Shown in pieces: positions 1 to 64,000 of a stretch of DNA of 64,000 bases. The notes beneath the pieces were generated by a model. It searched no databases, was not told the origin of the DNA, and was given only the letters and a program-made list of their open reading frames with translations. The DNA comes from Monocercomonoides exilis PA203. Its lineage: Eukaryota > Protista > Preaxostyla. A program made the translations under genes and the position numbers. The first letter of the stretch is position 1. Each line of letters begins with the position of its first letter. Where the stretch lies: positions 1,054,001 to 1,118,000 of the forward strand of contig LSRY02000026.1 of assembly GCA_001643675.2 (NCBI GenBank), written 5' to 3'.

Positions 1-3000
1 GTGCTCGATCAAAAGCAATGCTAAAGTACCCGCTGTCAAAACACGCAATATGGCAAAGTCCGCAACGAATACAATGAGTCAGACTGATTGAAGACATCAG
101 CCTGATGGTACCTTGAGAGGAAATAGAAGATGAATTACACCCAGACATTGAATGAGAAGAGAAAGATGAATCAGAATGATCCATTAAGGAAGAAATAGGC
201 TCCACAGAATCGATTTTGGAGCCAATAAGAAAGGACAATGGATTAGATTCTTCAATTTTTTTGAGAGAAGAGCTGCACATCTGACAATTTGATTGCATTT
301 TCCTGCTTTTGTCCCACTTTTGCATCCATTTAGTTCCATCTTTTTCCTCTTGAACAGCTTCAGGATCTCTTTCGCTCCAACTTGTATGTTTGATTTTAAC
401 CACATGAGATGAAAGCCTACTCGAATCTCTCCTTTTTTCATCCTTTGGACAGAAACATCCATACTCGTTGTTCTCATCAGCGTTTCCACAGTAGTCAAAA
501 TGCACATTTAATCCATCGCACACAGGAAGAGGTGCTGATACGATTTCTTCAATGTCTGACGAAATTTTTCGTTCCTTGAAAGGTCCAAAGGAAGTATCTG
601 GAGTTAAACGGGTGGAAAGCATTGGTGGGAACGGATGATGACTCCAGAAAGTGAACGGAGGGACGAATGAAAGAGATGGCAGCGTATTTTGAGATTCATC
701 AGAAGGCAAATAATCTTCTTTTGAAGAAGAGAAAGTGGAAGCAGCAACAGAGAAAGAAGAAGAAGAAGACGAGTTTAATTCATCAATTTTCTTTTTATTC
801 TTCTCATTAGCTTCTTTCTCTCTTTCAAACTCTACAAAATTTCTAACCGTGTGCCTCATTGACTCTTCCATTACAAACCATTTCAGCCCTGTTAAAATAG
901 GCTGTAACGACATTTCAAATCCCTTTGCGAATAAAAGCGACGAAGCAACAACAAGCGAAGCTCCGTGCTGTAGCGCAGAAAAGACATCCGAGCCGTTCTG
1001 AATGCCACCGCTGAAAATAAGCGGTACAAGAGGAAAATGATCCTTATTTGGAAGCATATTTAAATAAATGCTGAACGGAGAAGACGATGAACCAGATAAA
1101 CCATTAGAATTCCAGTTCTGCGATCGAATTGCCTTGTCATTGAAGCGCTTGGAGATGTTTGTAACAGCAGAAAGTGCAAATGGATAAAGTGATGTACCAT
1201 CTATGGCGGAATACGTGGTTATTGGATCGTCTTGAAGGAGGCGAAAACTACCATTGTGCTTTCCATTAGACAATATAGCTTCCGGCTCTTTCACAGTAAC
1301 ATCAGGTGGATGAGAATTGTTATCCTTTGGCAATGTTAAGTTTACTTTCGGATAAGAATTTGTTTCATTTTCTGATGAAGCAGATTTTGAATCGCTAGTT
1401 TTAATTAAAGGAAGCAAGCTATGTCCAGTTTGTGCATTCGACTGAAGTATTCCTGCAATTGGAGACACAGCCACAAGGCAGATCAAAGAAGGAAGATGAG
1501 AAAGCGGAGAAGAAGCCGAAAGGAATGAGTCGATTCGACTCGTAACAGAAACAAGACTCGATCCTTGTTTCAAATCATTTGAAGCACCTATCATTATTTG
1601 TGCAGTGTCTGTCTTAAATTTGTTGCTCATGGGGAATTCTTGTTCGCTTGGCTTGATTCCTTTCAACGCATTATCAATAGCAAGAACTCTTCTGGTGTTC
1701 AGCGAAGCAACAATTGCTGAAAGAAGATTGAGCGAATCTGTTGTATGGTTGGACAGCTTCACAAATAATGGAATAGAAAGTGCAGAAGAAAGTGCGGAAA
1801 GCAGCGAATGAATGCAAAATGGGCAGAAGGAGAAGCTGCTTGAATTAGACAAGAACGAAGGAGACTCGTTGAAAGCCTCTGAATTGCATAACCCAGAAAG
1901 CCAATCTGCTGATGGTGAAGAAGAAAGTGGAGAAAAAGGCGATTCATCGGGAAAAGAAGAGGGAGAGCTGTAGTCACAAGAACCTTCACCAAAGCAGCAA
2001 GGACACAAACGAACAATCTTCTTTTTGTACTCTTTTCCCTGTTCAACAGAATCAATTTCCACAGTATTTCTTTTCTTTTCGTCGACAAAAATTTCGAAAT
2101 GATTAGGAATCACAATTTCAACTCCGTCCGCTCCTGCGTCTTGCAGCTTTTGTCCAGCATCTACCCAAGTATGCAACCATTCGGAATGAATAAAGCGCTG
2201 ATGTCTCAGGAACGAGGAAACAGAAGATTTGGAAAGAGTGCAAAAAGAAACATCAGATGAAGATGAGGAAGAGGAAGAAAATGCATAATCGCTTCGCACA
2301 ATTTCGCCATCAAGCGGACTGAGTGCAAGATGCGAACAACTTTTCACGATAACTTCCTTTTCATCTGTTGAATTTGATCGTTTTGAAGAATCTTTTTCCA
2401 TTTCCTTCACATAATCCAACACAACATTCTCCACTTCTGCTTTCCCAGACACCGCCAGAGACACAACCACTGCTCTGTTCTTCCATTCCTTTTTCAGCTT
2501 CGGCAGCTCCTTCTGCCAGTAGCCTACATCTTTCTCCCCTTTCTCATCGAGAAACGCAAATGCAGCCATTGACGACGAGCCAGATGAGCCTGCACTCGAC
2601 GTTGGCTGGTGCACAGAACGCCGCCCGCCACCGACACGCGGAATGGGAAGGCGTGTCAATGAAAACGAGGTTCGATCGATGGATGAGCAGTGGTTGTGGT
2701 GGGCTGATGAGGCATTGGATGATGAAGAGGGCTGATGTTGTAAAGAAGAAGAAGAAGAAGAAGAAATAGAGTCTTCAAGGCTCGATTTATTTTCATCAGA
2801 ACTACAACTGCATTCCTTCGAGTTATTCTCTTTCCGTTCACCCAATTCGATGTTGAATGGAATGGCAACGGTTTTTGTTACAACAAATGCATATCCGTTT
2901 TGGAATGCTTTTTTGATGCGAATGGCTGAGTCTGTGCTTTGCGAGGCAGCAATTCCAACAGGATGTGGGAGAGAAAAAGGAAATATACTGAATGTGGAAA

Positions 3001-5701
3001 AGGGGAGCGAAGACGAAGGTTTGCTGTTCGGCTGAGAAAAACGTGAGATTGAAGATTGAATTAATTCTGAAGACATAGAGGTTGATTTTGATTGAGCCAA
3101 TGAAGAAGCAGAGGAAGTATCAGATGGAGGGAAAGATGGTGGAACAGAAAGATCAACCAAATCAACTGCTGTGGTGAGAGGGGGTAAAGAAGGTGGTTGA
3201 GGAATGGACGAAGATGACGAAATAGTGGATAAAAAAGAAGAGTAAACTGACGGAGCCATCAAAGTCGAGGAAGAAATATCTTCCTCAATTTCTTTTTCTT
3301 TTTCGTCATCCTTCTTCACATTTCCTTCACTTCTATGCAAATTATTACCTTCTCTCTCCTCACTTTCTTCACTTTCTGCCCTTCTTACTCTCCTTTCCCT
3401 TGCCATCTTATCCTTCACACCGTCTTCTCCACTGAGCCTTCTATGAATGCTCCACGCTGCAATCTTGCCGTCGTTCACTGCTTCGACTACAGACGAAGAG
3501 TGAGCGCAGTCACCGCCACACCAAATGTTCAAAAGGGGTGTTTCGAGTGTGATGGGATGTACACACAAGCTGCGGGTCGCAGCGGAGAGAGGGAGAGGGT
3601 GGAGCGGAGAGTCTGAGGAGGCGATGATGAAATTGGAGGAGGAAGAAGAAGAAATATTATTATTATTATTGTTTATATAATTTATATTTGAAGAAGAAGA
3701 AGAAGAAGAAGATGGAATTGAACTGGAACGAGAATCTTTGTTGGTTCGCGCAGACTGGACAGAAATTGTGGTTGTGGTTATATTTGCGTCTTTTGAAGAG
3801 CCATCTTGTTGTTGCTGAGGAGGTTGTGAAGTTGTGGTTAGGTATTTCGTCTGTGATGCACTGAGAGGTGGCGGTGGAAGAAAAGGGAGTGAATTAATAT
3901 CAGAAGAGGAAGAGGAAAAGGAAGAAGAGGAAGAGGACGAAGATGCAGATGATGTGGAAACAGATGTTTTTGCAGAAACTGAAAATGATGAACCGACTGG
4001 AAGTTGAGATCCCAATGCAGTAATTAAATAGTCAAAATACAGCGTTCGCGTCTGATTGTTGTCCTTTACATATTCCCATTCCACAACTGTGGATATGACT
4101 TCTTCTTCTTCTTCTTCTTTAACTTTTATACTGTTATTTCCGGATTCTTTGTTTTTGCTTTGGTTGTCTGCTGATGAGTTATCTGATGATGAGTCATCTG
4201 CTCTCTTCATCTTCTTCACTTTCTTTCGTATTTCCTTTGCCACTTTCTTTTTGATCATCAAGTCGCACACTAAAGCAACTGCTTTTTTCACTTTGATTTT
4301 CTTTGAAGAACTGTTTTCTCTATCATTCACATTAAAGCCGTTTTCAAATTTGAAATCAAACCCATTCTCATTCACTTCCTCTGAATCCACTTCCTGTTCT
4401 TCGACAATAACCTCCCTTGGCGCATGACAGCCCAGAATCTCCACTTTGTCTCTAAGGATGTTTGTGAGCTCATCTTCGTTCATTCGCATGTCCGATACCC
4501 CTCTCCGCACAACCAGTGAGACTTGCTCTGCCCCGCACCGAAAGGCCGACTGTGCTGTATCTGCAGCCACATCGCCAGCGCCCACAACAAGCACCCTCCC
4601 GTGCAGCCTCGGAAATGGAGGGATTTTCCTGGGCAGCCCATGCCGTTCACTCCATTCCCACAGACATTCCTTTGTGGATGCACAGAATGCTCCGAGAAAC
4701 GACTTGCTGGTGAACACATTAATACAGTTCTGTGCGTTTCGGAAGACTGATGGGATAACTGACTCTGGGTTGCCCATACCAACGAAAATCGCCCCGAATT
4801 TTGTGGGCCAATCAGTTTTCTGCTCATTTCTCGTTTGATCAAAAGATTGAGTTATTTCTGATTTTTGCCTTGTTGAGTTGTAGTTGTTACACATTTGATT
4901 TGAATAAGTCTCGTCGAGGAAGCGATCAACATCAAACAACGTTTTAAGATGAATATCACGTCCTAATTCCACTCCGCAGTGAAATTTAACTCCTAAATCT
5001 TCGATAAATCTTATTTCCTCTAACGTTACTCGATGAGGAATTCGGAACTCAGCAATCTCGGCAGCTGGTGTTCCACCTGGAAACAAATGTCGTTCGAAAA
5101 TATGAATATTGTTGTATCCAATTCGAGCAAGATAAGTCGCACAGGAAAGTGAGGCTGGACCAGAACCTATTAAAGCAATTGGAGTGCAATGATATTTGTT
5201 TTGTTGCTGCCAACTTAATATAGGCCTAAATATTGGGAGTTTTGTTCTTGAAAACACTTCTAAAATTGCCTTATGAAGCTCTGGTATATGAATGGCTCCG
5301 AGATGCGAATCCGCTAAAACACAGGATCCACGACAAGAACTACTTGTTGCACAAAGATAGCCGCAAGACCATGCAAGAGGATTTGTTGTCAATATTAATT
5401 TTGCAGCAAGATAAAAATCTCCTTCTTGAAGTGCATTATGAGCATGCGAAACATCAAGCTGAGTTCTGCAAGAAGAAACACATGGTGCTTCATAACATTT
5501 TAAACATCTTTGAGCCTCATTTATTGCCTCATCAATGCTATATGTCCTTGAGACGCATCTTAAATCATTCAGTCGTTCTGTTCCTTCAATTGGTCTGACT
5601 CTACGGAAATACAATGCGGATTCTCTCGCTTCTTTTGTTGATCTAATAAGAACAGCCCGCTTTGCTGTTTGAGGAATAGAAACATCGTTTTCCGTTATCA
5701 T
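1..5701 (-). CDS. DPYD: Dihydropyrimidine dehydrogenase (NADP+)-like Fe-S flavoprotein, >1900 aa, 3' end beyond left window edge
   Basis: Manual translation from ATG at 5701. Motifs in DPYD order, with frame checked at 5701, 2101 and 1: EAQRCLKCYEAPCVSSC and CGYLCATSSSCRGSC (N-terminal 4Fe-4S), IALIGSGPASLSCATYLARIGY (FAD), VLVVGAGDVAADTAQSAFRCGA (NADPH), GGDCAHSSSVVEAVNDGKIAAWSIH, HPVGIAAS..KAFQNGYAFVVTKT (FMN barrel), IFSGGIQNG, and CIRCGLCHIACFDSGY (C-terminal ferredoxin). Absent from the ORF track, consistent with no stop inside the window. Confidence 0.93.
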   Translation of the reverse strand, partial: MITENDVSIPQTAKRAVLIRSTKEARESALYFRRVRPIEGTERLNDLRCVSRTYSIDEAINEAQRCLKCYEAPCVSSCRTQLDVSHAHNALQEGDFYLAAKLILTTNPLAWSCGYLCATSSSCRGSCVLADSHLGAIHIPELHKAILEVFSRTKLPIFRPILSWQQQNKYHCTPIALIGSGPASLSCATYLARIGYNNIHIFERHLFPGGTPAAEIAEFRIPHRVTLEEIRFIEDLGVKFHCGVELGRDIHLKTLFDVDRFLDETYSNQMCNNYNSTRQKSEITQSFDQTRNEQKTDWPTKFGAIFVGMGNPESVIPSVFRNAQNCINVFTSKSFLGAFCASTKECLWEWSERHGLPRKIPPFPRLHGRVLVVGAGDVAADTAQSAFRCGAEQVSLVVRRGVSDMRMNEDELTNILRDKVEILGCHAPREVIVEEQEVDSEEVNENGFDFKFENGFNVNDRENSSSKKIKVKKAVALVCDLMIKKKVAKEIRKKVKKMKRADDSSSDNSSADNQSKNKESGNNSIKVKEEEEEEVISTVVEWEYVKDNNQTRTLYFDYLITALGSQLPVGSSFSVSAKTSVSTSSASSSSSSSSFSSSSSDINSLPFLPPPPLSASQTKYLTTTSQPPQQQQDGSSKDANITTTTISVQSARTNKDSRSSSIPSSSSSSSSNINYINNNNNNISSSSSSNFIIASSDSPLHPLPLSAATRSLCVHPITLETPLLNIWCGGDCAHSSSVVEAVNDGKIAAWSIHRRLSGEDGVKDKMARERRVRRAESEESEEREGNNLHRSEGNVKKDDEKEKEIEEDISSSTLMAPSVYSSFLSTISSSSSIPQPPSLPPLTTAVDLVDLSVPPSFPPSDTSSASSLAQSKSTSMSSELIQSSISRFSQPNSKPSSSLPFSTFSIFPFSLPHPVGIAASQSTDSAIRIKKAFQNGYAFVVTKTVAIPFNIELGERKENNSKECSCSSDENKSSLEDSISSSSSSSLQHQPSSSSNASSAHHNHCSSIDRTSFSLTRLPIPRVGGGRRSVHQPTSSAGSSGSSSMAAFAFLDEKGEKDVGYWQKELPKLKKEWKNRAVVVSLAVSGKAEVENVVLDYVKEMEKDSSKRSNSTDEKEVIVKSCSHLALSPLDGEIVRSDYAFSSSSSSSSDVSFCTLSKSSVSSFLRHQRFIHSEWLHTWVDAGQKLQDAGADGVEIVIPNHFEIFVDEKKRNTVEIDSVEQGKEYKKKIVRLCPCCFGEGSCDYSSPSSFPDESPFSPLSSSPSADWLSGLCNSEAFNESPSFLSNSSSFSFCPFCIHSLLSALSSALSIPLFVKLSNHTTDSLNLLSAIVASLNTRRVLAIDNALKGIKPSEQEFPMSNKFKTDTAQIMIGASNDLKQGSSLVSVTSRIDSFLSASSPLSHLPSLICLVAVSPIAGILQSNAQTGHSLLPLIKTSDSKSASSENETNSYPKVNLTLPKDNNSHPPDVTVKEPEAILSNGKHNGSFRLLQDDPITTYSAIDGTSLYPFALSAVTNISKRFNDKAIRSQNWNSNGLSGSSSSPFSIYLNMLPNKDHFPLVPLIFSGGIQNGSDVFSALQHGASLVVASSLLFAKGFEMSLQPILTGLKWFVMEESMRHTVRNFVEFEREKEANEKNKKKIDELNSSSSSSFSVAASTFSSSKEDYLPSDESQNTLPSLSFVPPFTFWSHHPFPPMLSTRLTPDTSFGPFKERKISSDIEEIVSAPLPVCDGLNVHFDYCGNADENNEYGCFCPKDEKRRDSSRLSSHVVKIKHTSWSERDPEAVQEEKDGTKWMQKWDKSRKMQSNCQMCSSSLKKIEESNPLSFLIGSKIDSVEPISSLMDHSDSSFSSHSMSGCNSSSISSQGTIRLMSSISLTHCIRCGLCHIACFDSGYFSIAFDRA

Positions 5702-6116
5702 GCTTGGTACAAATAGTCGTTAATCATTTTTACTAAACAGAATATCTGCTAAAAACATCCGCAGATGAAAACTTATCAATAAATTAAATTTATAATGGCA
5801 GATATAAACATGGTTGTTCTCGAATGGAATCAACATAAATTAATAATCATTATAGTTTCATTAAAAATAAGCATTGATTTTTGCAAATAACATATACATA
5901 ATGATGGTTACAGTGATCAATTATTTTTCGTTTGCAGTCGTTTTACATTGCGAGGAAAGTAATTAACTATCAACTGAAAAATTAAATAAATGGCTCAAAA
6001 TGTTTGATTATTAAAATTGTTTATTCGTCAATTGATTTGCAAAATTTTTGTGACAAAACTATTTCTATCATTTGCATTAGGAGCCAAAGAAGCTCTCGTC
6101 ATTTCCACCAGAGAAG
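5702..6116. promoter_or_regulatory. Short divergent (head-to-head) intergenic region, probable bidirectional promoter; may also hold a small first exon/intron of the B56 gene
   Basis: ~415 bp AT-rich gap between divergent ORFs; acceptor-like TTTGCATTAG ends at 6080 in phase with the B56 ORF. Confidence 0.45.
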
Positions 6117-9100
6117 TTGAGCATTGAAATTCCAGCATCAAATCTTATGGATTTGCTACAAAATGTTCAGTCATTGCCAGTTACACCATCAAAAATTCAG
6201 CCACTTCTTTCACCAGATTTTATTCCAAGACGGTTATTTCAAAGAACTTCATCATTCCTTTCCCCTTCGTTGGGAAAATGGGTTATTATTCCAGATTTCC
6301 CATCCTTTCAAGGTTTCTTTGAACAATTTTATATTTTATTCGAAAGAAATTACTTTTTCTTAGAAACACCCCCTTATAGGAGGACAGCTTTATTAATTTC
6401 AAAATTAGAAGCATGCTGTACGCCTGTGGACTGGAGCGAAAAAGCTTCAGATATTTGTGTTCATTCTCGCAATCTGAAAGAAAAACATTTAAGATCGATT
6501 CTTAATTATATACAAGCAATGCAGAATCAAATTGAACCAACAGACGGTGATGGCTCGTTTTCATACGAAAGTTCTGAGTCTTCTACTCCTGGGAGCATTT
6601 GCGAAGATTCTCAGCAATTTGTCGATTTTCCTCCGCAAACCTGGCCTTCAGTGAAAAAATTCATTCAGTCAAACTTGCTTCGGGGCATATCAGAGCATGA
6701 TGCTCTGTCTAAAGCGACGTTTGAATTCGACGAGGAAGATGCGGTTCTTCTGAAGGAATGGGTGCATCTGGAGCTCTGCTACGAGATAACGCTCCTGTTC
6801 ATTCTTTCGCTGAATGTGAACCCACACAAGGCGAGGGACGTCACGATCACTCCAGACGTAGTCGCAGGCTTTGTCGAGGCGATGGACAGTGTCGACGCGC
6901 GCGAGCGGGACTCAGCTAAGGCGGTGCTGCACTGGATCTACTCGCGCTACCCTTCGCGCCGCTCCTTCATCCGGAAGAGCCTGGCGATTGTGTTTGACCA
7001 GATCGCAAGCGACGAGCTGAGATTCAACGGCATCAACGAGATTATGGATCTGATGGTGTCTGTGGCGACAGGGATGAGTGTGCCTATCAAAGACGACATC
7101 CTGCACCTCTTCACACACGGGGTGCTCCGGCTGCATGCTGCCCCTACTCTCCCGCTTTTTGGAAGGAGGCTCAGCGCCCTTGACACAATCTACGTGAGCA
7201 AAGAGAACAGGCTGTGTGTGGCTGTGCTGGAATGCTTGTGGCGTCTGTGGCCGAAAGTGTCGTCGCAGAAGGAGACTTTGTTTCTGGACGAGATGGAAGA
7301 TGTCATCGAGACAGTCGGGGCAGAGAAGTTCATTGAGATCTGCAAGGAGCATAAAGAGAACGTGAAGCTTCTAACTGATGGGAAACTGAGTGAGCGAGAA
7401 TATTCTGCTGTTTATCATTCGCCCTCGCCATCGCATACACCTACGCCTTCGTTTTCGCCATCATTTTCGCCATCATTTTCGCCTTCGCCTTCTCCTTTTC
7501 CTGCTCCTTCTTCTTATTCCTCGCCTTCTTCGTCTCCTTCACCTCCGTCTGCTCATTCCCCTTCCCTGTTTGCTTCTTCTTCTTCTTCTTCTTCTTCTTC
7601 TCCACCTCATTCTCTTTCTCCTTCTCTTCCTCCTCTTCAAAATTCCTCAATTTCTAACCAAAATTCATCTTTTTCTGATTCACACCTGCCAAATAATACA
7701 ACTCCTACTCTTTCTCTTTCCTCTTCTTCTCCTTCTCACCATCCATCAAAACCCCTCGTTTTGTCCTCCTATCCATCTTCCCACACCCGCCGCTCCAGAA
7801 CACCCAAACTGCCTCTTCTCCACAAGCTTTTCGTTATTCTTGCCCATTGCATCGAAAGCCCCAACTTCAATGTGGCTGAACGGGCACTTCAATACTTCGC
7901 TAATGCGACAATTACGAAGCTGCTGCAGGAGACGAAGCAAGCGTCGCTTCCTGTTTTGTTTGTGGCGATGTACAGATGCAGCCGAGGGCATTGGAATGAA
8001 GGGGTGAAAACATTAAGCTTGTCTGCACTGAAGGTGTTGGAAGAAATTGACTCGTTGTTGTTTGACATGTGTGCGAGGAATGCGAAGGAGAGGAGCGAGA
8101 CGAGAGAAAGAGTGGGGGAAGGGGTGTGGAGGTGTGTGGAGAGGAAGGCGTGGGAGAGGGTGAGGGGGTGGAGGAGAGATAGAAGGAAGAGGAAGAAGGA
8201 GAAGGAGAAGGAGAAAGAGAAAGAGAAGGAAATAAAGGAGATTGGGAATACTATTGAAATAAACAATGATAAAGAGAAAAATAATTTTAGTTCAAAAGAT
8301 GAGTCTAAAACCGGAAAAAATCTAATTTCTCCGAACCACAATGAAAACTTAAGCTCCGAAGTTGAATCGCCAAGTGAGTCTGAAAAGGTATTGTGGTGGC
8401 TCGATTTGCCAGCAGAAATACCGAATTGCGGAATTTATTCATCATCTTCATCACCATCATCATCTTCTTCTGCTTTGAACAATAATAACATCATTTCATC
8501 ATCATCTTCCTATTCTTCCACTTCATCAGCTTCTTCTTCTCTTTCCTCTTCTCCTTCTTCTTCTCTTTCTCAAACTACTCTTCTTTCTCCTTCTCCCGAC
8601 GCAAACGAAAGCGTATTTTCTTCTGTTTCTTCGTTTAATGAAAAAGATAGCTTGGATTGTGAAGAAGAAATGGAAGAAGAGAAGAAGAAGAAGAAGAAGA
8701 AGAAGAAGTCAAATGAGAATAAAGAGGAACTAGAAATAAATACGTCATCATCATCATCTTCTTCTTCTTCCACTTCCACTTCCTCTTCTTCCTCTTCTTC
8801 TCCTTCTCCTTCTCTTCTCAACCCAACTACAAATTTAATGTTCAGCATCATTTCTTCTTCTCGCCTTCATCCAAATGTGAAAAGGTTGATGAAATCTTCT
8901 TCTTCTTCTTCTTCTTTCTCTTTCTCTTTTCCTCCTCCTCCTCCTCCTCCTCCTCTTCACCCTCCATTTAAACTTTCTTCCTCTTTATCTTCTTCTTCTT
9001 CTTCTTCTTCTTCTTCTTCCTTTTCCTCTTCCTCTTCTTCTTCTTTTTCTTCCTCTTTCTCCAAAAACATGCCATTTCCTCAGTCAAAACTTGCTCTTTC

Positions 9101-12100
9101 TTCTTGTTCTTCTTCTGCTTCTTTCGCTTCTTATGCTTCTTTTGCCTCTTTCGAAGAGTTTTCTTGTGCTCCAACAGAAAGAGAGAGAAACAATTTGGAT
9201 TGTTATTCAGGGGAAAAGGGGAGAATGGAAGAAGAGAAGAAAGAAGAGAAGAAAGAAGAGAAGAAAGAAGAGAAAGAAGGAGAAAAAGGAGATGAAAAAG
9301 GAAAAGAAGAAGGAAATAGAGCTTCTGAAATACTTTCAAATGAGTCTTGCAACGGGAAAAACGTTAATATCAATGCCAAAGACGAAATAAATGCAACATC
9401 ATCATCATCATCATCTTCTTCTTCTTCTTCTTCTTCTTCTTCTTCTTCTTCTTCTTCTTCTTCTGATCCCTTAGAGCTCAATCCTGATGATGAAGCAGCA
9501 AAACCAGTTGATTTCGAACTCGATTTGGATGAAGACGCAATTGATACACCAAATTCCAAGCTTGAAAAGAGGAAGAATGTGATGTTAGCTGCTGGAGTGA
9601 AGGAAGAAGAAGAAGGGAAAGAGAAGGAGAAGGAGAAAGAAAGAGAGAAAGATAAAGAAAATGATAATTCTTCTTCTTCTTCCTCTTCTTCTTCTTCTTC
9701 TTCCTCTCTTTCTTCCCCACTTCCTTCTCCACACCCTTCCCTTCTTCCTTCCATTGGAGTGCGAAGAAAATCTCTTCTTCCGTCTTCGATTAGCCAATTG
9801 TTGCAAGACGAGCTTTCGAGTTATGTTTCAGTGGAGAAGAGGAGCCTGGAGACAGTGGCTGCAGCAGTTATGAACAGTGTGAAGAAGAGGGAGGAGAAGG
9901 AAGGAGAGAAGGAGAAAGAGGAAAAGGAAAGGGAAGGAGAAAGAGGAGAAGGAGAAAGAAATGATTATGAGATTGAAAATGGCAAAAAGAATGAGAAAGG
10001 AAAAGAAAAAGAAGAAGGAAAAGTTAACAATAAAGAAAACAACTTGGCCAATTTGACAACAAACAAGTCAGAAAGCAACAGAAATTCACAAGAATTTAGT
10101 TCATCAATTGAACATTTGAGCAATGAAGAAGGTAAAACAAAAGCAGAAGACGAAAATGCAACCGAAGCTGAATTAAAAACAAAAAGCAAAGAAAATAACA
10201 AAGAAAGAGAAAGAGAGAAAGAGAAAGACAAAGAGAAAGACAAAGAAAAAAACAAAGACAAAATAAAAACCAATGAAAAACCTTCTTGTCATTCGCGCCA
10301 CAATTCGAAAACGAATGAAAATGCACCCGAAATCGACGAAGAGTTTGTGAAGATGCTGCAAGATCGAATCAACCCTCCATTTAATCCTTTGCTCCAGTCA
10401 GTTTCACGAAGAAATTCGGAATCGCGTTCTTCTTCGATTGCTTCACAGGAATCTCTGTTGATGTCGTTGAATGCAATGAGCCAGCAGAGACAAGGGGGAG
10501 GAGGAGGAGGAGGGAAGAATAAGATGAATGAGGGGAAGGAAGAGAAGGAAGAGAACGAAAAGAAAGAAGGGAAAGGAGAAGAAGAAATAAAACCAGGAAT
10601 ATCAAAAAATGTTGAAAGAGAAGAAGAAAAAGATATGAAAACAATGGATGATCAATCTGATAAGCAAGCATGGGAAAGAAAAGGTGGCAGTGTAACTATT
10701 AAGGAGAACGATAAAGTCAAAAATGAAGGAGAAGGGGAAGGAAGAGAAGGAAGAGATAGGGAGAATGGGAAGAAGATGAAGAAGAATGAAACTTCAATAG
10801 AAGAACCAATATTGCCAACGATGGTGAAACAAGAAAGTTATTTTTCACTGCTTGAAAAAAAGATGAATGAAAATAAAGAAAATAAAAGAGAAAACAAAGA
10901 AAACAAAGAAAAAGAAGATATTTTCAATGAAAATTTCAGTTTTGCCAGTAAAATACCAGACGTTCTACAAAAGTCAACATATTCGATGATGAATGAAGCA
11001 GAGGTTGAAAATGTGAAAGAGAATAAAATTCGAGTGAGAAGGAAGGCTGATGAAATTATCGATGATTCTTTGTGTTCTTCTTCTTCTTCTACATCTTCTA
11101 CATCTTCTCAAAAATTACCTGAACTAATTAAATCAAATTCTGTCATTAGAGAACAACCTTCAAAAAGTCATTTTCAATCAGAAAACATCAAAAATTACGC
11201 AAATTCTTCTCAAAATGCCAATTTTGAAGAAGAAGAAGAAAAAGAAGAAAATGAAAATGAGAAAGAAAGAGAAAGAGAAAGAGAGAAAGAAAAATTACCA
11301 TTGCAAAATCGGAAGAAGAAGAAGAAATATAAAATTTCGAATGAATTTAAAGAAAATGTTCATAAAAAAGTTGGTTTTGTCACAGAATTTAGTGAAAATG
11401 TTGGATTTAACATGGGAAAAAGAGAAAGAGGAAAAGAAATAAGAAGAGGAGAAGGAGAAGGAAGAGAAGGAAGAAGAGAAGAAGGAAGAAGAGGAGAAAG
11501 AGGAGAAAGAAAAGAAGAAAGCCAAATAAATGAAAAAGATATGCTTCGTATAAGCAAAGCTATTTCTTCCTCTAAAACTTCTCACAATTCATCCAAATTT
11601 GCTCAAAAAACACAAAAATCTTCAAATTTGCTCAAAAATAGCAAAAAAGAGAAAAAAGGTGGAAGAGAAGAAGAAGAGAAAGAGAAAGAAAAAGAAGAAA
11701 ACACATTTTTCTCTTCTTTCCCTTCTTTTTCTCTCTTTCGCCCTTTCCCATCCACTTCTTCTTCCATGAAACATTCTTCGGATTCAGAATTTTCACTTTT
11801 TAGCAGAAGCTCTCAATCATTTGCACTGCCTACTCTTCAGCTTCCTTCTGATTCAGATTTGGTTTGTGCTAGTTATTGTGGTGGCGGAGGAGGAGGAGGA
11901 GGAGGAGGAGGTGGTGGTGGTGGTGGTGGAATAAATGAGAACAACAATAAAAAGGTTAATAATTTTAATAATAATTATGGTTATAATTCATCGAATGCAC
12001 AAATAAATAAGAAAAATGAAACAAGCTCAAATTCTTCATCAACATCTTCTCCTTCTCTTTCTCCTTCTCCCTCTTCTTCCACAAATCCAAGCCCTCCTTC

Positions 12101-13994
12101 TCTTCTCCGTTCTTGTAACTCTGCAGTTTTCCCTTCTTCCTCTTCTCCTTCCTCTTCCTCCTCCTCCTCCTCCTCCTCTTCTTCTTCTTCTTCTGTTCCT
12201 TTCCGACTCCACCAATCTTTCAGCCCAACACGTCACACAAAGCCACTTCGTTCAATCGATCCAACTACTTTCAATTCTTTCAAAACATTTTCTGATTTTC
12301 GCAATGTTCATACTGCTTCTCCTTCTTCGTCTTCTTCTTCTCTTTCTTCTTCTCCTTCGCCTTCGCCTTCTCCAATTCATTCTCCTTCTCATTCTTCATT
12401 TCCCTCTTCTTCCTCTTCCTCTTCTCCTCTTTCTCCTTCTCCTTCTCCTCTTCTCAAGCCCACTCGTCCTAATCGTTTGTGCCAATCACCCACTTTCATC
12501 AGAAGAGCACAAAGATCACATTCTTCTTTGAACCAACGCCACGTCTCATTAACTACCCTGCCTTCATTGAAAACTTCTTCTTCGACCGCTTCATTCACTT
12601 CTTCTTCTTCCTCTTCTGTTGATTCTTCTTCTTCTCCTCCTCCTCCTTTAAATTCATATCCATATAATTCATCTTCCTCTTCAACAACACCTTCACCAAT
12701 TGATATCATTTCCAGCAAATCTCTTTTGTATTTGATCAACACCCCACTTTCATCCTCAACATCTTCTTCTTCTTCTTCTTCTTCTTCTTCTTCTTCTTTG
12801 CTTCCTCCTTCTTCTTCAGTATTTCTTCCACTTTCCTCTTCTTGTTCTCGCTCCCGTTCCAGTTCCCGTTCTCATTCTCGCTCTCGTTCGCCTTCTCCTT
12901 CTCCTTCTCCTTCTCCTTCTCCTTCTCCTTCATCTTCATCTTCATCTTCATCTTCCACTCCTTCTTCCTCTTCCTCTCGTTCTCGTTCTCGTTCCCCTTC
13001 TCGTTCTCTCTCTCCAACTCTTTCTACTTCCCTCTCCCCTTCTCTTTCTCTCTCCCCTTCTCTTTCTCATTCTCTTGTAGATTCTCGTTCTTCTTCCTCT
13101 TCTTTCTCTTCTTCTTTTTCCTCTTCTCTTTCTCCTTCTCCTTCTCCTTCTCCTCTTCTTCCTCTGCGATGGAAGCTTCCTAGCTCAAATACCTCAAATC
13201 TTCCTGTTTTTGACCCAGTTGAAAGCGAAGAAGCGTCTACCAATTGTATTTCTTTGTGCCTCACTGAAAACTCTTGCCAATCCAAAAAACGAAATTTTCC
13301 TTCTTCTTCTTCTTCTTCATCGTCATCTTCTTCTTCAGACTCAATTTCGCCTTCATTTTATTCACAAGCAATGAAATCAGAGCTGACTAATAAACAAAAT
13401 CTTTCTTCGAATGTTCCTCTGTTTCCAGCATTTAAGCCGTCGCAGCCGGTGAAAGCAAGGATCGGGGCGACGAGGCTAATGAAGGAGCATGAAAAGGCAA
13501 TGCAACAATACCAACATCAACAGCAGCATAGTCAATTTCATAATCAACATGTTAGTCAGCAAGTTAATCAGCATGTTAATCCACACATTCAGTATAGTCA
13601 GCATAATCAATTGAATCAGCACAATCAGCGCAATCAGTATAGCCAGTTTAGTCAGTATAGCCAGCATCATCCGCTTCAGAGTCAGCAGTTTCATCCATCT
13701 CAACAACAACAACAACAACAAAGCCAAAGCCAAAGTCAAAGTCAAAGTCAATATCAACATTCTCTTCAACCACAGAAAGTGAAGTCATCACAAGAATTGC
13801 CCCTCAGGCAAAGCATTGAAACTCCTTTTCATTCGACTGCTTCTTCTGTTTCTTCTGCTTCTTCTGCTTCTTCTGCTTCAGCTCAGCTGCCTCCTCTTCT
13901 GCAAAGGAAGAAGGAGAGGAAAGAAACACACAGTTTGTTCAGAAGTGGTTCAAAAACAGGGAGTTCGATGATTTCTTTGGTTGATTCGGTATAG
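6117..13994 (+). CDS. Protein phosphatase 2A regulatory subunit B'/B56 family protein with very long low-complexity tail (2625 aa; true start uncertain)
   Basis: B56 motifs: EWVHLELCYE, DSVDARERDSAKAVLHWIY, RRSFIRK, FNGINEIMDLMVSVATG, LWRLWPKVSSQKETLFLDEMEDV, CIESPNFNVAERAL, HWNEGVKTLSLSALKVLEEID, and RRKSLLP. Confidence 0.92.
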   Translation: MSIEIPASNLMDLLQNVQSLPVTPSKIQPLLSPDFIPRRLFQRTSSFLSPSLGKWVIIPDFPSFQGFFEQFYILFERNYFFLETPPYRRTALLISKLEACCTPVDWSEKASDICVHSRNLKEKHLRSILNYIQAMQNQIEPTDGDGSFSYESSESSTPGSICEDSQQFVDFPPQTWPSVKKFIQSNLLRGISEHDALSKATFEFDEEDAVLLKEWVHLELCYEITLLFILSLNVNPHKARDVTITPDVVAGFVEAMDSVDARERDSAKAVLHWIYSRYPSRRSFIRKSLAIVFDQIASDELRFNGINEIMDLMVSVATGMSVPIKDDILHLFTHGVLRLHAAPTLPLFGRRLSALDTIYVSKENRLCVAVLECLWRLWPKVSSQKETLFLDEMEDVIETVGAEKFIEICKEHKENVKLLTDGKLSEREYSAVYHSPSPSHTPTPSFSPSFSPSFSPSPSPFPAPSSYSSPSSSPSPPSAHSPSLFASSSSSSSSSPPHSLSPSLPPLQNSSISNQNSSFSDSHLPNNTTPTLSLSSSSPSHHPSKPLVLSSYPSSHTRRSRTPKLPLLHKLFVILAHCIESPNFNVAERALQYFANATITKLLQETKQASLPVLFVAMYRCSRGHWNEGVKTLSLSALKVLEEIDSLLFDMCARNAKERSETRERVGEGVWRCVERKAWERVRGWRRDRRKRKKEKEKEKEKEKEIKEIGNTIEINNDKEKNNFSSKDESKTGKNLISPNHNENLSSEVESPSESEKVLWWLDLPAEIPNCGIYSSSSSPSSSSSALNNNNIISSSSSYSSTSSASSSLSSSPSSSLSQTTLLSPSPDANESVFSSVSSFNEKDSLDCEEEMEEEKKKKKKKKKSNENKEELEINTSSSSSSSSSTSTSSSSSSSPSPSLLNPTTNLMFSIISSSRLHPNVKRLMKSSSSSSSFSFSFPPPPPPPPLHPPFKLSSSLSSSSSSSSSSSFSSSSSSSFSSSFSKNMPFPQSKLALSSCSSSASFASYASFASFEEFSCAPTERERNNLDCYSGEKGRMEEEKKEEKKEEKKEEKEGEKGDEKGKEEGNRASEILSNESCNGKNVNINAKDEINATSSSSSSSSSSSSSSSSSSSSSSDPLELNPDDEAAKPVDFELDLDEDAIDTPNSKLEKRKNVMLAAGVKEEEEGKEKEKEKEREKDKENDNSSSSSSSSSSSSSLSSPLPSPHPSLLPSIGVRRKSLLPSSISQLLQDELSSYVSVEKRSLETVAAAVMNSVKKREEKEGEKEKEEKEREGERGEGERNDYEIENGKKNEKGKEKEEGKVNNKENNLANLTTNKSESNRNSQEFSSSIEHLSNEEGKTKAEDENATEAELKTKSKENNKEREREKEKDKEKDKEKNKDKIKTNEKPSCHSRHNSKTNENAPEIDEEFVKMLQDRINPPFNPLLQSVSRRNSESRSSSIASQESLLMSLNAMSQQRQGGGGGGGKNKMNEGKEEKEENEKKEGKGEEEIKPGISKNVEREEEKDMKTMDDQSDKQAWERKGGSVTIKENDKVKNEGEGEGREGRDRENGKKMKKNETSIEEPILPTMVKQESYFSLLEKKMNENKENKRENKENKEKEDIFNENFSFASKIPDVLQKSTYSMMNEAEVENVKENKIRVRRKADEIIDDSLCSSSSSTSSTSSQKLPELIKSNSVIREQPSKSHFQSENIKNYANSSQNANFEEEEEKEENENEKEREREREKEKLPLQNRKKKKKYKISNEFKENVHKKVGFVTEFSENVGFNMGKRERGKEIRRGEGEGREGRREEGRRGERGERKEESQINEKDMLRISKAISSSKTSHNSSKFAQKTQKSSNLLKNSKKEKKGGREEEEKEKEKEENTFFSSFPSFSLFRPFPSTSSSMKHSSDSEFSLFSRSSQSFALPTLQLPSDSDLVCASYCGGGGGGGGGGGGGGGGGINENNNKKVNNFNNNYGYNSSNAQINKKNETSSNSSSTSSPSLSPSPSSSTNPSPPSLLRSCNSAVFPSSSSPSSSSSSSSSSSSSSSVPFRLHQSFSPTRHTKPLRSIDPTTFNSFKTFSDFRNVHTASPSSSSSSLSSSPSPSPSPIHSPSHSSFPSSSSSSSPLSPSPSPLLKPTRPNRLCQSPTFIRRAQRSHSSLNQRHVSLTTLPSLKTSSSTASFTSSSSSSVDSSSSPPPPLNSYPYNSSSSSTTPSPIDIISSKSLLYLINTPLSSSTSSSSSSSSSSSSLLPPSSSVFLPLSSSCSRSRSSSRSHSRSRSPSPSPSPSPSPSPSSSSSSSSSTPSSSSSRSRSRSPSRSLSPTLSTSLSPSLSLSPSLSHSLVDSRSSSSSFSSSFSSSLSPSPSPSPLLPLRWKLPSSNTSNLPVFDPVESEEASTNCISLCLTENSCQSKKRNFPSSSSSSSSSSSSDSISPSFYSQAMKSELTNKQNLSSNVPLFPAFKPSQPVKARIGATRLMKEHEKAMQQYQHQQQHSQFHNQHVSQQVNQHVNPHIQYSQHNQLNQHNQRNQYSQFSQYSQHHPLQSQQFHPSQQQQQQQSQSQSQSQSQYQHSLQPQKVKSSQELPLRQSIETPFHSTASSVSSASSASSASAQLPPLLQRKKERKETHSLFRSGSKTGSSMISLVDSV

Positions 13995-14997
13995 GCTGTT
14001 TGGAAGGAGTGAAAAAAATGAATATCTCATAGAAAAAAGAAGTCAAAGAATGTTATTTGATTTTTATTTATTTATTTATTTCAAGTCAAAAGGAAGAATG
14101 ATTTGAAGCCTGAGAAAGTGAGGATTTTGAATTCGTCTTGTTAATTTTTGCTTGTCATAGAAAATAAACTGAAGGGAATTGGATGTTATATTTTCTTCTC
14201 TGTTCTTCTCTTTCCTTTCCTTTCCTTTCCTTTCCTTTTCGATATTTCAATATTGTTTTTCTCAAATTCAATTTTCTCTTCCTTTTTAAAAAATACTTTT
14301 GAAAACGTCTTTGTTTTTGAAGAAATTGAGAGAAAATGTGTATTTTTGGCGAGTTTGAAGCCTGATTGTATTTCTATCTTTTTTTCGTTTCTTTCTTTCT
14401 TCATGATGATGGTTTTGTGAGTCTGTTTTGTTTCTTTCTTTCTTTCTTCTTTTTCTTCTTTTTCTTTGATCATTATTTTTTTTAAATCTATTTGAAGAAT
14501 TGAGGCTATGAAGTTTCACAGCAATAATTCATTTGGTGCGTATTTTCAGTTTTGCATGCATTTTGAAATCATTCTCGAGATTTCCTTTCCTTCTTTTTTT
14601 AAGCTTTTTTTTTTCTAACTTAAGCAAAGTTTATTTCGAATTATTGAGAGAGAGAAAAAATGTTTGCATTTTCAATTCTTTATTCTTTTTTTTTTTAATT
14701 TTATTTTTCAATTTTTTTATTTTTTTAATTAACACCCCCAATCCCCATCAACTACATCAACCCTATCACCTTTATCAACTCCATCAACATTATCATTTTC
14801 ATTTATGTCTTCATTGTTATCAACCCCTTTTGCCCTTTCGGCCCCATATCCTCCGTTTTTTGACTCCAATCCTTGCATTCTGTTATATATTTATATATAT
14901 ATTTATATTTGTGCATAATTGTGAAAGAGAGAGAGAGTAAGAGAATGAGTGAATGAGTGAGAAAGAGAGAAGTTGCTTCAATTATGTTATGTATGTT

Positions 14998-15030
14998 ATA
15001 ACATAACTTTTCCTGGAAAAGTTATGTTAT
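14998..15030. repeat. Perfect 33-bp palindrome (16-bp arms, 1-nt spacer)
   Basis: ATAACATAACTTTTCC-T-GGAAAAGTTATGTTAT. Confidence 0.9.
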
Positions 15031-15899
15031 TCAATGATTCAGGTTATGGAAAAGTTGCTTGTTTCGTTAAAAGTTGGGATATGCTTTTCTATTTTGAATA
15101 TGAATCCTATATTTGGAGGGGGGAACGAAGTTTAGTCTTTTCTGTTGATTATTTTTATTATTGTTGTTATTAAAAATGTTATGATTAATAAGTCTCATTT
15201 TGGTTGAAGAATTCAAAAATTTTGCGTTGTTCTTCATTTTGCTGATATCTACGTATTCTTTCATTTATATTGGTTGAAAACGAAGCATCCAACCAATTTA
15301 TTTGATCATTTTTTGAGTTATATTTGTAAATCTATTTATTGTATTTCAAATTGCTCTTAATTCCAAATTTCAAAACTTATCATTTGTATAATATGTTGTA
15401 ATCTGTTAAGCACCCTTCTATTGATTAATTTTGCATTTTGTTTGTAATTTTCTTTTAATGAAATAAATAGCTTTTATTATTTTCACAAATAATCTTTAAT
15501 GAAAATTTGTCAAAAATATTTGTTTCTTCGATTTTAACTTTCCTTTTCTTGTTTTATTTTTTTTTTTAAGAATTAACTTTTGTAAGAAAATGTCATTCAA
15601 ATGATTTTTTGTCATTCAAAGATTTTTTTCTTTTCAGAAATCTTATTTGTTTGTTTTCTTTTCTTCAATTCCGATTCTTTTCAAAAATTAAATTAAGAAG
15701 AATAAAGGCATACTTTTTTTGAACTTCGAATGGCTTGTTTGTGTTGATTTCAAAATAGCAAAAATCATGTGCATAAAATAAAATTTGATAAAAATAAAAA
15801 TATCAAAAACATTCAGAATGAAATGAAGAAGAAAATGATGATGAGTACCTTTTCGCAGATTATGAAATTTCATTCCATCAAATAATTGAAAATTGATGC

Positions 15900-17389
15900 T
15901 TAATGATGAATAATGTATATGTTGAGATCATCAGGTGAACGCCAAAAACTAGCAGATTTAGAAACAGGCTCATATAAGCTAACGATAATATCTTCATATC
16001 CTTCTTCTTCCATCTTCTCACGCAGTTTTCGATAAAACATTGTTTTCTTCATTGCCTTTCCATTCATCCAGTTCCAGATAAATGAAAAAATTCCAAAACC
16101 ACCTTTTTCTTTTTCGGTATTTCCGCTCAATATTTTCGAAATCCTTTCAAAAACTATCTCACCACGTATAATCAATTCACCTTCAATTGTGGGCTGAAGC
16201 ATTTCCTCCAGAATGAAGTCAACAAGCTCTTCACGAAGCAAGAATTTCTCTGAATATTTTTCATCTAAAGAAATTTCCCAAAAAAATGAAAAGCACTTCT
16301 CATACACTTCTTTATGATTTCTCCTTGCCAACCTGCACAGATCAACAAGAAGTTTTGTAAGTTTGGCATATTCCTCATTCTGCACTTTGCTTGATACACC
16401 ATTAGCGCACACCATATAGAGCCATCTCATCAAAAGAAGCTCTTCTTTCGTTCCAATTCCAGTTTCCTCTCCTTTTCTCTTCCAATCCACACGTTTTGAC
16501 AGATCTTCAAGCTCCCTAATTGCTTCACTCTCGAAATGAAGCTCATTAAAAACTGCACTTACAAAAATATATTCAGATGGCTGTCTTTCAAGTAAAAATT
16601 GCCAAGCAGACTGATACGCCAGAGGTGTAAGGTTGTTGTTCTCCTGATGAAATACGATGATTTTCAAAATCTGTTCAAAATATATTTCTTTTTTTATTTT
16701 CTATTTAAAGAAAAGAAACAATTAAATATCAAAGATAATGCAATGCCACACCACCAAATTCGAAACGCAACTCAAAGCCAGCAAAGCCATTTCAACTTCT
16801 TTTTTTGCTTTTTCACTTTTCTCTTCGTTCAAGGCAACTTCAATCAAGAAAACAACACAAATCACATATAATGAGTGTGAAGCGTAGTCCCCAGCCAAAA
16901 ATAGAAAACATTCGCAAAGGTTAACTAAAAGCTTTTTGTTCCTTCCTTCTTTCTTCTTCACTTCATCAAATATCATAGTTGCAAATCTTTTGCACAACAG
17001 TGATCCAAAACTTGAAAAGGGGGAAATGCCGTACAAAATTCTACGGTATCCCATTTGCTTCAGTAATTGAATGGCATTTTCCAAAGACAATTTGTTATCT
17101 TCTATCATAACATCCATTTTTTCAAGCATTTCTTCTTTAAAAATGGACACATATTCTTTTCCTTCCATTTCTTTTATCAGTCCATTCATTTCTTCAATTT
17201 TTAATCTTTGCTCAATTTTTGTATAATTCTCCAGTTCATTAAACAATGCTTCAAAATAGATAAAAAAAAACAATAACAATCATCAGGATGTTAAACGCAA
17301 CTATGTAACAAGCCTTTGAATTTTGTGGAAGGAAACTTCTGCTTTTTTCCCTCAAGCCAATGCAATCAGAAATCACCACAATATGCCAT
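15900..17389 (-). CDS. Probable three-exon member of a lineage-specific helical protein family; 5' exon has an in-frame TGA, so possibly a pseudogene
   Basis: ORFs 16722-17279 and 15900-16667 join across a short GT..AG intron (KAKKEVEMALLALS / KIKKEIYFEQILKIIVFHQENNNLTPLAYQSAWQFL..ELHFESEAIRELEDLSKRVDWKRK). ATG at 17389 is followed by TGA at 17366-17368. A paralogous fragment lies at ~34.0-34.3 kb. Confidence 0.7.
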
Positions 17390-17696
17390 TTATATTGCGC
17401 AATCGTATTGTTGGAAAGAACAAAATAACAAAAAATTGAAACATTTCAAAATTAATAAAATATTTGATTGCACACCGTCCGTTGTTGCACTGACATTTTT
17501 TTACAAGTGACTATCGAGAAAAGCAATGACTTTATTTGATCTGTTTCTTGTTATGGATAAGATGATCAGTATATTTTCTGAACACGAAATCACAACAAAA
17601 ATAATTCTTATTCGAAAATAACAATAATTTTATTAGGAAAAAAATTTTTTGATTGAAAAATTTTACAATTCGATTTCATTACGGAAAAAATTGTTA

Positions 17697-18660
17697 ATGT
17701 AAGTAATTATTCGGCACACAAAAAATCAATAGGGACTTTAATTTTCTGGCTCTCAAGAGCACTTTTAGAAAAAATAAAATGAAAGAAATTATTAAATATA
17801 TTATAATAAGCAATTCCTGAAAAAATTTTTTATTTTTTTATTTTTGTGAAGAGATATGGTATTTTTTGTTTTATTTTTCAAATTAAAGACTTGCTCATAT
17901 TTTCACGAGCTTTTTGTTTTGAGTGTTTTGAGTTATATCATTGTTAATAAACTGAAAATTTTTATGTTTTTGGTTATTTTTCATTGTTTAACACTTCATT
18001 TTTTTATTTCTTTTTCCATTTTAATAAGTTTCTATGAAATTAGAAACAATTGTTGAGTTGAAAATTGTAATGGTTTTTCATGTAGAAGAATAGTTGAAAA
18101 AAATGATTGTTTCATGTAACGCAAAAATTAAGAAATGAAAGAAAGAGATTTGAAGCAAAAAACACAAAAATGAACAAAAACAAGTGTTTAAGTATTATAA
18201 TCACAATCATTATAAATATAAGATTTTCTTCCTTTTGTATATCGTTATTTGTCGGTAATTTTTATATTTTCTCTTTTCAATTAACGAAAAATCTTATTTA
18301 TACAAATATAATTTTCAATTTGTCGAAATTTAGTGAAATGCAAAAAATAATAATAAAACGAGGTATTTAATATCAAACAATAACCAAAAACATAAAGAAG
18401 TTAAGATTATTAACAATGATATAACTCAAAACACTCAAAACAAAAAGCACATGAAAATATGTGCAAGTCTTTGATATTAAAAAAAACAAAAAAAATACCA
18501 GATCTTTTTTCTTGAATTGAAAAATAAAAAATATTTTCAGGAATAGCACATACTATCATTTTGAAGATTTCCTGTTATTTCATTTTTTCGAAAAGTGCCC
18601 CAGAGAGCCAGAAAATTTTGGTCCCGATTTATTTTTTGGGTACCGATAAATAACTGACCC
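17697..18660. mobile_element. Non-autonomous foldback/MITE with ~250-bp imperfect TIRs and TTA flanks; PIF/Harbinger (Tourist)-like
   Basis: 17697-17950 is the imperfect reverse complement of 18408-18660 (e.g. TTTTGTTTTGAGTGTTTTGAGTTATATCATTGTTAATAA / TTATTAACAATGATATAACTCAAAACACTCAAAACAAAA). TTA at 17694-17696 and 18661-18663; right end ...GACCC; left terminus is decayed. Confidence 0.7.
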
Positions 18661-19052
18661 TTATCATAATGAAAAAGATTTGCGTTATGAATCAAATATT
18701 CGATATTTTTATCTCATTTTACACTTTATTTATCATCAGTTGAATTTTGATGTTTTTTTTATGAAAAATTTATGAAATAGTTATATCTAAGTTTTTTTGT
18801 TTTGATATTGGAAAACAAAACTGAATTTTTTTCTTTTTGAATTGCGATATATAAATTTCCATTTTTTTAAAAAATCAAAAAAAAAAAAAAAAAATATTTG
18901 AAAATGCACTTATTGATTGCTATCCAATAAATGCAGTTGAACATCATTCCTTTTCATTCAAATATTCAAAAAAATGAACACATTTCATTTATTATTTTTG
19001 ATCGCAAAAAGTTCATATTATGTTCGATGTTTTTTTATGAAAATACACCAAA

Positions 19053-22000
19053 AATAATTCTAATTCGAAAAAAAATAATTCAATTTCGAAAATTAATAAT
19101 TCGAATTCGGAATTAATAATTCGAAATCGAAAAAAATAATTCGATTTCGGAATTAATATTTCAATTTCGAAAATTAATAATTCGAATTCGGAATTAATAA
19201 TTCGAAATCGAAAAAAATAATTCGATTTCGGAATTAATATTTCAAATTCGAAAATTAATAATTCGAATTCGGAATTAATAATTCGAAATCGAAAAAAATA
19301 ATTCGATTTCGAAAATTAATAATTCAAATTCGGAATTAATAATTCGAAATCGAAAAAAAATAATTCGATTTCGGAATTAATATTTCAATTTCGAAAATTA
19401 ATAATTCGAATTCGGAATTAATAATTCGAAATCGAAAAAAATAATTCGATTTCGGAATTAATATTTCAATTTCGAAAATTAATAATTCGAATTCGGAATT
19501 AATAATTCGAAATCGAAAAAAATAATTCGATTTCGGAATTAATATTTCAATTTCGAAAATTAATAATTCGAATTCGGAATTAATAATTCGAAATCGAAAA
19601 AAATAATTCGATTTCGGAATTAATATTTCAAATTCGAAAATTAATAATTCGAATTCGGAATTAATAATTCGAAATCGAAAAAAAATAATTCGATTTCGGA
19701 ATTAATATTTCAAATTCGAAAATTAATAATTCGAATTCGGAATTAATAATTCGAAATCGAAAAAAAATAATTCGATTTCGGAATTAATATTTCAATTTCG
19801 AAAATTAATAATTCGAATTCGGAATTAATAATTCGAAATCGAAAAAAAATAATTCGATTTCGAAAATTAATAATTCAAATTCGGAATTAATAATTCGAAA
19901 TCGAAAAAAAATAATTCGATTTCGGAATTAATATTTCAATTTCGAAAATTAATAATTCGAATTCGGAATTAATAATTCGAAATCGAAAAAAAATAATTCG
20001 ATTTCGGAATTAATATTTCAATTTCGAAAATTAATAATTCGAATTCGGAATTAATAATTCGAAATCGAAAAAAAATAATTCGATTTCGGAATTAATATTT
20101 CAAATTCGAAAATTAATAATTCGAATTCGGAATTAATAATTCGAAATCGAAAAAAAATAATTCGATTTCGAAAATTAATAATTCAAATTCGGAATTAATA
20201 ATTCGAAATCGAAAAAAAATAATTCGATTTCGGAATTAATATTTCAATTTCGAAAATTAATAATTCGAATTCGGAATTAATAATTCGAAATCGAAAAAAA
20301 TAATTCGATTTCGGAATTAATATTTCAATTTCGAAAATTAATAATTCGAATTCGGAATTAATAATTCGAAATCGAAAAAAATAATTCGATTTCGAAAATT
20401 AATAATTCAAATTCGGAATTAATAATTCGAAATCGAAAAAAATAATTCGATTTCGGAATTAATATTTCAATTTCGAAAATTAATAATTCGAATTCGGAAT
20501 TAATAATTCGAAATCGAAAAAAATAATTCGATTTCGGAATTAATATTTCAATTTCGAAAATTAATAATTCGAATTCGGAATTAATAATTCGAAATCGAAA
20601 AAAATAATTCGATTTCGGAATTAATATTTCAATTTCGAAAATTAATAATTCGAATTCGGAATTAATAATTCGAAATCGAAAAAAATAATTCGATTTCGAA
20701 AATTAATAATTCAAATTCGGAATTAATAATTCGAAATCGAAAAAAAATAATTCGATTTCGGAATTAATATTTCAATTTCGAAAATTAATAATTCGAATTC
20801 GGAATTAATAATTCGAAATCGAAAAAAATAATTCGATTTCGGAATTAATATTTCAAATTCGAAAATTAATAATTCGAATTCGGAATTAATAATTCGAAAT
20901 CGAAAAAAAATAATTCGATTTCGAAAATTAATAATTCAAATTCGGAATTAATAATTCGAAATCGAAAAAAAATAATTCGATTTCGGAATTAATATTTCAA
21001 TTTCGAAAATTAATAATTCGAATTCGGAATTAATAATTCGAAATCGAAAAAAAATAATTCGATTTCGGAATTAATATTTCAATTTCGAAAATTAATAATT
21101 CGAATTCGGAATTAATAATTCGAAATCGAAAAAAAATAATTCGATTTCGGAATTAATATTTCAATTTCGAAAATTAATAATTCGAATTCGGAATTAATAA
21201 TTCGAAATCGAAAAAAAATAATTCGATTTCGGAATTAATATTTCAATTTCGAAAATTAATAATTCGAATTCGGAATTAATAATTCGAAATCGAAAAAAAA
21301 TAATTCGATTTCGAAAATTAATAATTCAAATTCGGAATTAATAATTCGAAATCGAAAAAAAATAATTCGATTTCGGAATTAATATTTCAATTTCGAAAAT
21401 TAATAATTCGAATTCGGAATTAATAATTCGAAATCGAAAAAAAATAATTCGATTTCGAAAATTAATAATTCAAATTCGGAATTAATAATTCGAAATCGAA
21501 AAAAAATAATTCGATTTCGGAATTAATATTTCAATTTCGAAAATTAATATTTCAAATTCGGAATTAATAATTCGAAATCGAAAAAAATAATTCGATTTCG
21601 GAATTAATATTTCAATTTCGAAAATTAATAATTCGAATTCGGAATTAATAATTCGAAATCGAAAAAAATAATTCGATTTCGAAAATTAATAATTCGAATT
21701 CGGAATTAATAATTCGAAATCGAAAAAAATAATTCGATTTCGGAATTAATATTTCAAATTCGAAAATTAATATTTCAAATTCGGAATTAATAATTCGAAA
21801 TCGAAAAAAATAATTCGATTTCGGAATTAATATTTCAATTTCGAAAATTAATAATTCGAATTCGGAATTAATAATTCGAAATCGAAAAAAATAATTCGAT
21901 TTCGAAAATTAATAATTCGAATTCGGAATTAATAATTCGAAATCGAAAAAAATAATTCGATTTCGGAATTAATATTTCAAATTCGAAAATTAATAATTCG

Positions 22001-25000
22001 AATTCGGAATTAATAATTCGAAATCGAAAAAAATAATTCGATTTCGGAATTAATATTTCAAATTCGAAAATTAATATTTCAAATTCGAAAATTAATAATT
22101 CAAATTCGGAATTAATAATTCGAATTCGGAAATTAATAATTCAAATTCGGAATTAATAATTCGAAATCGAAAAAAATAATTCGATTTCGGAATTAATATT
22201 TCAAATTCGAAAATTAATAATTCGAATTCGGAATTAATAATTCGAAATCGAAAAAAATAATTCGATTTCGAAAATTAATAATTCAAATTCGGAATTAATA
22301 ATTCGAAATCGAAAAAAAATAATTCGATTTCGGAATTAATATTTCAATTTCGAAAATTAATAATTCGAATTCGGAATTAATAATTCGAAATCGAAAAAAA
22401 TAATTCGATTTCGGAATTAATATTTCAAATTCGAAAATTAATAATTCGAATTCGGAATTAATAATTCGAAATCGAAAAAAATAATTCGATTTCGGAATTA
22501 ATATTTCAAATTCGAAAATTAATAATTCGAATTCGGAATTAATAATTCGAAATCGAAAAAAATAATTCGATTTCGAAAATTAATAATTCGAATTCGGAAT
22601 TAATAATTCGAAATCGAAAAAAATAATTCGATTTCGGAATTAATATTTCAATTTCGAAAATTAATAATTCGAATTCGGAATTAATAATTCGAAATCGAAA
22701 AAAATAATTCGATTTCGGAATTAATATTTCAAATTCGAAAATTAATATTTCAAATTCGGAATTAATAATTCGAAATCGAAAAAAATAATTCGATTTCGGA
22801 ATTAATATTTCAATTTCGAAAATTAATAATTCGAATTCGGAATTAATAATTCGAAATCGAAAAAAATAATTCGATTTCGAAAATTAATAATTCGAATTCG
22901 GAATTAATAATTCGAAATCGAAAAAAATAATTCGATTTCGGAATTAATATTTCAATTTCGAAAATTAATAATTCGAATTCGGAATTAATAATTCGAAATC
23001 GAAAAAAATAATTCGATTTCGGAATTAATATTTCAAATTCGAAAATTAATATTTCAAATTCGGAATTAATAATTCGAAATCGAAAAAAAATAATTCGATT
23101 TCGGAATTAATATTTCAAATTCGAAAATTAATAATTCGAATTCGGAATTAATAATTCGAAATCGAAAAAAAATAATTCGATTTCGGAATTAATATTTCAA
23201 ATTCGAAAATTAATATTTCAAATTCGAAAATTAATAATTCAAATTCGGAATTAATAATTCGAATTCGGAAATTAATAATTCGATTTCGAAAAAAATAATT
23301 CAAATTCGAAAATTAATAATTCAAATTCGGAATTAATAATTCGAAATCGAAAAAAAATAATTCGATTTCGGAATTAATATTTCAAATTCGAAAATTAATA
23401 ATTCGAATTCGGAATTAATAATTCGAAATCGAAAAAAAATAATTCGATTTCGAAAATTAATAATTCGATTTCGGAATTAATATTTCAAATTCGAAAATTA
23501 ATATTTCAAATTCGAAAATTAATAATTCGATTTCGGAATTAATATTTCAAATTCGGAAATTAATAATTCAAATTCGGAATTAATAATTCGAAATCGAAAA
23601 AAAATAATTCGATTTCGGAATTAATATTTCAAATTCGAAAATTAATAATTCGAATTCGGAATTAATAATTCGAAATCGAAAAAAAATAATTCGATTTCGG
23701 AATTAATATTTCAATTTCGAAAATTAATAATTCGAATTCGGAATTAATAATTCGAAATCGAAAAAAAATAATTCGATTTCGGAATTAATATTTCAAATTC
23801 GAAAATTAATAATTCGAATTCGGAATTAATAATTCGAAATCGAAAAAAAATAATTCGATTTCGGAATTAATATTTCAATTTCGAAAATTAATAATTCGAA
23901 TTCGGAATTAATAATTCGAAATCGAAAAAAAATAATTCGATTTCGGAATTAATATTTCAAATTCGAAAATTAATATTTCAAATTCGAAAATTAATAATTC
24001 GAATTCGGAATTAATAATTCGAAATCGAAAAAAATAATTCGATTTCGGAATTAATATTTCAATTTCGAAAATTAATAATTCGAATTCGGAATTAATAATT
24101 CGAAATCGAAAAAAATAATTCGATTTCGAAAATTAATAATTCAAATTCGGAATTAATAATTCGAAATCGAAAAAAATAATTCGATTTCGGAATTAATATT
24201 TCAATTTCGAAAATTAATAATTCGAATTCGGAATTAATAATTCGAAATCGAAAAAAATAATTCGATTTCGGAATTAATATTTCAAATTCGAAAATTAATA
24301 ATTCGAATTCGGAATTAATAATTCGAAATCGAAAAAAATAATTCGATTTCGAAAATTAATAATTCAAATTCGGAATTAATAATTCGAAATCGAAAAAAAT
24401 AATTCGATTTCGGAATTAATATTTCAATTTCGAAAATTAATAATTCGAATTCGGAATTAATAATTCGAAATCGAAAAAAATAATTCGATTTCGGAATTAA
24501 TATTTCAATTTCGAAAATTAATAATTCGAATTCGGAATTAATAATTCGAAATCGAAAAAAATAATTCGATTTCGAAAATTAATAATTCAAATTCGGAATT
24601 AATAATTCGAAATCGAAAAAAATAATTCGATTTCGGAATTAATATTTCAATTTCGAAAATTAATAATTCGAATTCGGAATTAATAATTCGAAATCGAAAA
24701 AAATAATTCGATTTCGGAATTAATATTTCAATTTCGAAAATTAATAATTCGAATTCGGAATTAATAATTCGAAATCGAAAAAAATAATTCGATTTCGGAA
24801 TTAATATTTCAATTTCGAAAATTAATAATTCGAATTCGGAATTAATAATTCGAAATCGAAAAAAATAATTCGATTTCGAAAATTAATAATTCAAATTCGG
24901 AATTAATAATTCGAAATCGAAAAAAATAATTCGATTTCGAAAATTAATAATTCAAATTCGGAATTAATAATTCGAAATCGAAAAAAATAATTCGATTTCG

Positions 25001-26980
25001 GAATTAATATTTCAAATTCGAAAATTAATAATTCGAATTCGGAATTAATAATTCGAAATCGAAAAAAAATAATTCGATTTCGGAATTAATATTTCAAATT
25101 CGAAAATTAATAATTCGAATTCGGAATTAATAATTCGAAATCGAAAAAAAATAATTCGATTTCGGAATTAATATTTCAATTTCGAAAATTAATAATTCGA
25201 ATTCGGAATTAATAATTCGAAATCGAAAAAAATAATTCGATTTCGAAAATTAATAATTCAAATTCGGAATTAATAATTCGAAATCGAAAAAAAATAATTC
25301 GATTTCGGAATTAATATTTCAATTTCGAAAATTAATAATTCGAATTCGGAATTAATAATTCGAAATCGAAAAAAATAATTCGATTTCGGAATTAATATTT
25401 CAATTTCGAAAATTAATAATTCGAATTCGGAATTAATAATTCGAAATCGAAAAAAATAATTCGATTTCGGAATTAATATTTCAAATTCGAAAATTAATAA
25501 TTCAAATTCGGAATTAATAATTCGAAATCGAAAAAAATAATTCGATTTCGGAATTAATATTTCAATTTCGAAAATTAATAATTCGAATTCGGAATTAATA
25601 ATTCGAAATCGAAAAAAATAATTCGATTTCGGAATTAATATTTCAATTTCGAAAATTAATAATTCGAATTCGGAATTAATAATTCGAAATCGAAAAAAAT
25701 AATTCGATTTCGGAATTAATATTTCAATTTCGAAAATTAATAATTCGAATTCGGAATTAATAATTCGAAATCGAAAAAAATAATTCGATTTCGAAAATTA
25801 ATAATTCAAATTCGGAATTAATAATTCGAAATCGAAAAAAAATAATTCGATTTCGGAATTAATATTTCAATTTCGAAAATTAATAATTCGAATTCGGAAT
25901 TAATAATTCGAAATCGAAAAAAAATAATTCGATTTCGGAATTAATATTTCAAATTCGAAAATTAATAATTCGAATTCGGAATTAATAATTCGAAATCGAA
26001 AAAAAATAATTCGATTTCGGAATTAATATTTCAATTTCGAAAATTAATAATTCGAATTCGGAATTAATAATTCGAAATCGAAAAAAAATAATTCGATTTC
26101 GAAAATTAATAATTCGATTTCGAAAATTAATATTTCAAATTCGAAAATTAATAATTCAAATTCGGAATTAATAATTCGAAATCGAAAAAAAATAATTCGA
26201 TTTCGGAATTAATATTTCAAATTCGAAAATTAATAATTCGAATTCGGAATTAATAATTCGAAATCGAAAAAAAATAATTCGATTTCGAAAATTAATAATT
26301 CAAATTCGGAATTAATAATTCGAAATCGAAAAAAAATAATTCGATTTCGGAATTAATATTTCAAATTCGAAAATTAATAATTCGAATTCGGAATTAATAA
26401 TTCGAAATCGAAAAAAATAATTCGATTTCGAAAATTAATAATTCAAATTCGGAATTAATAATTCGAAATCGAAAAAAAATAATTCGATTTCGGAATTAAT
26501 ATTTCAATTTCGAAAATTAATAATTCGAATTCGGAATTAATAATTCGAAATCGAAAAAAATAATTCGATTTCGGAATTAATATTTCAATTTCGAAAATTA
26601 ATAATTCGAATTCGGAATTAATAATTCGAAATCGAAAAAAATAATTCGATTTCGAAAATTAATATTTCAAATTCGGAATTAATAATTCGAAATCGAAAAA
26701 AATAATTCGATTTCGGAATTAATATTTCAATTTCGAAAATTAATAATTCGAATTCGGAATTAATAATTCGAAATCGAAAAAAAATAATTCGATTTCGGAA
26801 TTAATATTTCAATTTCGAAAATTAATAATTCGAATTCGGAATTAATAATTCGAAATCGAAAAAAAATAATTCGATTTCGGAATTAATATTTCAATTTCGA
26901 AAATTAATAATTCGAATTCGGAATTAATAATTCGAAATCGAAAAAAAATAATTCGATTTCGAAAATTAATAATTCAAATT
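19053..26980 (+). repeat. Satellite array of 20/21-bp monomers in 81/82-bp (4-mer) and 61/62-bp (3-mer) higher-order units
   Basis: Unit TTCGATTTCGGAATTAATAT-TTCAATTTCGAAAATTAATAA-TTCGAATTCGGAATTAATAA-TTCGAAATCGAAAAAAATAA (period 81 between 19141 and 19222). Confidence 0.98.
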
Positions 26981-27490
26981 GGCATAGGTCTATTTTGTAC
27001 CAGTTTGGAAAGGCTTTTTTAAATTTTTTTATTAACGTATTATTAATTCTCATAATTATTGCAAGCAAACTGCTGATGGAAAAAGTCAAAATTCTTCCAT
27101 CAAAAAATTGATATTTTTTCTATTTTTTCTCAACCCATAATATTTTCCTATTGATCGCAAAGAATTAAAAATTCAATTTTTGACTTTGTAAAGTTTTTTC
27201 ATTAATTTCATAAGTGTGATTTTTATCAAAATTGTTTGTGTTTATTTTATGTTTCCTAATATTGTTATTACACCATTCGTATGTTGCTCTTTTCACAGAA
27301 TAACTTTACCAATGTATTTATCATTTTCTCAAGAATATAAATTGAAATCGCGTTATAAATAATATATAGCACAAAGATTTATTGAAAGGTAGTGTGTGTA
27401 TGTTTATAATAGTCGATGAATATTTTATCAAACTGTCATTTATTTTTTATTTTTATTTTTATTTTTTTTTTTTTGATTTGACTGAATAAG

Positions 27491-28244
27491 AAAAGACAGT
27501 TTAAGTGGAGGAAAATCTCACGTGTTTGAGTGCTCATTCGCTTCATGCTCTTTTTCAGATCGATATGGTGGAGGGATGTATTGTTACAATGTTCCGGCTA
27601 CATTCAAAATGCGGAGCCTTCAGCTTATTTCGTGCAACGCAACATCAACTGGCGGAGGATTGTGTTTCAATCCAAACCAACAAACAGCTCCAAGCAACAA
27701 CCTTTATTGCTATTTCTTCTTCTTCCACGATTGCAATTGCAACGCCTCCACTCCATATGGCCATGATGTGTATTTTGAAGATTATTACAATCTCTTCTCA
27801 TCGAATAACCCGTTCTATGAATCGTACACAACAAATACTAATGATAAGAGAGTGTACTACCAATATTATAACGGAAACAATTGGGTGTATCAGGAAACAC
27901 AAAAGAAGGGCTGGCTGAAGGAGGGGATGAAAGATAGATATGTTGGGGTGAGTGGGGATGACGCAAACAACCTGTGTGGGATGAGCGAGTCAGCACCGTG
28001 CAAGACAGTGGGGTATGCAGCGGAGTCGAGCATGGCACAGCTGAGCTCGACAATCACAGTGCTGAGTGGGAAGCATGTGAGCGAAGGGGCCACAATCAAT
28101 GCTGGGGAAAAGAAGATAATAATAACAGGGAAAGGGAAGACAGTGAGTGTGATTGCAAATAATTCTCTTATTTCTTCATCGACAAAGCTGTTCAGTGTGA
28201 TGAGAAGACAGTTGGAGTCGAAATATTTTCGCTGGCTGAAATAA
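27491..28244 (+). pseudogene. Captured fragment of a Cys/Gly-rich putative surface protein gene (parallel beta-helix-like GGG repeats)
   Basis: SDRYGGGMYC..CNATSTGGGLCF..YGHDVYF..DRYVGVSGDDANNLCGMSESAPCKTVGYA..IIITGKG. Preceded by a T-rich intron acceptor ending at 27490; no ATG start and apparently truncated at the 3' end. Confidence 0.7.
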
Positions 28245-29212
28245 CATCAAATCCCAGGTCTGAAGGAGAGCATCCAACCTCAGTATCCGTATTTGTGCTG
28301 GCTTAATCACAACCACCAATAACTGCCGTTGAGATGAAAAAATAAAAATCTGCCGCATTCCCTCGTCTCCACGCTGCACCTCTCCCAATCTCCGTTTTCA
28401 TCGTTCTCATCGCCTTCTCCGATGTTTGAGTTCACCCAAGCACTGGGATCTTGGAGAAAATTCTTCTGTTGCAAAACATCATCAACTGAGCCCTGCTGAG
28501 AAACAAATTGCGACATAAACACCACAGAATGTGTGACTTCAACGGCTTTATCGAGAGACAAACAAAATGGCATACCTCTATCACATCTGCAGTAAAAAGA
28601 TTGAAAAAAGCAAAAGAAATAGAGCAACCCACAAACACACTCGCACATCCAGCTACAGCATTTTGAAGGCGTAGAATGTTGAAGGATGAATTACAAATAT
28701 TATTCACTTACAGGCACAGCCAGATATACTTAAAAACTCAGCAGTTCATCAGCTGTTCCACCTCAAAAAATCAAATTTCAGACTTCAGAAAGAGCTGTGA
28801 TCCATTCCTCCTCAATGGAAAAACAATTTTTTCAAGACACTTCGTCTTTTAACAATTAATTTTTTTAAAAACAAATACATCCATTGAACTTTTTTGTTTC
28901 TCTTTAATAAAAAATTTCTTCAAAAATGGTGAAATGTTGGATTTAAAGTTTTCTATATGAGGTGATTCTCCAAAATTCAACTCAGAACCTTTGAAAAAGC
29001 GTTTATCTGTCAATGCAGTTTAAAAAGGGATTTTCGCACGCTGTTTCTCCTGTGTGTTTCGTTTTGTCTTTAAATGCCACACTGAAACATGAATAAAAAT
29101 ATGACAGAATGGTCAAAGAATAAAAGAAAATGCATTAATGAATTGTTATTGAAGATTTGAAAAAAGTTAACAACAAAGTTATTAAAATACAAAAAAATCA
29201 ATATGACAGAAT

Positions 29213-30232
29213 TTGGATATTATGAAATCAATGACTCAGAAGTTTTCACAAACAAATGAAGTTTCCTCGTCTCTTTTCTGTATTCCATATATCAAATGCC
29301 TCTTTGTCTTAGCCTTTTTCTTTCATTCTTCTCTTCTTCCTTCTCTTCTCGTTCAATTAAACTCTGTTGTTTCAAAATTCTCTATCTCCGTCTCTATCAC
29401 ATTTCCTCAAATTCTCAAAAGCCAAGTCCTCCAGCCTATATTTCCTGTTGCGTCTACTCTTCATCCACCACCACTCCATGGGGAGTATATTTATCCAATA
29501 TCTTCTCAACTTTTCAACTTGCTTCGAAAGGGCTCATCCTGGCCTCAGCTTTGCTTCCAACAGCCAACAATTTATCCTTCAATCTTTTCTCTCTTATCTT
29601 CTATTATCTATTTCCGGCATTTCAGCTCCAAAACACACACAGCGTCGATCACCTCCATCGTCATTTACAACAATCTTGCCAGGCATGGAGCCATCACACA
29701 CACGAACCTGCAACAGCTCCTTTTTATTCACTCATCGCAACTTCTTCACTTCACAATTCTATTTCTTCTTCCTCTTCACACAGCTTTCCATCAATGTGCA
29801 ATATCAAAACAAAGATCAAGCATTCTGGACCAATTTATCTTTACACATTGGTTCTTCATTGTCACTTCCATCTGTTCGACAATTCTTTTGCACCAGCTCA
29901 TGGAATATCAAATCAAACAGATGATAAACTTCTTTTCCATCCAACTCTTAATAATGGCCTTTGTGGTTTATATCGTTCAGTTCACACCTTTTTCTTCCTT
30001 ATCACCAAGAATTTTTCTGCTTTATCTCGTCTATTCTTTTCTCTCGCATTTCATTTCTATTAATTCTTCTTATCCAGCCTCTTCACATCCTCTCCCTAAT
30101 TATCTTTTTCGCTGCTTGCTCTCTCCCATCCTATTAAAATCCTTTCTTTCAAAAACAGCGTTAAATCGATCTTTCATCGTATCAGCTGTTCAACGTGGAA
30201 TTAATAACAAGATGAAAATAATCACAATTTGA
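29213..30232 (+). other. Pyrimidine-rich, G-poor segment open in all three + frames; decayed ORF of unknown origin inside the TIR element
   Basis: Overlapping 339, 255 and 185 aa ORFs with no recognisable domain. Confidence 0.3.
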
Positions 30233-30677
30233 ATATCATTATAAAAGAATATTATTTGAAATCAACAACAGAATTACCTTTGAAAAGTGTTGTTTTCGAT
30301 ATTGTCCAAAGTACAACTATAATTGTGTATGCACAAGAATAAATTTCAAACATTGAATCAGCTGAAAATTTTCAAATGAAAAATAATACTTGTAAATATT
30401 TACTTGAGAAAACAGCGATAATATTATTTCTTCTCCAATTATTGCATTGAACAGTTGCTTTGAGCATCACAAAGTCAAAAATTGAATTTTTAATTCTTTG
30501 CGATCAATAGGAAAATATTATGGGTTGAGAAAAAATAGAAAAAATATCAATTTTTTGATGGAAGAATTTTGACTTTTTCCATCAGCTGTTTGCTTGCAAT
30601 AATTATGAGAATTAATAATACGTTAATAAAAAAATTTAAAAAAGCCTTTCCAAACTGGTACAAAATAGACCTATGCC

Positions 30678-31700
30678 TTCAAATTCGGAATTAATAATTC
30701 GAAATCGAAAAAAAATAATTCGATTTCGAAAATTAATAATTCGAATTCGGAATTAATAATTCGAAATCGAAAAAAAATAATTCGATTTCGGAATTAATAT
30801 TTCAATTTCGAAAATTAATAATTCGAATTCGGAATTAATAATTCGATTTCGGAATTAATATTTCAAATTCGAAAATTAATATTTCAAATTCGAAAATTAA
30901 TAATTCGAATTCGGAATTAATAATTCGAAATCGAAAAAAAATAATTCGATTTCGGAATTAATATTTCAATTTCGAAAATTAATAATTCGAATTCGGAATT
31001 AATAATTCGAAATCGAAAAAAAATAATTCGATTTCGGAATTAATATTTCAATTTCGAAAATTAATAATTCGAATTCGGAATTAATAATTCGAAATCGAAA
31101 AAAAATAATTCGATTTCGAAAATTAATAATTCAAATTCGGAATTAATAATTCGAAATCGAAAAAAAATAATTCGATTTCGAAAATTAATAATTCGATTTC
31201 GGAATTAATATTTCAAATTCGAAAATTAATATTTCAAATTCGAAAATTAATAATTCGAATTCGGAATTAATAATTCGAAATCGAAAAAAAATAATTCGAT
31301 TTCGGAATTAATATTTCAAATTCGAAAATTAATAATTCGAATTCGGAATTAATAATTCGAAATCGAAAAAAAATAATTCGATTTCGGAATTAATATTTCA
31401 ATTTCGAAAATTAATAATTCAAATTCGGAATTAATAATTCGAAATCGAAAAAAAATAATTCGATTTCGGAATTAATATTTCAATTTCGAAAATTAATAAT
31501 TCGAATTCGGAATTAATAATTCGAAATCGAAAAAAAATAATTCGATTTCGGAATTAATATTTCAATTTCGAAAATTAATAATTCAAATTCGGAATTAATA
31601 ATTCGAATTCGGAAATTAATAATTCGATTTCGAAAAAGAATAATTCAATTTCGAAAAAGAATAATTCAATTTCGAAAATGATTATTTCAATTTCGAAATT
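30678..31700 (+). repeat. Continuation of the satellite after the insertion, degenerating at ~31620-31700
   Basis: Same 20/21-bp monomers, resumed in register after the TSD. Confidence 0.97.
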
Positions 31701-32202
31701 CATTAAAAACTTAAATTTTTAATTTATCTCGAGAATGGATTTCAGAAAAGGAAAAGTTATTTTTTTGACCAATCAAATTTTATTACGCATAGAAAACTGT
31801 TTTTTTTATTGCAACAATCAATAAATCAATTTTTTAAATTTTTTTTCATTTTCGAAAATCATTACTCAAATAATATTAATCTTATAAAAATTCATTCTAT
31901 TGAATAACCTAATAAAAATTGAAAAAATTTAATCACGATTATAGTATTATTTCTTCACAATAATGTGATTGTTTCATTGGTAAATATATTAAAATCATCA
32001 ATTTTTAATAAGAAAATGTATTTCTTTCCTTTTCAAATTAACTTCAATCAATAAATCTTCATTCAGAATGAAAGAAAATTTTTAATGAAAATGCATCATT
32101 TTTCAAATATTGATAAACAAAATTTGCTGATGAGATAAAAATTAAAAGAATTTAAAACCCCAAACACAAGTTATTCATTCCACAAATTAAAAAAATTCAC
32201 GT

Positions 32203-32510
32203 TTCGAATTTGAATTATTAATTTTCGAAATCGAATTATTAATTTCCGAATTCGAATTATTAATTCCGAATTTGAATTATTAATTTTCGAATTTGAAATA
32301 TTAATTTTCGAATTTGAAATATTAATTCCGAAATCGAATTATTTTTTTTCGATTTCGAATTATTAATTCCGAATTCGAATTATTAATTTTCGAATTTGAA
32401 ATATTAATTCCGAAATCGAATTATTTTTTTTCGATTTCGAATTATTAATTCCGAATTTGAATTATTAATTTTCGAAATTGAATTATTTTTTTTCGAATTA
32501 GAATTATTAT
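32203..32510 (-). repeat. Inverted ~310-bp copy of the satellite (unexpanded right TIR)
   Basis: TTCGAATTTGAATTATTAATTTTCGAAATCG... is the reverse complement of the array monomers. Confidence 0.95.
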
Positions 32511-33415
32511 TGGTGTACCTGAAGAAAAATATTTCACCCGATCTCAGATTAGAAATGATCAATTTGGTGTTTTCATGTAAATGGAAAAATGAAATTTGAA
32601 AATATCAAGAAAAAATAAATTATCCAATAAAAGAACATAAAGATAAAACTGGATATGCATGTTGTTCATGAAAATAGACTTCATATTTTTGTAAAAGGCT
32701 TCGTTGGCTGAAAAAACTTTTCAAAAAAGAAGTGATTGTTATTAAGATCCTAACTTTTTTCGGGGTGTTTTTTTATGAAAATTCTTTGTCCTTTGCTACG
32801 TGATTTGCATTTATATTCGAAATGTTTATCAATCATTTCAAAAGCCATCGTTTGATTAGAAAAAATTATCGACACGAGTGATAATTTTTGAAATCATATT
32901 TTTTCATACATAATTTTCGGTTCAGAATTATTTCTTGAATATCAATAAAAAAAATTGAAAAGTGAAAAGGTTGATTGAATGCATTTTAATCTTTAATTCG
33001 GAAAAACCATTTGTTTTTAAAAAAATTTTCATGTTTTTTCTCTTTTGAATTGAAATTATCTTTCAAAAAGCGAACAATCTTTGAAAAATCAACACCCCGA
33101 AAAAAGGTATTGATTCAAAATAAATCATCCACACATCATTACATAGATCTTTCACTTTTTAGGGTTCATTTTTGTGTATTTTCTACTTTTATTCTAATCA
33201 AAATTTAACAGTGAAAATATATGATTACGAAAATATCCACCAGAATAAACAAAAAAACCGAAATAATTCGATGAGTTGTGGATTAAAACATAATAACAAA
33301 CCAGGAAATTAAATCGTAAATCTTGTTAAAAAGTATTTCATATTGTTAAAACTTGTTTGAGACTTTTAATTGATTGGCGAATTTAAACTAAAAAGGTATT
33401 CCTCTGTGATGTGAT

Positions 33416-33820
33416 AAATCACTTGAAGCCTCTTCCGTCACAAAAAAAATTCTTTTTTAGAAAAATAAAATAAAACTGAATAAAATGTCAAAATTTTTTT
33501 GAAAAGTTCCTTTTGTTTATTTTTCAAATAAAGAAAAAATTTTATATTTCGATCAAATTTCTGTTCCCACTTACGAAACTTCACTTGAAATAAAATAATA
33601 ACATTGTCAAGATTGTGTTTTCATGACAGCAAAATTTGGTGAGTGGGAACGAAAATTTGATCGAAATATGAAATTTATATTTTATTTGAAAATTAAACAA
33701 AAGGTACTTTTCAAAAAAATTTTGACAAATAAAATTAAATTAAATAAAAATATTTTAAATAGACTTCATCAATAACATTCACCACAATTTATTCAAATAA
33801 TACATTTTTGAAGTGATTTG
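33416..33820. mobile_element. Hairpin/MITE-like inverted repeat (core arms ~33486-33580 and ~33640-33727)
   Basis: TGTCAAAATTTTTTTGAAAAG..TTTCGATCAAATTTCTGTTCCCACT versus AGTGGGAACGAAAATTTGATCGAAA..CTTTTCAAAAAAATTTTGACA; outer AAATCACTT/AAGTGATTT; no TSD identified. Confidence 0.65.
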
Positions 33821-33999
33821 TTTAAAAGAGAAATGTCGATCTTTTTTAATGGTTATTAAAAATAATTGTGGGTTTATTCTTCGTTAGTTAATCTTTAAAG
33901 TTTAATATCTTTGAAAAAGCATCATTGGAGATTCTTCGTGGGCGTGTGTGTGTTCAGTTAATAGCTTTTTTTTGAAATGAATTTATTATTAATTTGAGA

Positions 34000-34298
34000 C
34001 AGACAGCGAGTGATGTTTGAAGGAAACGGAAGGAATCATCAAGTGCGATCAGAAGCAGCACAATTTGGGGGGACTTGCGAATGGATGAGTTTTGGAGAAA
34101 TTGATGAAGCGATTGACGAAGTGCAGAGAGATGGGGGAAGTGAGTATGAATGAGCTGGGTTTTAGGGGAGAAGATTCAAAAGAAGTGGGAGAGGTGGGAA
34201 AGGATGTGGATTGGAAGAGAAAATACGATGAGATAATGAGAAAAGTCCATAAATGTTTAATTATTCCTCCTTCAATAAAAAGATATTTTGAACAATAA
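34000..34298 (+). pseudogene. Decayed fragment of the same family as 15900-17389
   Basis: NELGFRGEDSKEVGEVGKDVDWKRK aligns with NELHFESEAIRELEDLSKRVDWKRK. Confidence 0.6.
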
Positions 34299-34422
34299 TT
34301 GCATGGAAATAAATAGCATTAAAAAATTACACTTTTTGGTGGAGCAGTTCTTTGATATATCTTCAAATTTTTCATCAACATAATTTTATGATCAATCTTT
34401 TTATTAAATAATTGAATCTGTC

Positions 34423-34459
<37 letters not shown>

Positions 34460-35541
34460 CGGAAGAATGCGAAAGAACTGAAGGTTGATTGTTGCATTGA
34501 ACAATGCGCTGCTAATGGGATCACATAATATGTTTGACTTTGTGTTATTTTTTTCTCTTTTCTCATCTTTTTCTATTTATTTTTTACTTTCACATTTTGA
34601 TTGATATCTGATAATTCAAAAAGAAATTTATGAAATACATCCATATTGGGCATATGCTCACTTTTCCTTACAAGCCAAAAATAATTCAGACAACTTTGTT
34701 TTTATTTACAAATTGTTGTAATGCATTTATAACATGTGAATAATAGCTGGTTTTTGTTATATCAGTTTTCAAAGTTGTGAAAAAATAATAAAAATACTTG
34801 ATAATGATCAAAATTGTAATCATTCTGAATATTCGCTAACATTTGTTCCATTTCCTGGATTGTCAATATCTTCCTCATGAATATCAACTTCTTCCTGCTC
34901 AATATGGGGAACATCTGCTTCATCGTCTCCTTTTCCATTATCATAATTATGTTGAAACGCATCTTCTGTAGGTTCGAAGTTGGACATATGGGTAATTTTT
35001 TTTGAAAAGACGCAAATGTTTTATTTTCAAATACTTCAAAAATTTCATATTTCGAACAAATTTCTGTTTCCACTCTGGTATCTTCTAAAGAATGTATGAA
35101 ATAGCATTATCGAGCTTTGGATACCACATAAGTACAATTTGATACTCGTTAAAATAGGCCTGGTTGACTGATTGAATAATAGACGGTTACGTCAGTCAAC
35201 AGCATTTTTTCACGTCAATTGGTTTTTTTTCTCTCTCTCTTGATTTTTGATGCAATAAACATGTATTTTTAAGAATAAAATTGTTTGGCTATTTTCAATA
35301 ATGATTAGTAATGAATTTCATTTTTCCATTAAAGAAAAAACATTAAACCATAATTCTTATAACGCTCAATATGAGAAAAATAATTGTGCAATTTCACGCT
35401 TGCAGTCAATGATAGCTAATTGGTTTGCATATTGTTGTATTTGCCTATTATCTATAAATGTTTTTCTTTTTGTGAATCAGTGGAACTTTTCGAAAATAAA
35501 CAAATAGTGGAATATCTTATTATCCTTGATGAATTTCGAGT

Positions 35542-37990
35542 TTGTTCAACGAATTCATAAAGAAAGTCCACAGGAAGAAGAGACGTAAAAGAGAAAATGG
35601 AGAATCAGATGATGAAACACTTGAAAACGAAGGAATAATGTGTATTTTTATTGGAGGGAAACAGGTGCCAATGGAATTCAATATAGACATTGGCTTAAAA
35701 ATAGGTTCTGAAGGTTTGTTGTTGTTATTTTTTTGAAGTAATTATTTTTTCATTTTGACTGTTGAAAGAATGAGTGATAAGATGGCTTTGAAGAAAAAGA
35801 AGAAAAGTTGAGAAGGAAAAATACAGACAGACAGATGAAATGCGAGATATTTCGAAGATGCTTGGCATTGGGCTTTGGCGAAGAATTATTTTTGAGGAAA
35901 GAAGATTTTTTTGAGAAAGAGGGGAAGTTAAAGAAGAAAAGATGGAATGAAAAAGAGATTGACCTATGTTTCCAATTTTTTGTTGGAAAGAGAGAAAGAA
36001 TCAAATTGAAATTGTTATGCATTCAAAGGATATTATTTGCCAAAGAAGGCAAAATCCTGAAGAAGAAAATTCGATTGAATTTCTCCATTAACGTGAATTC
36101 ACACTCATCTTTCATTTTACAAACAACTCATTCTATTCTTTCACTTCTTCTGCATCTTCTTCTTCTTCTTCTTCAAATACATCAACAACATTTCACACAA
36201 CTTCTTCTTCTTCATTCACATCATCTGAATAAATTTCTTCACATTTGATATCTGCATCAGAGATAAAGACAAAAATGAAATGGAAAAGAAGAAATATATT
36301 GATGAAGGAAAAAATACATATAAAAATAAGAATTAGAAGGCGAAATAAGAGGAGAAAGAGAATGAAGAGCACTGTTTCCTGGGGGACTTTGAAAGGAAAT
36401 GGAATCGAGAAGATTGAAAATATTTTTTGAATGAAAGGAAGAAGATGATAATGAACACGAAGATGAAGAAGAACATGAAGCTGGTTGAGAGCCGGCCACC
36501 AACTGCGAAAGGTACTTAACAGAGCAAAAAGAAGAGCAATGCTGCCAGGGAAACTCAAACGAGATAGGAGGGACTAAGTCCATGCCACATGACTCAGAAA
36601 ACCGCTTTGTATCTTTTTCAACTACCTTCGGTGTTCTGCAGCTTGTTGTTTCAACATGGAACAATGAATGACTTTTATGCTTATTTGAGATTGTGTCTGC
36701 TTCATTGTAACATGTGCAATCTTCACTATCCTTTTCGTTGGTAAATGAATGTTCGACCTCTTCTTCTTCTCTTTTTCTTTCCCTCTGTGCATCGTCCATT
36801 CCAGCTTCTCCTTCTTCGCCTCAATTTCTCCATTCTTCATTCACTCTCTCAGTTGAATGTGCTCAAACGGATTAAAACCACAACAGAAGACAAGAACACA
36901 AAGGGGAAAAAGCAACAGGGAAGCGAGCAACTAAAGAATTTGGCAGAGAAAATTACACATACGAAGATGAATACGGAGAAGAAGGGAAAGAGGAGGTGGA
37001 AGAGCTGGTTGTTTGTGGGAAAGCATCAGGAAAGAGATGGGATTGAGAACTAGGCGAGCCAACAACCGACGAATAAGATGAAGAAGCCATTGGAGATATG
37101 GTATTATTATTGGAGAGAGAAGGCAACAGATTTGAGATAGCAGAAGAAGAGAAAGAAGAAGAGAAAGAAGAAGATACGCAAAAGGGAGGAGAGGAAGAGG
37201 AAAGCGAATAAGATCCATTGGAATTACTGTTTTGAGCAATCTCGACATTCATGGTTGAAGTATTATAGAAGAGAGAAAAGCCACAACTGGACAGATCAGG
37301 TGCTGCGTTTGGAGAGTGAAGCGGGGTTGATACAAAAGGCAGCTGAGACGTGCTGCTTTGGAATTCGACTGATGAATTGAGAAGAAACGAAGAAAAGGAA
37401 AAAGATGAAGAAGACTATTACAATGATGGCGATGACGATTTATCGCTAGAGTCATTCTGTTGTTTCATTCCTTCATTTTTTCCAACACTTCCTTCTTCAT
37501 CTGTGGTAGTGCTTTCATCTGTTCCAATGGGAATGATGTCTGATGTGATGAGTGCTGCTCTCAAAAGCGATAGGTCGTCTTTGCCAAGAGAGAAGCAGTC
37601 GTAGATGGTTAACAGCACAGCCTCTTTCAGCTGATCGCAGGAAACGAGATGGATGACTGGATGTGGGATGAGGGGAAACATAGCAACGATCGGTGGAGTG
37701 GGTGTGGGAAAGGACGATAGCTCCGTTGGGAAAGAAGTGAGTGAAAAAGAAGAATATGACGAAGAAGGATAAGAAGTTGCAATAGAAGAGGAAATATCAG
37801 TGAAGCGTTAAAATAAAATTGTAAAATCAGCAAGTAATAATGGAATTCAGAAGGCATAGAGATATGCACAAAGCCGATGAGAAGACAGAATGCAAAGCAA
37901 ACATGATATGTTGGAAGTTATGACAACGTTTCGAACATTTTCACACAACAGAAGTGAGATTTGAGTGAAAGAGTGGGATTAACAATTCAT
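35542..37990. pseudogene. Cargo of hAT-1: fragments of host-like genes (Lys/Glu-rich + strand piece with an intron-like gap; Ser-rich - strand piece)
   Basis: Broken ORFs 35542-36248 (+) with GT..AG at ~35714-35768, and 36257-37869 (-) with host-style poly-Ser tracts. Confidence 0.5.
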
Positions 37991-38227
37991 TTTTTTTCTC
38001 GTTAACGTTCATAATGAATATTGCATTCAGTTTCCTCTTTCAGATGTTCTTCTTTTTATTTGCTCATTGATATTAACGCTTTACAAGAACTATTTTTAAA
38101 TATGCAGCATATTCATGAAAATATTGATTGATGGTTTTTGGAAAAATCAAGAAAGAAAACAGATGATTTGTTTTTTTTTTAGAATTTATTGAAAGAATTG
38201 TGAAATGAAAATACTTTTGTCAAAAGG

Positions 38228-38901
38228 CTAAATAGTTAAAAAAGCATTTAGAGCTTCTTGAGAAAGGGAATGCCTTCTGTCACCAGAGATCCTTTTCATC
38301 CTTGAAAAGACACATTCGCAGCTTGCTTCGCTGTATAGGGAAAAAACAAATGAAAAAAAGATGTTTGAGAAAATTGTTTGAATAAGTTCTTTCTTTATGA
38401 TCTCTACGTAGAACTTTTGTGTTTCGTCTTCAAATATGAAGCTTGGTGCTTCATTCAAAAAATCCAGAAACAGTTTGAAACATAAATCCCTGATCTCTTT
38501 TGATTGATTTGATTATACTGTTACAACGTATCTTTCAAAACTTTGTCTAATTCGTGTATCTCAGTTAAATCATATGGAACATACCACTTGATTACAAACT
38601 TCTTTTTCTTTTCTGGTTCCAGTTGATAAGTAAAATTGATCTTCTGGTTTGAAAACAGCACCTCCACATCATCTGTCCCATATTCTATTTCATCTGTTCC
38701 GTCTTCTATTGAATCTTCAAGTGAGTCATGAGAATTATCTTCGAAAACAAGCGTTTGAGAAGATGTCAAGCATGTTGAAGAAAAACTTTCAGAAGAAGAA
38801 GAGCAGGAGGAAGCAGCTGAATGAATTGAAGAAGATTCATTCATGGTTTCATCTTTTTTCTTTTCACTAAATTTTGTTAATCTGGTCATTTGAAGATACA
38901 C
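38228..38901 (-). pseudogene. C-terminal remnant of hAT transposase (dimerisation domain)
   Basis: SEASCECVFSRMKRISGDRRHSLSQEALNAFL and DDVEVLFSNQKINF align with SEASCERIISKMRFILGDKRFPISIQTLDALL and NEVELLFSTRKIEL of the intact copy; frameshifted, N-terminal part missing. Confidence 0.88.
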
Positions 38902-40099
38902 TTTAAAGTGTGTTTTAGTTATTCAAAGTGAATAAGTCAATCAAAAAACGATGCATTTAATATGTTTATCCATAAAGGCATATAGAAATTCACTCAAATG
39001 ATTTTAACATTCAATTATGTTGGGTGTTGACACAAAAATTTGACAAAGTCAAAAAAAGATCGACCAGTCTGTGACTTAGGCAATTTCCAAAAAATTGATC
39101 CGGTCAAAACCCATTAACGTGTTCTTTATTTCAAAAAAAAAGTATCGATTATTTAATGTTCTATTTAAATTTTTCATTTTCCTTTGATTTTTTTAAGTGT
39201 GTGAACGATAAACTGTTAAACTTTTGAATAATTTTGATGAGATATAAATGCTTTTTGACTTCAAGAATTTTTAAAGTCAGTCAAAAGTTGATTTCCTTCA
39301 GACAAAAGTCTTAAGTCACCCAGGCTTACGTTAAAAAAATTATGTGAAAAATGCGATCTTTTATATTGATTTGAAAATTGGGTGATTTTTTTTGATATCA
39401 TAAAAAATTCCGACGTTTGATCATAAAAAATTTTCTTTAAGGGTGTGGTTGAATCGAAAATATTTTTGTCTAATTATGCGAAAATATCGTTCAATATATT
39501 ATTATTTTTATTTGTTTGCTGATTTTAATTTGTTTACAATTGTTTTTATTACTTATTTTCAAAAAAACATTAAAAAATTATTCGCAAAATATCGAAACTT
39601 AAATTAACTGAGCAAAACAAAAGTTTACTGGTTTTTTAAACATTAAAACAATAATCACAATACATAATCAATCTAATTTTTATATAAAAATTTGTATTAT
39701 GATGTTGTTGCAAAGAAATTTAGAAATTGATGCTAAAGAAATAAAAGCATTTGTTGAAAACAATAATTTTCGACAGCTCTGGCAAAGCGATTCGCAAAGC
39801 AGCCTTTCCAATAATCATTACCTTCTTTTGAGTTCACTAATTGCTTGCTATTCTGAAATATGAAAGATTTTTGCTTTTTTTCAATTCCATCTTTCTCAAT
39901 TCAAATCCAATTAGCTTCTAGAAAAATTTGCAGCCAATTTCCATCTCAATCTCTTCATCTTGCACACTTTCCATATGAATTCTATCTCTCAACTCGATGG
40001 ACAACCCAAACAATGAGCTATCTCGCTTTCATTCATTTTCATTCTTTTCCACCTCCTGCCATGAAAACAACACAAAAAACATCAAAAGGCAAATATCAT

Positions 40100-40661
40100 A
40101 TAAAGAAAAACAAAATAATACCAAACTGCTCTTCGACTGCTTTTTGCCAAACACACTCATTTCCACAACAATCATCATTCAAAAATTCAATCTCATCGTT
40201 TCAGTCTCAGAATGGTCAAATACAGCATGGAACGCATCTCCACAAAATACATTGCATATCTCACTGGAGGGTCTTCTTAGCCCGTGCACATTGTGGTGGA
40301 TGTCCAGAGGTGTTTTTTCTGTTTTTGTTATGATCATCTCCTTTAATAATATTCTCAACCATCCAAAAGAAGTATTTGATGTTTATCTCATCAACACCTT
40401 GCACAGGAGATATATGGGGCAGAAAAGAGATGGAAGAATATTATTTGTGGCAGGGGGTGGGAGTTGAGTGTTCTTTGGAATGTTAATGTTTCGAGAGAGG
40501 TTTTTGAAAGGAAGAAATTCTGAGACAAAGGGGTGGGGAAGAGCAGGTGGAGATTTGGAGAAGATAATACAGTAAATAAGTTGAGAAGTGGTTGAGGATG
40601 ATGAGGAAGATATTTGAGACAAATTGGAGAAATGGATTTTGAAAAAAGGAAAAGAGGGCAA
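40100..40661 (-). pseudogene. Decayed ORF in the A arm with tentative tyrosine-recombinase-like motifs
   Basis: One frame with internal stops: NINIPKNTQ..LFCPIYLL..HNVHGLRRPSS..AVFDHSETE; no clear first Arg or catalytic Tyr. Confidence 0.3.
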
Positions 40662-40979
40662 AAGCGGGACAGAAGATGAATATTCTGAAGTGTTTGATTG
40701 GAAGAGGGGTATTTTTTATGAAAGGAAATGATTTTATGAAAGGAAATGGGAAAGATGAAGAAAAGGAGGGGATTGATATTTTCTGATGATTTTGTGAGCT
40801 GAACGGAAGAGGAAAAATGGAAAGGAAAGGAAATTGAGAAATATTAACAGTTTCTATTTTCGAAGCAAAAGGAGAGGAAATCGCAAAAAGAAAAGCAAAT
40901 GATTTGAATAAATCAAGCTTTATTGATAAATTTCAGAACATCAGCCAAAATATTTGCAATTTGGGTTTTTGACTCGTTG

Positions 40980-43900
40980 CGAAATTAACTTGTTAAATAT
41001 GATATTTCATTCAGTCAGCAACGTCACAGGAACTTCTCATATTTTTCTTTGGAAATATCATTCGACTGATTTCACATTTCTCAATCCTCTCGCCTTCTTC
41101 TTATTCTTCGCCTTCTTCTTCTGTGATATTTCTTTTCACTTCGTGTCAGAACAGACCGTCGACCTTCAGATGCATGTGAGTTGTTCAATCAGCGGCTTGA
41201 TTGCACCTTCCAAAAATTATTTCATCCAATTTTCCTACTCCCAACAGTATCATCCTCACTATCAATGCATTTCGTAACTTCGCTGGATGGGCATTTGAAC
41301 AGCTTTCCTTTTCCGTTGCAGTTTATCCAGCTCTGCTTCAGCGTTTCGAACGAAATACATGCGCCGACTGTGCAGGATAAGCTGAATAGGCATAGAAAGA
41401 GAAATGGTGGTTGGAGGGAAGGAGCTGACAGCAATATCGCACTCATGCTCTCGCTTTGCGATACTGCCAAGGAGCAAAGAGAGAGAGAGAGAGAGAAAGA
41501 AAGAGAAAGAGGAGAGGAGAGGAGAGCGCATTAAAATGGAAGATGCAACGAAGGTTGATTTCAGAAGCAAATTGAGTTCAGAGCAGAGGAAAGGGAATCA
41601 GTGTGAAAAGCCAAAGGCGAAGACGAAGATGAATGAGGAAAACGAGATATCCACATTGAAAGCTTACACTTTCGACTCAAGACTTGCGCAGGCAACAACA
41701 GAAAGGAGGTCGAGGGACAGGAGAAGGGTAGAAGGAGGTGATGATGAAGATGAATAACAGCAGACATTTTTTCGCGTTCTACAGTACACTCTCATCTGCT
41801 CGGCTGTATTTTCAAAATACCACAGCCCCCTCAACATTTGCCACTCCTCCTTTTTCTCCCTTGCCACACACACAATTGTCTGCCCCTTCAATTCTTGTTG
41901 GAACTCCACCGAAGCCATTTACACCTTCATCTCCCGCCACAGACTCATCTTCACTCACACAGAAGTCCTTCAACATGACTGGCCCAAGCTCCGCCTATTT
42001 ATCGAATATATCTTCTTTTCATGCATCTTCAACTATTTCTTCCTTGTCGCAACCTATCCTTTGTGTGATTCTTAGTAAGATCAGATTGGGCAATGCATGT
42101 GTATTTGCAAGCAGCATGTGAGCGACGAGGGATGTGTTTGAGCCACAGAGCATCCTTCTGAACTGTGCAGCGTATGTGGAAAGAAAGTGGATTCAGGTGG
42201 GTGGTGAGGAGGAGTGAAAGGGAGTGAAGAAGGATGAGAAAGAGGAGAGAGAGGAAAACACTTTAATTAATAACTTTCAAAAGAGAAGATGAAATCAACA
42301 AAAGAGAATAATAAGCCTGTGAAGATACTGATCACAATTTGCTTGACTTTCTGCCCGAATTCAGTAATAAAAGTGGGATTCAGGAGCAAATCATTAGAAA
42401 TCCATTCACTTTCTCAGCATTTTCATCTGCAAACGCATCAACTTTTTTCTGAACTTCTTCGTCTTCTGCTTCATCACCTTCCTCTTTTATTTCAACTTCT
42501 TAATCTTGTTCTTAATCTTGCTTTTATTCTTGTTTATTCATCATTTTTTCATTATCTTCTCTTCTTCTTCACCTGATCCATTAACTGGCACGCTAGAAAT
42601 CCCTCAGCATCCACTTCCACCTCCACAAGTGATGTCAATCCCTCCTCCTCTCTACATCCTGTCTGATGCAAACAAAGCAATCCATTCAGCGCAAGTGAAC
42701 TTATTTTTCTATTAATCCTTTATCATCATCATTTTCTTCTTCTTTTTCTTCTTTCTTCTTCTTCCTCATCCTCCTCTTACTTCTTCCTCTTCCTCTTCTT
42801 TCTCTTCCTCTTCCTTCTTCGCCTCCTCTTCTGTCTCATTCTCCTTCTTCTTCTTCTTCTTCTCTCTCTTCTTCTCAGGGATCTGCGTCTGCATCTGCCT
42901 CTGAATCAGAGCTCGAAATGCCCCCCGCTGCAGCCGTTGCGTTGATTTCTGCTCCCTCCCCTCCGATTAACGAAGCACTCACACCTTCTCTGATGACTGC
43001 GGCAATTGCTGGCTCCACATTTTTATTGTGTCATCACGGACACGCAAATGGAGAGAGCGTTCTGGATCTTCTGGGAGCTGTAGAAGTGTTTGGACTGCCC
43101 CAACTTGCACTAATGTCACCGGAAAAGACGTTGTCTTCGTTTGATGCTGCTTCTGCATAGAATGATTAAAACGTTGCAACACAAGATGCTTCTCATGTTG
43201 TTTCATCATCATCATCTTCTTCTTCTTCTTCTACTTCCTCCTCCTCTTCTTCCTCTTCTTCCTCCTCTTCTTCTTCAATACACCTCACCACCCTCATGCC
43301 CTCCGCACACCACCCCACTCCCGCAGACGTCATCAGCCACAGCTATCTCTGGCGCAGCCGTTCAGCCGCCATCACCACTGCAGAATTTGAGAGCCGTCTT
43401 GCTGGTTTCCCACTCGAACACACAAAAAACAGGAGTGAAGCAGACAACACAAGATTTGCGTATGATGCCTTTTGCGACTCAGTCATCCGCGAACAATCGG
43501 TGAGACTGTATGACGACAATGCGGTTTTTGATGTGCTCAGCTTCTTGCCAAGTTTAGACTTCCTCACGCTGTTTACGCCATCTGACCTCACCGCTGGCCA
43601 GCTTTCTGACTCCGCACGCCTCAAATCCGATTTCGATGGGGAACTTCCTCTATTCCCTTCAGACACATTGAGCATGCCTCCAGATAATCAGAACAACCAT
43701 TCCTTGGGAGATCCTCAGCTTCCGCCTTTCCTCTCCTTCTCGCCTGCCCTCAGCCCCCGTTGATTGATTCAAGACAGCTACCCAGCTGGTTCCCCTTCCT
43801 TCTCCACCAGCTCCACACTGCTTGAAACCCACTCCCCTGCTGCCGCATCCATCGCTGTGTCTGTTTCCGTTCAATCATTCCTATCGTAGGCGCTTCCTTT

Positions 43901-44560
43901 TCTTGGACCGCTCGGTCCGCTTGACCCACTCGACCAGGTGCCAATTGTGGCTGCTCCGAACAGAGTAGCCAGTGCCAGAAAGACAAGTGCGAATGTGAAG
44001 AGGAAGCTGATGTCTTCAGATGAGAAGTCATATGCACTGCCTTTGGAATTGGAATCGAAAATGGCGATGTAGGATTTGAATAAGTTTGTTTCGAAGAATA
44101 TTCGTTCTTCTTCTACTGCTTCTTCAATAACTACTGCTTCTCCTTCATCGTTCTCTTCCTCTTCCTCCTCTTCCACTTCCTCCTCCTCCTCCTCCTCCTT
44201 TGCTCACCTCATCGCTCACACAGCGGCCAATGAACTGAGTGTGAAGGCAAATTTGTTTCAAGAGAAGATTAACAAGTGATTGGAGTCATCAAGGAACACA
44301 ACGAGAATAATGATACGGAAAGTGCTGGAGAGGAAGCAAACAACGTCACAGGTATTTTCGAAGGGAGAATTTTGATTGGGCAGAGTGGAAATGGAAGGAA
44401 GATGAGGAAAGAATGGAAAAAGAAGCGGGTTGGACAAGTGATGAGAAGAATAAAGAGAAAAAAGACTAGTTCGAATAAGTTTTATTCATTAATTTTCGAT
44501 TTCATTGTATTTCATTCAACGTTTGATGAAGCAACTGAATCGAAAAGAATGGACTAATGT
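40980..44560. pseudogene. Cargo of copy 1: mosaic of degraded host-like coding fragments on both strands
   Basis: GC-richer coding-like blocks with Ser/Glu tracts and many stops (e.g. 43296-43763 +); not homologous to the cargo of copy 2. Confidence 0.5.
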
Positions 44561-45662
44561 TTTGTGATGATATTTCAGTTGAAGAAAAAGATAAAGTGAA
44601 GAAATCCAATTGCTTTAATAAGTTGAAAGTTTATAAATCTTTTAATTGAAACATAATTTTTAACAAACCGTTTCAATAAAGTCTTTCAAAGTATTCTTTA
44701 TTTATTAGGATAGTTTTGCAAGTTGAGAAACTTGGCATTTTCCTTTTGCAGTTTTATTTTTTATTTTTCACATTTTTTTTGAAAGCTGGATCAAATAATT
44801 CTTTTTCACGAAAAACATTAAAAAGGTATGTTTTTTTGAATATAACAATAAAACGAATATATATAACAGAAACAAAAGCTAAATACTTGCAAAAAATCAA
44901 TTTGACTCTTTGATCAAAAAATACCACAATAGATTTTACATTTTCTATTTTTGATCTTTTTTTATGATGTAAAAAAAAAATCACCCAATTTATTATTTGC
45001 GACTTTACACAAAGAATTACCCAATATTAACAAAATTTCCATATTTTGCGCACAAAATAAAAGTTCTATTTATGGTATTTTTGATCTTTTCAAAAAAAGA
45101 AGTTTTCTTTTTATTTCCGATTTTCCGATGCAAATTTGAATTTATAATAGCTTGTTATAATATTTTTTATTGTTTTGATATAGAATATTTCAAAATTGTC
45201 ATGTAAGGTGAAGTGTGCGCTTGCCATTAATTTTTGTTTTTTTTCTATGCAAAGCAACATCGCATTCTATCACAATCGGATATGGGTGATTTTTTTTGAT
45301 ATCATAAAAAAAGATCAAAAATTGAAAAAATAGATTCTATTGTGGTATTTATTGATCAAAGAGTTAAATTGGTTATTCAGGAGTTTTCAGCTTTTATTTC
45401 TGTGACATAAATGTATTTTTAATTTTTACCCCAAAAAGACATACCTTTTTATGCTTCAGGTCAAAAAGTCTTTTTTGATCAAGTTTCAAAAAAAAAAAAA
45501 ATGAAAAATCTATCTTTAAAAGGTTGACAGAAATTTCAAAACTGGAAAAACAAAATATTGCTAAGAAAAAATTAAAAAGAAGAACAGAAAAGAAGATCAG
45601 AAAACTAAATTATCGAAAAAAAATCGATTAAAATCAGTTAATTTTCTTTTTTATTCTTTTCT

Positions 45663-45985
45663 TTGAATAGCCAACAAACCTCCATTCCTTTAATTTGGTT
45701 CAATTGCTTCATCAACCGTTCAACGAAATCGTGGATAATTAGAAAAGTTGAGTTCAATGGCTTGCTCCCCCTCATCGACCAGAATAAAGACGTTGCAAAT
45801 GGTGGAAGTGATGTCGATGCTAGTGACAAAACACAGCAAAGCCCATGTGCCACAGTGGAGTATGCTCTCGGATGTGTTGCTCCCTTCAGCGATGCCTCCC
45901 TCTTTCTTTTCGTCTCCACTTTCACTCTCACAAACTCTCTCACATTTAATGCGGTTAACACAAAAATCACTGGAAAAGATGTATT
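45663..45985 (+). pseudogene. Captured fragment of the same surface-protein family as 27491-28244
   Basis: DVANGGSDVDASDKTQQSPCATVEYAL...TKITGK parallels YVGVSGDDANNLCGMSESAPCKTVGYA...IIITGK. Confidence 0.55.
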
Positions 45986-46099
45986 TTTTCTGTTTTCATC
46001 AGAATTCCTTCCATTTTCATCATTTTTAATATTAAACTTTCCTCAATCGTTTCATCTTCAAATTCTGATAATTTTTCATTTCACTTCATATTCATGAGC

Positions 46100-49000
46100 T
46101 GCCATCTTCTTTTCAATATGAGTGTATACCATCACTTGCTTTTCATAGATCCCTAAATCAGCACAGGTTTTATTATTTCTTCGTCATTTTCCATTTGATT
46201 TGGCTTCTTCATCCAATGAAAATTACGTTCGTAGAAAAACAGTAATTATCGTTCTCATTTCTTCGGTCATATCAGAAAGTTCTTCAAAAACATTTATTTC
46301 CTCAGCTTTCCGATTTCAATCCATTCGTATCCGATTAGTACCAGAACCTCATATAATTTCTCTTCACTTAAGCCTTTTCCTCTGAATCAATTTCCCTCAT
46401 CCTTTCATTTCCTGCAATTCGCTGTTTGTTCGTGGCTGTGAAATCTGTCGGAGGCTATTTTGGAACCAATTCACCCTAAAAATCCTATCTTGTCCTGTTC
46501 TTTATGTTTTTGGTGAATTCTTTCAGCTTCCAAATTAAAAAAGTCATATTCAATCCTCTTCCTTTAATGAATGTCTTCTGATAGGTTACTCTGGATCAAA
46601 ATTACCCATTTCATTGCCGTGTTAGGTTGGTTGAAATTCCATGAAAGAATAAATAATTATCTGTGCTTCTGAATGGGAATGAAAGACAAGGCCTGGAGCT
46701 GAATTCGATAATAGTTGAATGAAAAAGAAGTAGACGAAGAAGGAGCAGGCAGTGAAAGTGGAGAAAGAAAGCCAGAAGTAGCAGAAGTAGCAGAAGATGG
46801 ATGCACAACTTGAGATAAAAGTGAAGGAGATAAAGATGTTCTGAAATGAGGAGAAGATTGAAGTTGGATGTTCATAAAAATGAACGAATTGACAAGTGAA
46901 AAAGTTCGGTGAGAAAGAGGATGAAGAACATTTTTTGTATTAACAGCAAGATCAGCAGCTGAATCAGTAGGTGCAACCAAATTGAGGGCAGGGTATTTCT
47001 GCATCAGATCCATCGCCATTGAATTCTGCGATGTGAAGAAAGAAGCCAACTTTGAGAACGACAGCGAAGAAAACAGTTTTGACAGAGCATCTCTTCTTCC
47101 AGGCACACTGCTCTGACTGAATGTTCTTTTCCCTTTCTCTTTCTGAAACAGCAGCAGTGATCCTTTTCCTGCTCCTTCCTTCCCTTCCTGAGTGTCGCCT
47201 CTGCTTCCTCTTTGTACGGCCACCAGCCCCTCCACCTCATCCCCCTTCATCTTCGCAGCTCCGCCCTATTCTGGCTCAGCCCGCTCTTCAGCGCGCTCAT
47301 CAAATCAAACTGCGTTCTTGTCTGCCTCGCGTCGACTGCCGCATACACAGGCATTTTCCGCATCTTTAACACAAATTACCCATTTTCCTCGCTTTTGATT
47401 CGCACATAGCGGCAAGGTACATCCAGTTCATCGCTCAAATCTTCAAAGTCAGAATTCGCTAAATCATTCAACATGCAGTCCAATTTCCGCTCTCTTGTCA
47501 AAAATGGCGTTTTGCTTTCTTTCGCCTCTTGTGGCACATCGCTTGCCATTTTGTTCTCCTTCTGGTTGATCTGTGTGCCTATCCCAAGGTGTGATTGTAA
47601 TATTTCTTGGACGCTGCTAAACAGATTCATGTCTTTTTCTTCTTTCTCCACTTTCCTGCTCTCTCGCTCATCTTTCTCATTCATCTTCCTCTATATCTCC
47701 TTCAGCTTCATCAGCCGAAGCAGTTTTTATCTCTGATCATCAGATTCCAATGAATTAAATGTGAACTTCGCTTCTTCATCGTCCACTTTCCCTTTCTCGT
47801 TCTGAAACTCATCTTGCATCGCCCTTGTCACTTCTTTGTTCAAATCCTTCATCCCAATCACACTCAACGTCACCACTCCTCCTCCAACAACAACAGGTGA
47901 CGGAAGCGTTGTTGAGGCACCAATAGCTCCTCTCCCCATCTCCATCCACCTTCGATTCGCTTCCCTCGTATAAAGTGTATCGTTTCAAAGGCTCCTCTTT
48001 CTAAGAATATTGTTTAGGCTTTGGAGAATGTGATTGCAAAGGAGAGGAATTTGTTGCTGCTTTTGATGTTGTTTTTGCAGTGCTCGTGATGAAAGTGGAT
48101 ATGTTTTGGCTCATTGGAATGTATTTCATCTTTTCTGCCGTTTCTTATTGATTCTTTGGTGTTTGTATTCTTTTCTGCTTCCGTTTGATTATCTTTGTTT
48201 TTCAATCAACTGCTTTGCGGTTGTTTGTTGAACCCTCCAAAATCACTTCTTGATCCTCGTCTTTTCAGTCATCTTCATCGCCTTCAACTTCTTCATTTTC
48301 TCCAGATTCTTCGCATACCGCTCCACCATCCGAAATTATGTTAACAGTGGCAGCGCATCAAATATATCCGGCTATGGAACAAAATATTGTATTTTCCTTC
48401 TTTTTCTGCTGTTGCATCATTCTCTTTATCTGCTGCTCTTCTTATGTCAGGAATAAGTTGCGAAAAAATCAACGCAACGAGGAAGAAGCAAATAGTGAAG
48501 AGGGCAATGACCTTGTGGCTGCTTCAACTTGTGCATAACTGTTTCGATAGCATCGGAGGAGGAGAGTGTGCATTGCTCCAATGCGGAGAGCCATTGCAAA
48601 CTCAGAGCGATGTGGTTGTTTTGGATGGAAAGAGAGGTCTGTTACTGTTGGAGAAGATTTTGTTGATGAAGGAGAGGGAGAAGAAGATGACTGAGGAAGA
48701 GAAAGAAAAGATTCATTGGGCAATGAAGAAGGAGATGTGCCTGTTGATGTGCCAACGCCAGCAATTGAATGAGTCAAAAAGGTTTGTGTTGAATTTTGAT
48801 TGCTTTTTCTCTGTCTTTGTCTTCGAGGCACATAAGATGGATTCTGAAGGGTAGCTTCTTGTGGCGGAAGGTTCACAGGAAGAGGCAGATGCGGGGCATG
48901 TTTTCTTTTGAAGTCTTCGATAATTTCGTCGATTTCTGCTTTTTTGGCTCTTTCTTGTGAAGCATTCACTTCTAACTGTTCGTAAAAAGAGGAAGATGAA

Positions 49001-49650
49001 GATAATTCGTAAACAATCTTTTCTTTCTTGTAGAATTTGGCTGCTGTTGTTTTTGATGACGATGTTGAAGAAGAAGAACACTCACCACAAGTTGAGAATA
49101 CAGATTCTGTTTCAATTGTTCCTTCTTTTCTATCTTCTCCATTTTAATTCCGTTTTTCTTTTTCATCTCTCTTTCACCTCTTTTCAGAAGCATTCATATG
49201 ATGATTATGATGATGATTTCTGTATTGATATCAATGATAATGCTTATTTCTATGACTATGCCTGTTCCGTTTCATTTGTCTGTTTCTATCTCATAAACAT
49301 TCACACACTGGAGACACACGTTCTTCTGCAAAATCGTCTGTCATTGGAACAATCTGCAGCCAAATGCCGAAGGCTCTCGTGTTCGCTGATTGGAGCTGAG
49401 AAGTGGAAGTAGAGATGGTTTGATGCAAGAACAGCTTCAGAACAGAATTTGGAGAAGAAGAAGAAGAAGAAGGGAAAAAAAAGATGACGATGACAATGAT
49501 GGAACAAGCGAAATAGATGAAGAAGACTTTAACGAAGATGACGAAGAAGACGAAAAAGATGAAAATGAATATTTTTTGCGATTGGCAAATCAATAAAAAA
49601 TGCAATAAAATTCCAAGGAAGAAGTTAGGAGGTTCCATGTGATGTTGTTT
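46100..49650. pseudogene. Remaining cargo of copy 2: several degraded host-like coding fragments
   Basis: Broken low-complexity ORFs (46657-47250 -, 47376-47945 -, 48469-48969 -, 49390-49596 +). Confidence 0.45.
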
Positions 49651-51586
49651 ACTGAATGAAACATCTCATTTAACAAGTTAACTTCGCAACGAGACAAAAA
49701 CCCAAATTGCTATTATTTTGGCTGATATTTTGTTATTAATCAATAAAGCTTGATTTCTTCTAATCAACTCACTTTCTTTCAACAATTTCCTCTCTTTTCC
49801 CCTTAAATATAGATAATGTTAATATCTCTCAATTTCCTTTTCTTTTCCATTTTCCTCTTCCATTCAACTCACAAACTTCTCAGTAAATATCAATCCCCTC
49901 CTTTTCTTCATCTTTCCCATTATCTTTCATAAAATATCCTCCTCTCAAAAGAAGCCCCTATACCATTTGAAAGCTTCACAATTGTCCTCTTCTTTCAAGC
50001 TTTTGCCCTCTTTTCCTTTTTTCAAATTTCATATCTCCCATCAACAATAAGTTTTCTTTCATCATCTCCAACCACTTCTCTACATATTTACTATATTATC
50101 TTCTCCAAATCTCCATCTGCCTTTCCCCATCACTCTGTCACAGATTATCTTCCATTCAAAAACTCCTCTCGAAAGATTATCATTTCATAAAATACTCAAC
50201 ATCCACTCCCTGCCACTAATAATCCTCTTCCATCTCTTTTCTGCCCCATATCCCTCCTGTACCTGGTGTTGATGAGATAAATCTCAAATACTTCTTTGGG
50301 TGGTTGAGAATATTATTAAAGGAGATGATCATGCCAAAAACAGAAAAAACACCTCTGCAAATCCACCACGATGTGTACGGGCTGAGAAGACCCTCCAGTG
50401 AGATATTCAATGTATTTTGTGGAGATGCATTCTTTGTTGCATTTGACCATTCTGAGACTGAATTGAAGAGATTTATTTTTTGAATGATGATGGCTGTGGA
50501 GATAAATACGTAGGCAAAATACAATTGAAGAGCAGTTTGGTATTTAATAATTTCATTACACATGAATATTTGTTTATGTCTGTTTTTGTTTCGTTTTCAG
50601 AGCAGAAGGTGGAAATGAATGAAAATTTATGAAAGTGGAATATTTCATAATGCCGAATGAATTTCGAGTTGGGAGAGCAAACTCATATGGAAAGTGCACA
50701 GGATGAAGGGATTGGGGAAAAAATTGGAGATGTTATTGCATGAGGAAAAACAATCTGTTCAAAGTCGAGAAAAATGGATATAAAACAGAAAACACAATAT
50801 TACATACTTCAGAATAGCAAGAAATTGAATCGCGTGTAGGAGAATTGATTTCTGGAAAGGATGGACGATGAATAAGAGGATGAAACGCTAGAAAAATGAT
50901 TGTTTTCATTTGCACTTTATCGATTTCAACTTATCTTATTCCATTTCTTTTACAATTGCATTATTTAACTAATTTTTGTATATTAAATTTATTTATTTCG
51001 TTATCTCAATTATTGTGATCATGTTTTTTTAAACCAGAAAACTTAAGTTATGTTTTGTTTATCAAATTTTCAAATGCTTTTTTATGTTTTTTTCAAAATT
51101 TATAATAAAAACAATTAAAATCAAATAAAAAGCAACAAACAATTAATAATAATTATTTATCAAGCAATATATTTGGATGATCATCTCATTCATTTTTCTT
51201 TTTAAAGCAACCCTTAATTAAATTTGTTTTTGATCAAATGTCGGAATTTTTTATGATATCAAAAAAAATCACCCATATATTCACAAAAAACAGTGCAAAA
51301 ACAGATGTGATTAAACTTGTGTTACATGCTGACATTTGACGGGCCAAAAAATTCAACTGACTGACATTGAGCTCAAAAAGAGTTTTTTTAAATATTTCGC
51401 ATTTTCATTTATTATGATCAATTTTTTTCAAAAATTAATTAATTATTCATAATTATTATTAATAATAATATAAACATTTTGTGAATTATTAGTGTTGACC
51501 ATTTTATGGGTTTCTGACACGGAAGTCTATTTCGGATTTTTATGATCTACTGACTGTCAGTGAAGTCAGTGACAGTCAGTGTCAAA

Positions 51587-54500
51587 ATGGAAAATATATG
51601 TGATGAAATTAAAACCAAACTTGTTGATGAGTTGAAAATTTCTTTATCAAATTCATTATTGGTTGTTTTTTTTATCCAATTATTTTTTCGATTTTTTGTT
51701 GTATAATTTTTTTCAGGCAAGAGCCTTTGAAGACAAGGTCAAACAGTTAAAGGAAGCGAATGCACAGTTCATCAATATTTCAAAGCATTGTGAAACAAAA
51801 TTCGGAGCAGGTTTTGCTTTTCTTTTTATTTATTCATTTATGATTAACAAATGAATTGAAACAAAATAACTTTGAGTTTACGAGAATCCAGTGAAAAAAA
51901 ACAATTTCATTTCAAAAATAGCGTTCGAAAATTTCAACAATAATTTGTGGATTACATTTGTGAAAGTTGAAGAAGACGGAACACCGAAGAAAGATTTTCA
52001 CCGATATTATCTTTGTCCAGTTTGCAAAGATGGAATCAGCTGTGGAATATGCGGAAGAAAAAGCAGCCCTTCAATTTTAAATCACAAATGCGAATTACTA
52101 AAAACTAACTTTATTACAACTCTATTTAGACAAGCTGCGAGCAAAAATTATTCAATTACTCAACAAAACAATCACATATCTCCATCAATACCTATTCACG
52201 AGACGTTAGAAACACAATTTGTTTCGATGATCACAAAATGCAATATTTCGTTTTTATCCGCTTCATCAAAAGAATCAAATGAATTTTATTTATCACTTAT
52301 TCGAGCTGGGCAAGCCTATCCTACAGTAAATACAAAATCTATTTTCCCATATTTAACAAGGAGAAAGGTTTCATATTTAGTTTTGAAAGAAAAAGCAAAA
52401 GTGGAAAAGGAACGAAAAACAAAAATTACGAATTGTGGATTATGTGTAATGGTTGATGGTGCATCTGTAGCCCATAAACAGTGCACAGTTGTAACTGTTT
52501 GTCAATTATCTTTATTATCAACACCTTTTTTTTGGGGAATTTTTCCTCCATGTTACAAAGCAGATGATTATTTGGTTTTATTTCAAAAATTAACAAAAGA
52601 TTTTTCTTCTTTCAATTCTATTATAAGAAGTTTTTGCACAGATGGGTTGGCAGCACAAAGAAAAGCTATAAATCTTTTAATTCAACAAAGTTTTACTGGA
52701 TCTTCCTCTTCTCAAGCGACTCCAACAATAGAACCTGTTTTTATTTACTGCTGCAACCATTTGACGAACTTAGTAATTTCTTCATCATTCAACAAAATAA
52801 AGTTTCTTTCGAAAATAAAATGTTCTATCTTGGAATTTTCGGAAAGATCCCATACAAAAACATACAGATCAATTCTGAAGAAGGCCGTTCCTGCTTTTGT
52901 TGCAACAAGATGGCACAGCTTGTTCCAAATATGCTCGTTTGTAAGAAAAAAGTTTGACGTGATCGGAAAAGAAAAGCTGTTGGAATTGGATGAGCTGATT
53001 AATATTATGAAAACAGAAGTCATTCTTCATCCATTGTACAAGCTGCACTTGTTTTTTGAGAATGATCATACAAAACTGTGGCAAGTTTTTCCAGCTCTAA
53101 TTCAATCAGTTTCATTTCTAATCAGTTTATCAAAACATAGCTTGTTCAAAGATTTGGAATGGCACAATGCGATTACAAACATTCTTGTTTTATTACATAA
53201 TTATTTTTTCATGGGAACTTATGGTCAAATAATTCCTTTAGCGTTTTCATTAACTCCCATTGGAATGCAATTGTACAGACTCAAAATGTTCACTCAAAAC
53301 TTTATTAATGCTTCAAATTACCAAGAAAAAGAAAAGGAGAAAAATCATACGGAGAATTCAACAATAACAGTAAGTCTGGATGGTGCTTCTGAATCACATT
53401 CTGTATCTTCAGATGCTTCAGACTTTTCTTCTCAAAATTTTGCCTCATTGCAATTATCTCAAAAAGTTTCGACAAACACGCAAAAAGCATATATATCAAC
53501 AAACTCTGTATTGAATACCGAGGCTCAGTTGTCAGCTTTGTCGCATTTGCAAAATCAAGATAATCATGTTGATAATCATTGTTTAACAATTGACGGGTTT
53601 TTCCAAGCAAAGAATAATATCACATCAAGAGAACCGGAATTAATCAATAAAGAGTGTATTGCAAGTATTTTAGATTTAATACAGAAAATTGAAAATGATC
53701 AATTTGTTTTTTCTATTGAGAATAATATTATTTCAGGAGAAAAAGAAGCAGAAAGCGATTCAGAAGACGATGAACTTGGATTACTTCTGGCAGAAGAACT
53801 TGCCTCTGATGATATGTTCGAATTTGGATCTTCACGAAATTTTGAATCAGAAACAATTGCGAATGAAACTTCTGATAGAACGGCAGTGCTTTCCTCCTCT
53901 TCCTCCTCCTCTTCGTCGTCGTCTTCCTCTTCGTCTTCTTCTTCATCGGCCTCTGCCTCAGTCTCTGCTTTATCTTCATCCTCTTCCTCATCCTTGCTAT
54001 CGCCAGCTTCATCTTTATCTTCTTCAAATTGTCAACTTTCATGTTTCAACAGCTCTTTCTCGCAAGAGATTAACTCCGAAGTTTCCTCGATATTGACATT
54101 TAACGATACAAGTGAGCCACATTCGATTGATTTTGAACTAAGAAATTCATCTTGTGCTTTCGAAGACAATTCTGACGAAAATGATGATGAACAAGAAATG
54201 GATATCAGCGTCCATGATGAAAATGAAGTTGAACTTCTTTTCTCGACAAGAAAGATTGAATTGTGCAATGAATTATCTTTTGAAAAAGAAATGGAAATAT
54301 TGAAGAACATAGAAAATTACTTAACAGCCGATTGGTATTCACGATTATTTGAAGCTTTCTCGAAGTACACAAGAAAATCAATTCGACACCTGGAAGAAAA
54401 ATACATAAATGGATGTTTATTAATTTTTCAAAGGTTTTTGAAATCAAGCCCAGAAAGTGTGATTGAAAAAGACTCAGAAGTTTTTTACAGGGCCTTTTCC

Positions 54501-54668
54501 TCCTACGGAGATCTGCAAATGGTTTTCTCAGGACTCTGCTTGACTCTGATTTGTTCTCCTTGCAGCGAAGCAAGTTGCGAACGAATCATATCCAAAATGA
54601 GATTCATTCTCGGTGATAAACGTTTTCCAATAAGCATTCAGACGCTGGATGCTCTCCTTCGAATATAA
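51587..54668 (+). CDS. hAT-superfamily transposase, ~986 aa, predicted 3 exons (51587-51661, 51717-51810, 51877-54668)
   Basis: N-terminal Zn finger (CPVC..CGIC..NHKC), MVD, CTDG, CCNH (CxxH), TRW, SEASCER (catalytic Glu) and hAT dimerisation tail. Two GT-AG introns (55 and 66 nt) join an upstream ATG in frame with the 925-aa ORF. Confidence 0.9.
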
Positions 54669-55294
54669 TGCTTCTCTTTTTTAAATTTAATCAAAACAAA
54701 AAAAATCCAAATACTTTCATTCTATGAAATACTTTTAACTAAATTATTCATTTCATCAATTATTCCTGAAACAATACACAAACATTTGGAAATGAAGTTT
54801 GTATTTTTTTTCATTATAATCTTTAATTAATCAAATATAAATGAAAAAAAGTTGTTCTTTTTAAAAATTGCAAAGATAGTGCATTTGATGAAGAAGGTTG
54901 AATCAACGAATACAACAACTGAAATGAGTTCACAAATTCATCAACAATCTATTTGGTATTATTTTCCTTCAGTTATTATTTTTTTTGTTTCAAATTATTT
55001 CCATTTTGATAGAATCAATCCTTTGAAAAACTGAACATATTTTGGTTAACTTATAGGCTTTATCTTCACAGTCGATGCTAACATTTATTTTCTTATCTTT
55101 TCCATGTCAAGATCTTATTCCAAACCTTCGTTCTTTATTTACTCTTCTTTTATTTCATTCTATTTGAAAATTCCCCTCTCCTTTTCTTTATTCCGAATCT
55201 CTCCTTCTCCTGTTTCTCTCTCTCACTCTCTTGTATCACATTCGTTGTTTAGTTTTCCTCTTCCCTTTTCAACTTTCATCAATTAATTTTAAAT

Positions 55295-57400
55295 CTATGC
55301 GGAAGTGTTAGAAGGGGATTTTAGTTTAGAGGAAATGTAATTGAAAGCTAAAGTCAGATTTGTGAGAAGAATGGATGATGATAAAGAAGAAGAAGAAGAA
55401 GAAGAAGACAGAGCTGAATGTGTTGGGATGACGACTAGCAGAAGTGACGAAGAAAGAGAACTTGCTGACTGTGGAATGGAAAAAGAAGAAGGCATGAAAG
55501 GCACCATGAAAGGAGGAAGCAGAGAAATTGGCAGTGTTAATGAAAGTGACTGTGTGGGAGAGGGCAAGAAGAGGGGCAGTGCTGCACACTGCTCCAAATC
55601 AGAGCGAGGAGTGGAAGATGAGGCAGAGATAAAGGAAGCAGAAGCAGAAGGGGAAGGGGAAGGGAAAGAGATTGACTTATCAGAAGACGTGCTAAAAACA
55701 GTGGATTTAGTAGAGGATTTGGACTGAGAGATTGGAGAAACAAAAGAAGGATAAAGAGATAAGTGAGAAGAAAGCGGGTGAAGGAAAGGTGGAATGTCCA
55801 GCCTGGTTGGATATGGTATCATGGGTGGCTGGAGCAGCAGCTGCGGATGAGCCATCGCAGCTGCTATTGAAGCAGAAGCAGTAGAAGTAGAAGCATGCGA
55901 GGCAGAAGCAGCCATCACCACCTGTGCCGAGACAGAGTTTATCTGGTTCATCAGCCTGTGGAACATCTCACTCTTTTCTCTCCGTGTTTTCTTCTCATTC
56001 GTTTCCTTTGACGTGTTCTCAGCCATCGATCCAAATGGAAATGACAGACTTCCATGCGAAGAAAAAGGAGGAGGAAGATGAGTTTGTTGCTGTTGCTGTT
56101 GTTGTTGCGGAATGTTCTGCTTTTGATTTTGTTGTGAAAGATAAGGAAGTGATGGAGAAGGCATAACAATCTCGTGCATCGAAGGCAGCCTCGCCAGGCC
56201 GAACTGGTTGTGTGGAATAAGAGATGACCCAGAAAGAGTGTTGGCTTGGTAGAGTGGTGACTCAACTGTAGCTGTGAGTTGATGTCGTTTTTAATTTGCA
56301 TTCGAACTTGAAAATGAGCAAGCATTCATATTTGAATTCATATTGGGACTTGTTTGTTCACCTTGTGCTTGCAAGTTGCTGGCGCATCAGATGTTGCTGT
56401 TGATATAATCAAAAATTGCAGTAATAACTGCATTCGAAACAGTTGAGGAAGCCGAAGGAGATGTCTTGTTTATCTGCTGACTCACTGGATTGTGTCTGAC
56501 CACTTTCAATGTGTTGTAATTGCCACAATTCCCTCAATTTCCCAGCAGCGCCGGAGAAAACGGTGAAAGCGCGCAATCTTCAGGCTCCGTGGTCGTCATC
56601 AGCTCCGTTGTCTCGTCTGTCGTGTCGCTCTGCACAAAACGCCTGACTTTTCTCCCTCTTCTCCCTCTTGCCCCGCAATTCATCTTCTTCCTCTTCTGCT
56701 TCTGCGCTTTCCGGTTTCTCCCCACGCACTGATTCATCTTCGACTGCAGCATCTCAGCTGCGGTCTCTTCCAGAATCTACTGCCCCCCCTCTCTCTGCGC
56801 GTTCTTCATGAGCATATCCACATCGTCTGTGTTGATTGCTCTCACCGGAAATCTCTCGTCTCTGTTCTCAAAGAATTTCGTCAGATCCTCCTCGCTCTCA
56901 ATCACCGGCTGGAACACAGGCTCCTCTGCATGCACGCTCTTCCAGTTAATTCCACTGCAGTCTGCATGTTTCATCACTGCATCATCTTCTTTGCTGCCAG
57001 CCACATCAACGGGGAGAAAACCTTTTGAGTTGTTGTTCTCTTTGATCTCGTCTGCAATGTTGTTGGCTGTTATGTCAATAGTCCTCAACCGCTTTGCAGG
57101 TTTCTTCTTAAGCAGCAACCTGATAAGGCTGACAACTTCTTTGGAGATCTCTTCAGGAAATGCTGTGAAATCTGCATCAGACTGAAGTATGTTTTGGAAC
57201 ACCTCTTCGTATGTAGCCCCGTCGAATGGCGTGGTTTCTGTGTGAATTTCGGAGAAGATGATGCCCACAGCTCACCAGTCGAATGCGAATGTCATTGCTT
57301 CTCCTTTTGTGATGATTTCAGTGTCGATGTAATCGGGTGTTCCAACGATATGGATAAGGAAGGACTGATGGGAGGAGTTGGAGGGTGAATGAGAAGAAGA
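55295..57400 (-). pseudogene. Captured 3' part of an AGC kinase gene (MAST/Greatwall/IRE- or NDR-type) with Ser/Gln-rich tail; inactivated
   Basis: IVGTPDYIDTEII..AFDW*AVGIIFSE..PFDGATYEEVFQNIL..LIRLLLKKKPAKRL..GINWKSV..PVFQPVIESEEDLTKFF; TGA at the DWW motif; N-lobe not found. Confidence 0.82.
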
Positions 57401-59748
57401 AGAAGAAGAAACAGAAGTTAACGATGATGATCATTGAGCCTCTCAGTCGCAATGGTGACTTTGTGGGACGAATGTGAAGTGGGAGGTATTTTTGCAGTTC
57501 CTATGCTGATGGCGATTGTGGGAGTCTGTGTTGTGCAGAGGAGAAGTTGGTGGAATCAGCAGATGCTCAGACAAACATGTGTGTGTTTGGGATTCGGTGA
57601 TGAACGGCAGCAGATTCAAAGGAGATGGAAGAGAAGGAAAGGCAGGTGAAGCAAATGAAGAAGGAGAAGCAGAAGAAGATGAAGAAAAATAAAGGAAGGA
57701 AGATGAGAAATAAATAAAATATATAAAGATTATCGATCATTGCTTGCTTCAAGTCCATCTGAACTTTTCGGAGATGATAACATTGAAGGGACTCTTCAAC
57801 TGAGTGCTTTATAAATGAAATCTGCTCATTGCATATATGAAGTTCTCATCTCTTGAATTCTTTTCAAGGTCCATAAAGACAGTCATTTTTCCACTTTGTG
57901 TTTATTTTTATCCTTCATCGCGTTTTTCTCTTTTCATTTCACTCCTCACTTCTTTTCCTTCTCTTTCTCTTCATTTTCAAAAAAAATCAAATTGAATGGG
58001 AAACATTCATGCTAAAAGTTTCAGGTTGCGAGTTCGCAATGTCGCATCAACGAATGTCAAACTCAATTTATTCTGAAGACGTTAAGAGAGCAGAAATTCA
58101 TTCGGGCATCGCTTAGCTAACATTTGCATATAAGGAGTATTGTCTGAGTTATCAGTCAAGAACAATTCTTCACCATCACGTTTGCTGCTATTTTTTCATC
58201 TTCTTCGTAAGATTCTCTGAACGAATTGGTTGCGATAAATCTATTATAAGAATAGCAAAAAGAATAAAAAAATAAAGATAAACATATAATCTTGATAATT
58301 GAATTCCTCACCATTTCAATTCAAATCTTGAACATCACAGGTTTAATAAAATCATCATATGTTTTTCATATTTTTCATATTCTTTTTATATTGCGAATGC
58401 AATTCTTCTTTCATAATTATCCGACTAACTTGAAAATGTTCGATAATACAAACCTCTTTAAAAAAATCAATTTTGAAACTGATACGTTCTCGCTTTTTAA
58501 ATATCAGTCCCATTTTTTATATAAAGCAAATATCTGGTTCATTTTTCTGAATCAAGTCAAAATAACAATAGTTTCAATGATGTTAAAATGGAAAAAAAAG
58601 TTGTAAAGTTAAAAATTCACAACAAATTTAAGAACTGTTCGATTAATCTTTATTCATTGAAACATTAACTGGGTTTTATAGTTTTTCACACTTTCATTCT
58701 CTTTAACAATTATTATTTAAAATTTGTAATTTAAAAAAAAAATCAGATATTGTTATTTCAAATTCAATAAAGAACTTTTTGATTATTAAATTACAAGTAT
58801 TTCGGAATATAAAAATTTGAGCTAAATGCATTTGTTCAATAGCACACAAATTCCTAGCTGTCTCGAGGTTAATTCAAATTTGTAAAAAAAACAAACTTTC
58901 ATGAATGACTCTTCTAATTTGAAGATCAATAAAAAAATACGATAGAAGTATTCACACACTTTTCCAGTGTGTTGATTGCAACGAATTAGCTTTCTAAATA
59001 TGATACAAAAACAATGTCACATATATTTTTTATTGCTAAATGAAAAAACATAAGTTCAGCAATTTTCTGTTTGGATAATAAGAATTTCGATGGGCAGATC
59101 GTTTTCAATAGTATTCCTTCTTCATTTTTTTAAAAATTGTTTTTATGAAACTCAAAAATCAATCGTGGCAAATTCGAAAATAAATTTATGGTTTATTCAA
59201 GTTTTTCAAGTTAATCAAAAATTGTCACTCTAAAAAATTATAAATTTAGTATAAATGACAATATTTATTAATATTTTGTCAAGAAACAATATAAAATGAA
59301 ATTGAAAAGAAAATGAAAAATAAAACACTTAAATAAAAAGTGAAATTATCTACTGACATTTCTGTTTTGTCACTGACAACCATAAGCACAATTTTTCTTT
59401 AGTGTAACACATGCTTAGATGTGATAATAAGCAGTTCAGACTTTTGTTTTTAAAAAATCAATTGAACAATTCGTGGTGGTGACTGAAAAAAAGAGATCCT
59501 TTGCATCATGAAAAACATAATGATTGTTTTGATGGATTAAAAACTCACGTTGGTGATTATTTTCTGAAAGACAATAAATGCAATAATACTCTAAATAATG
59601 AATTTCAATTTTTTGTTAAATCATTAATGATAATCGATAAATATCAGAATGTCATAAAGCTTATCTAAATTAGAAATATTAACAAATTATTTATGTTGGA
59701 TGGTGTTGTTTGGAGTGTGAACTACAAATTAAATCGAAAACTCTAAAT

Positions 59749-60761
59749 CAGGGTGCATATTTTATCTTGACCTCAAAATTTTATCTCAACCCTATTTTTT
59801 TGAAACCTATTTTTGCTTTTTTGATTTGTGAAAAGGCTTAAAACAAAAACAAAATAAATAGACTTTCTGATATTTTTGTTTTTCAGAATTTTGTTAAAAA
59901 ATTTTTTGAGATTTTTATGTTCAAAAAAATATTCAAAATTTTTATTATTTTAGGACCCAGATCAAAGACTTGCTGGCTGTGAAGCAAATATTTCATAATG
60001 AACGTTTTTAGCAATAGCACCACAATTCTTCACTCCTATATTATTATTTTCACTTGTTTTTGACTTTTTCAATGAAATTTTTAACCTTTTTTTCTCATTT
60101 CACTGTTTTTGCTTAAAACACTATTTTCGGAACAAATATGAATTTGTGTAAATTTTTAAGAACATAAAAAATAAAAACAAGGTGTTATTTATTGTATATT
60201 TTTATTTAATTTTGAAATGAAAAAGAATTGAACAAGAATTTGAAGCGAAATGGCAGAACATATAAAAATTTTGATCTGAAAATTGTTCGTCATATACAAA
60301 TATTTTATTGTTTTTTCTTTGAGATATCATTTCATTTCAAATTTGTTTTTATTTCATTCCATTAAATTTTAAAACAAATGGATGCATGTCTCTGAAATCG
60401 TGTTTTTTAAAAAATGTCTGAAATGAGAAAAAGTGTTAAAAAAACAAGTTGAGAAAGTATTAAACAAGTTTAACTTATAAAAAAGAAACGATGTGTTATG
60501 ATATGATAGCTTAAAACTTCTTGTGAAAAATATTCTCTGGAAAAACAGCAAGTCAATGATCAAAACATAAAATTATTATTATCCTCGATCTTTTTGTGAA
60601 ACATGAAATATTGAAAAAAAAATACAGAATAAGGAAAATAAAACATTTCAAACATTTCTGGTTATTTTTTATTTATCGCAGGCTTGTGAAAAGCTAAAAG
60701 AATTGCAAAAAAGAAAAAGGTCAAGATAAAGAAAAAAGGTCAAGATAAAATTATAGCCCTA
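59749..60761. mobile_element. ~1-kb MITE with hAT-like termini, old
   Basis: CAGGGTGCATATTTTATCTTGACCT versus AGGTCAAGATAAAATTATAGCCCTA; TTTATCTTGACC-like motif doubled at both ends; internal GACTTGCTG/CAGCAAGTC; no TSD match. Confidence 0.65.
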
Positions 60762-61187
60762 TCTTTTTCATATCAATTGGACTTTTCGATGTTTGAAAAA
60801 GAAAATTTTCACAACTCTTTTGATAATTATTATTTTATCATTATTTTGATTTCTTACTGATGTTTTGAAAAAGAGAAAAATCAAAGAATTTACACATTAA
60901 TGAAATTGTTTTTTATTTGAGTAAGAAGTATTACAAAGCTAATATCTTCTCTTTTGATTTAAAAAATTTTTGAAAATTCTTGAAAAATCATAGAATGGAT
61001 GTGGTTCCTTTTCTTTTTTTTTTATTTAGAAAAAAAAATTTCCCCATAATTATAAGATGCTGAATGAAAAAATAAACAGTGTTTCATGGGAAAGTTGGAT
61101 GATTGTTTGGTGTTGATTTTATTGCAGCAAACTTTATCTTAATTTTTTTCTTGAACGTTTTTTTTTGCTTTTGCATGGTAATCGAAT

Positions 61188-62349
61188 TTGAAAGATGTTT
61201 TTTTGTCGAAGATCAACCAATGTTTGAATACAACAACATATTTTGCAAAAATCAACGGCCAACCAGAGCTGTGCATTGCCAAATCTGTGCCCATTGCCCA
61301 TGCGCTGTTTCATAAGACTGAAGACTATTTCCCCCGAATTTTGAATATTTGCTCGAAGTTTTTGCTGAAATACATTGACTGCTTTTTGGACCAAAGGAAG
61401 TTAATCACTGTGATGCCCAGATGCGAGAGCATCACCGTTGAAGCAGTCATCCATCTCATTGCACCGCTTCCGTATTTTCTGAAAGAATCTGTTTGACTGA
61501 TTATTGATTCTCATTTTCTTCGATTTATCCAGAGCTGTGTGCTTCATTTTATTTTATTTTATTTTTTTTATGGAAGGTCCTTTGGAATTACCTTGCTTCG
61601 ATGATTTTGGGCTTGAAGTGCCTTCACGAAAATGGACTTCTTCATGGAAATATGAAGGCGTGCAACATTTTGATTGAGCGTGAAAGAAATTGCTTGATGC
61701 TGAGCGAATATGGATATGCAGAAAACATCCGTTATGAAAAGTATCCGCCAGAACTTTGTGAAAAGCTTTTGTTTGCTGTTGTGACAGATTTATATAATTA
61801 GAGATTGATGTTTTTCAAATCAAATAAAACAAAACTTTTTTTTTTAATTTTTTTTATTTTTCAGGCTCTACCAAAGTCCAGAAGTGATAAACCGAAAAGA
61901 GTTTGCTATATTCTTCGTTTATGCGCAAACATGCATTTTTATTTTATTTTATTTATTTATTTTTTTATTTTGAAATCTCTCTATTTCGTCCATCTGAATG
62001 ATACCAAACCGAAATCTTGGCCTGCTTTGTGAAAGGATAACGACCGCGTCAGACTTGTTTTCTGTGGGTGCTGTGATGTATCAGCTGGCAGCGAAGCGTG
62101 CTCCTTATAGAGTGTCTGCGCTGAAGGAGGAAGAGGAGGAGCTGTCGGAAGGGTTTGATTTTGTGTTTTGCGAAAAGCCAACATTTTTCTGCTCAAACAC
62201 AAAAGCTGCTCTGCCTCCGAGTTTTCCGCCGTTCTATTCGCGCGCCCTCTTCGCAGTCATCGCAGATCTGCTGAGCATCGTGTGCTGTTCTGTTTTGCTT
62301 TTGGTGCTGTTCTTTTCATCCGAGTCAAATAAAACTGTTTTTTTTGTAT

Positions 62350-62381
<32 letters not shown>

Positions 62382-63308
62382 CTTTTCTTTTATTCCACTT
62401 CCCCATTCAAATCCACACAAAAATGTTGAATCTTCCCTCTTCGCCTCGAATGCCGTTGTGTTTCAAAGAACCCAGCCAAACGCCCCACAATCAGCGAGCT
62501 GCTAGAAGTGCCTGAGATAAAAGCACAAACAGAGAGACTTTTGAGACATTCAGACGAAATTCTGCCTCATTCGAAGACTCAACAGACAGCGCAGCTGGCA
62601 CACCTGCCTGATAATTCTATTGCTTCTCCTTTTTCTTCTTCTTCTTCTTCTTCTTCTTCTTTGCCTGATAAGCATTCACTTCAGCTTCCTCTGCCTTTTC
62701 CTCCTCCTCCATTTTCATTTTCATCTTCTTCAACTGCAAACACTTCATTTTCTGATTATCCTCAAAATTCGTCTTCTTCTTCTTCTTCTTCTTCTTCTTC
62801 TTCTTCTTCTTCTTCTTCTTCTTCTTCTTCTTCTTCTTCTTCTGTGTTTATCCCTTTTTATCCGTCTGGACAAAAGCATTTGCCATTGCAACATGAAGAT
62901 GTTCCAGTATCAATGAAAGATTTAGATGAACCAAAAAGAGAAAAGCAGAAAGCAGATAAAGAAGAAAGGGAAGAAAGAGAAGAAAGAGATGGAAACAAAA
63001 TAGGAAAAGATGAAGATGAAGAGAAAGGAAAGGAAAAAGAGAAAGAAGACGAGATTTCAGATGCGAAAATAGAAAGTATGCAAAAAGCAGAAGAGAATAA
63101 GAAGGAAGAGAAAGATTTGAGCGATGAATATGACAGAAAAGATGTTAAAGACAAGAAATACACAGAAAATACAGAAAATACAGAAGAAGAAGAATATGAA
63201 GGAGTCAAAGAAGAAGAAGAAGAAGCAAAAGTTGAGGAGTCTTTTGAACGGATGCTGCTGATCCGCTTTGTGAACAGCGACGATTTGGCGGTTTGGAAAA
63301 GAGGATGA
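61188..63308 (+). CDS. Multi-exon NEK-like Ser/Thr pseudokinase with low-complexity tail (ends uncertain)
   Basis: LLKYIDCFLDQRKLITVM / VLWNYLASMILGLKCLHENGLLHGNMKACNILI..LSEYGYA / SDLFSVGAVMYQLA..PPFYSRALFAVIADLLSI / NPAKRPTISELLE; introns at ~61491-61576 and 62280-62468, plus others. Confidence 0.78.
62771..62843 (+). repeat. (TCT)n coding microsatellite (poly-Ser)
   Basis: ~24 consecutive TCT; similar tracts at ~9415-9463 and throughout the coding regions. Confidence 0.9.
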
Positions 63309-64000
63309 GGGAGAGAATGCTGTCTGTCTGTGTGGGGCATTTTTGGAAAGGAGAGAAAGGAACAACTGATAATTGCTGGAATTATCTATCTCTCTATTTA
63401 TTTAATATTATTATATTATTATATTATTCTTTCATTTATTTTTCTTCCTTCTTCCTTCTTTTTTCTTCTTTTTGAGTGCAGTCTCCACCAATCGAAGTGT
63501 CTGTCAGCAGCACAACACCCTTTTCAGCACTCGCCACACAACTCTCGAATGTGATCGGATTGGCGCCTGCCTCCATCTGCTGGTGGGCTGAGAGAAGAAG
63601 AGAGCAATTGAACTCATCCAGTTCTTCTTCTTCTTCTTCTTCTTCTCCTTCTCTTCATCAGGATGTTGTTAAAATCCCTCTGAATCTTCAGTCTGCAGAA
63701 GCAGTTGGCACCCTGCTGTTTGTCGAGCAGAGTTATCAAACAAAAGAAGAAGAAGAAGAAGGGGAAAAAGATAAATCTGTTTCACCTTCGCATTCCTCTC
63801 TCCTTTCAGCCGATGTATTCTATTGCATCGGCTCGCAGACAGATCATTTTCCGCCTGCACTCCGTTTCCTTTCACATGAACCTTCTTTTCTTTTCACTCC
63901 CTCCTCTTCTTCACTCAACACGCCTTCTTCTCCTTCTTCTCCTTCTTCTCCTTCTTCTTCTCCTCTCTCTGTTTCTCTATCAATTTCACCTCGACTGTCC

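Follow-up and report, generated by a model that had tools for sequence, protein, structure and literature searches.

How does a long tandem array come to be joined to the end of a transposon? The question is raised by a locus in the genome of the gut protist Monocercomonoides exilis, at which a mobile element of a small, gene-less, hairpin type carries one very long arm and one short arm. A sequence-only reading had proposed that the long arm is a terminal repeat amplified on one side only, caught in the passage from transposon to satellite. The analysis bore out in full the features that this reading described, and in part its interpretation of them. The window is the whole 64,000-nucleotide stretch of DNA that was analysed, and coordinates are positions within it unless a contig or locus (C8, C47, L044 etc.) is given.

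Anatomy of the element

The foldback element spans 19046-32515 (13,470 bp) and has TA at either flank, read directly from the sequence at 19044-19045 on the left and 32516-32517 on the right. As had been proposed, the two arms share a terminus, with the tip CACCAA[A/T]AATAATTCTAATTCG found at 19046-19067 on the forward strand and at 32494-32515 on the reverse strand, in both cases abutting the TA. Alignment of the left end with the reverse complement of the right end gave 92% identity over 370 columns and about 97% in the first 230 bp.

The left arm lies on the forward strand in two parts. The outer part (19046-26980; 7,935 bp, 20% GC) was delimited by TRF, subunit parsing and the tip match and comprises the CACCAAA tip and, behind it, 389 subunits of 20/21 bp in tandem, and the inner part (30686-31698; 1,013 bp), delimited by TRF and subunit parsing, holds 48 subunits and is degenerate at its inner end. 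The periods reported by TRF are 20, 41, 61 and 81 at 19053-26980 and 30678-31698, together with an inverted array of 308 bp at 32202-32509. Between the arms is a non-coding loop, or middle domain, of 503 bp (31699-32201) that is recognised by its identity to other family copies and is conserved in the family; ATG-ORFs in it reach 29 aa at most and are absent from the array. The right arm (32202-32515; 314 bp, reverse strand) was defined by TRF, alignment to the left end, its subunit string and the tip match, and consists of the tip and 15 subunits, inverted with respect to the left arm. When the nested insert described below is excluded, together with one of the two copies of its target duplication, the left arm is 8,948 bp long (7,935 + 1,013 bp), in good agreement with the ~9-kb array and ~310-bp inverted copy first described, and the ratio of 28.5 between the arms bears out an asymmetry put at ~30-fold. 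Counted in subunits the arms are 437 and 15 long.

The long arm is broken at 26981-30677 by an unrelated element that was absent from the earlier description. This nested insert of 3,697 bp, characterised by end-to-end alignment, its termini in the genome and Pfam searches of its ORFs, has inverted ends of about 210 bp with one mismatch, starting GGCATAGG, and is flanked by an 8-bp target-site duplication (TTCAAATT) with its left copy at 26973-26980 and its right copy at 30678-30685. As the duplication is a clean copy of array sequence, the array predates the insert. A duplication of 8 bp fits hAT, Merlin or MULE elements. Merlin was rejected, with no Merlin match inside the copies of the insert among the best 150 of 575 candidates, and no transposase was recognised in the insert, the ORFs of which are without a Pfam match. 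The family to which it belongs has 25 termini in the genome and is unrelated to the foldback family.

A dispersed family of short-armed copies

The tip is matched 133 times across the 82.3 Mb of the genome, 68 times in forward and 65 times in reverse orientation and on many contigs, whereas a reversed-pattern control gave 0, which excludes chance. The CACCAA terminus is, as the first reading required, associated with dispersed TA-flanked elements, since 64 of the 73 distinct termini are preceded by TA, a dinucleotide with a background frequency of 5.3%. This is the target site expected of a MITE mobilised by a Tc1/mariner/pogo transposase; no empty site was found among the sequences searched, and the TA is therefore regarded as a conserved flank and not as a proven duplication.

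Paired copies (n=20) are 366-1,400 bp in length, typically 0.4-1.4 kb, and in the window copy and 21 other copies the arms are chains of 20/21-bp subunits that begin 7 nt inside the tip. Other copies were expected to have short, symmetric arms; short they are, at 1-18 subunits, but symmetry is not the rule, with the two arms often unequal. It is apparent that the family has the properties of foldback elements: long inverted arms of tandem subrepeats at or near the tips, arm length that varies between and within copies (from the short arms above to ~37-48 subunits at two C47 loci and 437 against 15 here), little or no coding capacity (longest ATG-ORF at most 65 aa in 17 copies), and many dispersed copies with a target-site flank. 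Among the longer-armed copies C47:107687-109930 has arms of about 980 and 760 bp, and C47:1028080-1029692 has arms of 843 and 272 bp. The loop of the window copy has 153 candidates in the genome, the best matching at 94%, and is 70-91% identical to the 35 distinct copies with which it was compared. The right arm looks like an ordinary arm of this family.

Mean arm identity is 0.90 within elements and 0.885 between them, which gives no clear signal of concerted evolution of the arms as a family rule; in the window copy the two arms are 0.97-0.98 identical. A hand tally of arm expansion gave no significant bias towards the arm on either side of the loop (11 vs 6). Widely spaced tip pairs at L044 (4.1 kb), L045 (7.0 kb), L050 (3.9 kb), C26 (16.7 kb) and C32 (10.1 kb) were rejected as arm expansions. 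They proved instead to be copies with short arms that contain insertions, copies lying side by side, or inverted duplications.

The large array is confined to the window. The A/B junction pattern has 160 matches in the genome, 111 of them inside the window, and the other BLAST matches of the array are all 1 kb or less and adjoin known tips where this could be checked. Pattern and BLAST searches of the genome found no second large array of the 20/21-bp repeat and no free-standing array without a tip.

Internal structure of the long arm

Subunit parsing shows that 10 subunit types account for 428 of the 437 subunits, and that a four-subunit unit of 81/82 bp occurs 52 times. Autocorrelation of the subunit string has peaks at lags of 4, 11 and 15 subunits, and the arm, like a satellite, is a head-to-tail tandem array with higher-order periodicity. 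The EcoRI sites of the assembled array are spaced mainly at 81/82 bp (39 intervals) and 142-144 bp (17 intervals). There are no internal tips or loops in the parsed array, and the subunit next to the tip is a variant, with 2 mismatches, of a common array subunit.

The longest exact block repeat is one of 38 subunits, at 19972 and 24156, which exceeds every one of 300 shuffles (mean 16.4, maximum 27) and supports real, substitution-based block duplication. Copies of a rare 21-bp subunit that contains GGAAATTA begin at 22115, 23254 and 31598, and the right arm has it too, much as had been noticed at the outset. The inner-end motif that bears it is seen again at 22115 and 23254, and behind the copy at 23254 come inner-end-like subunits and, after these, array, the footprint expected of unequal exchange at the inner end of the arm. 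As single-stranded DNA the array folds better than shuffled sequence (z = -2.8), and it is about 75% identical to its reverse complement, both of which are consistent with DNA that is prone to form hairpins and to slip.

Units with 7-A and 8-A runs were originally taken as the record of block duplications. They are clustered (22 runs against 55.5 expected, z = -6.4), with a 7-A run near 24000-25100 and an 8-A run near 20900-21500, in the positions first given for them. As evidence for the duplications they are nonetheless weak, because the assembly is nanopore-based with its multi-copy parts polished less well, and because the copies of the 38-subunit block at 19972 and 24156 do not have 7-A/8-A states in common; the duplications stand on the block repeat itself. 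Nanopore error in homopolymers, or polishing, may have produced these runs as artefacts. The D/d substitution variants show no significant clustering (z = -1.7).

Origin of the array

The array lies wholly within one TA-flanked, dispersed, non-coding foldback copy, the short arm is family-like and there is no free-standing array elsewhere in the genome, so that amplification of one arm in place is the best reading. Very probably, this is a non-autonomous foldback copy in which the left arm expanded where it stood after insertion, with an unrelated transposon inserting later. The family is MITE-like and inserts at TA, probably by means of a Tc1/mariner/pogo-type transposase acting in trans. Each end is made of a 7-nt tip (CACCAAA) and a variable number of quasi-palindromic 20/21-bp subrepeats, with a conserved loop of ~500 bp between the arms. 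Recombination out of register or replication slippage between subrepeats would then have enlarged the left arm, by way of the 81/82-bp four-subunit unit to 143-bp and larger units and on to blocks of up to about 0.8 kb, from roughly 15 to 437 subunits, with the right arm staying at family size. The entry of the second, unrelated transposon into the array was the final step.

Is the product a satellite? Of the proposed transposon-to-satellite transition, amplification of the arm in place is supported, but the label "satellite" overstates a single 9-kb locus that is bounded by intact transposon ends, has not spread and has no chromosomal role on record. Satellites are large arrays of tens of kb to Mb, usually at several loci or in heterochromatin and independent of the element, which this array is not.

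The length of the array and its homopolymer variants depend on an assembly for which Canu was run on nanopore (R9.4.1) data of read N50 8.9 kb (SRR15678500-SRR15678502, named in PMC8767320), followed by polishing with Nanopolish and Pilon. It is possible to suppose that the true locus is short-armed, or has a much shorter array, and that a tandem repeat was inflated or mis-joined. The uninterrupted stretch of 7.9 kb is close to the read N50, the authors of the assembly report weaker polishing in multi-copy regions, and the uniformity of the subunits is suspicious; near-perfect uniformity could be due in part to consensus polishing. Such an artefact is nevertheless unlikely, given that position-specific substitution variants and the rare subunits at 22115, 23254 and 23542 would anchor reads, that the array is bordered by unique DNA on one side and on the other by the nested element with its clean 8-bp duplication, that intermediate expansions of 0.75-1 kb are present at other loci, and that the yield was 12.9 Gb, culture bacteria included, for an 82-Mb genome.

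Alternatively the order of events could be the reverse, with the satellite coming first and the arms acquired from it, or with a short-armed copy landing at the edge of an older array. For miDNA4, a Tc1/mariner MITE of Xenopus, the proposal has been made that the element captured tandem repeats which already existed (PMC12628747). Here the array begins exactly at the 7-nt tip beside the TA, subunits are present in every family copy examined, the first subunit behind the tip is itself a close variant of a common one, and the genome yielded no array without a tip. Furthermore, the array units hardly differ from one another, whereas the loops of the family have diverged to about 70% identity; the family is therefore older than the array. 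An origin in this reverse order is highly improbable. The weakest alternative, in which members of the family inserted repeatedly into each other and recombination followed, can draw on the abundance of TA targets within the arms, on adjacent or nested copies at C47:107687-111046 and on double insertions, a route to satellites that has been documented (PMC5932611), but 8.9 kb without an internal tip, loop fragment or inverted arm, in which all 437 subunits run head-to-tail on one strand, makes it extremely improbable.

Comparison with known elements

Amplification of an arm in place is not new, and the M. exilis locus belongs to a kind already described, in which its nearest known counterpart is Tetris of Drosophila virilis with its TIR-220 satellite (Dias et al. 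2014, PMC4079207). The two elements are alike in being non-autonomous and of foldback type, with tandem repeats in the arms that are related to the terminal sequence, and an autonomous partner has been found for neither. In Tetris the repeat number differs among copies and alleles, and kb-size arrays form by amplification inside the element, for which unequal crossing-over has been proposed (PMC4079207). Tetris differs in its 8-10-bp target duplications, its proposed place in the Mutator superfamily, its 220-bp repeats and the long unique flanking domains in its arms; only three complete copies are known, and its many beta-heterochromatin arrays are confirmed by FISH (PMC4079207). The arm repeats of both elements also occur as a long array, in Tetris of up to 66 repeats (PMC4079207) and in M. 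exilis as a single array of 437 subunits with both element ends intact. The M. exilis family has instead a TA flank, 20/21-bp subunits from 7 nt inside the tip and at least 66 copies.

The foldback (FB) elements of Drosophila melanogaster have a loop set between arms of short tandem subrepeats; these arms differ in length from copy to copy and also within a copy, and most copies are non-coding. The M. exilis element likewise has subrepeat arms of variable and unequal length, a loop and non-coding copies, whereas FB elements make 9-bp target duplications in place of the TA. The arms of FB elements reach a few kb, and we know of no report of one with an arm about 30 times the length of the other. 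FB elements (Potter et al. 1980, as cited in PMC4079207) were compared here by structure.

Tandem-repeat MITEs that seed satellites are a further parallel, among them miDNA4 (a Tc1/mariner MITE of Xenopus), Xstir and MITE-like repeats of bivalves (PMC12628747). These too are small non-autonomous DNA transposons with internal arrays of variable copy number, and miDNA4 is of the TA-type superfamily (PMC12628747) to which the M. exilis family probably belongs. The proposed path is that long internal arrays become classical satellites after decay of the ends (PMC12628747). Their repeats are central, between short inverted ends (PMC12628747), whereas in M. exilis the repeats are the inverted ends themselves.

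In the ends of IR-DR Tc1-like elements reiterated sequences are putative binding sites of the transposase, and Galileo of Drosophila buzzatii, which makes 7-bp duplications, is comparable. Galileo, of the P superfamily, has ends with reiterated putative transposase-binding sites in the discussion given in PMC4079207. By analogy the 20-bp subunits of M. exilis may be reiterated putative binding sites. A stronger proposal is that the quasi-palindromic 20/21-bp subunits bind the transposase of the family or a host DNA-binding protein and that the 437-subunit arm acts as a sink titrating that protein or as a seed of silent chromatin, which is very unlikely. If it were true, the expansion would be of regulatory consequence for the entire family and not neutral junk.

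The established picture of satellite origin is unchanged by the M. exilis locus, which is an unusually legible example of the passage from transposon arm to tandem array. One assembly holds the tips, the TA flanks, an unexpanded sister arm and the loop, as well as dozens of short-armed relatives and a few intermediates, and the starting state and the product can therefore be compared directly. The route from arm to array is documented in animals, namely flies, frogs and bivalves (PMC4079207, PMC12628747), and the word "protist" is absent from the review in question (PMC12628747). As 35% of the assembly is made up of unclassified repeats according to the M. exilis genome paper, the locus adds a metamonad case and is of help in annotating that fraction.

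Search for a transposase partner

No autonomous element with the ends of the foldback family was identified, either by co-location of pogo or DDE_3 matches or by Pfam on the copies. A pogo partner was rejected, since 0 of 150 scored pogo (DDE_1) matches lie inside a tip pair. On C91 and on C8 a Tc1-like DDE_3 frame is found some 1 kb inward of a tip, where a uniform model would predict about 0.2 such co-locations instead of two. Copies of this transposase on C16 with almost the same score lack tips of this kind in their vicinity; the co-location may thus be due to chance, and the DDE_3 frames are retained as a lead only. In the unpaired-tip loci and large copies Pfam recognised no transposase; what it did return was a weak Beta_helix match, which belongs to a neighbouring gene, and a sub-threshold match to Nop25.

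Structure of the element and its family

The element at 19046-32515 belongs to a foldback family whose copies are non-coding, dispersed and flanked by TA. Reading of the sequence places a TA at 19044-19045, the left tip and arm from 19046, the loop at 31699-32201, the right arm with its terminal GGTG at 32202-32515 and a second TA at 32516-32517. In the long arm TRF detected tandem repetition (periods 20/41/61/81) at 19053-26980, resumed at 30678-31698, together with an inverted version of 308 bp at 32202-32509. The coordinates and termini of the sequence-only reading are exact. When the right end is reverse-complemented, the left end matches it at 92% over 370 alignment columns, and at ~97% over the first 230 bp. 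Once a nested insert and one of its two duplication copies are subtracted, the long arm measures 8,948 bp (7,935 + 1,013), ~28 times the length of the 314-bp right arm.

The tip, a CACCAA-type terminal sequence of 22 nt common to both ends of family copies, has 133 matches in the genome with one mismatch allowed (68 forward, 65 reverse; reversed control 0), and 64 of 73 distinct tips have TA on their outer side (background frequency 5.3%). Family copies were examined in sequence as 20 pairs and 20 further loci. Typically they are 366-1,400 bp long and each arm has 1-18 subunits, often in unequal number between the two arms of one copy (8 versus 13, 18 versus 13, 2 versus 11). No ATG-ORF >65 aa was present in the copies checked for coding. 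The 503-bp loop of the window element matches 35 distinct family copies at 70-91%, with a best genome match of 94% (contig C12:1086792) and 153 candidates genome-wide. As loop identity within the family has a median of 77% yet reaches 99.6% between two loci, the family is old with fairly recent movement.

Organisation of the array

The array was parsed by cutting at a fixed anchor, with subunit types labelled A to H and case marking a one-base variant. The long arm consists of 437 subunits, each of 20 or 21 bp, and ten sequence types cover 428 of these. The array is dominated by A-B-C-D (81/82 bp, 52 occurrences), among which is scattered a 143-bp unit of A-B-E-F plus B-C-D, with subunits E and F resembling C/D and D/A hybrids; intervals between EcoRI sites are mostly 81/82 bp (n=39) and 142-144 bp (n=17). 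Higher-order and block structure is present, as the subunit string has autocorrelation maxima at lags of 4, 11 and 15 subunits and the longest exact block repeat, with homopolymer variants merged, spans 38 subunits (~0.78 kb, at 19972 and 24156), compared to a mean of 16.4 and maximum of 27 in token shuffles.

In the right arm the tip is followed by two terminal subunits, then by F-b-C-d-A-b-C-d-d-F-H and lastly by a pair of degenerate inner subunits. The inner end of each arm is marked by the rare H subunit, and the recurrence of this variant that had been read within the long arm was recovered, with H at 22115 and 23254 in addition to the inner end at 31598. Upstream of H at 23254 is a nearly complete right-arm-like string and downstream are inner-end-like subunits, after which the array resumes. 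If out-of-register exchange at the inner end of the arm had duplicated a near-arm-sized module, this is the footprint that would be expected.

Runs of the 7-A and 8-A forms of subunit B had also been proposed to record block duplications. They are located as described and are strongly clustered (22 runs; expectation 55.5; z = -6.4), but as a record of duplication they are uncertain. The assembly (101 contigs, ~82.3 Mb, N50 1,379,369 bp) was built with Canu from nanopore R9.4.1 reads with an N50 of 8.9 kb and polished with Nanopolish and ten Pilon rounds, with multi-copy parts less well polished according to its authors (PMC8767320). Given this, and that the two 38-subunit block copies differ in their 7-A/8-A states, the case for block duplication rests on substitution variants.

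Probable expansion of the arm in place

A 33-nt pattern at the A/B junction has 160 matches in the genome, 111 of them inside the window, and elsewhere a 331-bp query from the array matches stretches no longer than 1 kb, which adjoin known tips where this could be checked. Intermediate arms, judged from coordinates only, occur at C47:107687-109930 (~980 and 760 bp around a loop) and C47:1028080-1029699 (843 and 272 bp). From coordinates only, C47:107687-111046 holds two family copies back to back or overlapping, with both arms of the first, at ~0.75-1 kb, the largest after the window copy.

Other widely spaced tip pairs were considered as expansions and proved instead to reflect an insertion, neighbouring copies or an inverted duplication. 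Two such loci, L044 (C25:2122949-2127019) and L050 (C42:197415-201275), each hold two whole family copies in inverted orientation, and as their outside flanks are reverse complements of each other the copies lie within ~4-kb palindromic duplications and are not single long elements. Between the inverted copies at L044 (2340-2819, + strand) is a 159-aa ORF without a Pfam match, whose motif ALRPAELERL is reminiscent of tyrosine recombinases.

The arm probably expanded in place after the element inserted, by unequal sister-chromatid exchange, replication slippage or break-induced replication between subunits, with the 81/82-bp unit fixed first and larger blocks duplicated afterwards. The subunits are quasi-palindromic, the array matching its own reverse complement at ~75%, and a single strand of 164 nt has a better fold than 200 of 200 shuffles (z = -2.8), properties that would promote hairpins and fork stalling. 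Between the first subunit after the tip and a common array subunit there are two differences, so the arms are reiterations of sub-terminal sequence.

That the large array is an assembly artefact is improbable, given its position-specific variants, the unique anchors flanking it on both sides and the intermediate copies at other loci. An origin as a satellite that only later became part of a transposon is more improbable still: the array begins at the tip, subunits are present in all copies examined, the genome search saw no tip-less array where this was checkable, and the uniformity of the array far exceeds what the age of the family would give. Construction by repeated self-insertion of family members is contradicted, as parsing of the whole array found no tip, loop fragment or inverted stretch in its interior, and is very improbable.

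The nested insert

Within the expanded arm lies a separate element of 3,697 bp (26981-30677), with inverted ends of ~210 bp that differ by one mismatch. Array sequence of 8 bp (TTCAAATT) is duplicated at its borders, so the element landed in a pre-existing array and is younger than it. Its ORFs have no match in Pfam, and no transposase was recognised in the element; the ORF at 27522-28244, also without a Pfam match, resembles a fragment of a cysteine/glycine-rich surface protein. Genome-wide there are 25 occurrences of the end sequence, equivalent to a family of about a dozen copies with near-identical ends; these fall into two size classes, one of ~3.7 kb and one of 5.7-6.1 kb. Copies are found at C7:1101942-1108081, C13:1545955-1549803, C17:536898-540590, C18:232703-238588, C46:638687-642388, C91:285849-291724, C23:1110844-1114534 and C27:994792-1000456. 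One of the long copies, on C7, holds a pogo-type DDE_1 frame, which is probably itself nested.

Candidate mobilising enzyme

The TA flank suggests that a Tc1/mariner/pogo-type enzyme moves the foldback family. Candidate matches in the genome number 732 for pogo and 575 for Merlin, and 0 of the 150 pogo matches scored lie inside a tip pair. Some 1 kb inward of the tip at C91:1641421-1641442 is a Tc1-like DDE_3 frame that is complete (open over 552 aa), and the tip at C8:15820 also has a DDE_3 match inside it; on C16, however, transposase copies of equal quality lack neighbouring tips, and a Tc1-like DDE_3 partner is only a lead. Tc1-like DDE_3 domains lie in unbroken frames of 532-552 aa at C91:1639985-1640422, C16:244383-244820 and C16:561268-561705, thus this genome contains Tc1-type transposase genes that are apparently intact.

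Comparison with known elements

The closest known case is Tetris of Drosophila virilis, a non-autonomous foldback element without a known autonomous partner, in which the arm repeats TIR-220 vary in number and form kb-size arrays by amplification within the element, with unequal crossing-over proposed (PMC4079207). Arms made of reiterated sub-terminal sequence have likewise been proposed for Tetris (PMC4079207). The family described here differs in flanking TA rather than 8-10 bp, in subunits of 20/21 bp that start 7 nt from the tip, in having many copies with a single large array still between intact ends, and in its metamonad host. Terminal inverted repeats and short internal transposon arrays are known sources of satellites, a Xenopus Tc1/mariner MITE among them (2025 review, PMC12628747).

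What the sequence-only reading described is confirmed, and its interpretation as a transposon arm turning satellite is supported in part: the foldback membership and the one enlarged arm stand, but not the satellite status. Satellite DNA is defined in part by large arrays independent of an element, a feature that this locus lacks; it is classed among foldback-type elements, as one with a hyper-expanded arm, and not as a satellite. It is a clean and fully bounded example of its kind. Elsewhere in the window, at 6117-13994 (+ strand), an open frame of 2,625 codons, which may be a low-complexity gene or a chance frame, extends across purine/pyrimidine-rich tri-/hexanucleotide repeats of the GAA/CTT type.
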